A DNA stretch of 58,932 bases from Chiloscyllium plagiosum (lineage: Eukaryota). Location of the stretch: contig NC_057739.1 of assembly GCF_004010195.1 (NCBI RefSeq), forward strand, positions 34,798,129 to 34,857,060, given 5' to 3'. How positions within the stretch are numbered: position 1 is the stretch's first letter; every line of letters begins with the position of its first letter. Position numbers and translations under genes: made by a program. Positions 1 through 58,932 of this stretch are shown here, piece by piece. The notes below the pieces were generated by a model that worked only from the letters and a program-made list of their open reading frames with translations, was not told the origin of the DNA and did no database searches.

Positions 1-348
1 GGGTAGGTTAGTAGACGGTAGTTGTATTGCAATTTGTGTTTTTTTATTATACTGGTATTTGTTATATTTTGAATAATTTTATATCTTTGTAAAGTCAAAA
101 GAAGTTATTTTTGCTAATAAATATATTTTTAAAAAAAACCAATAATTGATTCATGTCTGCCTGCATTTGCAATGAAGTATCAACCATGCATTATATGCAG
201 AGAAGCACTTCTTTTCGGTTCCTCTCCTAGCACATGCAAAGTGAGGGCAAATCCTGCCTGGCAGTGCTGGTATGTATCTGTGCTTTAAAAAAGCACTGGT
301 GCAGGAATCCTAGGACGTCCCAGCAGAAGGAAGTACTTCCTTCTCAGA

Positions 349-1344
349 ACACGGATTTATGAAGGGGAAATCATGCTTGACTAATCTTCTGAAATTTTTT
401 GAGGATGTAACTCTGAAGATGGACAAGGGAGATCCAGTGGTTGTAGTGTACCTGGACTTTCAGAAAGCTTTTGATAAAGTCCCACATAGGAGGTCAGTGA
501 GCAAAATTAGGGCGCATGGTAATGGGGGCAAAGTACTGTCTTGGATTGAAAATTGGTTGGCTGACAGGAAACAAAGAGTAGTGATAAACGGCTCCCTTTC
601 CCTGCCATATCTTATAAAAAAGGGATGTTGTGGGGTACCACAGGGATCAGTGCTTGGACCGCAGCTTTTTACAATATATATTAATGATATAGAAGATGGT
701 ATTAATAGTAACATTAGCAAATTTGCTGCCGATACAAAGCTGGGTAGCAGGGTGAAATGTGAGGAGGATGTTAGGAGATTACAGGGTGACCTGGACAGGT
801 TAGGTGAGTGGACAGATGCAGTTTAATGTGGATAAATGTATGGTTATCCACTTTGGTGGCAAGAACAGGAAGGCAGATTAGTACCTAAACGGAGTCAAGT
901 TAGGTAAAGGGGCAGTACAAAGAGATCTGGGTGTTCTTGTACACCAGTCAATGAAGGCAAGCATGCAGTTACAGCAGGTAGTGTATAAAGCTAATAGCAT
1001 GCTGGCCTTCATAACAAGAGGGATTGAGTATAGATGCAAAGAGGTTCTTCTGCAGCTGTACAGGNNNNNNNNNNNNNNNNNNNNNNNNNNNNNNNNNNNN
1101 NNNNNNNNNNNNNNNNNNNNNNNNNNNNNNNNNNNNNNNNNNNNNNNNNNNNNNNNNNNNNNNNNNNNNNNNNNNNNNNNNNNNNNNNNNNNNNNNNNNN
1201 NNNNNTCAAGGATAGTGGAATCAAGGGTTATGGAGATAAGGCAGGAACAAGATACTGATTGAGGATGATTAGCCATGATCATAATGAATGGTGGTGCAGG
1301 CTCGAAGGGCAGAATGGCCTACTCCTGCACCTATTGTCTATTGA
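349..1344 (+). mobile_element. CR1-type (HER1-like) LINE, 5'-truncated, decayed RT and 3' end; spans the N gap
   Basis: ORF 359-826 has CR1 RT motifs (GKSCLTNL, YLDFQKAFDKVPH, GVPQGSVLGP, INDI, KFAADTK); typical 3' UTR ggctcgaagggcagaatggcctactcctgc. Confidence 0.92.
1065..1205. other. Assembly gap (141 N)
   Basis: Run of N. Confidence 1.
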
Positions 1345-1574
1345 CAGAGTGAGAATTGCATGAGTGGGATGCATAGAGGTGAGTTGCAAAGGTAATGGTG
1401 TGAGTTGCAGAGAATATTGTAAGAAAACTCAATAGGGGTCACAGAGAAAAATCTTCCGTGAAACTTATCAAAATTGATACTTTGCTGATTTCTTGAAAAT
1501 TCAGTTCATTGTTTTAAGTAGCTAATGATAGGCACTTTCATCAAAGGTTAAATGCCAATCCTTCAAATGCCAAA

Positions 1575-2112
1575 TATTGGGCTGCTAAGTGGCAAGTAAC
1601 ATTTGCGCCTCACGAATCCCAGGAATTGACTAACTCTAATAAGACAGAATCTATCTCCCCATGACATTCAATGTCATTACCATGGTTGAATTCCTCACCA
1701 TCAGCATCCTGGGAGGAGAACCATTGACCAGAAACTAAGCTGGATCAGCAACATAGATACGGCAGCATGACTATAAATAGCAGGTCGGAGGCTAGGAATT
1801 CTGTGGTGAACAACCCACCTCCTAAGCCTTATTGCCTGTCAACAAGGCAAAAGTCAGGAGTATGATGTCTATTTGCTTGAATGAGTGCAGCACCAACATC
1901 AGCCAAGAAGCTCAACATCATTCTCCTCTAACACTGGGTCAAAATCCTGGGACAGCCATTCAAACAGCACTGTGGGTCATGCTTGCAGTTACATCACGTA
2001 GACTGCAGCATTTCAAGATGTCAGCTCACCACAACTTTCTCAAGGACAAGTATGGATGAACAATAAATGGGCCTAACCAGTTATACATGCGTTGTGTAAA
2101 TGACTGAAAAAA
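1575..2112 (+). mobile_element. Old CR1/L2-group LINE 3' fragment
   Basis: Decayed KAKVRS-type ORF2 C-terminus and 3' tail shared with copies at 9010-10445, 39400-40440, 47360-48450 and 57400-57960. Confidence 0.65.
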
Positions 2113-2850
2113 AAGCAAGTCTTTCTAAAGTCTAAACATCTTTATTTTGTGCATGCCAGTAAAATATGCCAGCATTGGTCTTCTTAACAAAACTTGTTCT
2201 TACATTATAAACAATAAGACAGCATGTATATTGCAGTAGATTGAATCAAATTTAATTGCTTTCTGTAGCAGACACATTGTATAAGCCTACTATTAAAGCT
2301 GTAAGTCGAGTGATTTCAGGAAATCCACTACACACCTGAATTCTAAGCAGCCATATAATGGGGCAAATCTGCACTTCTAAACAGTTAACATAATGATACA
2401 TTACTTTGTATATAGATCTACAATTCCTGCAAAGTATTGTGGGATCAGTACGAATAAATTGTTCAGCTTAACTGCATGATGTTCGATACAATGATTATTA
2501 AGTTTTAAAATGATTGGAGAATATTAATAAGCCATGTGGAAACAAAGCAAGATATTCTTTCTCCATTGTTTGTTGCATGCCTTGAAACAAACTAAAAAAT
2601 TATTCACAGACTAGACTGCCTGAATTGGTGCTCAGGCTGATACAAGTGGAAAGTATTTTTGCTAACCTCATGTCCTTTCAGACTTACCCGAAGACCGTTA
2701 GATTGTTCTCGAATATTTAAGTAATTCAGCTTCTACTAATCAGTTAAAATAGCCAAGCTGTGATATGAAACATTGGCCTGCAGGTTAGAACTCCAATTGC
2801 TTCACATCTTACGTAGTACCATAACTAGCACCAACATCTTACTTGCTAAC

Positions 2851-3418
2851 TGTGAGAGGTAATTTCGGTTTAAACTTTAAGATGTGCCTGGACCACAGAC
2901 TGATCTATAATAAAAGACAAAACTTTTGTTTCTTTTCTAACAACCATTTTATATACTCAAAAGTAGAGTAGTTTAAATTGTGCAGAATGCTGACAATTTG
3001 TGAGCGATAGTAAAAACAAGCAGGCTCTTGATTAATGAAGCCATTCACACAGCAGGGAAGGATGAGTCCTTGACTGATAAGACTCCAGGATGGGGGAACG
3101 ACTTGAGACATCTGTTTCAGATTAAAGCCTTTGACTGATAAGACTACAGGGTGAGAAAAACAACAAACTTTGGAGACTCTGGAGCCTTTTGTTGCAGACT
3201 TTGTGATAAAAATAATGATGTTTTTAAGAATGTGAACCTTATGGCTTGTTGGAGCCAAGGAGAGGAGGGACTTGTGCTATATATATTGGAGACTTTGTAA
3301 GCCTCAGCGCGCCTTTTCTTTAAGGGTGCCCGACTCTGCAGACTTGACTTGTTAATAAAACTTTGTTTTCCTGAATTTGTCTAGAGCGATTATTGAGAAG
3401 CGATTTTCGTTTCTAACA
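2851..3418 (+). mobile_element. Solo LTR (568 bp)
   Basis: TG...CA ends (TGTGAGA/TCTAACA), perfect 5-bp TSD CTAAC (2846-2850, 3419-3423), TATA-like 3278-3286, AATAAA 3354-3359. Confidence 0.8.
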
Positions 3419-5621
3419 CTAACCTAATTCAAGCATATTGTTGTAGCCAAATTTTTAATGCAGTTAAAAGGAAAATCTAAAAACTTTAAAAATTCTGAAA
3501 AGGTCAATGGCTAAAATTTCCACAGGAATATATTTTGTCAATCTACTGTAAACAGGCAAAAACCTCCAATAAATGGGCTGTAGATACAATTGATAAATGG
3601 GGTCCAAGACAGTTTCTTGATCCAATGTGTCATGAAAGTCAAGAGAGGCAATGCTCATTTCATTCCAGTAGTCATTAATGACCCAGACTTATGCTAAATA
3701 TGAAAGTTGTAGCATCTCTGGTAATGTCCAAACAATGACAAAATGTAACATGGGTAGAATTTTCCATTTTCCGTTAGTGTTTTGCCAAGTGAGATTTATG
3801 ACCGCTGTTCCACTATGACTTAGAATGGCTTTTTTCACATAATCTTCCACTCTTCACCTCACTACTTATGTAACTGGGTTATTGGGTGCGTTTTTTGAGG
3901 AATTTCATGGCTGGAGAGACAGAAATGTTTTCCACTACTGCAACTTTCTTGCATTCATGCCACTGGTAGTTTGAAGCATGCCTGTCTCCAGAACAACAGA
4001 ACTCACTATAACATCAATTCATCTCAAACTACTAACATTTCCTGAACTTTGGACTTCTTACTCTCATTGCAGACACTTTGCCATCTCTCCTGCTCATGCA
4101 CCACCACAAACTATTCTCCCATCATACTCATTCCCTTCTTTTTTCTATTGCATGGAAGATTGTCACGCACAATTGGATTAATGTTTCTACAGAACGCCAA
4201 CTTACCTACCGGTAGCCCTGGACTGTTTGCATAACTTCCAGGACTGACCATAGCCCAGTATCCAAACTGCAGTTATATGGATCCCCTGACTGATATCAAA
4301 GAAAATGCCTGGCTGACCATGGTCAACCTCCTAAATTGAAAAGGACAGGTCCCTCTACTGACAATAGGCCCACTTCGCTCACTAAGAATTGCTTCCTTTT
4401 GACTTTCATGGCTATTTGCTTACTGTAGGCAAACATGCTGTGGATGGACGTTGACATCGCACTGTGATGTACAAAGACAAGTGCATCTCTTAACGTTCAG
4501 TGTTCCTTACCATAGTAAGATCCCTGCTTTACTCTCTGTGCTAAAAAGCGATGCAAGCCACAGATTTCTCTCAGCTCCAAAGTAAAGTGTTGAAAGGCTG
4601 AAATGGGTGTGTCAGTTTGTACAAAAGTAGGTACAATGATGTGGTGAGACTTGTCGTTTGCCATTGACAACCTTTACAGATGAAAAATTGAGCAAGACGG
4701 TGGTTTTAGAACTCACAGGAACATGGTTGTGGAAGGCCAGGTCAAAGCATTTGGCAAGCTGCAGTTGGCAGGTGCCTGCTCTGATTTGCAGGTTGTGAAT
4801 TTGCACTGTCTAATTTCTTGAGGAAGAAGAGAAGAATTAGAAATGGGACATAAAGAAGGAGAGTTAGAGCTTTAATGTGGTGCAAATTCATAGAAATAAA
4901 GTGGTCTCTGCTCAATAATGAGATTCTGAAGTCATGAGACAGAGATTGTAACGATTGTCTCAATGTGAGACTCTGAAATTTTCATTCCTGCCATATTTTC
5001 CCACCTTTCTCACCTTTACTCACACTGCAGTAGGATGAAAACTCTCCGCCTTCCATCTGGCAATCACAAATGCAGATCATTTTTAAAAGGAGTAAATCTG
5101 ATGAAGTAAGAATCAATTCAGTTAAATCAACTAGGGAAGGTGTTTTATTACACTTCTGTAGAAGTTGGGTTAATTATCTTTGAAGATGCAATGGAGAGCA
5201 TTAATTAATAAGTGAAAAGTGAGATAAACCAAGAAGATGGGCTGTATAAATCCTGAAGGGTGGAAGGGCTCATTGGAATGAAATATGCTAACTGAGAGAT
5301 CAGAATGACAACAAGAAACCCAGAGAAAGATGTGGCAGCTAAAATTCAAGCATAACAGTAGAAAACAATACTGCATCTAGAGGGCAGTTAAAGAGGTAGA
5401 AAGTATAAAATGAGACCAGCAGACTTGAAATTGAGGAAAACTGTATGTATTCAAAATGACCACTTCCTCAAAGTATTCACAAGCGGAGACATCTAGAACA
5501 TGCTCTCTTTAGACAAAGAATTCCAGACTGCAAATAAGATCTGTATATTTGTATTCAAGTACATGGTTCTGAGTTATAAAGAAAGCTTTTCAACTAACAC
5601 CCAAAGTTTTGGAGTTTTCAT

Positions 5622-7144
5622 TCCAAAAAATGAAACCTGATGAATGCAACACACCCCGCTTCTACAGATTACCTAAGGTACACAAACCAGGAATCCCCCT
5701 GAGACCCATAGTCTCACTCCCTTGCACACCAACATACAGACTAGCAAAGGAACTCCACTGAAAACTGAAATATCTAGTAGAAGATTCATGCCACTCCACC
5801 CAAGAATTCCTGAACATCATCAAAGACACCAAGAAAAAAGAGGACGAAATAATGGTCTCCTTTGACATAACAGCCTTATTCACATCAATTAATGTCAACC
5901 TCACCAAAGAAACACTAGACAAACACCAACAGAACCAACTTCATCGGCAAGGACAACATCGTCAAGCTAGTAGATCTGTGCCTCATGAACCACTTCACCT
6001 TCAATGACAAGATCTACAAACAAATCAATGGTACACCCATGAGATCACCATGATGCAGACTTGAACGAACTGCCCTCCCCTCGAACCAACACAAATTTTC
6101 GGTCCGCTATGTGGGTAACACCTTTGTCATCACGAAAGGGAACAAATTAAAGGAAACCTACAACATCATCAACAACATCCTTACTGGCATAAATTTCACA
6201 AAAGAGGAGGAGAACAACAACAGACTCCCCTTCCTCGATGTCACAGTGAAACGAATGGAGAACTGCAGACTAGAATCTCCAGGAAAGCAACACACACAGA
6301 CCAGTTACTTAACTATAGAAGCAATCATCCCAACACCCACAAATGAAGCTGCATCAGGACATTATTTAAACAAGCCACAACACACTGCAGGAACTACGAG
6401 CAGCAGAAGAAAAATACCTATACAGCGTATTCAAGAAAAACGGGTAGCCAAAAAACACAGCCCGCTGATTCTTAAAAAACAAACCCAAACAACTTGACAC
6501 AATACGCCCAGAAACTCTAGCCACACTACCATACATCAAAGACATCTCAGAGTTGATTACCAGACAACTCCAACTCCTTGGCATCATGGTAGCCCACAAA
6601 CCTATCAACACACTGAAACAGTTATTGATGAACCTAAAGGACCCTATATCAACAACCAGTAAAACGGATGTCATGCAAGGACTGTAACAAACACTACATC
6701 GGACAGACAGGCAGAAAACTAGCCACCAGGATACACGAACACCAACTAGCCATCGAAAGGCATGACCCACTATCACTAGTAATCTTACATACAGACAAAG
6801 AAGGACACCACTTCGGCTGGGACAACACATCCATCCTCGGACAGGCTAAACAGAGACACGCATGGGAATTCCTAGAGGCCTGGCATTCAACTGGAACTTC
6901 ACCAATAAACACATCAATCTGGACCCCAATTACCAACCTCTGAGAAAAAGAACCGGAAATTATATCATCCACCTTAAGAGACCAAGACACATAAATAGAA
7001 AGCAGGACTGAACACCAGCGCTTCACGGTTGGCTCACTGATGATGTTACCTAGCACGGTTACAAAATGTTTGAAAACAAACCTGACAGTTCAGTGAGAAA
7101 ACTTAAAACCTGAATCTCAACCTGAGCTACAAATCTTCTCAAAA
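5622..7144 (+). mobile_element. Penelope-like element (Penelope/Poseidon type), decayed RT plus GIY-YIG endonuclease
   Basis: YRLPKVHKPGIPLRPIVS, LPFLDV and CKDCNKHYIGQTGRKLATRIHEH motifs; degenerate hammerhead CTGATGA near 7037; 3' end matches 54480-54685. Confidence 0.9.
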
Positions 7145-7492
7145 GAGACTGCTTATTACAAGGGTTGGGAAATTAGGATTTCTGATGTAACAGATCATGT
7201 GGCTACTTTCACCATTTTTTTGTGATTAGTGTTAAAAAGATCACTAAAGGCTTTGTGAACAAATTAGGAATTTATGACTTTGCTTAAAATCAAAATTTAC
7301 TTGTTCATTTGTATAAGAGTGAATTTATTTATTATTGAGAAATTCTCTCTCTAAAGATGCCAAAATCTTATTGTTTAAGAAATAGCAAATCTAAAATATG
7401 GAAAGGAGGACAAAATGGAGAATATTCAAAATCCTGAAGTCATGATGATAACATTGAGCCTATCCTCCTGTGATCTGCATTCAGTTACAAAA

Positions 7493-7714
7493 GGGGAGAA
7501 AGTGAGGACTGCAGATGCTGGAGATCAGAGCTGAAAATGTGTTGCTGGAAAAGCGCAGCAGGTCAGGCAGCATCCAAGGAGCAGGAGAATCGACGTTTTG
7601 GGCATAAGCCCTTCTTCAGACCATTCCTGAAGAAGGGCTCATGCCCGAAACGTCGATTCTCCTGCTCCTTGGATGCTGCCTGACCTGCTGCGCTTTTCCA
7701 GCAAAACATTTTCA
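7493..7714. mobile_element. PLE-derived palindromic mini-element with hammerhead ribozyme
   Basis: 88-bp inverted arms 7532-7619/7627-7714 (about 3 mismatches); 14-bp TSD ATTCAGTTACAAAA (7479-7492, 7715-7728). Confidence 0.88.
7622..7660 (+). ncRNA. Minimal type I hammerhead ribozyme motif (intact core)
   Basis: CTGAAGA-A-GGGC(TCAT)GCCC-GAAAC-GTC; predicted cleavage after C7654. Confidence 0.7.
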
Positions 7715-7776
7715 ATTCAGTTACAAAACCAAGGATAGTGCAAAAGTATTCCCTACTTAGGATTTGAAGAATTAAT

Positions 7777-8070
7777 GGTTACTGAGACTTTGCTGAAACG
7801 TTTTGAGTCTTAATTTCTTGTGTACTACATTATTAACAAGTTAACTATTCAATTATTCTTGGGGTTGCTTACACGTGAGTTGGTGTCAGTTCCAATCTAG
7901 AGGAATTTATTTTATTACAAGAATGAAAGGTTACCAGGACTTTGCTGAAACCTTTTGAGTCTTTTTTTTTTGTGTACTACATAATTAAATAATAAACTGT
8001 TCAATTTTTGTTGAGGTTGCTTGCACTTATGTTGACTTGATGTCAGATCAAATCCTTATTTTATTATGGT
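7777..8070. repeat. Diverged two-copy tandem duplication, period about 152 bp
   Basis: ggttac..gactttgctgaaac.ttttgagtctt...tgtgtactacat starts at 7777 and again at 7929. Confidence 0.8.
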
Positions 8071-8089
8071 ATTTATATTTTTACAGTAT

Positions 8090-9000
8090 GCTGAAAGGGG
8101 AAAATTGGCTATGGTGCATTGGGAAACTATGTTAAAGGGTATGACAGGAGCCAACCAATGGCTAACATTTAAAGAACTAATACTTAGTATGTAACAAAAG
8201 TACAATTCATTTAATTCAAAGAAAATTCAGCAAGAAAAGTGTTCCAATTGTGGCTAACAAAAGAAATCAAGGATTGTATCAGATCAATGGAAAAGTTTAA
8301 ATAAAGTTGCTCAAAAAAGTAAGATTAGATTACATTACAGTGTGGAAACAGGCCCTTCGGCCCAACAAGACCACACCGACCCGCCGAAGCGCAATCCACC
8401 CATACCTCTACATTTACCCCTTACCTAACATTACGGGCAATTTAGCTTGGCCAATTCACCTTACCTGCACATCTTTGGACTGTGGGAGGAAACCAGAGCA
8501 CCCGGAGGAAACCCATGCAGACACGGGGAGAACGTGCAAACTCCACACAGTTAGTCGCCTGAGGCGGGAATTGAACCCGGGTCTCTGGCGCTGTGAGGCA
8601 GCAGTGCTAACCACTGTGCCACCATGCCGCCCACAGTCAGGATGTTTTTAGAATTCTGAAAAGAAAGACCAAATTAAAACTATCAAAAGGAAGAGAGAAT
8701 AAGAGTAAACCAGCTAGAAATATAAAAACGATGTATATAAGTTTCTATAGTTATGATGAAAAGGTACAGATTAGCAAAACAAACATGGATCAGGAGACCT
8801 TATAATAGGGAATAAAGAAACAGCAGCTAATACTTTGTGTTAGTTCTTATACAGGAAGATATGATTTTAAAAACTCCTAGAAATAATGTAGAATTTAGAG
8901 ATTGAGTGGAAATGAGGACTTGTTAGATATTAATATTGGTAGACAGGTGGTACTAGAGAAATTATTGAGACGTAAAGTGGATAAATCGCCTGGACCCGAT
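8090..9000 (+). mobile_element. Old CR1-like LINE fragment interrupted by an HE1 SINE
   Basis: Decayed ORF2-like sequence ending in the DKSPGPDG motif (gataaatcgcctggacccgatgg). Confidence 0.6.
8322..8634 (-). mobile_element. HE1-type tRNA-derived V-SINE, full length
   Basis: Reverse complement of the 50479-50815 copy; A/B boxes, V-domain, CR1-type tail with TAATC repeats. Confidence 0.92.
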
Positions 9001-9009
9001 GGTTTTCTT

Positions 9010-10445
9010 TTTTATTCATTCAAGGACGTGCTTGTTGCTGGCAAGGCCAGCATTTATTGCCCATTCTAAGTGTCCTTGAGAAAGTGCTGATGAATCACTC
9101 CTGGGATAGCCTCAGTTCATTTGGTATAGGTATAGCCTTAGTGTTATCAAGGCAGGAGTTCAAGGAACAGTGAAATTGTTCTAAGTCACATTGGTGTATG
9201 GCTTGGAGGAAACTTGGAGGTGGTGATTTTCCCATATATTTGCTGCCCTTGTCCTTCTCGGTGGTAGAGATTAGAGGTTTTGAAGGTGCTTTCTATGGAT
9301 CCTTGGTGAATTGTTGCAGTGCATCCTGGAGATACTGTTTTCTCTGAACAGTGGTGCAAGGAGTATTCCATTACACTCCTAACTTATATCTTGTAGAATC
9401 TGAACAAATTTTGAAGAAATAGAAAGTGAATTATTCACCACTGAATTCCTAGTGTCTATCTAGTCTTTGTAACAATAAGAGCTATATTGCTGGTCTAGTT
9501 CAGTTTCTGGTCAATGGTAAGGATATTAATAGTGGAGGATTCGTATCTTTGTATAATTCAGAGATGGCAATTGATTGAATGTCAAGGGCCAATGGTTGGA
9601 TTCTCCATTTTTGGAGATGATCATTGTTTGATATTTGTGTGGCCTGAAAAGCTGCTTATCACTCCAAATCTAAATATTATCCAGCTTTTGTTAAATCTGG
9701 ACAGGGACTGCTTCAGTATCTGAGGAGTTGTGAATTGTGATGAACATTGTGCAATTATTAGAGAAGTTCCCCACTTCTGACATTATGATAAAGGGAAGAT
9801 CATTAACGAAGCAGCTGAAGATGGTTGGGCCTAGGGAACTATTCTGAGGAAATCATGTAGTGATGTCCTGTGCCTGAGATGACTGGCCTCCAACAATCAG
9901 AATCATCTTCCTCTGTGCTAGGCATGACTCCATCCAGTGGAGCGCTTTCCTCTGATTCCAAGTAATTCCAGTTTTGCTTCAGCTCCTTGATGCCATACTT
10001 GGTTAAATGCTACCTGATGCCCTAATTTCCCTTTCTCCATTCAGCATTTTTGTCCTTATTTGGACTGAGGCAATAGTGAGGTCAGGATCTGCATGGCCAT
10101 GGGTGCCCCTAAATGAGTGTCAGTTAGCAGATTATTGCTAAGCAAGTGCTGGATAGCATTGTTAACCAACTCTTCCATCATTTCACTGATGATCGAGAAT
10201 GGGGCAAGAATTGGTTGGGTTAGATTCGTTCTGCTTTTTGTGGACAGGTCATACCTTTTGAAATTTTCTGCATGAGGAGATGTCAGTGTTGTAACTGTAC
10301 TGGTACAGCTTGGCTGGGATGCACTTATTTTGGAGTATAAACCTTCAATTTTATTGTTAGGACCCATTGCCTTTACAGTATCCAGTGCCTTCAGCCCTTT
10401 CTTGATGTCATGCAGAGTGAATTGATTTGGCTACAGACTGGCATT
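9010..10445 (-). mobile_element. Old CR1/L2-group LINE fragment
   Basis: 3' tail ggccagcatttattgccc and decayed RT region; similar to 39400-40440. Confidence 0.7.
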
Positions 10446-11049
10446 TTGAATGGCATCATGATTGCAGCTACCTTCTTTCAATATTGAGATCAAGTGAGTC
10501 CATGTAATTTTCCAAAAATTACTTATAGCATTGAAAGAAATCACTTGGCCCAACTGGGCTACTTATGCACTACATGAGTGTCCTTTTTATTTCACCCTTT
10601 CATTATTCATTATAGGTAGAGACATGGTAATGTAAATTTTACATGCATTCTTTTAAGTAACTTAAAAAGAAACTTACTCAGCAGGAAATTGAGATATAAT
10701 TAGAATACACTAGTGAGAAAGACATAGTACCTGTCAGAGTTGATTACCATTTGATAATCAAGTCTACCTTTCAAGCTGCATAACCTCTGCAAATCCTATT
10801 GCATACCAGCCATTTTATTAGATTGTAATTTGTGTAGGCAATGAAAAACGTAGAGACCTTAACATTTCAACAACCATATGAATGTTTTGTAATATACACC
10901 ACTTGTTTTTCAGTCTTATTGTGGAGAGAATTAATTTTATTATAGGGTAAGGCAATCCCTGATCTTAGCTGTAGCACCAGTGCCATCCAGTGAAAAAATA
11001 AAGAATCTGCTCCCTACTACTCTAATTCCTACAGCATTGTAACCAAGTT

Positions 11050-11640
11050 CTAAAATAAAACAAAGAACTGTGGATGCTGGAAGTCCAAAACAAAAACAAA
11101 AATTGCTGGAGAAAGTCAGCAGGTCTGGCAGTGTCTGTGGAGAAAAAACAATTAACATTTCAGGTCTGGTGACCCTTCTTGAGAACTGATAGTAGCTGGT
11201 AAACTTTAGAACTGATAGGAAAAGCTGGTATAGACCCCAGAGGGACAGAAAAGAAAATCAGGCAGACAAAGGGATTAATAATAGTAAGCCATAGTGAAAG
11301 AAGATATGTTAATGGGGACCATAAGTACGTGAAAAACGGGTTGGCTGTGGTGAAAGCAGCCCATATGATGAGGGCATAGGGTATGGTGTTGTGTGAAAGC
11401 TTTCATGTCCTAACATTATTGAACTTTATTATTAACTTTTGAAGGCCACATGATTCCCAAGCAGAAAATGAGATGCTGTTCATCCAACTTACACCAGGGC
11501 AGGCCAAAGACAGAAATGTTGGTGAGGGAACACAATGTTGTGTTGAAGTAGGAGACTGGAAATGCGGGGTCATTTTTGCAGACAGATGTAAGGGTTCGGC
11601 AAAGTGGATGCCCAGTCTGGGTTTCATCTCCCCAATGTGA
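11050..11640 (-). mobile_element. Old Penelope-like element 3' fragment
   Basis: gatgctgg...agcaggtctggcag end motif; decayed GIY-YIG C-terminus (EQHLIFCLG). Confidence 0.65.
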
Positions 11641-14069
11641 AGGATACCACATAAGTTCTATCCTGTTCTTGTTCAACATTTATACACATTTGTTACCAAT
11701 AATCAATTAGATGTGGGTAGCAATTAGATGAGGAATCTATTGTCAATATGTCACTCTCTAATCAAAGGGGCTAATTGTTGCTTTCAAACTGGTTATGATG
11801 TGGACATGTTAGGAGTAAACTTTGCATCTTTCTGGGCTTCATATCTATCATTTTCTTTACTGGATGATCCATCATGGAAGCCACTTTTTTCTTGACTGGC
11901 TTCTACGGAAAGTAAAGGACATGAAAGCATGGGAAGGGTTAAAGCATGAAGATCACTGGCAATCTGTGGTCTGTGGAAGGCGGGACGGGATAAGAATAGT
12001 GGAATGCTCTTACACCAATGAGCAGAGTATGGTTAAGGCTGAAAGGTTGCTATGGCGAGATGAGATAACACAAGTAATAAAGCAAGTTTCTCTGTTAAGT
12101 GTTATTATGACAGGACTGGGACAATAAATATTTGGTACATGACATTAAAATATCTCATTAATAGTAAGTAGAGTCAGCTTGAGACAGGAGACTATTGTAA
12201 TAGATGGAATAGCTAAATATCTATCATGACAGGTTAGTCTGGAATGGAGGATCACTGTAGCAGAGTTAGCAATACATATCTAACCGTGATATTAGAATAA
12301 CATTAAGTAGAATGTACAACTAAAGAGATAATGGGAACTAACATCACAGGTTTATTGTGTAGCTAGAGTGAGGTACTTTGATTAATATAATTGGACATGC
12401 TATTAAGCTAACAGAAACATGATAAAAAAAAATACAAAAATCCACGGACCCTGAGGTTCGTGGGCATTCGAGAATCTGCTTTCGCAGTGTCACGATTTTT
12501 GTTTGCAAATAAAAAACCTACTTCTTGAGGAACTCTCTGCATCTCCTGGTGATTCTCTATATTTTCTCCACAACACTTCACTTCTTTAAACTTCCATTTA
12601 TTTCAATAAAACCCATATCAAGAAATTCAATCATCTACTCGTGTGTCTCACTGCTGTTCTCGACTCTTGCTCCGTGAAAATTGGCTCTAGCACTGTTTTA
12701 CATTGCAACAGTGGCTATAATTCAAAAGTACATTTTTGGCTGAAAAAATATTGGGGTGTCTTGAAAAGCATTATATAAATGCAAATGCTTTCCTTTACTT
12801 TATTGTTAAATACCTATCAGATGTTCTTACATTTTAGAGCAGCAGTGATTCTATTTCCTGTTGCATGAAACTGAAAAATAGTGACTCTTTCTGTGCAGCA
12901 GGCAAATTCAAATCTGTTTTTCACAGAGTTCTATTTGTTGGTGAAATAGTAAATAATCTAGGCCAAAATGTATTCAGTGGATGAAGTACTTAGTCATTAG
13001 CGACGAGATGATTTAGCCAGGGATAAAGACTTAGCCAGGGCTAAGTCAAAAGCAAAGTATAACAAATATTGAAGCACTTTGTGATATCTTCCACAAAATA
13101 GTCATTATTATAAAATGCAAACAAATTAAACTAAAAAATCAATTACAGAATAATAATTCCATTTTTTGTTAAACAAAATAAATGATGAGGAACAGTGATA
13201 TGTCTCACTTTTACCCACACATACAAAGTTTTATCATTGTTAACAGTAAATTATGGATTAAACAGGATAGTGTGCCTTTCTATGTTTAAATTCTCCATAA
13301 TCCATTAGCGTTGAATCGCTCTATTAAGAATTACATCTTTTCCAAGAGTATACATGCACAGGCTAAAAACTTTGAAGCTGTATTGTTTGTACATTGGTAT
13401 TCCTTGGTACATTTCAATTAATCAGAGCTGATATTCCAAACAAAACATAAAATGCTGGAAATATTCAGTAGGTCAGGCAGCATCTGTGGAGACAAAGAGC
13501 AGAACATTGTGGCCATACGTAAGAAATTTGTAAAATTGTGTGCGACCAGCAGGAAGGAGAGTCCTGATGTCGAGGTCAAATTGTCCGATATTCCAAGCAA
13601 CTGTGGAACTGAGTAGTGAAAGGCCAATTTGCATGTCTTAGCATGCATTCAGATCCTTTTATTAGTTTGTCTTGCCTCACTTATATGCAGTTTTCTATTC
13701 TTCAACTCAATGGATAGAAATTAGATTTGCACAACTCCGAACATGAAATGGCATTGTGCATACATTAGCCTCATCACACCTTTATGACAGATCTCCAATC
13801 CAAGTACAATGTTTCTGCATTTTAATGTTGCACAAAGGAGTGCACTGGTGCCTTTCGTTATAATGCTGCTTTCAGAACACTTCGCATGCAGGGCCCAACA
13901 CAACATGGTGTATAGGTAATGATGCGAGCTTGGGAAGATAAAATGAAAATCTCATTAGGCTCCCTCACCAAAATTTGCACTTGGCCAATTTCTGGAAAAG
14001 TTTAGGTCAGAATAAATGCTTCAGATTATATAGAAGGAAAATTACCTCTGTTTCTCTCACAAATTGTAA

Positions 14070-14812
14070 GCTCTTGAGGAGTATTGCTGAACAAAGAGAC
14101 CTTAGAGTGCAGGTTCATTGTTCCTTGAAAGTAGAGTCACAGGTAGATAGGATAGTGAAGTAGGTGTTTGGTATGCTTTCCTTTACTGGTCAGACCATTG
14201 AGTATAGGAGTTGGGAGGTCATGGTTGCGGCTGTACAGGACATTGGTTAAGTCACTTTTGGAATATTGTGTGCAATTCTGGTCTTCTTCCTATCAGAAGG
14301 ATGTTGTGAAACTTGAAAGGTTTCAGAAAAGATTTACAAGAATGTTGCCAGATTTGGAGGATTTGAGCTATATGGAGAAGTTGAATAGGTTGGGGCTATT
14401 TTCCCTGGAGTTTTGGAGGCTGAGGGGTGACCTTATAGAGATTTATAAAATCATGAGGGGCAAGGATGGGATAAATAGACAAGGTCTTTTCCCTAGGGTG
14501 AGGAAGTCCAGAACTCGAGGGCATAGATTTAGGGTGAGAGCGGAAAAATTTATAAAGGACATAAGGGCCAACTTTTTCACGCAGAAGTTGGTGTGTGTAT
14601 GGAATAAGCTGCCAGAGGAAGTGGTAGAAACTGGGACAATTACAACATTTAAAAGGCATCTGGATGGGTACATGAATAGGAGGGGTTTGGAGGGATATGG
14701 GCCAAGTGCTGGCAAAGGGGACTAGATTAGGTTAGGATATCTGGTTGGCATGGATGAGTTGGACCAAAGGGTCTGTTTCCGTGCAGTACATCTCTATGGC
14801 TCTTTGACTCTA
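14070..14812 (+). mobile_element. CR1-type LINE 3' part
   Basis: ORF 14168-14725: LYRTLVKSLLEYCVQFWS, RLRGDLIE, RTRGH, WNKLP; CR1 3' UTR with short repeat tail. Confidence 0.92.
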
Positions 14813-14953
14813 AATGCCACCTGACTGGTAGAGTATTTCTAGCATCTTCTGTTTCTATTTCAGATATCCAGCATCGACAGTATTTTGCTTTGTACTTACT
14901 TATACACTTTTTTTTTACTTTGCTATCAGCTTCGTGACACTTCAGATCCTTAC

Positions 14954-15037
14954 CTTTATTAGAAGAGGATTGGTGAGCATGGAATCCCTGATCTCCCCAA
15001 CACGATCATTCTCTGACCACAGTGGAGCAAGTTGCAT
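14954..15037 (-). CDS. CFAP77: CFAP77 (C9orf171) first coding exon; remainder lies left of the window
   Basis: Translates MQLAPLWSENDRVGEIRDSMLTNPLLIK, matching recalled human [20 protein letters not shown]; phase-0 donor AAG|GTAAG at 14953-14949; upstream in-frame TAG; head-to-head with TTF1 as in human. Confidence 0.88.
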
Positions 15038-15339
15038 TCTCTATTTCTACCTGATTAATCAGTAATGATGATGAATTTTAGATTCAAATGCTTCTGAAGG
15101 CTAGCTGATGACTGTTGAATGACTGCAGAGATTAACTTTGCTGTTTGACAAAAATTAGACAAGTTCACTGTGGGGAGAAAAAAAGATTTATGAACAATTG
15201 AAACGATGTTATATAATACACCAACATTCTAACTGAAATTAAATAGGTTACTTTAAGCAGATTTAGTGAACTTGACAAGTTTCTGAAGCTTGTTTCACTG
15301 TTGTTAGCAGAAACCACCCAATTTGAACACTATCCTTTT

Positions 15340-15660
15340 TTCTTTATTCTTTCATCGGCAGCAGAATTTGTTATTCATCTTCTAAATCATCCTTGAAGTG
15401 AGTGGCTTGCTAGGTCATTTCAGAAGGCAATTAAGAATCATCCACATTACTGTGTGCCTGGAGTCTCATGCAAGCCAATCCGGGTAGGTAGATTCAAGAC
15501 TTAGACGGGGTTTTTTTGAGAATTGATAGCATCTTCACGGTCACCATTACTGATATCATTGGTTTCGAGATCAGTTTTCAATTCCAGATTTACTTCAATT
15601 TAAATTTCACCAATTATCGGGGTGGGATGAACCCATGTCCCCAGAACCACAAGTAACCAC
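15340..15660 (-). mobile_element. Ancient SINE remnant (family unassigned)
   Basis: LINE-type tail at left, B-box-like gggatgaaccc at right; a probably related remnant on + at about 16456-16640. Confidence 0.45.
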
Positions 15661-15767
15661 AACAAAATACTTCAAATTTTAAATCCCTGTTTCCTTGGGT
15701 TGATTTCTCGCATAAAAACTGAAAAGTCCATGAGCTCTTACATGTCTATTTTTCCTTAACTATTTAC

Positions 15768-15850
15768 CTTAATTTAGCAGGAAAGGCAGGCATTTACACA
15801 TATCGCACTATGTGAGATACAGAAGCTCCGTTCAGCAGATGGTTCCTGCT
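15768..15850 (-). other. CFAP77: Possible non-coding first exon of CFAP77
   Basis: Donor AAG|GTAAAT at 15767-15762 and candidate acceptor CAG at 15053-15051; TSS is a guess. Confidence 0.3.
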
Positions 15851-15961
15851 GTTAGGAACCTGTTGTCGTGGTGACGGTATCCAACGTCCATGCCGTTGCT
15901 AAGGCTCGATGACCTCTAACCTTAGAGACATTTCCGCTTCCGGCAAGAAACGTGGGTAAGT
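15841..15961. promoter_or_regulatory. Bidirectional CFAP77/TTF1 promoter core
   Basis: Local CpG enrichment; RFX X-box GTTGTCGTGGTGAC 15862-15875; second X-box-like GTTGCTAAGG 15895-15904; ETS/GABP CTTCCGG 15937-15943; + strand donor GTAAGT 15956-15961. Confidence 0.75.
15930..15955 (+). other. TTF1: Probable non-coding first exon of TTF1 (5' end uncertain)
   Basis: TGG|GTAAGT donor just after the ETS motif. Confidence 0.55.
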
Positions 15962-16204
15962 CTTGACAAAGGGACTAGTCGTTGTTTAAAATCCTGAATG
16001 GTCCCAGATTTTCCTTGATAAAGGTGTTTGTCAGTGTTTAATAATTACAAGAGGGTGGTTAAATGCTTCATGGCAAATTGTCGGAGTTTAAAGTTTTCGT
16101 TGGCCTGCAAGTTGAATGCAGGCGCCAATATCCGGTTGAACATGCTGCACCTTCAGCATCAAGCTTTCTTTTTATCAAAAAAACCCTAATTTTATGTTTT
16201 TAAG

Positions 16205-16272
16205 GAGAGTGATCAATTGACTCACATGCTTTTTAGTTGTTCAAGCAGCAGCAGAAAATCCTGGACGCATCA
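16205..16272 (+). other. TTF1: Possible additional 5' exon of TTF1
   Basis: ttttatgtttttaag acceptor and CA|GTAAGT donor; splice signals only. Confidence 0.35.
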
Positions 16273-16689
16273 GTAAGTATCATGGAGGAATAAAAAATAT
16301 ATTGTACGAGTTTTAATCTTTCTTCATGGATGAGGGCGAGTGAGCAAAAAATGTTTTTTAAAAACTACCATCGATTGCTGCAAATATTCAGTAGGTCAGG
16401 CAGCATTTGTGGAGTGAGAAACAGAGTGAATCTTTTAGGTTGGATACTTTCGGGTAGACGGTAGCATAATGTTTATGTTTCCTAACGGTTAGTCCACAGG
16501 CCCTAATGCTGTGGAGACATAGATTATGAAAATCTAGAATGTAAGGCTAGTCTCATCGATGGTAATCATATAGTCATCATCAATTGCTATTTACACTATT
16601 AGTTTCATTAATACCCATTCGGAAAAAAATCTGCTACTCTTATCTGATCTCACTTGCATTGGATTTCATTTCCTTAGCAATGCAAGGAA

Positions 16690-17985
16690 AGAGGGTGGTG
16701 CTGAGTGACTGGGATAAGGAGGTGGGAGGGGAAATGAAGAAACTGGTGAAATCCACGTTGATCCCGTATGGTTGCAGGGTCCCAAGGCAGAAGATGAGGC
16801 ATTCTTCCTCCAGGCATTGGGTGGTTAGTGTTTGGCAATGGAGGAGGCCCAGGACCTGTATGTCCTTGGTGGAGTGGGAGGGGGAGATAAAGTGTTCAGT
16901 CACAGAGCGGTGGGGTTAGTTGGTGCGGGTGTCCCTGTGGTGTTCTCTGAAACAGTCAGCAAGTTGGCATCCTGATTACCTGATGTAGAGGAGACCACAA
17001 GGGGTGCAATGGATACAGTAGATGACATTTGTGGAGGTACAGGTAAATTTCTGTCTGATGTGGAAAGATCCTTTGGGGCCTTGGATGGAACTGAGGGGGA
17101 GGTGTGAGCGCAGGTTTTGCACTTCCTGCGGTGGCAGGGGAAGGTGCTGGGAGCGGGGGTGAGGGCTGGTCGGGAGCATGGATCTGACGAGGGATTTGCA
17201 AATGGAATGATCTCTCCGGAACACTGATAGGGGTGGGGAGAGAAATATATCCCCAATGGTGGGGTCTGTTTGTAAGTTGCGGAAGTGGCGGAGGATGATG
17301 TGATGTGTATGGAAGGGGTGGAAGATGAGGATAGGAGGGTTCTGTTCTTGTTGCATTTGGAAGGATGGGGATGCGCGCAGTGGGGAAGATGCGCTGGAAG
17401 ACATTGTCAACCACGTGGGAGGGGAAATTGCGGTCTTTGAAAAAGGAGGTCGTCTGGGATTTTCTATGATGGAATTGGTCATTCTGGGAACAGTAGCAGC
17501 AGAGGCTACTGTTGGGAATAAGGGATTGGCATTTTTACAGGAGGCAGGGTGGTAGGAGGTGTAATCCAGGTAGCTGTGAGAGTCGGTGGGCTTTTAGTAG
17601 ATCTGTGGTTAGTCGGTCACTGTGATGGAGATGCAGAAGTGCAGGAACAGGAGGGGAGGTGTCAGAGTTGGTCCAAGTGAATTTGAGGTCGGGGTGAAAG
17701 GTATTAGTGAAGTTGATGAACTGTTCAACCTCCTTGTGGGAGCACGAGGGAGCGTCGAAACAGTCATCAACATAGCGGAGGAAAAGGTGGGGGATAGTGC
17801 CGGTGAAGCTGCGGAAGATGGACTGTTCCATGTACCTGACAAAGAGACAGGCATAGCTGGGACCATCCGGATGCCCATGGCACCCCTTTAGTTTGGAGGA
17901 AGTGGGAGGATTGGAAGGAGAAATTGTTAAGGGTTAGGACCAGTTCAGCCAGGCAGATGAGTGTCAGTGGAAGGGTACTGGTTGG
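16690..17985 (-). mobile_element. Penelope-like element (Neptune type), frameshifted
   Basis: FLRYVDDCF RT motif, FHPDLKFT, Cys linker PCHRRKCKTC, GIY-YIG region NVIYCIHCTPCGLLYI. Confidence 0.9.
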
Positions 17986-17989
17986 GGGT

Positions 17990-19030
17990 AGGAATAAGAC
18001 CAGAATTGCATAAAATATTCCAAAAGTGGCCTAACCAATTTTCTGTACAGATGCAAATGACCTCCCAACTCATGTACTCAATGTTCTGACCAATAAAGGA
18101 AAGCATACTAAATGCCTTCCTCACGAGCTTACCTACCTGAGACTCCACTTTCAAGGAGCTATGAACCTACACTCCAAGGTCTATTTGTCAGCAACACTCC
18201 CCAGGACGTTACCATTAAGTGCATAAGTTCTGTCATGATTTGCCTTTGCAAAATGCAGTACCTCATATTTATCTAAATTAAACACCATCTCCACTCCTGA
18301 CCCATTGGCCCATCCGGTCAAGATGGCGTTGTACTCTGAGGTAACCTTCACTTTTCACTACATCTCCAAAACGTACTAATTATACTTCCTATGTTCACAT
18401 CCAAATCAGTTATATAAATGACGAAAAGCAGTGGACCCAGCACTGATCGCTGTGGCACACCACTGGTCACAGACCTCCAGTCTGAGAAACAACCCTCAAC
18501 CATCACTGTCTGTTTTCTACCTTCATGCCAGTTCTGTATACAAATGGCTAGTTCTCCCTGTATTCCATGTGATCTAAACTTACTTTCCAGACTACCATGG
18601 GAACATTATCAAATGCTTTACTGAAGTCCATATAGATCGCATCCACCTCTCTGCCTTCATCAATCATTTTCATTACTACTTCAAAACAACTCAAATCAGG
18701 TTAGTGCGACATGATTTCCTATGATGTCTATTCCAAATCGGTCCTTGTCTATCCAAATGCGTGTAAATCCTGTCCCTCAGAATTCCCTCCAACAACTACC
18801 CACCAGCAATGTCAGGCTCACCGGTCTATGGTTCCCTGGGCTTTTCTTTACAATCTTTCTTAAATAGTGGCAACAAGCTAGCCAACCTCCAGTCTTCCGG
18901 CATCTCACCTGTCACTATCGATGATACATATATCTCAGCAAGGGGCCCAGCAATCATTTCCCTGGCTTTCCACAGAGTCCTAGGGTACACCTGATCAGAT
19001 CCTGGGGATTTATCCACCCTTATGTGTTTC
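17990..19030 (-). mobile_element. CR1-type LINE fragment
   Basis: DKSPGSDQVYPRTL..PEDWRLA motif in ORF 18826-19038; decayed RT. Confidence 0.85.
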
Positions 19031-19034
19031 AAGA

Positions 19035-19930
19035 CCATAATTCTATTAGTTTTAAAATAGTGATGGAAAAAGATAGACCAGATTTAAAAATTGAATTTCT
19101 AAATTGTAGAAAGGCCAATTTTGACCTTATATTAGGCAAGATCTTTCAAAAGCTGACTGGGGACAGATGTTCGCAGGTAAAGGGATGGCTGAAAAATGGG
19201 AAGCCTTCAGAAATTAGACAACAAGAGTCTAGAGACAGTATATTTCTGTTAGGGTGAAAGGAAAAGCTGGTAGGTAGATAGGATAATGAAGAAGGCATTT
19301 GGTATGCTTTCCTTTATTGGTCACTGTATTGAGTACAGGAGTTGGGAGGTCATGTGGTGGCTGTACTGGATATTGGTTAGGGCACTATTTGAATATTGCG
19401 TGCATTTCTGGTCTCCTACCTATTGGAAAGATGTTGTGAACCTGAAAGGGTTCAGAAAGGATTTGCAAGGATGTTGCCAGGGTTGGAGGATTTGAGCTAC
19501 TGGGCGAGGTTGAATAGGCTGGCGCTGTTTTCTGTGGAGCGTCAGAGGCTGAGGGGTGACCTTATAGAGGTTTATAAAATCAACAGGGACATGGATAGAT
19601 AAATAGACAAAGTCTTTTCCCTGAGGTGGGGACTCCAGAACTAGAGGGCATAGGTTTAGGGCGAGAGGAGAAAGATATAAAAGAGATCTACGGGGCAACT
19701 TTTTCACGCAGGGGGTGGTATGTGTATGGAATGAGCTGCCAGAGGAAGTGGTGGAGGTTAGTACAATAGCAACATTTAAAAGGCATCTGGATGGGTATAT
19801 GAATAGGAAGTGTTTGGAGGAATATGGGCCAGGTGCTGATAGGTGGGTCAAGATTGGGTTGGGATATCTGGTCAGCATGGACGAGTTGGACTGAAGGGTC
19901 TGTGTCCGTGTTGTACATCTCTATGACCTA
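19035..19930 (+). mobile_element. CR1-type LINE pieces including 3' end
   Basis: Near-copy of 14150-14800; EYCVHFWS, RLRGDLIE. Confidence 0.88.
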
Positions 19931-20529
19931 AGACATCCAGCACCACCTCCTCAGTAATATGGACATTTTTCAAGATGTCACCATCTATTTCCCCACATTT
20001 TGTATCTTCCAAGTCCTTCTCCACAGTAAATACTGATGCAAAATACTCATATTTCCCCCATCTTGTGGGGTTCCGTGCATACATAGACTGCCTTGCTGAT
20101 CTTTGATGGGCCGTATTCTTTCCCTAGTTATCTTGATGTTCTTACTGTATTTATGAAATCCCTTTGGATTCTCCTTAACCCTATTTGCCAAAGCTATCTC
20201 ATCACCCTTTTTGCCAGCCTAATTTCCCTATGTTATCTAGCATTCCCTACACCTACCAGCCCTGCCTTTCACTCTAATAGGAACATATTGTTTGTGGACT
20301 CTCATCTCATTTTTGAAGGGACGGCTGGAAATGGGAATCCTTTACCTGCGAACATCTGCACCCAATCACCTTTTGAAAGTTTTTGTCTATTACTATCAAA
20401 ATTGGCCTTCCCCCAATTTAGAACTTCAACTTTTAAATCTGGTCTATCCTCTTCCCTCACTATTTTAAATCTAATAGAATTATGGTCACCAGCCCCAGAG
20501 TGTTCCCCCACTGACACCTCAGTCATTTG

Positions 20530-21124
20530 GTAAAAACAATGACTGCAGATGCTGGAAACCAGATTCTGGTCCAATGGTGCTGGAAAAGCACAGCAGTTCA
20601 GACAGCATCGAGGAGCTTCAGCAAAATCGACATTTCGGGCAAAAGCCCTTCATCAGGAATAAAGGCAGAGAGCCTGAAGCGTGGAGAGATAAGCTAGGGG
20701 GGGGTGGGGGTGGGGAGAGAGTAGCATAGAGTACAATGGGTGAGTGGGGGAGGAGATGAAGGTGATAGGTCAGGGAGGAGAAGATGGAGTGGATAGGTGG
20801 AAAAGGAGCTAGGTAGGTTGGACAAGTCCGGACAAGTCAAGGGGACTGGAAGTTTGAAACTAGGATGAGGTGGGGGAAGGGGAAATGAGGAAGCTGTTGA
20901 AGTCCCTCTCCTCCCTGACCTATCACCTTCATCTCCTCCCCAACTCACCCATTGTACTCTATGCTACGCTCTCCCCACCCCCACCCTCCCCTAGCTTATC
21001 TCTCCACGCTTCAGGCTCTCTGCCTTTATTCCTGATGAAGGGCTTTTGCCCGAAACGTCGATTTTGCTGAAGGTCCTCTATGCTGTCTGAACTGCTGTGC
21101 TCTTCCAGCACCATTGATCCAGAA
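20530..21124. mobile_element. PLE-derived fold-back element (about 215-bp arms) with hammerhead
   Basis: Inverted arms about 20564-20780/20904-21124; AGTCATTTG on both flanks (20521-20529, 21128-21136). Confidence 0.85.
21027..21065 (+). ncRNA. Minimal type I hammerhead ribozyme motif (intact core)
   Basis: CTGATGA-A-GGGC(TTTT)GCCC-GAAAC-GTC at 21032-21059. Confidence 0.72.
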
Positions 21125-22729
21125 CCTAGTCATTTGCCCTGCCTTATTTCCCAAGAGTAGGTCAAGTTTTGCACCTTCTCTTGTAGGTACGTCCATATAC
21201 TGAATCAGAAAATTTTCTTTACACACTTAGCAAATTCCTCTCCATCTAAACCCTTCTCACTATGACAGTCCCAGTCTATGTTTGGAACGTTAAAATCCCT
21301 TACCATAACACCCTTTTTTCCTTACAGATAACTGAGATCTCCTTACAACTTTATTTCTCAATTTCCTGCTGACTATTGGGGTGGGTCTATAGTACATTCC
21401 CAATAAGGTGATCATCCCTTTCTTATTTCTCACTTCAACCCAAATAACTTACCTGGATGTATTCCTGAGAATATCCTCTCTAAGTGCAGCCATAATGTTA
21501 TCCCTTATCAAAAATGCCACTCCCTCTCCTCTCTCTACCCGTTTCTATCTGACTTACAGCATTTGTATCCTGGAACATCAAACTGCCAGTCCTGTCCATC
21601 CCTGAGCCACATTTCTGTAAATATTATGATATCCCAGTCCCATGTTCCTAACCATGCCCTGAGTTAATCTGCATTCCCTATTAGGCCTCTTGCATTGAAA
21701 TAAATGCAGTTTAATTTACTTTGTCTCTGCTTTGTTCCTGCCTTCCTTGACTGTTTGACTTGCTCCCTTTCCCAACTGTACCAGTTTCAGACTGATCGCT
21801 TTCTTCACTATCTCTCTGGGTCCCACCCCCCACCTTACTCGTTTAACTTATCCCAAACAGCTCTAGTAAATCTTCCTGCCAGTATATTAATCCTCTTCCA
21901 ATTCAGGTGCAATCTGTCCTCCTTACACCGGTCTAGAAGGATATGCACCTGCAGTTTCCTGTCCAAGCCAGATTCCTCACTTGGAACCGCATTTCCATTT
22001 AAAACTTGGTTAAAAGTCTGGAACTCTCTTCATACGATCACTGCGCATCTGTACCACATAGACTGCTATGATTCAGGGAGGCAGTTTACCATCTTCTTGA
22101 GCAGTTAAGAATGAGCAATGAATGTCAGTGATATTGATATACCAGGAATTAACCACAAAGTTATCAGGAAAGTTTAAAAATAGGCAATGATAGCAGCGAA
22201 GCTCCAGAGAAGATGAAAGATGAATCCTGAAGATTGGAAGGATGATGGGAATAGTTTTCAAGGATAAGGTAGAAAAATGCTGAAGTTTGATGAATCATTG
22301 ATTTTATCATTGAAAGACATGAACAAATGAGGAAAACCTCTAATGTTACAAAATAGGCAGTTTATGTTTCTTTAAACTGTGATTTGTCTGACGGAGCAGT
22401 GAATGCTATGGCTCTATGAAAAAGAACTTGCAGCATTTAGCAATTATGAGAACCTACTTAGTTTTAAAACAATGTTTCCTGGCTTTGTCATCGTATTGAT
22501 GCCCAAATGAAGATTGTGTGATATATAGAATAAATTTGCTGTTCTTAATTGATGCCCTGCGGTGACAAAAATAATTCAAGATCTAGACTTCACATTTTGA
22601 AGGATTATTTGCTCAAGATAAGCAGATGTAATGTTTAGATTGTAAAATTTCATTTCAGCCCTTATTCATACAGAATACTTACATACCCTGTATGTCCAAC
22701 ATACAGTATGAATGCATTACAGATTGTCA

Positions 22730-25420
22730 AAATTGTTGCTGTCAGGGTTGTTGTCATGGGTGACTTCAACTTCTCGAATATTGATTGGAACCTCCTTAGT
22801 GCAAATAGTTTAGATGGAGCAGATTTTGTCAGGTGTGTCCAGGAAGGATTCCTGACTCAGTATGTAGATAGGCCAACTAGTGAGGAGGCCGTATTGGATT
22901 TGGCGCTTGGTAATGAACCAGACCAGGTGACAGATCTCTTGGGAGAGCATTTTTGACGATAGTGATCACAATTCTCTGACGTTTACTATAGTCATGGAGA
23001 AGGATAGGAGCAGATAGTATGGAAAAGTTTTTAATTGGAGGACAGGAAATTACAATGTTATTAGGCAGGAACTGTGGAGCATAAATTGGGAACAGCTGTT
23101 GTCAGGAGAATGCATAACAGGAATGTGGAGGTTGTTTAGGGAGCTATTTCTGCGAGTGCTTGATACCTTTGTCACACTGAGACAAGGAAGGGATGGTAAG
23201 GTGAAAGAACCTTGGATGACAAGAGATGTGGAACATCTAGTCAAGAGGAAGAACGAAGCTTACTTAAGATTGATGAAGCAAGGAACACAGGTCTCTAGAA
23301 GGTTACAAGGTAGCCAGGAAGGAACTGAAGAATGGACTTAGAGTCATAGAGATGTACAGCATGGATACAGACCCTTCGGTCCAATTCGTCCATGCCAACC
23401 AGATATCCTAATCTAATCTATTCCCATTTACCAGCACTTGACCTATATCCCTCTAAATCCTTCCTATTCATAAACCCATCCAGATGCCTTTTAAACGTTG
23501 TAATTGTACTGGCTTCCATCACTTCCTCTGGCAGCTCATTTCATACACGCACCACCCTTTGTGTGAAAAAGTTGCCCCTTAAGTCCCTTTTTAAATGTTT
23601 CCCCTTTCACCCTAAACCCAACATAGAGCTAGAAGGGTACATGAAAAAGCCCTGGAGGATAGTATTAAGGAAAATCCCAAGGCATTTACGCTTATGTGAG
23701 GAACAAGAGGATGGCAAGAGTGGGGGTAAGGCCGGTTAGGAATAATGGAGGGAACCTACGTCTGGAGTCGAAGGAGGTAGGAGAGGTCCTTAATAATACT
23801 TTGCTTCAGTATTCACTACTGAGAGGGACCTTGTTGTTTGTGTGGACAGTGTGAAACAGGCTGATATGCTCAAACAGGTTGATGTTAAAAACAAGGAAGT
23901 GCTGGAGATTTTGAAAAACATGAGGATAGATAAGTTCCCTGGGCCAGATGGGATATACCCAAGGTTGCTATGGAAGCAAGGGAAGAGATTGTTGCACTTT
24001 TAGCAATGATCTTTGTGTCCTCACTGTTCACTGGAGTAGTACCAGATGATTGGAGAGTGGCAAATGTTCTTGCCTTGTTCAAGAAAAGGATTAGGGCTAA
24101 CCCTAAGAATTACAGACCAGTCATCCTTACATTGGTGGTGGGCAAATATTGGAGAGGATTCTGAGAGACAGGATTTATGATTATTTGGAAAAGTATTGTT
24201 TGACTAGAGATAGTCGGCATAGTTTTGTGACGGACAGGGTATGCCTCACAAACCTTATTGAGTTCTTTGAGGATGTGACAAAACACATTGATGAAGGTAA
24301 GTGGATGTGGTGTATATGGACTTTAGCAAGGTGTTTGATAAGGTTACCCATGTTAGGCTTATTCAGAAAGTAAGGAGGCATGGGATACAGGGAAACTTGG
24401 CTATAGATACAGAATTGGCTGTCCCATTGAAGACAGAGAGTGGTAGTAGATGGAAAGTATTCAGCTTGGGACTTGGTGACCAGTTGTGTTCCACAGGGAA
24501 CTGTTCTGGGACCTCACTTTGTGACTTTTATAAATGACTTGGAAGAGGAAGTGGAAGGGTCCTTAGTGTGGAGGGCTGTTCTAGGATGCAACGGGACGTT
24601 GACAGGATGCAGAGCTGGACTGAGAAGTGGCAGATAGAGCTCAACATGGAAAAGTATGGAGTGATTAATTTTGAAAGATTGAATTTGAATGAAGAATACA
24701 GGGTTAAAGGCAGGATTCTTGGCAGTGTGGAGGAACAGAGAGACCTTAGGGTCCACATTCATAGATCCCTTAAAGTTGCCACCCAAGTTGATAGAGTTGT
24801 TAAGAAGATGTATGGTGTGTTGGCTTTCGTTAGCAAGGGGATTGAGTTTAAATGCCATGATGTTATGCTTCAGCTCTATAAAGCCCTGGTTAGACCATAC
24901 TTGGAATATTATGTTCAGTTCTCGTGACCTCATTATGCGAAGCTTATATGGAAGCTTTAGAGAGGGTGCAGAGGATGCTGCCTGGACTGGAGGGCATATC
25001 TTATGAAGAAAGGTTCAGGGAGCTAGGGCTTTTCTAATTGGAGCGAAGAAGGATGAGCGGTAAACTTGATAGAGGTGTAAAAGATGATGGGATGCATAGA
25101 TAGAGTGGATAGCCAGAGACTTTTTCCCAGGGTGAATATGGCTATCCCAAGGGAGCATAATTTTAAGGTGATTGGAGGAAGGTTTGGGGAGATGTCAGAG
25201 GTAGGTTCTTTGCACAGAAAGTGGTGGGTGCGCGGAATGCACTACCAGCAGTGGTAGTAGAGTCAGATGCATTAGGGACATGCAAGTGACTCTTGAATAG
25301 GCACGTGGATGATAATAACATGAAGGGTGTGTAGGTCATTTTCATTTTAGAGTAGGATAAAAGGTTGGCACAACATTGAGGGATGAACGGCCTATACTGT
25401 GTTGGACTGTTCTATGTTCT
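22730..25420 (+). mobile_element. Long decayed CR1-type LINE ORF2 with nested antisense CR1 3' fragment (23341-23618)
   Basis: MGDFNFSNIDW endonuclease motif, PDDWRVANV, NYRPV, YMDFSKVFDKV, VPQGTVLGP, LYKALVRPYLEY; many frameshifts. Confidence 0.9.
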
Positions 25421-26829
25421 TAAAAGTGCAGAGTAATTTGAGAAATTAAATTTCAAGATAAAATGGTGAGCAGATTTTAAAACTTTGAAGAAATAATGGG
25501 AAAGGGACCTTGGGAATACAGTGTGCTGAAGATTGTGTCTTTTGACCTGAGTTGAGAACTAAGGTGATCATTGCACATGTATAATGGTGGCAAAATTCTG
25601 AACAAAAAAAAAGGAATTTTGGTAACTCTTAATAAGTCACAAGTTAAGCCTCAACTGAAGAGCTGTGTTGTCTAGAATTGGGCAGGCTTTAGAAAAGAAT
25701 TATTTTGAAAGTGTACAGAGAAGATTTATCTGTACAATCAGTTCAGTTTCATGGAGAGATGTAGGAAGCTGCAGTCGTCTCATAAGAGCAGAGAAGGCAA
25801 TTGGGAGAGTTGATACCAGTGTTAAAAATCTTAAGGGCTTTTGGTAGAGTAGATGTTGAGAAAACTAGCTGATTCTACGGCAAAAGGGTCACTAACTCGA
25901 GGGGGAAGATTTAGCATAGGTAGCCAAAATTGTTTTTTTTTTGTTTAAAAGTTATGATCTGAAATGCACCACCCCAAAAAAGTGAAATAAACATAATAGT
26001 GTTTAAAAAAGAATTGGATAAACTGTAAAATGAAAATTATGTTAGACTGGAAATAGTGAATGGGACTTACTGAATAGTTCTTTGAAAGAGCTGTCACAGA
26101 TGCAGTGGACTACAATGCTTCCTACATTGTTGATCCTAAAATTAAAGCTGCAGGAATTCTGCCCTTAATGTCAAGCAAGTATCCAGTTGAATATTTTAAA
26201 ATGTTTTGTAATGGAAAAGATAGGGATGTAGAGCTAGGATCCATCAGTTCCTGTGTTGAAACTGAACCTGTACTTCTGTATATCTTTAATGAAGATCATT
26301 TAAAGCAGAAGAAAAAAAAGACCAAGAAGCTATGGGCTTTTTTTTCCTCTCCATTTTGGAGGCAGGGGAGGTGAAACCATCAAAAACGTTATGCATTTAT
26401 TGTGATAAATATAACAAAGCCAAGAGACTGCAACGCAATGGAGTTGATTCACTGTGTGATGTTAGAGTCAAAGTTGGTGAGACAGATGACAAAGATAGAC
26501 AATAATTAGTAGGCACAATGGAATAGAACAGGCAGAAGTTGGTTTCATATTAGTGGAGGACAAGCTTTATTTTTCTGCTTTTTAGGAGAGGAGAATTGCC
26601 CTCCTTATGTGGTTTGGTCTTGATGTGAACTTGACCACCACACTAACATAGTTGATTCTTAATTGTGCTCTCAAAAGGCTTTACAAATTGCTTATCAAAC
26701 CTTAGAAGATACACGACTAATACCTTCCACGAACACCTTTTCAGGGACATTACAGATGCGCAATAAGTACTGTTCTCAACATTTAATTAAGACTTCTACT
26801 TCCTGTGTAGTGAACTCTGGATTTTTTTT

Positions 26830-27130
26830 AAAATTTGCTCATTGGAGCTTGGGCATTGCTGGCGAGGCCATCCCTAATTACCCTGGAGTAGGTAGGTGAT
26901 AGTGAGCTACCTTCCTGAAATGCTGAAGTTCATAGTTACACCCACTGTGCTGTTAGGAAGGGAGTTCCAGGATTTTGACTCAATGCGCAATAGTGAAGGA
27001 ACAGTGAAATTGATCTAAGTCAGGAGGGTGTGTGGCTTGAAAAGGAACTTGTAGATTGTGGTGTTCCCATACATCTACTGCCTTTCTAGGCGTTGGACCT
27101 GTTGGGCTTGGTAGGTGATGAAGGATGAAA
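26830..27130 (-). mobile_element. Old CR1/L2-group LINE 3' fragment
   Basis: Same tail family as 9010-10445. Confidence 0.6.
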
Positions 27131-27258
27131 CTTGGATGGAGCACAGCTGAAGACAATATCAGCCTGCAATAATTACTATAAAATTCAAAAAGTTTTTCAT
27201 TACTCTTGTCATCTGACATTTGGATGTTCCATTGGAGTCTGGACAGAAACCATAGAAC

Positions 27259-27385
27259 AGGAGAATCGACGTTTCGGGCATGAGCGTCGATTCTCCTGCT
27301 CCTTGAATGCTGCCTGACCTGCTGCACTTTTCCAGCAACACATTTTCAGCTCTGATCTCCAGCATCTGCAGTCCTCACTTTCTCC
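27259..27385 (+). mobile_element. 127-bp PLE-derived mini-element with short inverted 5' part
   Basis: 15-bp TSD CAGAAACCATAGAAC (27244-27258, 27386-27400); same 3' end as the 7493 and 34205 elements. Confidence 0.85.
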
Positions 27386-27401
27386 CAGAAACCATAGAAC
27401 T

Positions 27402-27765
27402 GTGTCACAACATGGCTTGGAAAGGGTGGACGTTAAGAAATTGTTTCCGTTAGGCGGGGAGATTAGGACCCATGGGCACAGCCTTAGAATTAGAGGGGGT
27501 CAATTCAGAACAGAAATACGGAGACATTTCTTCAGCCAGAGAGTGGTGGGCCTGTGGAATTCATTGCCGCGGAGTGCAGTGGAGGCCGTGGCGCTAAATG
27601 TCTTCAAGGCAGAGATTGATAAATTCTTGATGTCACAAGGAATTAAAGGCTACGGGGAGAATGCGGGTAAGTGGAGTTGAAATGCCCATCAGCCATGATT
27701 AAATGGCGGAGTGGACTCGATGGGCCGAATGGCCTTACTTCCACTCCTTTGTCTTATGGTCTTAT
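27402..27765 (+). mobile_element. CR1-type LINE 3' end (relatively young, CpGs retained)
   Basis: RTHGHSL, RHFFSQRVVGLWNSLP; CR1 3' UTR. Confidence 0.9.
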
Positions 27766-28356
27766 AACAGGAAATAACTGTCCAACCTAGTCCTGCTGAT
27801 TATACAGATGTGTAAAATATTCAAATGAAATTTTGAGAGTTTTTGTATGTAGAATTGATGGACTTACAAAAGGAATAAGGAATTGGTAGGTTTTGCTGTT
27901 TGTTGGTTTCATTCACCATCTTAATATAATTCTACATTAGAGATCTATTTCATCATGACATTTTCCTCTGCTGGACTTGGAAATGTGTGCAACTGTGTGA
28001 CAAAATATTTTGAATGATCCTGTTGCAAATGCGTAAAAGAATCTCTCGATAATTTGCTAAGGGAGGAAAAAAGTAATTGAACTTTTGTATCATGCAAATA
28101 CTTGTTTGGTTCAGACAATTTTTTTTTCCCCGTTTTTAGCAATAAGAAGAGAACAATCAAAGAGGCAGCAGCATGATGTGATATTTACTACAAAAGGCGG
28201 AAGCAGGGCGACAACACAAAGAAAGAAACATTCTCTGACGTCATTGAAAGCTCTCTTCCAGAGACTGCTACCATAGAAACTGACCAAGAGGTGCTTATCC
28301 CAGTTTAGCAGAGTCAGGTATACAGAAGCAGAAGAAAAAGATTGAAAAAATCTTCC

Positions 28357-29442
28357 AAGACTGTTACAATGGACACGGAACAAAATTTAAACACTCAATT
28401 GTATGTAGGTAATAGTGAAAAGAAACATAAGAAAAAGAAAGGATATTCTGCTTTGTTGTCGAAGTATGATAATTTGGAGACTGTTACAGTAGACACAAAA
28501 CACGACTTAAGCGATTTTCTGTGTGTAGGTAACAGCAAAAAGAAACAGAAAAGAAAGAAAAACCATTCTGCATCATTAGAGGGCTGTGATAGTTCAGAGA
28601 TACATACAGTGGACAGTGAACAAGACATAAAAAATCTCCTGTTTGTAGATAACAGTGAAAAGAAACATAAGAAGAAAAAGGATTGTTCTGCTTTGTTATT
28701 GGGGTATGATCATCTCGAGACTGTTCCAGCAGACGTTGAACAAGACTTAAACCATTTCACATCTGTAGGTAATAGCGGAAAAAAAAGGAAGAAAAAGAAA
28801 GACTGTTCTGCATCATTAACGGGCTGTGACAGTTCAGAGATACATACAGTGGACAGTGATCGAGACATAAACAATCTTCTGTTTGTAGGTAAAAGTGCAA
28901 AGAAACATCAGATAAAGCATTTTTCTGATTTATCATCAGGATATGATAATGTAGAGACTGTTACAGCAGAGAATGAACAAGACTTAAACCATTTCACATC
29001 TGTAAGTAATAGCGGAAAAAAACGGAAGGAAAAGAGAGGCCATTCTGCATCATTAGGGGGCAGTAACAGTTCAGAGATGCATGCAGTGGACAGTGAACAA
29101 GGCTTAAACAATATCCTGTTTGTCGATAATAGTGAACAGAAACATAAGAAGAAAAAAGATTGTTCTGCTTTGTTATTGGGCTATGATAATCTTGAGACTG
29201 TTCCAGCAGACACTGAACAGAACTTAAACCATTTCATGTCCATAGGTAATAGCGGAAAGAAACAGAAGAAAAAGAAAGATGCTTCTGCGTCATTGGGGGG
29301 ATGTGATAGTTCAGAGATACACACAGTGGACAGTGATCAAGACATAAACAATCTCCTGCTTGTAGATAATTGCGAAAAGGAATGGAAGCATCAGAAAAAT
29401 AAGAGGCGCAATTCTAAATTGGGAAATAAAGATGATGACTCA
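28357..29442 (+). repeat. TTF1: Coding tandem repeat: 9 units of 120 bp (40 aa) alternating A/B (240-bp higher-order), degenerate units to about 29718
   Basis: ETVxxDxEQDLNHF..GNSGKKxKKKK..SASLxGCDSS alternates with EIHTVDSEQDIxNLLFVDNSEKKHKKKKDCSALLLGYDxL. Confidence 0.95.
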
Positions 29443-30871
29443 GATATGCAAAACCCCTGCAAATCTGATCTTGGTGAAAATAAACTACAGGGGAAGAAGA
29501 AAAAATATGCCGTAGCATTAGAACCATGTGATGTTTCAGAGACTGTTTTGGTTGATGATCAAGACTTACAAATTTTCCAGCTTCCACAGAGTAATAAAAA
29601 CAAACTGAAGAAAAGGAAAAAAGACAGAAACAGTTCAATATTCAGTGAAGAATGCGACAGTTCAGATATGCAAAATCTTCAGTTAGGAGGTAATGGTGAG
29701 AAAAGAAAAAAAAATCATCTTTGTGGGTCACTGATAACGGAGGCTACAACGCACATGAGCTCTACAGAGATGAAGAAAGAGGGTCAACATTCTGAGTTGA
29801 TGGGTAATCAAGGAAACCAAATGAATAAACTAATACATCATTCCTACTCAGGTGAGACTGGTGTTTCAGTCTCTGCGGTAAAGACTAAACAAATACTGCA
29901 AAATGCCGGATTAGTGGAAAATGGTGATAATGAAAGAGACCCCCATGTCACGGCAGTAAAAACTGCTAAAGAGATTACAACAAAAGAGACCCCGCACACA
30001 ATACGGAATCCTGAGTTACTGACTAAAAGCAAGTGTCATTCCCATCGAACAGAAGAAAGAGTTAGGAAAAACTATTGTAAATCAGCAGAAGGTAGTGACG
30101 ATTTGGAGACTTGTGCAGAGGCTCATCTAGAAAGTGCAATATCAGCATATGTTGGTGTTGATACAGAAACATCAACCAAAAAATGCAAAAGGAGAAAAAA
30201 GAAAATGCAGTTTGAGAACATAAACAGAGATGTCCCCCCCAGTGGATCTGAAATTCCTCAAAAGCCTATCAAGCAATGTAAAATAAGCAACATTTTGTCA
30301 TTTGGAAATTATAGTGCAGACTTACTGGGAATAAATAATAAATCTTTCCAGAAACCTAAATTAAGTTGCAATGGAAGTGAAAATGTAGAGAAAGAAGCAA
30401 AAGTACCTTCCAAGGCTGTGAATATTAGTGGCGTTGCAGCAATCACTGGAGAGCAGATTGAGCAAATAGTGCATGATTCTAGCACCACTTGTGAAGAAAC
30501 TGTTAAAACCTCCAAGAACTACATACAAAAGAGAGGCCGTCCACTTGGATGTAAGAATTCTGGCAGACCCAAAAAATTGACGCAGGATGGAACTACACAG
30601 TCTCCTGCAACTTTAAGAAGACAGAAAAATAAACAGCCACAGCAGCGTATGACAGAACTTAATAATAATGCTAGCATCACAACTGTTGAGAACTTTAAGT
30701 TGGAGGAAGTGCCTGTTTGTCAAGATAAAGCTAAATGTAGTCAGATGGACAAATCAAAATTGACTGAGCTGCTTAAGGACTATATCCCTAATGTGGAAAA
30801 GCTGACAAATGATACGCTGTATAGCATATATAAATATGACCTTCCAAGGTTTCAAAAGTTTAAAGCTGAAG
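28369..30871 (+). CDS. TTF1: TTF1 coding exon 1 (exon probably starts at 28140); repeat-rich N-terminal region
   Basis: 2.5-kb open frame; strong Kozak acaATGG; ends LLKDYIPNV..YKYDLPRFQKFKAEG (recalled human DDLERFKEFKAQG) at GAA G|GTAAG; acceptor ttttttccccgtttttag at 28139. Confidence 0.9.
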
Positions 30872-32629
30872 GTAAGACTAATCACAGAACTATTGCTTTA
30901 TTCACTTAGCAATACCAAGATTTATTGCTGAACAATTTGTTGGATAATCTTAGTCTTTCAGTTATAAAGTTCTGGTTCAATATATTGTGGAAACCGAGAT
31001 TATTTAACATTATATGGGGAGGTATTGATGTTCTGAAATGTTAAACAAATGCTTAAAGAGTTCGCAATCAAAGTTATTCAACATCTTCATAGGGCAGATT
31101 TCCTCTGGTGTTGTCATTGCCTGCTGGAGACTTTTTATAAGAATGGTTGTTATGGCAAGCATCTTTCCAAGGGAAATTAATTATTCTCCTCAGAAACACA
31201 CTAGGATAAGTATAAGCAGTGTTCTTCAATTGTGTTTCTAACTTTTTAGGGACAGTTGGATGGGATTATTTGGAGAAGGGGATTCTGGAATAAGGTGACA
31301 TTAAAGAAGGAGGTTTTGGGGTCTGATAAAATTTGGAAATTCCAAGAGAACAATCCAACAGTTTGTGAAAAATATAAAGAATCCTGCGATTTGAATGTGA
31401 GGAGCAGTGGTGAAATGGATAGGAGAGGGGGGCAGGGGGAGTTGGAGTTTGGAAGAGAGTCCTCCAAAGGGAATGAGTGCCTTAAATGGAAATTTTGTCA
31501 GATTTAAAAAGTGGAAGCTGTCATTGTTGTGAAGGAATTGAAGATTCAGTATAACATTTATGGCAGAGGCTGGGAGACCAATGGAATGTGCCAATTAATG
31601 TTTGTACTCAAGATATTTATTTGTTCTCAATAATACTTGTGTTCAGGAGCTTAGTGTTCATAAAGCAATAATCAATGTTAATGAATCTTGCAATATGACT
31701 TCCACCCTTCTCGGCTGTTTATGGCCTGCCTGATTGGAATGCTGCGCTTAAACAGCAGTTTTCCACCATTTAATTGTAAGGATGGGTGGACTATGTGTAA
31801 TTCCCTGGATATTTTTAGAAACCACTGTATGAGTGCGTAAGTTTGTACCTCTTTTTGTGAAGGTGGAACAAGGTTAACAGTGTGTTTGGTGTGCACAGAG
31901 CAGCTGCCTTGGAGATCCTGGGTGAGCTGTTTATACCGCACCATATAGAAACATGTTGTCAAATAGGAGGATGGATGAGTCAAATTCCATTCTGCTTTAA
32001 ATGATAACAAACAATATTTATATTTTTAATGACATTTTTAAATATCTCAATTGTTCGCTTGGTATTGTTTAATTGTTAATGTTTTGCTCACCAGCTTATC
32101 TAGTGCCATCATTTAGAAAGTTGTGAAAAGTGGAGTTTGAAGGGGATGAATTATTTTAAAGAATTACACCTTGAGGATTGTGACTGCAGAAATAATTTTT
32201 ACCATTTGTAGGATTTCTCTGTACATTACTAAAGATATTTGGTAAATAATCTATAATTGCCCATCAATTATTACCTCTGAATTAGAAGGAACATTATGTA
32301 TTACTTTGAGACATCCTTCCTTCCTAAACAAGCGGATAAAATGCATTTGACCATACTGTATTCCATCCTTATGCACTGTAATGAAGTGTCTGTCTAGATT
32401 TCCTAGCCCACAGTAGATCATAAACTTGGAATGTTCAACGCTATGGTGAGATGTACCAGCTTAAATAAACAGACTTGTGATTATTCCCAACCTGCTTTAA
32501 ATTAGACTCCATTAATTTCTTCACTGTGCTACCATCCTGCACTGAGGCAATATTCTATTTATCTATTAAAGTCAATCAAGAATACTCTGCTGTGACAGTT
32601 CAAATTAGGTGGTCAGATATTTATGCTCA

Positions 32630-32975
32630 TGGCTTATTGGTAGCATCCTTCAACTTTACAGACTTGACTGCAAAATCTTGTACTGTAGTCCAGTACTGAG
32701 GGAGTGTTGCATTGTCAGAGGTGCCTGCTTTCATATGTTAAATTGAGACCCTTTCTGCTCACTTAGGTTCACATAACAAATCCTATGATAAGAAATACGG
32801 ATGTCCTAGTCAATATTCATCCCTTGCAAAGCTTCACTAAAAACATCCTCTATTATCACTTAGCTTTTTGTGGCAGTTTATTGTCTGCATTATAGTGACC
32901 AACCTTCCAAAAATAAATTACTTAATTGGTGGTAAAATACTTAGGGGTCGTGAAAGGTGCTATGTCATAGCAGGT
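32630..32975 (+). mobile_element. Deu-domain SINE (AmnSINE1/SacSINE1-like) remnant
   Basis: gtactgagggagtgttgcattgtcagaggtgcc...gtcctagtcaatattcatccc resembles the Deu domain. Confidence 0.7.
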
Positions 32976-33013
32976 TTTCATTACTTTCCTACTGAACCTT
33001 CTCCCATTTATAC

Positions 33014-33725
33014 TATTATGACACGGCGTAAACCCTCCTGCTTAATTTAAACCAGCAACACAGAAGAGACTTATCCCATGCAGTAATCTGTGAAAATTCA
33101 AGAGGCCAAGAACAATTTAAAGTAAACATTAACAACTTTATTTCTCGAAGTATAACAGAGAATAATTAACTGACAACTATTTACAATTCCTTCCTCTAAC
33201 CTATCTTTTAATTTCCCTTCTGTAATACTAGTCCAATAAAACCCCCAATTAAGATTTACTGAAAAATTCAAATTTGAAAACCAGCCAATGGTAGAATATT
33301 CTCGTTATGTCTTCCTCTGTTGATTTGCTCTCCAGGTCAGTGTTGATGTTTTTTCTCTGTGCAAACTCCTTCCCTAGACAGGTACCTCTTCGAGAGTTCT
33401 GACTAGCAGCCTACATCTGTTGGTCTTTTGGTAGTTCTCTCCCAACTGTTCATTTTTTTTTCATGGTCTTATACACCCAAAGCATTGGATTGTGTCATTG
33501 GCTTTTAATATTGTCAATATACTAAATTCAAAATTGATTGGAATTTGGTTTTTGTTTGGGTATAATTTAAACTGATTGGCTTAATTCAAACTTGTTTTTG
33601 CCTCCAGGAAACCAGCTACACTGAATATGTTATATTGTTCCTTATTCAGAACACTTGGTGCGATCAGGTAGTGCTGCAAGCTTTTGACTCTCTTAAAGAT
33701 ACAGTACACTCACATCTTCATAACA
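33014..33725 (-). mobile_element. Solo LTR (712 bp), antisense in a TTF1 intron
   Basis: Ends TATTATGA/TCATAACA (TGTTATGA with one change); flanks ATAC/GTAC; on - strand several CCAAT (about 33484-33580), TATAAG about 33468-33473, AATAAA 33142-33137. Confidence 0.7.
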
Positions 33726-33827
33726 GTACAAAGCTAAGAAGTGAATTTAGTGCTAAATATAACTTGTACTTGTTTTTAAAAGACTTTTCTTAAACTGGAA
33801 TTATTGTATAATTTGTCCTCTGTGTAG

Positions 33828-34013
33828 GAATTTCCATCCGCCAAGGCAAGTTTACTGAGCAAGAGAATCAACAATTGCAGAAAAACCTGAAGGAATTAAT
33901 GGAGCTAACTGGAATTCGAAATGAATGGGACCTGTTACATGTTCCTGAATCCGTTGAGGAGATGTTAAGAATTAGACGGCTGAAACAGAATAATTTATTC
34001 TGTTGCAAACTAG
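33828..34013 (+). CDS. TTF1: TTF1 coding exon 2
   Basis: GISIRQGKFTEQENQQLQKNLKELMELTGI...FCCKL; tag/gtattt; phase 1-1, 186 bp. Confidence 0.93.
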
Positions 34014-34204
34014 GTATTTCTATAGGTCTAATTTCATTTTTATGCCTATATTATTGTATATATTAGCAGTGGATATGTCTCATTTTTGAGGTTTGCAGCA
34101 TCTGACAACCATCTCGTCCAGGTACTTATACTGATTGCACTCCTTTTATACCTGTTGAGCAATAGTTATTTACAAATCTTCTTGTTGCTGCCAGTAATAT
34201 CTTA

Positions 34205-34416
34205 GCTGAAAATGTGTTGCTGGAAAAGCGCAGCAGGTCAGGCAGCATCCAAGGAACAGGAGAATCGACGTTTCGGGCATAAGCCCTTCTTCAGGAATGA
34301 AGGGCTTATGCCCGAAACATTGATTCTCCTGTTCCTTGGATGCTGCCTGACATGCTGCGCTTTTCCAGCAACACATTTTCAGCTCTGACCTCCTGCATCT
34401 GCAGCCCTCACTTTCT
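34205..34416. mobile_element. PLE-derived palindromic mini-element with hammerhead
   Basis: 86-bp inverted arms 34204-34289/34299-34384; TSD CTGCCAGTAATATCTTA (34188-34204, 34417-34433). Confidence 0.88.
34261..34298 (-). ncRNA. Minimal type I hammerhead ribozyme motif (intact core)
   Basis: - strand CTGAAGA-A-GGGC(TTAT)GCCC-GAAAC-GTC at 34294-34267. Confidence 0.7.
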
Positions 34417-34500
34417 CTGCCAGTAATATCTTACTCAATTTCACTTCCCTTACTTGCATTCAAAATTAATTTTATATATTTGAAAATTTCCTTTTTATAG

Positions 34501-34579
34501 CTGAAAATATTCCAAGACCATGGAAGTGTGTTTATCAGCGAGCTAAGAGAATGTATCACCCTCATCGATGTAAAGGCAG
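34501..34579 (+). CDS. TTF1: TTF1 coding exon 3
   Basis: AENIPRPWKCVYQRAKRMYHPHRCKGR (recalled human RNIARPWKLIYYRAKKMF..YKGR); 79 bp, phase 1-2. Confidence 0.94.
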
Positions 34580-36107
34580 GTGGGCTAACCTGGAATAACT
34601 CACATCAGTTATTTACTTTGTGTAGCAATTTAATTATTTGCATGTTAGGTTTTCTTTGCCAATGTTCAGCTTCTGTAATAATAAATTAAATAAATCAAAA
34701 TTATAAAATTCAACTCTGGCCCAGTTGTATTTGAAATTATTTTGTTGGGGTGGCAGTAACTTTTTAGCATTTGGTGCTTTGCTTTTTGTGTGGCTGGTCA
34801 TTGATGCGAATGTAATGCCCTCTTAATTAAGTGTCACATTACTGGTGTGTTTCCATTCAATTAAGTTCTGCTCTCTGAGAGATTGTTGATGCTTCCTCTG
34901 AAATTTAAAAATCTGAGGTTTTTTTTGGTCAGTTTTCTCCCTTTCTCTTCCCTTACTTTTAGTTATCATTCTTGTTGTGTGAGCTTATAGGTTGAGTGTT
35001 TTCTTGTTGAGAAGTGTCATGCTTTCTTCACTTTGCACCAGAAGTAACCAAGTATTATCGAATAGGAGAAAATGCAGGAAAATTGGAAGGATATGCTGAC
35101 ACAGTTAGATGATATAGTGAGAGAAGGGGCTCACATAGAGTTTAAAAAGGCATGAACTGGTTGAACCTAATAACCCATTTCAATGTTGAAAATTCTGTAC
35201 CATTCCATCAGCTTCACCCTTTACCATCCTGTTTCCCACTAGCTCAGTGTGGTAATGCCACTGACGGTGCACCTAATGCCCTCCAAGTTCGAGACTAACA
35301 ACGTGGCACAAACTGGAAATAAACCCTTGTTTGTTTAGCTCAATTATGTATTGCATTCATCAGCTGAGCCAATGCCGAACCTCAAATTGTGCTACAAAAA
35401 AGCAAGTTCCTTCTGGAAAATTTTGTGTCAAGATCAGATGCTTTTTCACAGGGAATATGAGTTGAAGGATGCTCCAGGTTATGCTTCTGCATTTTCTAGC
35501 AGATATAATGCATAATTAATGATACATTACCACTGACCAGCAATCTGCACTGAACTGCTCCACAACCTTCCTAGATCTCCACACTTCTCCAATTCTGGTC
35601 TTTTGAACATCCCTGCTTTCAATCCCTCCACCATAGGTGGCATTCTGCTGCCATGGCCCTAGATGCTGCAATTTATCCCTAAACCTCACCATTTCTCTAC
35701 TTTTCTCTTTGATTTTTCTTTTGACTTATCTCTTTGACTCATGAGATCTTATTGCCCCTTCTGTTGGTAGATGTCAAAATTCAAGCCTTTCTTTTTAAAC
35801 GTAGATGAAACTGATAAAATTGCGTTGGTTTATTAGTGCAGACTGTTCCTTGATCTGAGAGTATTTTTTGTTTTAAATCCTTCCCATAGGAAAAGCACTT
35901 TTTTGCAGCATTCCCTAAATATATGCTGGTTCCGGCCAGGATTTATACTTATGAATTTGTGTCCAGTCATTTAACATCAGATTACAATCTTGCTGGGTTA
36001 TAGTTATAGTCATAGCTGACACTATAGTTCCTGGCACTACTTAATTTTATTTGTTCTTATTTTTGTACTTAGTGTTCTGAGATTAACTATAGATGTGTTG
36101 TTATTAG

Positions 36108-36238
36108 GTACTCCAAAGAAGAACTGAACAAATTGCAACGTTTGCAAATGCAGTATGGAAATCACTGGAAGAAAATTGCACAATTCATGGAACGTTCTGA
36201 TGGATCTGTTATATGCCGAGCAAAAACAATGAAAAATT
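36108..36238 (+). CDS. TTF1: TTF1 coding exon 4 (Myb-like repeat)
   Basis: YSKEELNKLQRLQMQYGNHWKKIAQFMERSDGSV; 131 bp, phase 2-1, GTAAGT donor. Confidence 0.94.
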
Positions 36239-36499
36239 GTAAGTTGGATTAATAAAACATGCATTTTCTTCCTATTGTGAAGTTCTGTGGAAGTGTAGTC
36301 ACTATCTCTGTTGGATATCTACAATAACCTAGTAATTAATAGGAATACAATATATGTAGAAATATTTTATTGTTCAGTGTAGTTGGGTAATTCTGGTTAA
36401 TCTAAAAGATGACAAAAAATCCAGATGACTTAAACTGCCTCCTTGAAATAGCCTTGCTCAGAGATCTAACAAACCCTATGGCAGGAAACTCTTCCCCTG

Positions 36500-37365
36500 C
36501 ATTAAACTGTAGTGAGGATTCAAAGGTGCTTCAGCGTGATTTGAAGAAGTTGAGTGGGCAAATGTATTGTAGATGAAGTATAATGTAGATTAGTATGAGA
36601 TTATCCATTTTGGTATCAAAACAGGAAGGCATATTATTGTCTGATGCATTGGGAAAGGGGAAGGTGTAATGAGATCTGGCTGTCCTTGTACACCCATCAG
36701 TGAAAGTAAGTATGTATGTTCAGCAGGTACTGAAGAAGGCAAATGGCATGTTGGTCTTCATAACAAAAACGCTTGCATATTTGAGCAGGGATAGTTTGCT
36801 ACAACTGTACAGGGCCTTGGTGAGACTGTATCTGGAGTTTCAATCTCCTTACCTGAGGAAGAATATTCTGGCTTTGGAGGGAGTACAACAATTTACCAGA
36901 CTGATTCCTGGGATAACAGGACTGACATATGAAGGCAGACTGGATTGGTTAGGACTATATTCACTGGAGTTTGGAAGAATGAGAAGGGATCTCATAGAAA
37001 ACTGTAAAATTCTACAGGGCTAGGCAGGGTAAATGGAGGTAATATGTTCCCAATGGTTGGGGAGTCCAGAACCAGGAGTCACAGTCTAAATAGGTGAGTA
37101 GACCATTTATGACTGAGATGAGAGGAAATTTCTTCACCCAGAAACTGGTGAGCCTGTGGACGTTTCTGTTACAGATATCAGTTGAGGGCAAATTGTTGAA
37201 CATTTTCAAGGAGTTAGATATTGTTTTGAGGGCTAAAGGGATCAAACGGTCTGGAAAGAGAATAGGGTATTGAGTTGGATGATTAGCCTTAATCATATTG
37301 AATGGTGCAGCATGCTCAAAAGGCTGTGTGGCTTATTCCTGTTCCTATTTTCTGTATCTATGATT
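36500..37365 (+). mobile_element. CR1-type LINE 3' part
   Basis: KKANGML, LYRALVRLYLE, RRDLIE; CR1 3' UTR. Confidence 0.85.
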
Positions 37366-37789
37366 CCCAGCAAGAAGCTGCAGTGATGTTACCAAAGATT
37401 TTTAAGGCAGCCATTCACATTAAAGAATTCCCTCAAAAAGCCAACGGGGAAATGATGAACACTAAAGTGAAACCACTTTATTGAAAAAAATAGCAAAATA
37501 AGTATTGGTAATTACACCTGGAGTGAAGATGGAAGCTGAAATATTGTGAAACTATGTAATAATTGTTTTTAAATTATTATTTTATATTGTAGAGTCTGTT
37601 ATATATCACTATTAAGGTTAATTACATTTATTAAAAATATTTCACAGTCAACTCCATGGTTCAGCAGTCATTATTGCTGAGGTCACCGTTAAAATCTCTT
37701 CTTCACTAAAAAATTAAAAAGTTAAAAGATAAAATGAAACCTTGTCACCGCATCAGCAGAGTGTTGCAGTGACAACACTCGGGTGCAAC

Positions 37790-38040
37790 AGAGTGTTACA
37801 AGGGGACATAAATTTAAGGTGAAGGGTGGAAGGTAGAGGGGAGATGTCAGGAGTGGGTTCTTTACCCAGAGAGTGGTGGGGGCATGGAATGCGCTGCCTG
37901 TGGGAGTGGTAGAGTCAGAATCTTTGGTGACCTTTAAGCGGCAATTGGATAGGTACATGGATGGGTACTTAAGCTAGGACAAATGTTTGGCACAACATCG
38001 TGGGCCGAAGGGCCTGTTCTGTGCTAAAGTATTCTATCAA
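37790..38040 (+). mobile_element. CR1-type LINE 3' end
   Basis: Similar to 25140-25420; gggccgaagggcctgttctgtgct tail. Confidence 0.8.
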
Positions 38041-38066
38041 CTAATTTCAGTGACACTGGCTCTTAA

Positions 38067-38629
38067 TGTGGTGAGGTACCAACAACACAGACTGTGATGG
38101 AGTCATGAACAACTAATAACAATTTCAGGATTTCTCCGTTAATCTGTGCTTGCACTAAATCCTGAAGTTCCAATTAGATTTGGAGGGGAATTGACAGTGA
38201 ACAACTTACTAACAGTTTGTATTCAAAATCTTCAGCAAATTCTAGGCCATCATGTTTTCCAAATGTAAGTGTTTCAAAGACTAGTAGGTTGAAATAATTA
38301 AATGCATATTAATCTTTTCTCATGGTACCACTCTGATCTATGAATCAAAAGGTCATGGATATAGACAAATAATCTCAGTTGACATTTCACTGTATGTCTG
38401 TCATAATGTTTTATTGTCTGGTTCTTTTTAAACATAAAGCATTAAACTAAGCACAGGGGGACACAAAAGAACCCACGGCATTATTCATAGAAGGGCAAGA
38501 ATTCACTGTCAATTCTCCTGCAAATCTAATTGGAACTTTAGCGCAAACACAGATTAATGGAGAAATCCTGAAGTTGCTGTCTGCCATTCATAACTCCACC
38601 ACAGTCTGCATTGTTGATACCTCACCACA
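38067..38629. repeat. Diverged inverted repeat of about 130 bp (38067-38201 / 38502-38629); right arm sits inside a Deu-SINE remnant
   Basis: gttccaattagattt..gaattgacagtgaa versus ttcactgtcaattc..aaatctaattggaac. Confidence 0.8.
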
Positions 38630-38679
38630 AGAGTGGTTTCATGTAGTGTCCTGACCAATATTTATCCCTCAACCAGACC

Positions 38680-39040
38680 GTCAAAGCCCTTTGTGCTTCT
38701 GATTTCCAAAGCCTTTCCCCAGTTAGTAAACAGACTATGCTTTAACTAATCTGGGCATAACCTCACACTTTCCCAGATTGTATTTCATCTGCTTCTTCGC
38801 CCATGTCCTAATCTGTCCATGTTCTTATGCAGCCTCTCTGCTTCCTCAATGCTACCTGCCTGTCCACCTATCTTTGTGTCATTTGCAAATTTAGCAACAA
38901 TGCGCTTAGTCCCTTCTTCCAGATCATTAATGTATAACATGCATAGTTGTGGAACCCAGCACTGACCCCTGCGGAACTCCACTAGTCACCGGCTGCCATC
39001 CTGAAAAGATCTCTCTGTCCCCAGTTTCTGCCAAACTACA
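38680..39040 (-). mobile_element. CR1-type LINE RT fragment
   Basis: YINDLEEG..AKFANDTKIGG. Confidence 0.8.
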
Positions 39041-39399
39041 TTGTGTTGACCTTAAAGCATCACCTCAAATTTTTAAAATTTTCATCCTGGTGTAAAAGTC
39101 ATTCAAATGTCTCCCCTCGCCTGTCTGTATAATCTGTTCCAGCCCTACAATCCACTTGAGATATCTGTGCTGCCTCTTAAGCATCTGAATTTTAATCCCA
39201 TTCACGTCTACAGCTGCAAAGGCCTGAGACTCTCGAATTTCCACCCGAAACTGATTTGTCTGTGTACCTCTTTATAAAATACTACTTAAAAACTCATTGA
39301 TCCAAGATTTTGATTTACCTAATAGGTCCTAATGTGGCTCAATATGAACTTTTGTTTTAATTTTTCTTCCTTTTTGTGATGTTAAACATTCCTGGTTGG

Positions 39400-40440
39400 A
39401 CCAGCATTTATTTTCTGTTGCTAATAGCCCTTGAGAAGGTGGTTGTGAACTGACCTGTACAACTGATACAGTCCTTGAGGTATAGGAACATCCATGTTTA
39501 GGAAGGCAGAATTTTAACCAGTTGTTGGAAAGGAATTGATAGAGTTCCAAGTCAGGATGATATTCAGCATGGCAAGGAACTTGTAGCTGGTGGTGTTCCC
39601 ATGCATATGTGACCCTTCTAGATGGCAGAGATTGCATAATTGAAGGTACTATCAAAGAAGTCTTGGTGAGTGACTGTATTGCTGCCGCTCTGCATTAAGT
39701 GTGAAGGGAATTAATGTTCATAGAAGGTGGGGTGCCAATCAAGCAGTGTGCTATGTTCTGCATTGTGTCAAGTTTCTTCACTGTTGTTGGAGTTTATATC
39801 CATCCAGACAATTGGAGACTATTCCATTATACTCCAGATTTGCATCTGGAGGTGAATTGCTTGCCAAAGAATAATTTAGTTGCTGACCTGATCTTGTAGC
39901 CATGGTATGTATATGGCTGGTTCATTTAAATTTCTAGTTAATGGTAGCACCCAAGATTGTGATAGCGGGAAATTCAGTGATGGTATTGCCATTGAATGCT
40001 CATAGCGATGGTTAGATTCACTCTTGTTGGAGATGGTCATTGCCTGGTATTTGTGTGGGACAAGTATTATTTGCCAATTAACGGTCTAAGCATTGATGCT
40101 GTGCAGGTCTTGCTTTATGCAGATGTAAATTGCTTCAGTATCTGAAGAGTCGCAAATGGTGCTAAACATTGTGCAATCATTAGTGAGCATCCCCACTTCT
40201 GACTTTACGATGGAGGATTTAATGAAATTGATGAAAAAGAGGAACTTCGGCAGAGATGTCCTGGGGCTGAGATGATTGACCTCCAACAACCACAACTATC
40301 AACTTTTGTGCTAGGCATGACCCCAACCAGTGGAGAAATTTGCTCCAATTCTCATTGAATCCAGTTCCAATAGGGCTCCTTGATATCACAGTTGGTCAAA
40401 TGCTGCCTTGCTGTAAAGGGCACTTATTCTCACCTCACCT
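39400..40440 (-). mobile_element. Old CR1/L2-group LINE fragment
   Basis: Collinear similarity to 9040-10030. Confidence 0.7.
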
Positions 40441-40701
40441 TTAAAGTGCCTTACAAAGTCTTACTGTGTTAAAGGTACTACATAAATACAAGATTTCTTT
40501 GTTTAAAAATATTTTTTAAAAACCAAATTGCTTATTTAACTTTTATGTAAATGTATTAGTTATATCAACAAATTCAGCAAAGTAACTACTGAGCAACATT
40601 GTATTTTATAAATTGAAACTCTAATCATTTAGTTTCTTATTGGATCAACCTGTTTTGGTCAAAAATGTAAATTTCTTAAATAGGTTTTCTTTTTTAAACA
40701 G

Positions 40702-40930
40702 CTTTGAAAATTGGACCTTGGAGCAAGGAGGAGGAGAGGGCGTTAATGAACATAATGGAGCAGCTAATGAGAAAAAAGATACAAGAGGCACCCTATAGTC
40801 CAATGAGTACAGTTCCAAATTCCAATGCATTTATTTCAATTCTGCGTGAAAAGCTATACAGGGAAATTCCTTGGTTTGCAGTTGCAGACAAAATGGAGCA
40901 CAGAAACTGGACGCAGTGTAGGCAGAAATG
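40702..40930 (+). CDS. TTF1: TTF1 coding exon 5 (Myb-like repeat)
   Basis: GPWSKEEERAL...LREKLYREIPWFAVADKMEHRNWTQCRQKW; 229 bp, phase 1-2. Confidence 0.96.
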
Positions 40931-41239
40931 GTGAGCTAATATTTCTGATTGTTAGTGAAGGTTTGAAGTTACAAGAAGTTTCTTTCCAATTAAGCAATGA
41001 GCATAAAATACGAGGTGAATTTGAAAATTGTCTGTATTTCTGTAGATTTTGGTCTATGGCCATAATTGTTATCAGGTTTGCCTTAATTTGCTGTTTTAGT
41101 TAATTATATTGTGTTTTGGTCACAACAGAGTTGACATACTTAAAACTTGTTTCATTACCATATTTTCACATAATCGCACATGGTTAGCTACGCTGACCAA
41201 TTTTTACTGGTTGAACTTTGGTAATTTTGAAACATATTA

Positions 41240-41895
41240 AAGAGCAGGAGTAGGCCATTCAGACCTTTGAGTTCGTTTTGCCATTCAGTATGACCAAGGC
41301 TGATCAACCAACTCAATATCCTGTTGCCTCTTTCTCCCTTTTGGCTCTAAAATCTGTATCTAACTCATTCTTCAAAACATGCGATAACTTGGCCTCAACT
41401 GCTTTTTGTGACAGTCAATTGAACAAGCTCACCACTCTTGATGATGAAATTTCTTCTCATCTAAATCCTAAGTGGCCTACCCTGTATATTTAGACTAACT
41501 GCTGGTTCTGGTCTCCTGGGTCATCAGTGTGATACTTCTGGCGTTTACTCTGTCTTGTCCTGTTAAAATTTTATTGGTTTTATGACAGTTTCCCCCGTTC
41601 TTCTAAACTCCTAGTAAATATAGTCCAAAATAATCTAGTCTCTCTCCATACGTCAGTTCTACCATTCCAGAAATCTGTCTGGTAAAACTTTGTTACTGTC
41701 CTTCTGTAGGTAAAATATCCTTCCTCAAATAAGGAATCCAAAACTGCACGTGATACTCTAGGTTGGCCTCCTCAAGGCCCTGTACAATTGCTGCAAGACA
41801 TCCCTGCTCCTGTGCTCGAATCCTCTCCCTATGAAGGCCAACGTACCATTTGCCCCCTTTGCTGCCTGCTGCACTTGCATGCTTACTCTCAGTGA
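41240..41895 (-). mobile_element. CR1-type LINE 3' part
   Basis: LEYHVQFWIPYLRKDIL; tail gagcaggagtaggccattcag. Confidence 0.8.
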
Positions 41896-41899
41896 TTGG

Positions 41900-42395
41900 C
41901 AGGACCGACCAGACCTCCCAGTCACCGTTCATTTCAATTCCCCCAACCACTCCCTTTCTGACATGACCATCCTTGGCCTTCTCCATTGCCAAAACAGACC
42001 ACAGCGCCTTTTGGAGGAACAGCAGAGGGTGCCTTATCTTTTGACTGGGCACCCTTCAGCCTGGAGGACTCCACATTGTGTTCTCCAATTTCAAATAACC
42101 TCCTTCCCCACCTTCCGACTCTCTTCATTCTTTCCTCCTCCCTTCCACCAACCGGATTCATTTCTCCCATTGACTAACCAGATTGCATCTTCTGCCTAAC
42201 TTCACCTATCCCCACTTCACCACCCTGCCCCGCCTCCCCCTTTATCTGCAGCTCTCCCCACTCCCACTCCCAGTCTTGGAGAAGGGTTACACCCAAAACG
42301 TTGACTTCTGCACCTCCTGATAGTGTCTGGCTTGCTGTGTTCTTCCAGACTTCTGCCTGTCTCCTTTGGATTCCAGCATCTGCAGTTGTTTTCTC
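41900..42395 (+). mobile_element. Neptune-type PLE 3' fragment with degenerate hammerhead
   Basis: VHFNSPNHSLSDMTILGLLHC; gaagggttacacccaaaacgtt; end ccagcatctgcagttg. Confidence 0.75.
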
Positions 42396-43028
42396 TACTC
42401 TGTGATTGACATTGAACAGTAACAAGATGATTTACTGTTCAGAATAATTACCAATGTTAAACAATTTCAATGCAATCCTGCATTGTGTAGACCTTAAAAC
42501 TGTCAAATACCTGAAATCTTTGGGTCACTGTTATAGAAATTACTGAACAAGATTTTTTCTCACCTCTATTCCAAATGTTTTGGAAATCATTTCTAAACTG
42601 TTTAAAGACTGAACCACTAAACAAATATGTGGAGTTAAGACTAGTACAGATACGGTAATCCAACACTCATAATGAAGTACTGAGATTGAAAGAAAGGAAG
42701 AAAGCTATGTCAGCATTTCAGAGAGAATCTAGAATATGAGAGGGTGCCTAGATTCTGCACACAATTCTGTAACAGATTGGTGCATTTTAATTTGATACGC
42801 TGGTTCACCAAGGTACGCAACTAAAAACAGCTATTTATAGCTGGAATTAAATTCCTTGATGCAATATGGTTACATTGCAGAAACTCATGCAGACACGTGG
42901 AGAACACACTAACTCCACACTCACCCACAGATGGAATCGAACCCGGTCCCTGGCACTGCTGACCACTGTGCCTTTTAAAATATCAACATGAATGCAAAAT
43001 TTTTAATTTTATTTTTATTCTCTGAAAG

Positions 43029-43115
43029 GATGAACATTCTGACTACAAAAATGTCTGGAGGAGTGAGACCTATTCGATTTCACCATCACCAGTCAAGAAT
43101 TAATCTCATCAAAAG
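43029..43115 (+). CDS. TTF1: TTF1 coding exon 6
   Basis: MNILTTKMSGG...RINLIKR (recalled human TEILTKRMTNG..SLIER); 87 bp, phase 2-2. Confidence 0.92.
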
Positions 43116-44234
43116 GTAAAATGTATGCAGGGACTAATATGAGGCAACAAAATAATATAAAGTAACTGTTGACTTAGAAGCGTCTGATGAAAGCAGCCAT
43201 ATGATAAGATGGGACATTTAATTGCTGAGTTAAACAGCTGGTTAAAAATAAATTGCAGGGTAATTAATAAAAACTCTTTACTAAAAGCTCTTTACTAAAA
43301 ACAGCAGCATGGGGCTGGTTGTATACAGTGCAGGCCATCTAGTAGTATAAATTAAGGTGTTCTCATATTATAATTTTGCAGCATTAATGTTGTCTAAACT
43401 CTGTTTTTTTTGCTCTTGTTACTCCTCTGAAATTGTCAGCAGTTGCTGGACTTAAAACTAAAGTTACTTCGCAGGTCACACAGGATCTGTGATGAGAGAT
43501 GTAGAGTTAACATGCCCCCAGTGTACCCAAGTAAGAGGATATATTTTGGTTTAATACTTCACCTAGCTGCATTTCCTCAGTACTGACTGAAGTGTTTACC
43601 TTGATTATTTTGCTGAAGTCTTGGCATGGGACTTGAACATGTGACTGTCTGACTCAGGCTTTGAGCGAAACCATGGCTGAGAACTTGCGGAACTCTTTTA
43701 TGGTTCTTAGAGATATGGAAGGAGGTGAGAGCGGAAGTTTGATAAATGAAAATGTATTTAAAACCTGTTACGTTTCAACATTTTCCAATTCTGATTAGAC
43801 TTGAAAATTGAAATCAGTTTTGTTTTCTTGTCACAGATGCTGCCATACCTGCTAAGTGTTCATTGGGTTTATATCTTAATTTTGAATTCTAGCGATTTTG
43901 TTTAGTAATTTTTAAAGTGTACATATTCCCAGTTAAATGTGGAAATTGCAAAGTTGGTGTCGATGTACAGGTGTATTGTTGAATTCACCATACGGATAGC
44001 AAAAAAGAAAAATGACTAAACTGGCAAGAGCTTCCTCTTTACGTTATTAGCCAAACAATAAAAACCTTAGAAAAGTTTTTCACCTGTTGAATGAGGTGTA
44101 ATTGGGTTTTTAACAATGTAAATTCATAATCATTGATGAAATTGGATCCAGTCCAACTTTCCTTTAGAGATTTGTCAAAAGGTTTGTTAATGGAAACTGT
44201 AGCAAGAACCTTACCTGCTTTATTTTCATAACAG

Positions 44235-44300
44235 GTTGTACCTGTTGAACATTGATGATGTTGGTGATGTCGACTGGGAGGATCTTTGTAGTGCTGTTGG
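44235..44300 (+). CDS. TTF1: TTF1 coding exon 7
   Basis: LYLLNIDDVGDVDWEDLCSAVG (recalled human LYEINVEDTNEIDWEDLASAIG); 66 bp. Confidence 0.94.
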
Positions 44301-44984
44301 GTAAATAACACTATAATTTTCATATTTATAGTGCAGTAACATAAAGACAATAGGTCTAGTGGACACAATTGGCTTTGCAGCCTACAAGCTAACGGCAATA
44401 ATTGCAGAGTGTATGTGGGATGATATTTGGTCTGGTGATGCCATTCGAAAATAATCTTTGGCCGGGAGATTGGGGGATAGGTGTATGCGTTTCATTTTAA
44501 TCTACAGTTTATGATATTAGTTTTATATCATCTCACTTGAGACTCTTGTTGATACCACTTTAAGATTTTGATGCTGGTATTGTTATTTGTAACGTTGGAT
44601 TACTCTGTTATTATTTCTGGATGCCTATTTACGTGGTGGAATGCAACTGTTGTAGCCCTCAGTGATGAGCTAATTATTGTAATGCTTAATTCTCATTCAA
44701 TTGTCATCCTATTGTTTGATTGATACCGGTAAACTTAATCTATGGGTCAGATATGTAATACAGCATTTCATTACTGACTGAAGAATTTTGTGTAGCATTG
44801 AAAGTATGAATTTACTGTCTGTTGCAGTTATTTCTATTCTCAATTTTCTAGCTTGAATTTCACAATGGAATTTGAAATAAAATACAATTTTTCAACAAGG
44901 TTAATGTGATTTTATTTGCTTTTTACAGGATGATTACCATAATTAAGATTTAATTGTACAATTATGTTGCTTATTTTTTTCTAG

Positions 44985-45070
44985 AGACGTTCCTCCTTTA
45001 TTCGTTCAAAAGATGTTTTATAAATTGAAAGTTCGTTATGTACCTGATTGGCCCAAAAAATCCTTTGGAG
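44985..45070 (+). CDS. TTF1: TTF1 coding exon 8
   Basis: DVPPLFVQKMFYKLKVRYVPDWPKKSFG; 86 bp, phase 2-1. Confidence 0.94.
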
Positions 45071-46411
45071 GTTAGTATCTAAATTCAGTGACTGAATAGT
45101 TTACTGATGATTGTTTTATATTGATGACAACAGAAAATGTTCACCTTGTTAATGAAAAGAGCAGTTGAAAGCATCAACTTTATTTTCCAGTCATTCTTGT
45201 TATTTGCTCTCTGAAATAAGGCAGCCAGGTGGATGGCACAATTGACCTTGGCATAATTGCTTCTAGAATTGGAAATGGCTGTTGCTGTATTTCTATTATT
45301 GCTGGTGTTGATTCACTTATTAGATCACATATTGTATCTCCAATGCACTGAAAGCATAACCTTTTGACTTTAAGAATTTGCTTTACGGTTTAAGATACAA
45401 ATTTACTTTTGATCCATTGGCTTTAATTTATCAGAAAAATGTCTCCATAATTTCATAATGTGGAATTGGAGATCCTGTTGGAAAACAGAATTTTCAATCT
45501 TAATTTTTTTTTCCAGTTGGTTCTGAAACTTTACCAAGAGTTATACTGACTAGTTCATTTAAGTCTGTAATTAAAATGATCATGTATCATTATGAAGTGG
45601 GTACCATAGACATAGTATCCTCAGGAACTTCATTACATTTGAGCAGGAGAAAAACTGTAACAGCTATTACCTGTGTGGCTTTTCATGCTGAACGTTTGTG
45701 AACAATATCCTGTAGTAGTCTCTAATATTCTGTAATCCTATTTTTACACTGGTATTTGTTTTTAAGTTGTAGTGCTTCCTTGTAGCCTTTACATTTTTGT
45801 ATCTGGTGTGATATTTTAATCAAGATAACTAAAAAGTTTAATTAAGCCTCTAAATTCATAGTGCAAGATAATGTGCCATTTTGGTATTTATTTGCTCTGT
45901 ATAAAGTACTGTATACAAGAATAATGTACCATGAAATAAACTCACTCAAATTGCAGCATTTGAGATGGCAATTCTAATACCATCAGAAGGCAAAACAGTA
46001 CTTTAGTCTTTGACTCCATAGTTGTTGACACCATTTGACTTTCAGACAAAGCTATTGTGCCACTATCTCAATGCATGACCTGACATTTGTGATGTTGACA
46101 CTCATCCTAGAAAGCCAACTGGCATAAGCTCTGTAATTAGTTTTTATATTAAATACTAATGGATCTTTATTGACAGTCAACCAAACCTTGTTCTGAGTTA
46201 GAATCCAAGCAGATGCCTTTTAGGAAAATTAACATAAACTTGCAGTGGCTTTTACAGTATTAATGGTAGGTGAAGCTGCCTCTGCTTATCGTGTTAATAA
46301 GTAAATGAAACAGCAAATTCCACTAACAGTACTTAATAAATCAGGAAATTGTTAGCCAGGTTTTACTACTTTGCCGAAAACTTCACTATGCTAGTGTTTC
46401 ACTCTTATTAA

Positions 46412-46530
46412 ATTAGATTCCCTACGGTGTGGAAACAGGCCCTTCAGCACAACAAGTCCACATTGACCCTCCAAAGAGTAACCTACCCAGACTCATTTCG
46501 CTACATTTACCCCTGACTAATGCACCAAAA
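46412..46530 (-). mobile_element. HE1-type SINE 3' fragment
   Basis: ttagattccctacggtgtggaaacaggcccttc matches the HE1 tail. Confidence 0.7.
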
Positions 46531-47206
46531 CATGAGACGTTTTGGTACTTAACCGCTTGGTAGCCACTAAACAGCAGGAGAACTTGGGCTTTGTTCATTC
46601 AATTCATTGACAATATGATAAGACTTAATTGCGACCAAACAATGTTGCCGTACAATGTACAATGCCGTACAAGACTTAATTGCCGACCAAACTGGAGAAT
46701 TACTTGTACAAAATGTCTCATTCCTTTAGATTTTAATTATTGGGACATGTTAAAAAAAACACCATCTTTCTTTCATTCTTCTTTCTAAATTGATTTTCTA
46801 TTAAATTAAGTATCCCAATTTGAACTTCTTGGTTTAGATTTTGAATGTCTCAATAAAATTTTACAATCTGAAGAGATACTATTGCTTTCCCGATCTCTCA
46901 GTTACAAGGTTCTTGTGAATCTCTGCACAAAAATGCTGTAATTACTGCAAGTTGCCTATAAATAAGAACGGATCACAAATTTAAGTGTGAACAGCAAGCG
47001 TCATCAAATTGCCATTGATGACAAAATTTTGATCATAGTATATGTATGTGTACTGGGGAGGAAAACTGACTCCTTTAGCAAAGGCTTCAATGCTTAGAAT
47101 CTTTGTGCACTAAGATGCATGATTGTACAGCAAATCAACAGAAGCAACCCCGGAAAGTTTTATGTTAGTTTCTGAATTTTGGAACCCTGCATTTTATTCT
47201 GTTCAG

Positions 47207-47630
47207 TAAATAAAACACGTCTGGCTTCTCTGAAACTACACTGAAATCTAAGACTTATAGTTTGAAACTGCTCTTTATATTGTTGGATTCAAAATTTTTA
47301 ATATATATAACTGGTAAACGTGGGAGTCATTATCCTTACTCTTATTGCTCTCCTGTAAGCTTTGGCTTTTTTTTAATTCTCCTGGAACATGGATGTTGTT
47401 GGCTGTGCCAGCAGTTATTAAATAAAACACGTCTGGCTTCTCTGAAACTACACTGAAATCTAAGACTTATAGTTTGAAACTGCTCTTTATATTGTTGGAT
47501 TCAAAATTTTTAATATATATAACTGGTAAATGTGGGAGTCATTATCCTTACTCTTATTGCTCTCCTGTAAGCTTTGGCTTTTTTTTAATTCTCATGGAAC
47601 ATGGATGTTGCTGGCTGTGCCAGCAGTTAT
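47207..47630. repeat. Near-perfect 212-bp tandem duplication
   Basis: 47207-47418 versus 47419-47630; 3 substitutions seen. Confidence 0.95.
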
Positions 47631-48450
47631 TGCACAACTCTAGTCGCCCTTGAGAAGATGGTGATGAGCCACATTTTTGAACCATTGCATATAGACCTAT
47701 AATGCCATTAGGGAGGGCATTCTAGAATTTTGACCCAGTGATAATGAAGGGGCAGCAATACTTTTCCAAGTCAGGATAATGAGTGGAAGGGTTTGGAGGT
47801 GGTAAAGATGGTGATGTTCCCATGTATCTACCAACCCGTCCTTCCAGATAGAAGTGGTTGTGGCCTTGGTAGGTGCTGCCGAAAGAACTTTGGCAAATCT
47901 TTGTAGTGCATCCTGTAGATAGTATATACTGCTGATACTGAGCATCAGTCATAAAGGGAATGGGTGCACTGCTAATCAAATGGGCTGCTTTATCCTGAAT
48001 CAGTGTTGTTGGAGCTGCACCCATCCAGTCAAGTGGAGAGTATTCCATCACACACCTGACTTGTGCCTTGTAGATGATGAACAGGTGTTGGGGAGGCAAA
48101 AGGGGCTAGATTAGAATAGTGCTTTAAAAGCACAGCAGGTGAGGCAGCATCCGAGGAACATGAAAATCGACGTTTCGGGCAAAAGCCCGTTCAACAGGAA
48201 TGAAGGCAGGTATCCTCCGGGGTGGAGAGATAAATGGAAGAGGGGTGGGGGTGGGGAGAAGGTAACCGAGAGTACAATGTGGGGATGAAGGTGATAGGTC
48301 AGAGAGGAGGGTGGAGCGGTGTTAGGGAGTCAGGAGTAAATTACTTTCTGCAGTATTCCTAACTCTGACCTGCTGTTGCGGCCATAGTATTGATATGGTG
48401 TGTCCGGTTTAGTTTCTGTTCAAAAATAACTCCCAGAATATTATGATGTG
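47580..48450 (-). mobile_element. CR1/L2-group LINE, continuing at about 51005-51510 after a PLE insertion; contains a PLE end fragment at 48105-48320
   Basis: IYKAQVRCVMEYSP..IQDKAAHLI C-terminal motif; collinear with other family copies on both sides of the insert. Confidence 0.75.
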
Positions 48451-50438
48451 GGGCTGGCAGTGTTAGAATGGGGTGAACAAAGTTAAAAATCACACGACAC
48501 TAGGTTATAGTCCAACAGGTTTGTTTGGAAGTACAAGCTTTTGGAGCGCTGCTCCTTCATCACGTAGCTAGTGGAGCACGATCATAGGAAGCAGAATTTA
48601 TAGTAAAAGATCAAAGTGTCATACAACTGATGCTATGTTTTGAACAAACCAAGATTGCTGTTAAGTCTTTAATCACTTCGAATGGGTTGCAGGTTTTGAT
48701 TTATGAATATGTAAATCCCAGAACTTCTTTCAACTCGCGTTCCTGATATAACTTAAGGTTTTATGTTTTAAAAAAGTGACATCTCAGCTCAGGCAACACA
48801 TTAAAGGTGTACGGTTAGTCTGTCTGCATCCCAACCTTGAGTTAGACCAGTTCTGTTTCCAAAGTAGGAAATTATAAAATATCACATGGACTGACTGCCT
48901 ACAGATTGTGTGCCCAAATATGCCAAATTTTTCATGCACAAGTCCAAACAAGAATACTTAGCTGCACAGGACCTCCAGCCAACACTATACACCAGATATA
49001 TTTACGACATTTTCTTCCTCTGGATCCATGGCGAGGAGTCACTGAAACAAGTACACAATGATATCAACAAGTTTCATCCCACTATCAGACTTACCATGCA
49101 CTGCTCTTCAGAATCAGTTTCATTCTTAGATACATACATCTCCATGAAGGATAGGTACCTAAGTACCTCACTGTATTGCAAGCCCAAGGATAACCTCAGA
49201 ATGCTGCACTTCACAAGGTTATACTCTAAACATATTAAAACAGACATCCCCTACGGACAAGCCCTGTGCATACACAGGATCTGTTCAGATAAGGAAGAAT
49301 GCAAAGGGCGCCTGAAGGTGCTGAAGGATGCCCTCGGAAGAACAGAATACGATGGTCAACTCATTAATCGAGAAACCACAATGAACTCCTCAGGAAACAG
49401 ACATGGGATATGACTGATAGGGTACCTTTGTTGTCCAATGCTTCCTGAGAACAGAGAAACTACCTCTTTGCAGCCTGAAACACATGATTGATGAGGATGA
49501 GCACCTCGTCAAGATCTCCCCTACGCCTCCACTTCTTGCATTTAAACCAACGCCAAACCTTGAACAGACCATTGTTTGCAGCAAACTGCCCAGCCTTCAG
49601 GACAACATCAACCATAATACCATACCATCCTGTCATGCCAACCACTGCATTTCGTCAGAATGTCGAAATTAAAACTACCATGATACGTGGGGACACCACC
49701 CACCATGTGCGTGGCAGGTACCCATGTGACTCTGCCAATGTTGTCTACCTCATACGCTGCAGGCAAGGATGCCCCAAGGCATGGTACGTTGGCAAGACCA
49801 AGCAGACACTATGACAGTGGATGAATAGACCCCGCACAAAAAAAAGTATTCCCTCCCAGTTGGGGAACACTTCAGCAGTCAAAGACATTTGGCATCTGAT
49901 CTTCAGGTGACCATCCTCCAAGATGAACTTTGGGATATGCAACAACAGAGTCGCTGAGTAAAGACACCCATGAGGATGGCCTCAATTAGGACCCACTACA
50001 CTGCACACGCTTTTACACACGATCACACTCACACAGATCCTCTCTCTTAAACACACAGACACACACACACACGCTCTCACTGACGCACACCCCCTCTCAG
50101 GCATATACTCTGTCACACTCGCGCGCTCACACAGATGCACACGACTGCTCCCTCTGTCCACCGTACACACACACACACGCGCGCGCGCTCTCACTCCCTC
50201 ACACGCATGAACATACACACAAGACTATGGGGTGACTTTACATTTGCAAATTTGTATTTATAAATTCCTACTTTGGAAATAGAACCGGTCTGACTCAAGG
50301 TTGGAATACAGACAGAGTCTAACCTCACACCTTTAATGCATTGTATGAGCTGAGATGTCATCTTTCTTGTATAAAACCTTAAGTTATCGCGGGAATGTGA
50401 CTTGAAAGAAGTTCTAGGGTTTACATATTGATGAACCG

Positions 50439-50478
50439 AAGCCTGTAATCCATTAAAGACTTAATGGATTACAGGCTT
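50439..50478. repeat. Perfect 18-bp inverted repeat with 4-nt loop at the SINE 5' junction
   Basis: AAGCCTGTAATCCATTAA-AGAC-TTAATGGATTACAGGCTT. Confidence 0.95.
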
Positions 50479-50815
50479 GTGGGCGGCACGGTGGCACAGT
50501 GGTTAGCACTGCTGCCTCGCAGCGCCAGAGACCCGGGTTCAATTCCCGACTCAGGCGACTGACTGTGTGGAGTTTGCACGTTCTCCCCGTGTCTGCGTGG
50601 GTTTCCTCCGGGTGCTCCGGTTTCCTCCCACAGTCCAAAGATGTGCAGGTTAGGTGAATTGGCCATACTAAATTGCCCGTAGTGTTAGGTAAGGGGTAAA
50701 TGTAGGGGTATGGGTGGGTTTCGCTTCGGCGGGTCGGTGTGGACTTGTTGGGCCGAAGGGCCTGTTTCCACACTGTAATCTAATCTAATCTAATCTAATC
50801 TAATCTAATCTAATC
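50479..50815 (+). mobile_element. HE1-type tRNA-derived V-SINE, full length, young, (TAATC)n tail
   Basis: A box tggcacagtgg, B box ggttcaattcc, V-domain tgtggagtttgcacgttctccccgtgtctgcgtgggtttcctccgggtgctccggtttcctcccaca, CR1-like tail; CpGs intact. Confidence 0.95.
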
Positions 50816-51862
50816 TTAACAGCAATCTAGGTTTGTTCAATACATTGCATTAGTTGTATGATGTTTTGATCTTTTACTATAAACTCTGTGTCCTATGATC
50901 CTGCCCTACTAGCTACCTGACAAAGGAGCAGCGCTCTGAAAGCTTGTACTTCCAAATAAACCTGAACGGACTGTAACCTGGTGTCATGTAATTTTTAACT
51001 TTGTCCAGAATGTTGATCGTGGGGGCTTCAGTGATGGTAATGCCATTGAATGCCAAGGGGCAGTGGTTAGATTGTCTGTTTATTGGAAATGGTTATTGCC
51101 TGGCATTTATGTGGTGCAGGTGTTATTGCCACTTGTCAGCCGAAGTCTGGATATTGTTCAGGTCTTGTTGCATTTCAACATGATTCCTCAGATACTGAAG
51201 CAGTCTGTGAATGGTGCTGAACATTGTGCAATCTTTGGCGAACATTTCCACTTTTTGTTGAAGGGAAGCTTAAGCAGCTGAAGACGGTTGGGCCATGGAC
51301 ATTACTCCAATGATTCCCTGCAGATAAACCCTGGAACTGAGGTGATTGACCTCCAGTCCCACAACCACCATCTTTCTTTGTGCCAGATATCGCTGTAACC
51401 AGCGGAGTTTGTCCTAATTCCCTTGATTTTAGTTTTTATAGGTGTCATTGATGCTGCAATCAGTCAAACATTACCTTGATATCAACGGCTGTCACTTTCA
51501 CTTCACCTTTTATTCATGGACATGTTCACTGATACTGTATCAACAAATAAATTATGCGTGGAAATGCAAAGTAGTTAGAAACTTACTCGACCATATGGTC
51601 TCAAGCAGAATCCGCATCCAGGTTCTAATGTGCCTTTAAATGTCTCGATATTTCGAATCATTATGTTCATTTAGTGTACAAAATAGATCATTGATTTGCC
51701 ATGAATTTGAATCCTTAATATTGTTAATCCAATATTTATTTCGTGAAAGATTACAACTGAGATTTTGTTCATGAATATTAAATTGAGGCTTATTTATAAT
51801 TTTAGAAAGCTATAGTAATGCCAAGTAGTAAAAGTTGATTTTAACTTTTTGAAATTTTATAG

Positions 51863-52131
51863 GAATTGTGGACTTTTTGCATGATCAAATAGTTCCAAAA
51901 TTGGAAGAAATAATAAAGAAAAAGGAAGACCAATGCAATTTTAATGTTTCTAGTGATTCTTATCAGTCACTACAGCATGAGTTCAAATTAAGTGATATTT
52001 TTGATGATGATGATGACGACGATGATGAGAAAGATGAAATTGAGAAAATAGATGAATTGGAAGAAATGATTGGAACCTCATTTCAGAGTCAGTCAGAGAA
52101 ACCAGTTGAAAATCGACCCCACATAACATGA
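51863..52131 (+). CDS. TTF1: TTF1 last coding exon with acidic tail
   Basis: IVDFLHDQIVPKL..FKLSDIFDDDD (recalled human IIDYLYETTLPLL..FRDIF); TGA 52129-52131; summed CDS 3636 nt. Confidence 0.93.
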
Positions 52132-52378
52132 TTGTCTTGGATGCTGAAGCGACTGCTTTGAATGACACACTGACAATGCAAAAATGTTGACACTCACATT
52201 AGTTGTGTCTTGAGACTTTAATGTTTTTATTATTCAACCATCTATGACCGGTAGATTTTTAAAATTTCGATTGTTGGCATTTCTGGTATGGGCAGCATTT
52301 GTAGCCTATCCCTAATTTGTATCAAATGCTCATTGTTGAGAAGGTTAAACTTCAGAACATTTGCAGAAATTGTATGAA

Positions 52379-52553
52379 AATAAAAATCATCAATCTCTGT
52401 TCATGAACAACGTAAATGATACTGAGAAATGTGATACAAACACACTTTGTCTCTATTACCTATAATGTTAATGTTTGGTTTATGTAAATACTTTTAAAAT
52501 TTAATTTAACTTAGCTCAAGTCTTTTATAATAGAAAAGCAAAATATAAATAAA
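52379..52553 (+). terminator. Candidate TTF1 polyadenylation signals
   Basis: AATAAA at 52379-52384 and 52548-52553. Confidence 0.5.
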
Positions 52554-53887
52554 AACAAAAGCTGGAGATACTTGGTTGGTCAGACAGCATCTGTGGAGAG
52601 AGAATACGTTAATGTTTAGATCTGACAAAAGATCTTTCATGTTATCTTTGTTTCCTGGTACAGATGCTGCCAGACCTGTTGAGTGTTTACAATATATTTT
52701 ATAATAGTGTTCAGGTTGTTCACCCTGATTCCTTTTAAAGCTATGTGGGAAGAAAGAAGATTTGCTTGGAATGTTAAGATAAAACTTGTATGTTTCTATT
52801 CAACTACTTAGCTTAATTTCTGTATAATTATGATAATAATTATACAATTAAGGTCTACTGTGTCCTGGTTCTTATTTCACTTGGGAAATCTCAAGGATTT
52901 GTATAAATCTGAAAACAAAAAAATTAGCAATCATTACAAATGTATAAAAGAGCTTTGTAAAATGAATGACACTGGAATGTAGTGACTAAATAGAGCAGTT
53001 GTCTTACATATACAGTCCTCAGTCCCACGTATAATAGCTTTGATGAATGACCAGTTAACCTGTTCGTGTTTGAGCGCTAGGATGGAATTTCCTACATTTT
53101 CACGTATTAAAAGCCACCAGCACATTAGTTCAGCACAGTTGAGACGCAACACCCAGAGTGTTGTACAGCTTTGCTACTCTTTCATTATATATTATGCATT
53201 CAAAGAGTGGGATATGAACCTACAACCTATTTATACAGACAAAGATGCTGACATGAGAGAGCTAATGCATTTACCTGGGCAATATAGGAACAGAAAAGCT
53301 ATTGTGCTCTTTCAGCCTGTTCTGCAGCTATTTAATGAGATTGTTGAAATTTATACACACGTATAAATTGGTTTTTATTTATACACCTGTTGTTGTCCAT
53401 GTTCCTAATACTTTGTGAATAAACTTATGTCTATCAATTTTAAAATTAACAGTTGATCTAGCATCACTTGTCATTTGCAAAAGAGAGTTCCAATCTTATT
53501 TCACCTTTTGCATGAAGTTCTGGAAGTTCTTCCTATGGATTAAACATGATACCACTCCATTATTTAGAAGGAACTGAAGTCGGTGGGGTGGAGAGAAGAG
53601 GTCAAATGACATACACCTGTCAGTTTAACAACAGTTGTGGGGAACCTACTTGAATCGAGTGACTTAACAAGTACCAATCAAAAAGAGCAAATATTGAGAG
53701 TTTGAGATCGGAAGTAGTGAAGGGCATTAATACAAATCATTAAAACCTAGTGTTTCTAGTGATTTGTGTTCATGGACAATCAAAACATCTAGTGGAATAC
53801 TGATCTCTCCAAAAGGGGAGTTGGAATACAAAAACGGAAAAGCTGTACTTCCCTGTCACTGTCCATCATGACAACTGTATTTAGTTT

Positions 53888-54685
53888 GTTTGGGTTGTAA
53901 GTTTGCTCGCTCAGCTGGCGGGTTTGTTTTCAGACGTTTCATCACCATGTTAGGTAACATCAGCAATGAGCCTCTGGTGAAGCACTGGTATTTTGCCCCG
54001 CTTTCTGTTTCTGTGTCTTGGTCTCCAAATAAAGTGGGTTATATCATTTTCGGTTCTTTTTCTCAGAAGTTGGTAAATGGGGTCAAATCGATGTGCTTAT
54101 TGATGGAGTTCCAGTTTGAATGCCAGGCCTCTAGGATTTCCCATGCATGTCTCTGTTTAGCCTGTTCTAGGATGGGTGTGTTGTCCCAGTTGATTTGGTG
54201 TCCTTTTTTGTATGTATGTTAAGGATACTAATATGGGTGGGTCATGTCTTTTGGTGGCTAGTTGGTATTCATGTATCCTGGTGGCTAATCTTCTGTCTGT
54301 CCGATGTAGTGTTTTGTAAATGATGTTTGTGTTGTTGGTATGGGGTCCTTTAGGTTGGTCAGTAGCTGTTTCAGTGTGTTGGTAGGGTTGTGGGCTACCA
54401 TGATTCCAAGGGGTCAGAGTAGTCTGGTAGTCATCTCCGAATGTCATTTGCAAAATATGATGCAAGGACTGTAACTGAGAAAAAGAACCAGAAATGATAT
54501 CACCCACCTTATGTGGAGACCAAGACACACAAATAGAAAGCGGACAGTACACCAGTGCTTCACCGGAGGCTCACTGATGATGTTACCTAGCATGGTGACA
54601 ATGTCTGAAAATAAACCTGCCAGCTCAGCAAGCAAACTTACAACCTGAATCTCAACCTGAGCTACAAATCTTCTCAAAAATTGCA
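53888..54685. mobile_element. Poseidon-type PLE fold-back copy
   Basis: Left antisense arm with GIY-YIG remnant (RLATRIHEYQLA), right sense 3' end; 15-bp TSD AACTGT(A/G)TTTAGTTT (53873-53887, 54686-54700). Confidence 0.85.
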
Positions 54686-55361
54686 AACTGTGTTTAGTTT
54701 TCGGCACCATACCTGAAGTAAGATGGATTAGCCTGGAAGAGATATGCAGTTCTCAAAAATAGGATGGAAAAAGCAGCACTTTCTGCGAGAATAAGCCTGT
54801 TTGGAATACTAATAATTCCTTTCATGAGAAAAACTGCATAAATTTGCAGAAGAATCTTTGCAGATTGAAACCACAATTAATGAAGAGCTCAAATCTCAGA
54901 TTTCACACATTGGCATTGCTGGTAGTTAGGCACATGATCTGCAGGTTGTTACAGAACCACAGTAAAGACAACAAAGCTAATTCAATTCAACTATTTCCCT
55001 CTTCTCTGTCTAATTTTCAGCTGTGGAATGGCAATTTAATAAGAGTATTATCCTTACTTTAGTGCTCACCCAATATTTCACCACCATTCCAAATGGACTG
55101 GATTGTACGAGGAGGTAAGTCCAGAACGAGAGGGCATAGGTTTATGGTTTGATGGGAAAAGTTTAAAAGGGACAAATGGGGCCATTTTTTAATGTAGAGG
55201 GTGGCGTGTGTATGGAATGAGCTGCCAGAGGAAGTGGTGGAGGTTGGTACAATTACAACATTTAAAGGGTTATATGAATTGGAAGAGTTTAGAGGGATCT
55301 GGGCCAGGTGCTGGTAAATGGGACTGGATTAGGTTAGGATATCTGGTCAGCATAGACAAAC

Positions 55362-56987
55362 TTGAGGACTGCAGATGCTGGAAACCAGAGTTTAGATCAG
55401 AGTGGTGCTGGAAACACACAGCAGGTCATGCAGCATCCAAGTAGCAGGAAAATCGACGTTTTGGGCAAAAGCCCTTCATCAGGAATAGAGCCAGGCAGCC
55501 TCCAGGGTGGAGAGATAAATGGAGGGGTGGGGAGGGGGATGCTGGGGAAAAGGTAGCAAACAGTACAATAGGTGAATGGATGAGGGAGCGATGGTGGAGG
55601 AGGCCCAGGACCTGCATGTCCTCAGCAGAGTGGGAGGGAGAGTTGAAATGTTGGGCCACGGGGCGGTGGGGTTGATTGTTGCGGGTGGCCCGGAGATGTT
55701 CCCTGAAGCGCTCTGCGAGGGGGCGTCCAGTCTCCCCAACGTAGAGGAGACCGCATCGGGAGCAGTGGATACAATAAATGATATTGCTGGATGTGCAGAT
55801 GAAACTTTGATGGATGTGGAAGGCTTCTTTGGGGCCTTGGTGGTGAGGAAGGAGCTGTGGGTGCAGGTTTTGCAATTCCTGTGGTGGCAGGGCAGGGTGC
55901 CAGGATCGGAGGATGGTGTGTTGGGGGGGCATAGACTTGACCAGGTAGTCATGGAGGGAATGGTCTTTGTGGAAAGGGGTGGGAGGGAAATATATCTCTG
56001 GCGGCGGGGTCCGTTTGGAGGTGGTGGAAATGTCGGCGGATGATGCAGTTTATGTGAAGGTTGGTGGGGTGGAAAGTGAGGACCAGGGGGGTTCTGTCCT
56101 GTTATGGTTGGAGGGGTGGGGTTTGAGGGTGGAGGTGCGGGATGTGAATGAGAGGGCATCTTCAACCACGTGAGAAGAGAAATTGCGATCCTTAAAGAAG
56201 GAGGCCATCTGGTGTGTTCTGTGGTGGAACTGGTCTTCCTGGGAGCAGATACGGCGGAGACGGAGGAATTGGAAATGCAAGATGGTATTTTTGCAGGAGG
56301 TAGGGTGGGAAGAGGTGTAGTCCAGGTAGCTGTGGGAGTCGGAGGGTTTGTAAAAATTTCAATGTTAAGTTGGTCGTCATTAATGGAGAGGGAGAGGTCC
56401 AAGAAGGGGAGGGAGGTGTCAGAGATGGTCCAAGTGAATTTAAGGTCGGGGTGGAATGTGTTGGTGAAGTTGATGAACTGCTCAACCGCCTTGTGGGAGC
56501 ACGAGGTGGTACCGATACAGTCATCAATGTAGCGGAGGAAGAGATAGTGAGTGGTGCCGGTGTAACCACGGAAGATGGACTGTTCTATGTAGCCGACAAA
56601 GAGACAGGCACAGCTGAGGCCCATGGCTACCCCTTTGGTCTGGAGGAAGTGGGAGGATTCGAAGGAGAAATTGTTAAGTGTGAGGACAAGTTCAGCCAAA
56701 CGAATGTACTGAAAAAATTCTCCAAGATGCCTACAGCACCACCTTCCAAACCCACGACCACTACCAGCTCAAGGACAGGGACAGCAGAGACATAAGAACA
56801 GCACATTCTGCAAGTTCCGTACCAAGCCACTCACCATGCTGATGTGGGAATACCAGTGGAAGGGTATTGTTGGGGACGTCAGGACAGGAAGAAACGGAGG
56901 GCTTGGAGGCCCTGGTCATGTCAAATGGAGGTGTAGAGGGATTAGATATCCATGGTGAAGATGAGGCGTTGGGGGCTGGGAAAACGG
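55362..56987 (-). mobile_element. Neptune-type Penelope-like element, frameshifted
   Basis: QTKGVAMG, FLRYIDDCIG, LPFLD, PCHHRNCKTC, NIIYCIHCSRCGLLYVGETGR..RFREH. Confidence 0.92.
56705..56853. repeat. 149-bp inverted copy of 57565-57713 inserted into the PLE
   Basis: Reverse-complement match with about 2 mismatches. Confidence 0.92.
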
Positions 56988-57399
56988 GAGTTGGACTGAA
57001 GGGTCTGTTTCTGTGCTGTACATTTCTATGACTAGTCATATGCAAGTCAAGAATATAGTTGTGGACCAAATCTCAATGCTTGACAATCATCCGATAATTA
57101 TTTGATGTCGCCAGTGTAGAGGTTACTACAACATGAATGAATAGTGCAGTTCTCAGCTAGCAACTTGGAGAAAATAGCTAATAATAATTGAGTTGGATGG
57201 AACGTTAGGGGTCCTTGCAGTAATGTTTATGCCTTTGGTAGCTCCAAAGCAGTTCTCTTTCAGAAGTAACAATAACCAATTGGCTGTTTGGTTTCTACAA
57301 AGAAGATTTCATGTCATTACTTTAGAGAAGCAGGGAGGTTACCCCAGTCTGATATGCATGCATCAGTCACCATTACCAAAACTGATTATCTTTGTTTTC

Positions 57400-57960
57400 G
57401 TTCATTTGTGGGTTGTGGGCACTGCTGTCATATTGTCCAACTTTAGTTGTCTTTGAGAAGGTGGTGAGCTAGATCCCATAGACCAATTGCTATTAGTAAC
57501 CACACAATGCCATTAGGGAGAGAATTTCAGGATTTTGAACTGGTGATACTGAAGGAATGGTGATGTATTCCCACATCAGCATGGTGAGTGGCTTGGTAGG
57601 GAACTTGCAGAATGTGCTGTTCTTATGTCTCTGCTGTCCCTGTCCTTGAGCTGGTAGTGGTCGTGGGTTTGGAAGGTGGTGCTGTAGGCATCTTGGAGAA
57701 TTTCTTCAGTACAAATTGTAGATTATATACTTTGCTGCCGAGAGTCGGGGTGAAGGGAATGAATGTTTGTGGATGTGATGGTATTAAGTTTCTCGAATAT
57801 TGTTCGAGGTGCACTCACGCGGGCAGGTTGGGAGTGTTTCAACCTAGACCTGTGCCTTGTAGATGGTGCACAGGATTGGGGCAGTCAGGAGGTGAATTAT
57901 TTGGTGCAGTATTTCTACCTTCTGACCTGCCCTTGCAGCTACAGTACTATGTGTGCTGGG
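57400..57960 (-). mobile_element. Old CR1/L2-group LINE 3' fragment
   Basis: Same tail family as 47580-48100. Confidence 0.65.
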
Positions 57961-57979
57961 GGAGGGTGGTTTTGAAGGC

Positions 57980-58520
57980 GATCCGGTGCGTACTGTCACT
58001 CGACGGCCGCCGTCCAGTTTGCGCGGAGTGCCCCACCCCTTTTACTTTTCGGTGTCACTTCCGGCGTCGGACGCAAATAGAAAAGTTGGAGGCGAAAGTT
58101 TCCACCGGAGCGGAGTGAAGGGGAGGGTCGCCGGCGTCGGAGCTCAACATGGTGAGTCAGTGTGGCCGGCGAGGAGCGGCTGTTGGGCCGCGGGCAGGTG
58201 GAAGGCGGCGGTCGGTTTTTGCCCCTCCCCCTCCCGGAGGGTATGGGGGCGGGCAGAGGTCGGGGGTGACGGGCTGACACAGTAGGCCCAGAGCTCCGGT
58301 GGGAAGGAGCAGGGGGCGCGAGGCGGGGACCGGTGAGCTCGAAGGAGAGGTGAAGGCAGCGAGGGATGGGAGACCCCCCAACGGACGTGGGAAGGGAGAG
58401 AGGGAGGGGTGGAGTCGGCTACGAAGATGGGGAAGGTGTCAGGATGCAGAAAAGGGAGAGACACGGAGATGGGAAACAAAAGGGGGAGGTGTGAGGGGGC
58501 GTGTGAAAGACGCGCAAGCC
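57980..58520 (+). promoter_or_regulatory. CpG island / promoter and first exon of the next gene (SETX expected from human synteny, unconfirmed)
   Basis: Dense CpG; ETS CACTTCCGG about 58056-58064; CTCAACATG|GTGAGT donor at 58152-58157; G-rich intron start. Confidence 0.7.
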
Positions 58521-58552
58521 AGCGTAAGGAAGGAGTAATATGGTCATGGAGA

Positions 58553-58932
58553 TGTCCACCAGATGGCCTCCTCCTTTAGAGACCGCAATTTCCCTTCCCA
58601 CGTGGTTAAAGATGCTCTCCAACGCATCTCGTCCACATCCCGCATCTCCCCCCTCAGACCCCACTCCTCCAACCGTAACAAGGACAGAACGCCCCTGGTG
58701 CTCACCTTCCACCCTACCAACCTTCGCATAAACCAAATCATCTGCCGACATTTCTGCCACCTCCAAAAAGACCCCACCACCAGGGATATATTTCCCTCCC
58801 CACCCCTTTCCGCCTCCGTGACTACCTGGTCAGGTCCACGCCCCCCTACAACCCACCCTCCCTCTCACCCTGGCACCTTCCCCTGCCACCGCCGGAACTG
58901 CAAAACCTGCGCCCACACCTCCTCCCTCAACT
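58553..58932 (+). mobile_element. Neptune-type PLE fragment running off the window
   Basis: Similar to the reverse complement of 55840-56215; PCHRRNCKTC linker. Confidence 0.85.

Follow-up and report, generated by a model that had tools for sequence, protein, structure and literature searches.

Three small head-to-head insertions in a 58,932-nucleotide stretch of the shark Chiloscyllium plagiosum genome (the window; contig NC_057739.1, positions 34,798,129 to 34,857,060) are copies of a short unit identified by sequence as the pLTR of a PLE. Their best explanation, with a probability of roughly 0.6 on sequence evidence, is twin target-primed reverse transcription that starts at two internal sites and runs off the 5′ end of a capped RNA. 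We further think, at slightly better than even odds, that PLEs insert in this way with each nick using one internal start site and that, since both sites would also lie a short way inside the mRNA 5′ end, what forms most often in this genome is a strong-stop-like product, two cDNAs that both end at the cap.

The insertions and their parent element

An earlier note on this DNA had described the three insertions (E1, E2 and E3) as head-to-head arms flanked by TSDs, and this is confirmed here with re-mapped arm coordinates (Table 1) and TSDs of 14, 15 and 15–17 bp; that of E3 is exact over 17 bp, two of which possibly belong to the element. Unit positions are numbered from the last C of the common 3′ end (0), negative values lying upstream, as mapped on a natural copy (L006). 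The arms are separated by a 2-nt spacer in E1, overlap by 1 nt in E2 and by 2 nt in E3, and are 97% complementary in both E1 and E3. As the same architecture recurs genome-wide, it is not due to chance. The note had also placed the turn-around point at or inside a hammerhead core. All three insertions do turn within or at the edge of the motif, each at a different base, but the core is still complete in just two arms, the short ones of E1 (plus strand, from 7627) and E3 (minus strand, from 34294), and in neither arm of E2.

Table 1. Insertions of the unit and of sister families in the window (positions are those of the window).
Feature	Positions	Strand	Remarks
E1 left TSD	7479–7492		14 bp, exact match to 7715–7728
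E1 long arm	7496–7619	−	pLTR −124 to 0, including 3′ tail; hammerhead G12 position mutated
E1 short arm	7622–7714	+	pLTR −129 to −36, without tail
E1 minimal type I hammerhead motif	7623–7658	+	motif scan; fits features in PMC4209133; cleavage predicted
E1 right TSD	7715–7728		exact match to left TSD
older sister-family head-to-head insertion	20541–21113		224-nt arms running into 3′ UTR
E2 left TSD	27244–27258		15 bp
E2 inverted arm	27259–27285	−	−114 to −87; includes 14 nt missing from E2 long arm
E2 long arm	27285–27385	+	−100 to 0; no complete hammerhead core
E2 right TSD	27386–27400		15 bp
E3 left TSD	34188–34204		15–17 bp
E3 short arm	34205–34300	−	−130 to −34; intact hammerhead core
E3 long arm	34299–34416	+	−119 to −1; without CUGA
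E3 right TSD	34417–34433		15–17 bp
older sister-family PLE copy	55363–56986	−	pLTR plus broken GIY-YIG and RT coding; blastn; tblastn 54–74% identity

The remainder of the window carries repeats of several kinds. Decayed fragments of sister-family PLEs lie at 16706–17983 (minus), 48120–49401 and 58560–58928 (plus), 41903–42386 (plus) and 11428–11619 (minus), and the RT region of the sister PLE copy at 55363–56986 is interrupted by the left arm of a 149-nt inverted pair (56705–56853 and 57565–57713; 99% complementary, 711 nt apart). An inverted 314-nt repeat (8322–8635 and 50478–50791; 95% identical) beside a (TAATC)n tract is probably a young dispersed repeat, and a near-perfect 212-bp tandem duplication at 47207–47631 is either recent or an assembly artefact. 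Outside these repeats, an open frame of 866 codons (28309–30906, plus) that is rich in lysine and serine, contains a 120-nt repeat in about 8.5 copies and has no Pfam match is probably a host exon, and an H/ACA snoRNA resembling SNORA11 (31886–32014, plus) scores 47.9 bits, above the Rfam gathering score.

Across the 3.56 Gb of genome searched, the last 28 bases of the unit have 46,703 exact matches. The earlier note had proposed looking for a PLE with this same 3′ end, and such copies exist: at four loci (L006, L125, L128 and L132) the end is joined to GIY-YIG and RT frames, the order ahead of it in longer copies being RT frame, CX4CxxC linker, GIY-YIG frame and 3′ UTR. Pfam matches are weak (GIY-YIG at E 3e-4 and RVT_1 at E 0.0045, both below the curated cut-offs), but there are 81 longer homologous proteins with E values of 1e-30 or better, the majority annotated with RVT_1 and some with GIY-YIG. 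The linker is found in the frames of L128, L132 and L125; a CX2-5CxxC linker between RT and EN is a feature of Neptune and Nematis (PMC8557442), and the parent PLE, judged by its frames, is probably of this type. At L066/L141 and L163 the common 3′ end instead leads into the ORF start, through a pLTR-to-ORF junction that has 176 exact matches and places the ATG at +38. Because the same end thus both terminates RT/GIY-YIG copies and precedes the ORF, the unit is, by its sequence context, the pLTR of an endonuclease-containing PLE. No intact full-length parent copy was recovered among the copies examined. At two loci, L066 and L110, ORF sequence is flanked by the unit at either end, as a partial pLTR tandem. 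The second of these, a 729-nt insertion on the minus strand, holds an inverted arm, a pLTR, 339 nt of ORF start and a second pLTR within one TSD-like repeat, a layout that looks like a template jump from a run-off cDNA to another RNA and hence like a route to partial tandems.

The inverted arm and one-sided tail are also seen in a 2.9-kb insertion (L132). An inverted, 5′-truncated pLTR, a tail of 30–40 bp on one end and a TSD have been described for PLEs (PMC8557442, PMC3846280); the architecture and the element class are already known, and the inverted pLTR, the one-sided tail of about 33 nt and the TSD are not new.

Copies of the unit were sampled in two ways, mostly from one contig. First, a main sample selected for the long 3′ end was drawn from the first 100 matches listed on contig C1 together with near matches; parsing of the fetched DNA gave 148 ends (99 exact, 49 near), or 145 insertions once three mirror duplicates had been dropped. 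Second, 80 loci (83 arms) were selected for a 5′ end at −128. For end rates, 42 of the 145 insertions with less than 90% identity were left out, giving an end-hazard set of 103 insertions and 158 arms (12 censored), and setting aside nine N-censored insertions left 94 uncensored ones for counts of farthest reach. A first similarity search was biased to copies of at least 119 nt, and its loci were included in the tallies of junction bases, motifs, haplotypes and junction classes and left out of the breakpoint and TSD statistics. An inverted arm is present in 71 of the 145 insertions, most of its outer ends lying at −26 to −38. A TSD is found at the parsed boundary in 55 insertions, with a length of 11–21 bp (13–16 bp in 43 of the 55; mode 14–15).

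The 5′ limit of the copies and the hammerhead motif

The ends of the arms cluster at the 5′ edge of the hammerhead motif, 20–35 bases upstream of the predicted cut. Of the 158 arms, 99 end at −115 to −134; per base at risk this amounts to 0.063, compared with 0.002–0.007 in all other intervals out to −578. The farthest reach of the 94 uncensored insertions tells the same story, with 73 in this zone, 15 beyond it and six shorter, and 54 of the 55 TSD-consistent insertions reach −117 to −134, although this last set omits long insertions with an unplaced left end and so overstates the short class (the end-hazard set includes them). Counts of 20-mers in the genome are 80,754 at −119, a figure inflated by sister families, 18,660 at −137 and 20,448 at −162. 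The ends are spread over 20 nt and do not fall on one base. ORF-bearing copies that could be scored (19 of 30) stop in the −115 to −134 zone in eight cases, run past −134 in four and stop short in seven; the other 11 were left unscored (nine matches start inside ORF-side sequence, one copy is without a pLTR and one is masked). The earlier note had foreseen breakpoints enriched at the ribozyme rather than spread uniformly, which holds good with the enrichment at its 5′ edge, and its template of roughly 130 nt is likewise supported, since about 130 nt separate the 5′ end from the long 3′ end.

Within the unit the motif has its CUGA at −124, its GAAA at −104 and a predicted cut between −97 and −96. 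In E1, helix I pairs 7623–7626 with 7655–7658, helix II spans 7635–7646 and the predicted cut follows 7654. Compared with the minimal type I hammerheads of metazoan PLEs (PMC4209133), it has the core boxes, the extra base between 9 and 10.1, G10.1–C11.1, the palindromic 15.2–16.2 and a short helix I. A motif scan gave 323 matches in the fetched DNA and two in the reversed control. Covariation in helix II is slight (five A–T against 302 G–C at one pair), an Rfam scan of the window returned six weak matches with the hammerhead family not among them, folding of the unit gave a stability not above that of shuffles (z about 0), and the predicted minimum-energy fold of the monomer is not a hammerhead. 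Folding also predicted a small stem-loop at about −134 to −117.

The mobilised RNA of the earlier note is headed by a ribozyme, whose cleavage could make its 5′ end. Arm ends are slightly raised near the cut site (nine ends, 0.007 per base), but none of the 94 farthest reaches falls at −91 to −100, and hammerhead cleavage is therefore not supported as the source of the 5′ end. The hammerhead would rather be carried along a little 3′ of the start site, left uncut in the template.

Within the zone of 5′ ends, the bases around −128 (A7623 in E1) fit the general initiator consensus with the A as +1. Internal promoters of initiator type have been reported in the pLTRs of other PLEs (PMC2377424, PMC3846280). 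The reference base before this A is C, and a non-C base occurs there 12,699 times in the genome versus 2,984 times before T−130. Tallied by eye over the first 100 matches listed for each, the preceding base is G in 58 at −128 versus 18 at −130 (Fisher p 7e-9; p 0.005 for G versus A only, the −130 control being inflated in T by a C-to-T change in long copies), and a script count on fetched loci found G before −128 in 47 of 83. Single-arm copies with a TSD have the G in 14 of 18 cases, two of these copies having near-identical flanks, and in four single-arm copies (L176, L190, L195 and L213) a G lies between TSD and element, versus one such A. Gap-free hairpin junctions have it in 12 of 21, and part of the excess can stem from microhomology with the partner arm or the target; a first, smaller sample gave a marginal excess (11 of 20 versus 40 of 111 elsewhere, p 0.04). 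In work on L1, an untemplated 5′ G was attributed to copying of the cap (PMC9341517), and the G excess at −128 suggests the same, as would be expected from copying an RNA cap. A capped transcript would thus start at the initiator-like A−128.

Two raw-read RNA runs were matched by species label only; four read runs were aligned on one copy (L147), of which one gave nothing. No start pile is listed at −128 and the reads mostly run into unrelated flanks, the runs being probably from other species and of uncertain 5′ fidelity. A splice acceptor at the −128 boundary was considered and rejected, because the preceding base is C rather than the end of an AG and the junction contexts have no common upstream exon.

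Two 3′ ends, joined arms and the readings they allow

Single-arm copies (n = 36) have their 3′ end at 0 in 14 cases and near −33 in 22, so that each of the two positions serves independently as the 3′ end of an insertion. The 47 hairpin rows, in which three hairpins are counted from both sides, comprise 34 that combine the long and the short end, nine with the long and some other end, four with two long ends and none with two short ends. The earlier note had suggested that each insertion makes a fresh palindrome, and indeed 129 hairpins fall into 107 junction classes, 97 of them seen once, with the ten repeated classes all being overlaps of 1–13 bases. The inverted arm reaches farther 5′ in 38 of the 71 hairpins compared, the long arm in 24, and the two are equal in nine. 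Subfamily alleles are shared between arms in 33 of 35 cases at −111 (59% expected) and in 41 of 49 at −86 (53% expected), which fits one template or closely related templates; at CpG sites agreement between arms is near chance. Two minor classes of ends were also noted: outer ends of inverted arms at about −71 to −88 (12 of 71, E2 at 27259 included), and a third class of 3′ ends, located at +65 to +76 on the ORF side in half of the 30 ORF-linked loci (15; L145–L170), which may reflect either a minor RT start or the end of a short RNA.

Twin priming with run-off at the cap would produce these copies as follows. The PLE endonuclease would make staggered nicks 14–15 bp apart, each of which would prime a cDNA at one of two internal sites (0 or −33) in the 5′-terminal pLTR of a capped transcript starting at the initiator-like A−128. 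Both cDNAs would run off the RNA 5′ end after 95–128 nt, in some cases adding a G by copying the cap, and their ends would join head to head through 0–13 nt of microhomology, one arm often being trimmed. Priming at one nick only would leave a single-arm stub, and priming in the 3′ pLTR would give the rarer long copies. In vitro, the lizard PLE PAc cleaves both strands and extends them, and its RT begins at two internal sites, one on either side of the tail, independently of hammerhead cleavage (PMC11167929). It is the two 3′ ends, the asymmetry of the arms, the variety of junctions and these in vitro data together that favour twin priming; against a start and run-off at this point stands the predicted hairpin at about −134 to −117, which could cause stalling or fold-back.

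The rival that survives best, though we consider it unlikely, keeps the twin-priming chemistry and changes the template, a short RNA made from solo stubs, which would then be a SINE-like non-autonomous family mobilised in trans. Stubs are far more numerous than long copies, and many of them, beginning at the initiator-like A or close to it, might retain an internal promoter like that of Drosophila Penelope (PMC2377424); pLTRs can act in trans (PMC3846280), and the 3′ end at +65 to +76 could mark where such an RNA ends. Yet there is no sign of a stub-only lineage, the common haplotypes of 158 tiny copies being also present in 31 3′-UTR-linked or 20 ORF-linked copies (a weak argument, as four sites give low resolution); the sequence that follows the 3′ end is often the same as the beginning of the subfamilies' ORF-side sequence, and ORF-bearing copies have the same 5′ limit. 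For its part, the separate non-autonomous retrozyme family proposed in the earlier note is not supported, given these shared haplotypes, the common limit of the ORF copies and the parsed sample, in which no tandem monomers were noted.

Less likely again is snap-back, the route to the palindrome that the earlier note preferred, here taken as a single cDNA that folds back where a hairpin lies close to the ribozyme's 5′ edge, with off-centre opening and capture of the second strand at −33. The stem-loop predicted in the zone of 5′ ends, the mostly shared alleles of the two arms and a set of recurrent junctions at −125 to −130 all suit it, and self-priming has been proposed for PLE palindromes (PMC3846280). 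However, a self-copying cDNA cannot yield an inverted arm that reaches farther 5′ than its partner, as in 38 of 71 hairpins and also in E2 and E3, without a later deletion, and this extra step would be needed each time. Further, single-arm copies, which have no inversion, share this 5′ zone and the G and have their 3′ end at 0 or at the second site near −33, and some junctions carry untemplated or re-copied inserts. Snap-back is thus disfavoured by the extra sequence of the inverted arm, by the fixed second outer end and by the single-arm copies that end there.

Very improbable is a retrozyme, in which self-cleavage by the hammerhead would supply a small linear or circular RNA as template. The motif in the unit is well formed, and animal retrozymes derive from pLTRs (bioRxiv 10.64898/2026.07.22.740005), but the copies span the cut site intact, head-to-tail monomer arrays were not noted among the 145 parsed insertions, and hammerhead mutants left PAc insertion in vitro unaffected (PMC11167929). 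A genuine MITE, or a hairpin of fixed form that transposes whole, has a negligible chance and is refuted as the main route by variable junctions, asymmetric termini and TSDs of 11–21 bp, mostly 13–16 bp, in place of symmetric fixed TIRs, constant size and a short constant TSD, so that the earlier note was right to see a PLE-derived retroelement that is not a MITE; its one point in favour is an odd junction with an 8-nt insert, which is found at two loci 114 kb apart (L059 and L063; C1:1800959 and C1:1914773) and has two copies genome-wide. These two loci may represent local re-copying of a whole hairpin.

Comparison with known systems

For the inverted pLTRs and one-sided tails of PLEs, self-priming has been proposed (PMC3846280), and two RT starts have been observed in vitro (PMC11167929); the statistics offered by tens of thousands of stubs in this genome favour a pair of primed cDNAs and an RNA with a capped end. 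If twin priming to the cap is correct, one mechanism would account for pLTR inversion and the one-sided tail as well as for the abundance of minimal hammerheads scattered through animal genomes, and the transcription start sites of PLE families could be read from genomic junctions alone. Such hairpins also risk being annotated as MITEs, as microRNA precursors (through weak Rfam matches) or as retrozymes. We found no account of cap-terminated twin stubs in the PLE literature searched, which lay mostly outside subscription journals, Repbase and Dfam.

The shark element resembles Pen2a and other EN+ PLEs of Adineta vaga, as far as these are described in PMC3846280 and the overview PMC8557442, in having RT followed by GIY-YIG and a hammerhead in the pLTR, in the head-to-head inverted copy at the 5′ side with a tail on one end and a TSD, and in a pLTR that overlaps or abuts the ORF start. 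In contrast to the Adineta elements, most shark insertions are without ORF or 3′ UTR and stop in the 20-nt zone, and their TSDs have a mode of 14–15 bp, compared with 8–10 bp there (PMC3846280). Self-priming on an antisense template was proposed for Adineta (PMC3846280), whereas the shark copies favour two primed cDNAs.

Closer in mechanism is Poseidon PAc of Anolis carolinensis, which likewise uses two RNA-internal RT start sites about one tail length apart, cuts and extends both strands, and can dispense with hammerhead cleavage (PMC11167929). In PAc the hammerhead contains the beginning of the ORF, and RT starts at sites within that ORF (PMC11167929), whereas here the ATG lies 38 nt past the long end, and the shark frames differ further in carrying the CX4CxxC linker of Neptune/Nematis type. 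The portion of the PAc study available to us neither explains the inverted copy nor reports run-off at the RNA 5′ end (PMC11167929).

Non-LTR retrozymes are also non-coding and pLTR-derived, with a type I hammerhead motif and a need for PLE protein, but by definition they form head-to-tail tandems in which every unit has its own hammerhead (bioRxiv 10.64898/2026.07.22.740005). The shark copies are instead dispersed, single or head-to-head, with individual TSDs and often incomplete ribozymes. Neither retrozyme-type tandem monomers with complete hammerheads, of which none occur in the three window copies, nor farthest 5′ ends at the ribozyme cut site were seen in our samples.

Short cDNAs that run off the 5′ end of an RNA are familiar as retroviral strong-stop DNA, and in L1 twin priming, priming on the second strand gives an inversion whose two pieces do not overlap. 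The shark insertions differ from L1 in that their arms are overlapping copies of a single 5′ segment, begun at two fixed sites, and resemble it in the extra 5′ G attributed to the cap (PMC9341517).

What the first reader, a model, noticed from the sequence alone, without database searches (positions are those of the whole stretch)
28357..29718. Higher-order 40-aa repeat array in the TTF1 N-terminus
Seen: nine 120-bp units alternate A/B, so the array grew as a 240-bp dimer, followed by about three degenerate units. The only indels evident are frame-preserving (one codon lost in unit 5). Each unit has an acidic/Ser-Thr block, a hydrophobic patch and a Lys cluster. Known: the mammalian TTF-I N-terminus is a fast-evolving, Lys-cluster-rich negative regulatory/oligomerisation region. 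Inference: a lineage-specific multivalent charge-block module (repeated NLS/NoLS, CK2-like sites) that could tune nucleolar condensation or rDNA looping, possibly co-evolving with terminator number.
Basis: partly seen in the sequence, partly recalled or inferred. Interest (0 to 1): 0.72.

Follow-up and report, generated by a model that had tools for sequence, protein, structure and literature searches.

The report
Lysine-rich repeat array in shark TTF1
A bamboo shark's ribosomal-RNA termination factor carries extra copies of a 40-residue lysine-rich segment that probably act as redundant nucleolar address labels, as already shown for the unrelated repeats of the mouse protein, so the array is real but fairly ordinary.

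Summary
The array is real: nine 120-bp units (unit 5 is 117 bp) alternate A/B, with 78.7% identity within a type and 64.5% between types. It lies in an intact 9-exon TTF1 gene of Chiloscyllium plagiosum and has no stop codon (neutral P=0.0013). The dimer predates the split from the zebra shark. Other sharks expanded differently, and unrelated arrays arose in falcon, parrots, tortoises, marsupials and muroid rodents. Constraint is weak (omega about 0.6; 72% identity to the orthologue, like the 70% of the plain linker). Most likely these are disordered, redundant basic nucleolar/nuclear localisation signals whose number drifts by unequal crossing-over. Mouse TTF1 repeats are already shown to work this way (PMC6747939), though they are not detectably homologous. 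Tuning of condensates, looping or terminator number is untested and has no support here.

The parts
28140..30871 (+). Large TTF1 exon holding the whole N-terminal region (acceptor AG ends at 28139, inferred; donor GT at 30872; CDS from 28369)
   Evidence: Exon end and CDS rebuild P0001 exactly. Acceptor scores 8.8 on a recalled splice matrix; its use is inferred.
28146..28356 (+). Broken ancestral N-terminus (about 65-70 codons, including the ancestral first basic unit), now presumably 5' UTR; frame breaks near 28179, 28295-28301 and 28338-28350
   Evidence: Frameshift-aware alignment to 4 of 4 shark N-termini scores 65-119 against shuffle maxima of 29-46; 2 in-frame stops.
28173..28181 (+). 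Two-codon upstream ORF (Met-Met-stop) at the place of the ancestral start region
   Evidence: The only ATGs between 28141 and 28369; aligns with the Met-Met of other sharks.
28357..28476 (+). Unit 1 (A type); start ATG at 28369 (A at -3, G at +4) is codon 5 of the unit
   Evidence: 31 of 36 residues identical to zebra-shark unit 1.
28477..28596 (+). Unit 2 (B type)
28597..28716 (+). Unit 3 (A type)
28717..28836 (+). Unit 4 (B type); longest basic run (7)
28837..28953 (+). Unit 5 (A type, 117 nt); one codon lost in or next to the Lys run, basic cluster eroded, long branch
   Evidence: Against U3: 20 nt differences, 15 residue changes, 3 synonymous-only codons; branch 0.18 against 0.03.
28954..29073 (+). 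Unit 6 (B type)
29074..29193 (+). Unit 7 (A type)
29194..29313 (+). Unit 8 (B type)
29314..29442 (+). Unit 9: 5' half A-like, 3' half of the ancestral long type; first unit of the old core
   Evidence: 5' half 82-88% identical to U3/5/7, 3' half 37-40% to all of U1-U8; matches zebra-shark unit 5.
29443..29718 (+). Units 10-12 (96, 126 and 54 nt): ancestral elasmobranch core, older than the A/B array
29719..30871 (+). Non-repetitive low-complexity linker, then the start of the conserved C-terminal region (from about residue 800)
   Evidence: 70% identity to zebra shark for residues 456-799
33828..52131 (+). Eight further coding exons (33828-34013, 34501-34579, 36108-36238, 40702-40930, 43029-43115, 44235-44300, 44985-45070, 51863-52131) encoding the Myb-type DNA-binding region; stop TGA at 52129-52131

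Best explanation
The array is a translated, probably disordered extension of the TTF1 N-terminus, made of redundant basic clusters on neutral spacers. Origin (inferred from orthologues): elasmobranch TTF1 already had about five divergent units of roughly 40 residues. In the ancestor of carpet, mackerel and ground sharks, a segment joining the 3' half of the first unit to the 5' half of the second was duplicated. In carpet sharks two such copies diverged into A and B and were then duplicated as a pair by unequal crossing-over: 4 extra units in the zebra shark, 8 here. The old N-terminus was lost and translation now starts at a Met inside unit 1. Function (inferred by analogy with mouse TTF1, not shown): the clusters of 5-7 Lys/Arg add up to import TTF1 into the nucleus and hold it in the nucleolus through electrostatic contacts with acidic nucleolar proteins and RNA, while the Myb region binds the terminators. 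Selection keeps the reading frame and most of the basic clusters. It does not keep the copy number, the spacers, or any single unit.
For: SHOWN. Intact gene. No stops (neutral P=0.0013). K/R retention above neutral: 45 against 33-35 simulated, P=0.007-0.018; D/E retention not above neutral: 47 against 46, P about 0.45. Omega 0.58-0.65 between units. The array is 72% identical to zebra-shark units, the plain linker 70%, the C-terminal region 87%. Unit 5 has lost its cluster. Leading units per species: 12, 8, 11, 8 and 7 in five galeomorph sharks, 6 in sawshark, 3-4 in five batoids, with different periods: 80, 79, 41, 77 and 75 aa. AlphaFold2 gave no confident fold (pLDDT 44, pTM 0.15); no Pfam family reached its cut-off for the exon ORF. 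The dead N-terminus in the same exon gathered at least 3 frame breaks in about 210 nt, while the 1,074-nt array has none. FROM PAPERS. Mouse repeats are semi-redundant NoLS; their strength follows basic-run length; one repeat suffices and a second copy did not improve localisation (PMC6747939). K-block regions target proteins to nucleoli (PMC11938373), and human TTF1 is among the top K-block IDRs (bioRxiv 10.1101/2025.02.27.640591).
Against: No localisation experiment exists for any shark unit. Shark and rodent units are not detectably homologous, so the function is carried over by analogy only. The departure of omega from 1 is marginal: 2dlnL 3.86 (MGK) and 5.11 (GY), and 2.93 without U5. The K/R test starts from a consensus root that already holds 6 K/R and assumes one tree, although gene conversion is likely. 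No shark cluster reaches the 10 basic residues of the dominant mouse NoLS (at most 7 in 10). The low pLDDT rests on an 11-sequence alignment. No transcript evidence was seen. Repeated expansion in at least six lineages could instead reflect selection.
Confidence: 0.66

Rival explanations
1. Adaptive valence dial: the number of basic blocks is selected to set nucleolar partitioning, oligomerisation or rDNA looping, and tracks rDNA copy or terminator number.
For: 18 of 110 named TTF1 proteins carry an N-terminal array, in at least six lineages with unrelated units, and the unit of every lineage contains a basic cluster. K-blocks promote condensation in vitro (PMC11938373). Cartilaginous fishes have high rDNA copy numbers (bioRxiv 10.64898/2026.06.09.731232). 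TTF1 level limits rDNA output (PMC12326227).
Against: A random window of the same length holds a basic cluster 51-96% of the time, so six lineages of six has a probability of about 0.12 (my product of the fractions). Rays and the chimaera have no young array; 92 of 110 proteins lack one. Charge segregation is not higher in array-bearing N-termini. Unit 5 decayed. Doubling the mouse repeat did not improve localisation. Species specificity is placed in the C-terminal 31 residues (PMC11358750).
Confidence: 0.15
2. Part of the array is removed by splicing. Units carry acceptor- and donor-like signals at the same register, so any pair excises a whole number of units in frame (intron gain by tandem duplication, or an exitron).
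For: At codon 18, 6 of 9 units score 7.5-10.3 as acceptors (the gene's real acceptors score 3.1-9.9), and 5 of 9 score 5.1-5.5 as donors (real ones 3.9-10.3), all in phase 1 (recalled matrix). The mechanism has a precedent (PMC3265369, abstract).
Against: Acceptors scoring 6 or more occur 4 times per kb across the window, and the six are copies of one site. No YTNAY branch-point motif lies 15-46 nt upstream in 9 of 9 units. No array donor reaches 6. Absence of stops and retention of lysines imply that the array is translated. The database models of 5 sharks include their arrays.
Confidence: 0.08
3. The units form a folded repeat, or each is a specific docking site for a partner (like the ARF site in mouse repeats), with A and B specialised.
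For: Each unit has a short hydrophobic patch, and A/B differences are shared with the zebra shark. Repeats often diverge and are then fixed (PMC5120217).
Against: No confident model, no Pfam match, no usable Atlas hit (weak evidence). The hydrophobic patch has the highest pairwise omega, about 1.1. Orthologous units are not more conserved than the linker, unlike the vertical conservation in PMC5120217. ARF is described as amniote-only (PMC9178385).
Confidence: 0.06
4. The gene copy is defective, or the broken 5' end is sequencing error and the true protein is longer.
For: At least 3 frame breaks just upstream of unit 1. The dead stretches are still 32-64% identical to other sharks, similar to living regions. 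The window has a 141-base N gap and a 212-bp near-exact duplicate.
Against: The zebra-shark model from another assembly starts at the same Met. The remaining 1211 codons over nine exons are intact, and the C-terminal region is 87% identical to zebra shark. The ATG at 28369 has a strong context.
Confidence: 0.04
5. The array is an assembly artefact.
For: Tandem repeats are prone to mis-assembly; no reads were available to check.
Against: No two units are more than 89% identical, and homologous arrays exist in four other shark assemblies.
Confidence: 0.01

Closest known systems
N-terminal repeats of mouse TTF1 (five 25-aa repeats; Boutin et al. 2019, PMC6747939)
   Same: Same protein and same position; tandem units, each with a Lys/Arg run and a few acidic residues; uneven, apparently redundant clusters; number varies between related species (4-11 in six muroids).
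   Different: Unit of 40 aa arranged as an A/B dimer, proline-poor (2 Pro in 358 aa). No detectable homology with muroid units (best 0.4-3.5 bits against 2.4-5.0 for reversed sequences). Longest cluster is 7, not 10. The ARF partner is reported only in amniotes. Mouse TTF1 itself was not among my sequences; six other muroids stood in for it.
Nucleolar K-block + E-rich IDRs (King et al. 2024, PMC11938373; GIN cluster 23, bioRxiv 10.1101/2025.02.27.640591)
   Same: Lys blocks in a near-neutral polyampholyte (f+ 0.165, f- 0.159, kappa 0.33 against 0.17 shuffled), attached to a DNA-binding domain.
   Different: Acidic residues are scattered rather than forming E-rich blocks (longest D/E run 1 in U1-U8). 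The published z-scores were not computed.
Independent TTF1 N-terminal arrays in falcon (40 aa x 11.7), parrots (28 aa), tortoises (102 aa) and marsupials (about 60 aa)
   Same: Tandem amplification of a segment that contains a basic cluster, in the same region.
   Different: Not alignable to the shark units once K/R matches are neutralised: 0 of 13 exceed the shuffle maximum. The falcon and tortoise arrays are 92-99% identical between copies, so they are young or possibly mis-assembled.
General evolution of protein repeats (Persi et al. 2016, PMC5120217)
   Same: Relaxed purifying selection between paralogous units.
   Different: The strong vertical conservation of each unit is not seen, except for unit 1 (86%).

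Membership tests
Vertebrate TTF1 (Reb1/Myb-type Pol I terminator protein) | C-terminal Myb-type DNA-binding region | tested here: met
   PF00249 at 921-961 and PF13921 at 925-981, above the curated cut-offs
Vertebrate TTF1 (Reb1/Myb-type Pol I terminator protein) | Closest relatives are annotated TTF1 across vertebrates | tested here: met
   Of the 120 listed hits (of 170), the named ones are TTF1/TTF1-like or uncharacterised/hypothetical proteins with the same domains; no other family is named
Vertebrate TTF1 (Reb1/Myb-type Pol I terminator protein) | Conserved gene neighbourhood | tested here: inconclusive
   The 150 longest of 218 upstream ORFs gave only two retroelement hits in Pfam; the 68 downstream ORFs were not scanned
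Vertebrate TTF1 (Reb1/Myb-type Pol I terminator protein) | Binds rDNA terminators and stops Pol I | not testable with these tools
   Needs a binding or transcription assay
Mouse-type TTF1 N-terminal NoLS/ARF repeats | Tandem repeats at the N-terminus of TTF1 | tested here: met
Mouse-type TTF1 N-terminal NoLS/ARF repeats | A basic Lys/Arg run in each repeat | tested here: met
   5-7 K/R within 10 residues in 8 of 9 units; unit 5 has 4
Mouse-type TTF1 N-terminal NoLS/ARF repeats | Sequence homology to the 25-aa rodent unit | tested here: not met
   Six muroid arrays score no better than reversed or shuffled controls
Mouse-type TTF1 N-terminal NoLS/ARF repeats | NoLS activity | not testable with these tools
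   Needs a fusion-protein localisation assay
Mouse-type TTF1 N-terminal NoLS/ARF repeats | ARF binding through central acidic residues | not testable with these tools
   ARF is reported only in amniotes (PMC9178385); its absence in sharks was not checked in a genome
Nucleolar K-block + E-rich IDR | Intrinsic disorder | tested here: inconclusive
   pLDDT below 50 for 389 of 450 residues, but the alignment had only 11 sequences
Nucleolar K-block + E-rich IDR | Non-random Lys blocks | tested here: met
   7 K-K/R-x-K/R motifs against 1.3 in shuffles (0 of 2000 reach 7); kappa above all 300 shuffles
Nucleolar K-block + E-rich IDR | E-rich regions or acidic tracts between the blocks | tested here: not met
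   4-8 scattered D/E per unit and longest run 1 in U1-U8; judged by run length, not by the published z-score
Folded solenoid repeat of about 40 aa (ARM/HEAT-like; family features recalled) | Confident helical repeat fold or a profile match | tested here: not met
   No family at cut-off; pTM 0.15
Intron gained by tandem duplication / exitron | AG|GT site with a pyrimidine tract, duplicated in register | tested here: met
   (recalled matrix)
Intron gained by tandem duplication / exitron | Branch point, and spliced transcripts | tested here: inconclusive
   No YTNAY motif in 9 of 9 units; transcripts not available

The most novel reading that the evidence does not exclude
The TTF1 N-terminus is an evolvable valence dial. 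At least six vertebrate lineages (and several shark lineages separately) amplified a lysine-block segment because the number of blocks sets how strongly TTF1 partitions into nucleoli and occupies rDNA terminators, matching rDNA copy number or growth rate. In carpet sharks the in-register AG|GT sites could also let splicing set the number of units per transcript, and the fossil two-codon uORF could set the dose.
Probability: 0.12. Interest if true: 0.7.

Novelty: new member of a known kind. Interest (0 to 1): 0.3.

Why it matters
As a single locus it adds little: basic N-terminal repeats that localise TTF1 to the nucleolus are known from mouse. Its value is comparative. Boutin et al. state that it is open why TTF1 carries several repeats when one suffices. 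Sharks offer a natural series (3-12 units on a shared core, with different duplication breakpoints), in animals that probably lack ARF, and five other lineages built unrelated arrays. That makes drift versus valence tuning directly testable. I found no report of the shark array or of the recurrent expansions in searches of an open-access library; subscription papers are largely missing from it.

Tried and rejected
(1) A 4-unit (480-bp) final duplication, suggested by U3-U7 at 89%: identity at lag 4 (0.798) equals lag 2 (0.799), and the trees pair U4 with U6 and U5 with U3 or U9. Not supported; the order of duplications is unresolved.
(2) CK2 site enrichment: 7 against 9.3, rejected. The array has no S/T-P sites.
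(3) Special charge patterning of arrays: rejected.
(4) Homology with tetrapod arrays: rejected for 13 of 13. A result against a clean 'no homology': 20 of 98 non-chondrichthyan N-termini score above the best reversed control (10.3 bits; top 21.1), and the top 12 all fall at residues about 70-150 of birds and turtles. One ancestral motif may therefore be shared; inconclusive. The scores were run without composition correction, so its tetrapod hits are lysine bias and were not used.
(5) Breakpoints in A-rich Lys runs as a general mechanism: the falcon unit boundary appears to fall outside the run (read by eye). Not pursued.
(6) The unit in other proteins: a profile search found only 4 shark TTF1 proteins among 8000 scored candidates (it missed the known Heterodontus homologue, so it is weak). 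There is no second copy in the window.
(7) PDB search with the linker and the start of the domain (30100-30872): 0 hits. ESM Atlas: no usable hit.
(8) Simple NG86 omega of 0.51 (0.29-0.85) ignores transition bias; the ML values are used instead.
(9) The dead-N-terminus identity was read in the wrong frame; it was dropped and redone. One search crashed and was rerun. One tblastn inside one search failed and was replaced.
(10) Terminator co-evolution: no shark terminator data were found.
Left open: the four members of the P0001 cluster could not be listed (query could not be made), so isoforms with fewer units are unchecked. No orthologous DNA, reads or transcripts were available. The metagenome and viral contig collections were not searched. 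Ten unnamed hits were left out before every count (110 of 120 used), and 50 of its 170 hits were not listed. No paper supplements or figures were seen; Figure 6C of PMC6747939 (human repeats) bears on the comparison.
Full report
IDENTITY OF THE LOCUS. The longest ORF in the window (28309-30909, 866 codons stop to stop) matches a database protein named transcription termination factor 1-like of Chiloscyllium plagiosum at 100% identity (P0001, 1211 aa). Nine coding exons with GT-AG introns, from ATG 28369 to TGA 52131, translate to P0001 letter for letter. The Myb domains lie at residues 921-981. The finding is therefore the first 450 codons of an intact TTF1 gene. The 150 longest of 218 upstream ORFs gave only two retroelement hits in Pfam.

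THE OBSERVATION. Periods of 120 and 240 are found at 28358-29379. Nine units start at 28357, 28477, 28597, 28717, 28837, 28954, 29074, 29194 and 29314; unit 5 lacks one codon. For U1-U8, same-parity identity is 78.7% and cross-parity 64.5%, and the odd/even split is the best of 35. Lags of 2, 4 and 6 units give the same identity (0.80, 0.80, 0.78), so a dimer is supported and a tetramer is not. No pair exceeds 89% identity, so a mis-assembly is unlikely. The frame has 0 stops in 358 codons. Under neutral HKY evolution on the unit tree, 0.13% of 3000 simulations had no stop, with a mean of 9 stops.

Unit 5 has lost its cluster: 3 K/R against 5-7 in the others, and 15 residue changes from 20 nucleotide differences to U3. 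Acidic residues are scattered, and CK2-type sites number 7 against 9.3 in shuffles. Unit 9 is a hybrid whose 3' half is only 37-40% identical to the others. The start codon is codon 5 of unit 1.

A DEAD N-TERMINUS. Upstream of unit 1 the frame has two stops. N-termini of four other sharks align to 28146-28356 only through frame breaks near 28179, 28295-28301 and 28338-28350, plus a loss of 8-9 codons. Scores are 65-119 against shuffle maxima of 29-46 (12 shuffles each). The dead stretches are still 32-64% identical to those sharks, about as much as living neighbours (38-55%). The zebra-shark model starts at the same Met, so the loss is probably shared by carpet sharks (inference; its DNA was not seen). 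What remains of the old start region is a two-codon uORF at 28173-28181. This gives an internal control: about 210 nt released from coding gathered at least three frame breaks, while 1,074 nt of array gathered none.

HISTORY ACROSS CARTILAGINOUS FISHES. A profile built from the window's units finds these numbers of consecutive strong units: 12 in Chiloscyllium, 8 in Stegostoma, 11 in Mustelus, 8 in Carcharodon, 7 in Heterodontus, 6 in Pristiophorus and 3-4 in five batoids. Callorhinchus shows no clear match (13.3 bits against 8.7 reversed). Units 9-12 match Stegostoma units 5-8 (74%) and the core present in sawshark and rays, so the 'degenerate' units are the ancestors of the array rather than its debris. 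The extra units combine a 5' half like the second ancestral unit with a 3' half like the first (read from half-unit identities on 10-20 residues, so approximate). The A and B types are shared with Stegostoma, which has two pairs against four here. Other sharks expanded differently: monomers in Mustelus (period 41), another dimer in Carcharodon (77) and a different segment in Heterodontus (75).

RECURRENCE IN VERTEBRATES. I used 110 named TTF1 proteins (120 listed of 170 hits, ten unnamed left out; the set is mostly birds, mammals and turtles, with no amphibian and one ray-finned fish). Of these, 18 have an N-terminal self-match above twice the best of eight block shuffles: 5 sharks, 1 falcon (40 aa x 11.7), 2 parrots (28 and 57 aa), 2 tortoises (102 aa), 2 marsupials (60 and 118 aa) and 6 muroid rodents (24-26 aa x 4-11). 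None of the 13 tetrapod arrays aligns to the shark array beyond shuffles once K/R matches are neutralised. Their units contain basic clusters, but so do 51-96% of same-length windows in array-free N-termini, so this is no evidence of selection (about 0.12 for six lineages, my product). One result points the other way: 20 of 98 non-chondrichthyan N-termini score above the reversed-sequence maximum with the shark profile, the best at one site in birds and turtles. A single old motif may be shared.

SELECTION. ML omega among units is 0.58 (GY) to 0.65 (MGK). The test against 1 gives 2dlnL 5.11 and 3.86, and 2.93 without unit 5. Lys/Arg are retained above neutral (45 against 33-35, P 0.007-0.018), while Asp/Glu are not (47 against 46). 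These tests assume one tree and a consensus root. Against Stegostoma the array is 72% identical, the old core 74%, the plain linker 70% and the C-terminal region 87%; unit 1 is 86%. The array is thus under the same loose constraint as the rest of the N-terminus. PMC5120217 (abstract and one results section read) describes relaxed selection between repeat copies as general, but followed by strong conservation across species, which is not seen here.

PHYSICAL CHARACTER. Residues 1-358 are a neutral polyampholyte (f+ 0.165, f- 0.159), low in aromatics (4%), with kappa 0.33 against 0.17 shuffled. Array-free TTF1 N-termini have a median kappa of 0.36. AlphaFold2 on 450 residues with 11 sequences gave pLDDT 44 and pTM 0.15. 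No Pfam family reached its cut-off, and the Atlas gave no usable hit. This fits disorder but does not prove it.

MECHANISM. Shown: a coding, frame-constrained, lysine-retaining, otherwise fast-evolving array of variable length. Taken from papers: in mouse, five 25-aa N-terminal repeats carry semi-redundant basic NoLS motifs whose strength follows run length; one repeat suffices, a second copy adds nothing, and central acidic residues bind ARF (PMC6747939, parts 1-3 of 5 read: abstract to discussion, no figures). NPM1 mediates the transport (bioRxiv 10.1101/2024.02.11.579707, passages). K-block regions localise proteins to nucleoli and aid condensation (PMC11938373, passages). TTF1 has a top-ranking K-block IDR (bioRxiv 10.1101/2025.02.27.640591, passages). 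The N-terminal domain is described as inhibitory, oligomerising and disordered, and species specificity is placed in the last 31 residues (PMC11358750, passages). Inferred: the shark clusters (5-7 basic residues in 10) add up to a nuclear and nucleolar targeting signal; extra copies arise by unequal crossing-over between pre-existing similar units, are tolerated, and decay singly, as unit 5 did. ARF is reported only in amniotes (PMC9178385, passages), so that part of the mouse function probably does not apply. Confidence 0.66.

RIVALS. Adaptive tuning of valence (0.15) has the recurrence in its favour, along with high rDNA copy numbers in cartilaginous fishes (bioRxiv 10.64898/2026.06.09.731232, passages; it does not mention TTF1 or terminators). 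Against it stand the rays without arrays, the unit-5 decay and the mouse saturation result. Mammalian terminators are given as T1-T10/11 (PMC12326227, passages). TTF1 is linked to rDNA looping, and terminator co-evolution appears only as a reference title (PMC8157237, passages). I found no shark terminator data (search 54). In-frame splicing of units (0.08): six units have acceptor-like and five have donor-like sites at one register, all in phase 1, but the background is 4 such acceptors per kb and no branch-point motif was found (recalled matrix; precedent PMC3265369, abstract only). A folded or partner-specific repeat (0.06), a defective gene or 5' sequencing error (0.04) and an artefact (0.01) are unlikely for the reasons given in their entries.

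MEMBERSHIP AND NOVELTY. The protein is TTF1. The array most likely works like the mouse NoLS repeats but is not a homologue of them; it is an independent instance of a known kind. Searches returned no paper on the shark array or on recurrent expansion; the library lacks most subscription journals. Unchecked: transcripts, reads, orthologous DNA, the members of the P0001 cluster (could not be made) and all paper supplements.

VERDICT. Real, and correctly seen in outline, but largely anticipated by the mouse work. Interest 0.3. The comparative series and the fossil N-terminus are the parts worth following.

Noticed in passing
window 28146-28356: Ancestral TTF1 N-terminus broken by at least 3 frame breaks; the start has moved to a Met inside repeat unit 1, apparently also in the zebra shark.
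   Followed up: yes
window 28173-28181: Two-codon uORF left by the old start region, ending 187 nt before the main ATG; it could limit TTF1 translation.
   Followed up: partly
window 28409, 28529, 28649, 28769, 28889, 29246, 29366: Acceptor- and/or donor-like sites at the same register and phase in seven units; any pair would excise whole units in frame.
   Followed up: partly
window 29851-29852: Strong internal AG|GT site in the linker (donor 10.7, acceptor 9.2, phase 1 like the real exon end); a candidate for alternative splicing of the large exon (recalled matrix).
   Followed up: no
P0007 (Heterodontus isoform X2), about residue 370: By eye it lacks about 40 linker residues present in Carcharodon, roughly one degenerate unit; deletion or splicing is unknown.
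   Followed up: no
P0051, P0052, P0060, P0075, P0082, P0076, P0119, P0098, P0100, P0109, P0110, P0111, P0113: Unrelated N-terminal TTF1 arrays in falcon, parrots, tortoises, marsupials and muroid rodents; Phodopus shows alternating unit types by eye.
   Followed up: partly
P0008 residues 230-422 and batoid proteins to about residue 390: Further very divergent units downstream of the core, suggesting that much of the elasmobranch N-terminus derives from old repeats (no composition correction).
   Followed up: no
window 47207-47631: 212-bp tandem duplicate with 3 mismatches in the last intron; a recent duplication or an assembly overlap.
   Followed up: partly
window 1065-1205: Run of 141 N (assembly gap) inside a retroelement-rich stretch.
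   Followed up: no
window 314-823 and 22639-22953: Reverse-transcriptase (RVT_1) and endonuclease (below cut-off) fragments of non-LTR retroelements; no other gene was detected upstream.
   Followed up: partly
window 57751-58750: CpG-island-like stretch (GC 0.58-0.66, CpG o/e up to 0.88) about 5.6 kb past the TTF1 stop; possibly the promoter of a neighbouring gene or a young repeat.
   Followed up: no
window 8301-8651 (+) and 50453-50779 (-): Two near-identical ORF translations, that is two copies of one interspersed repeat; the second lies beside a (TAATC)8 microsatellite at 50776-50816.
   Followed up: no
window 52379 and 52548: First AATAAA signals after the stop codon; candidate polyadenylation sites.
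   Followed up: no
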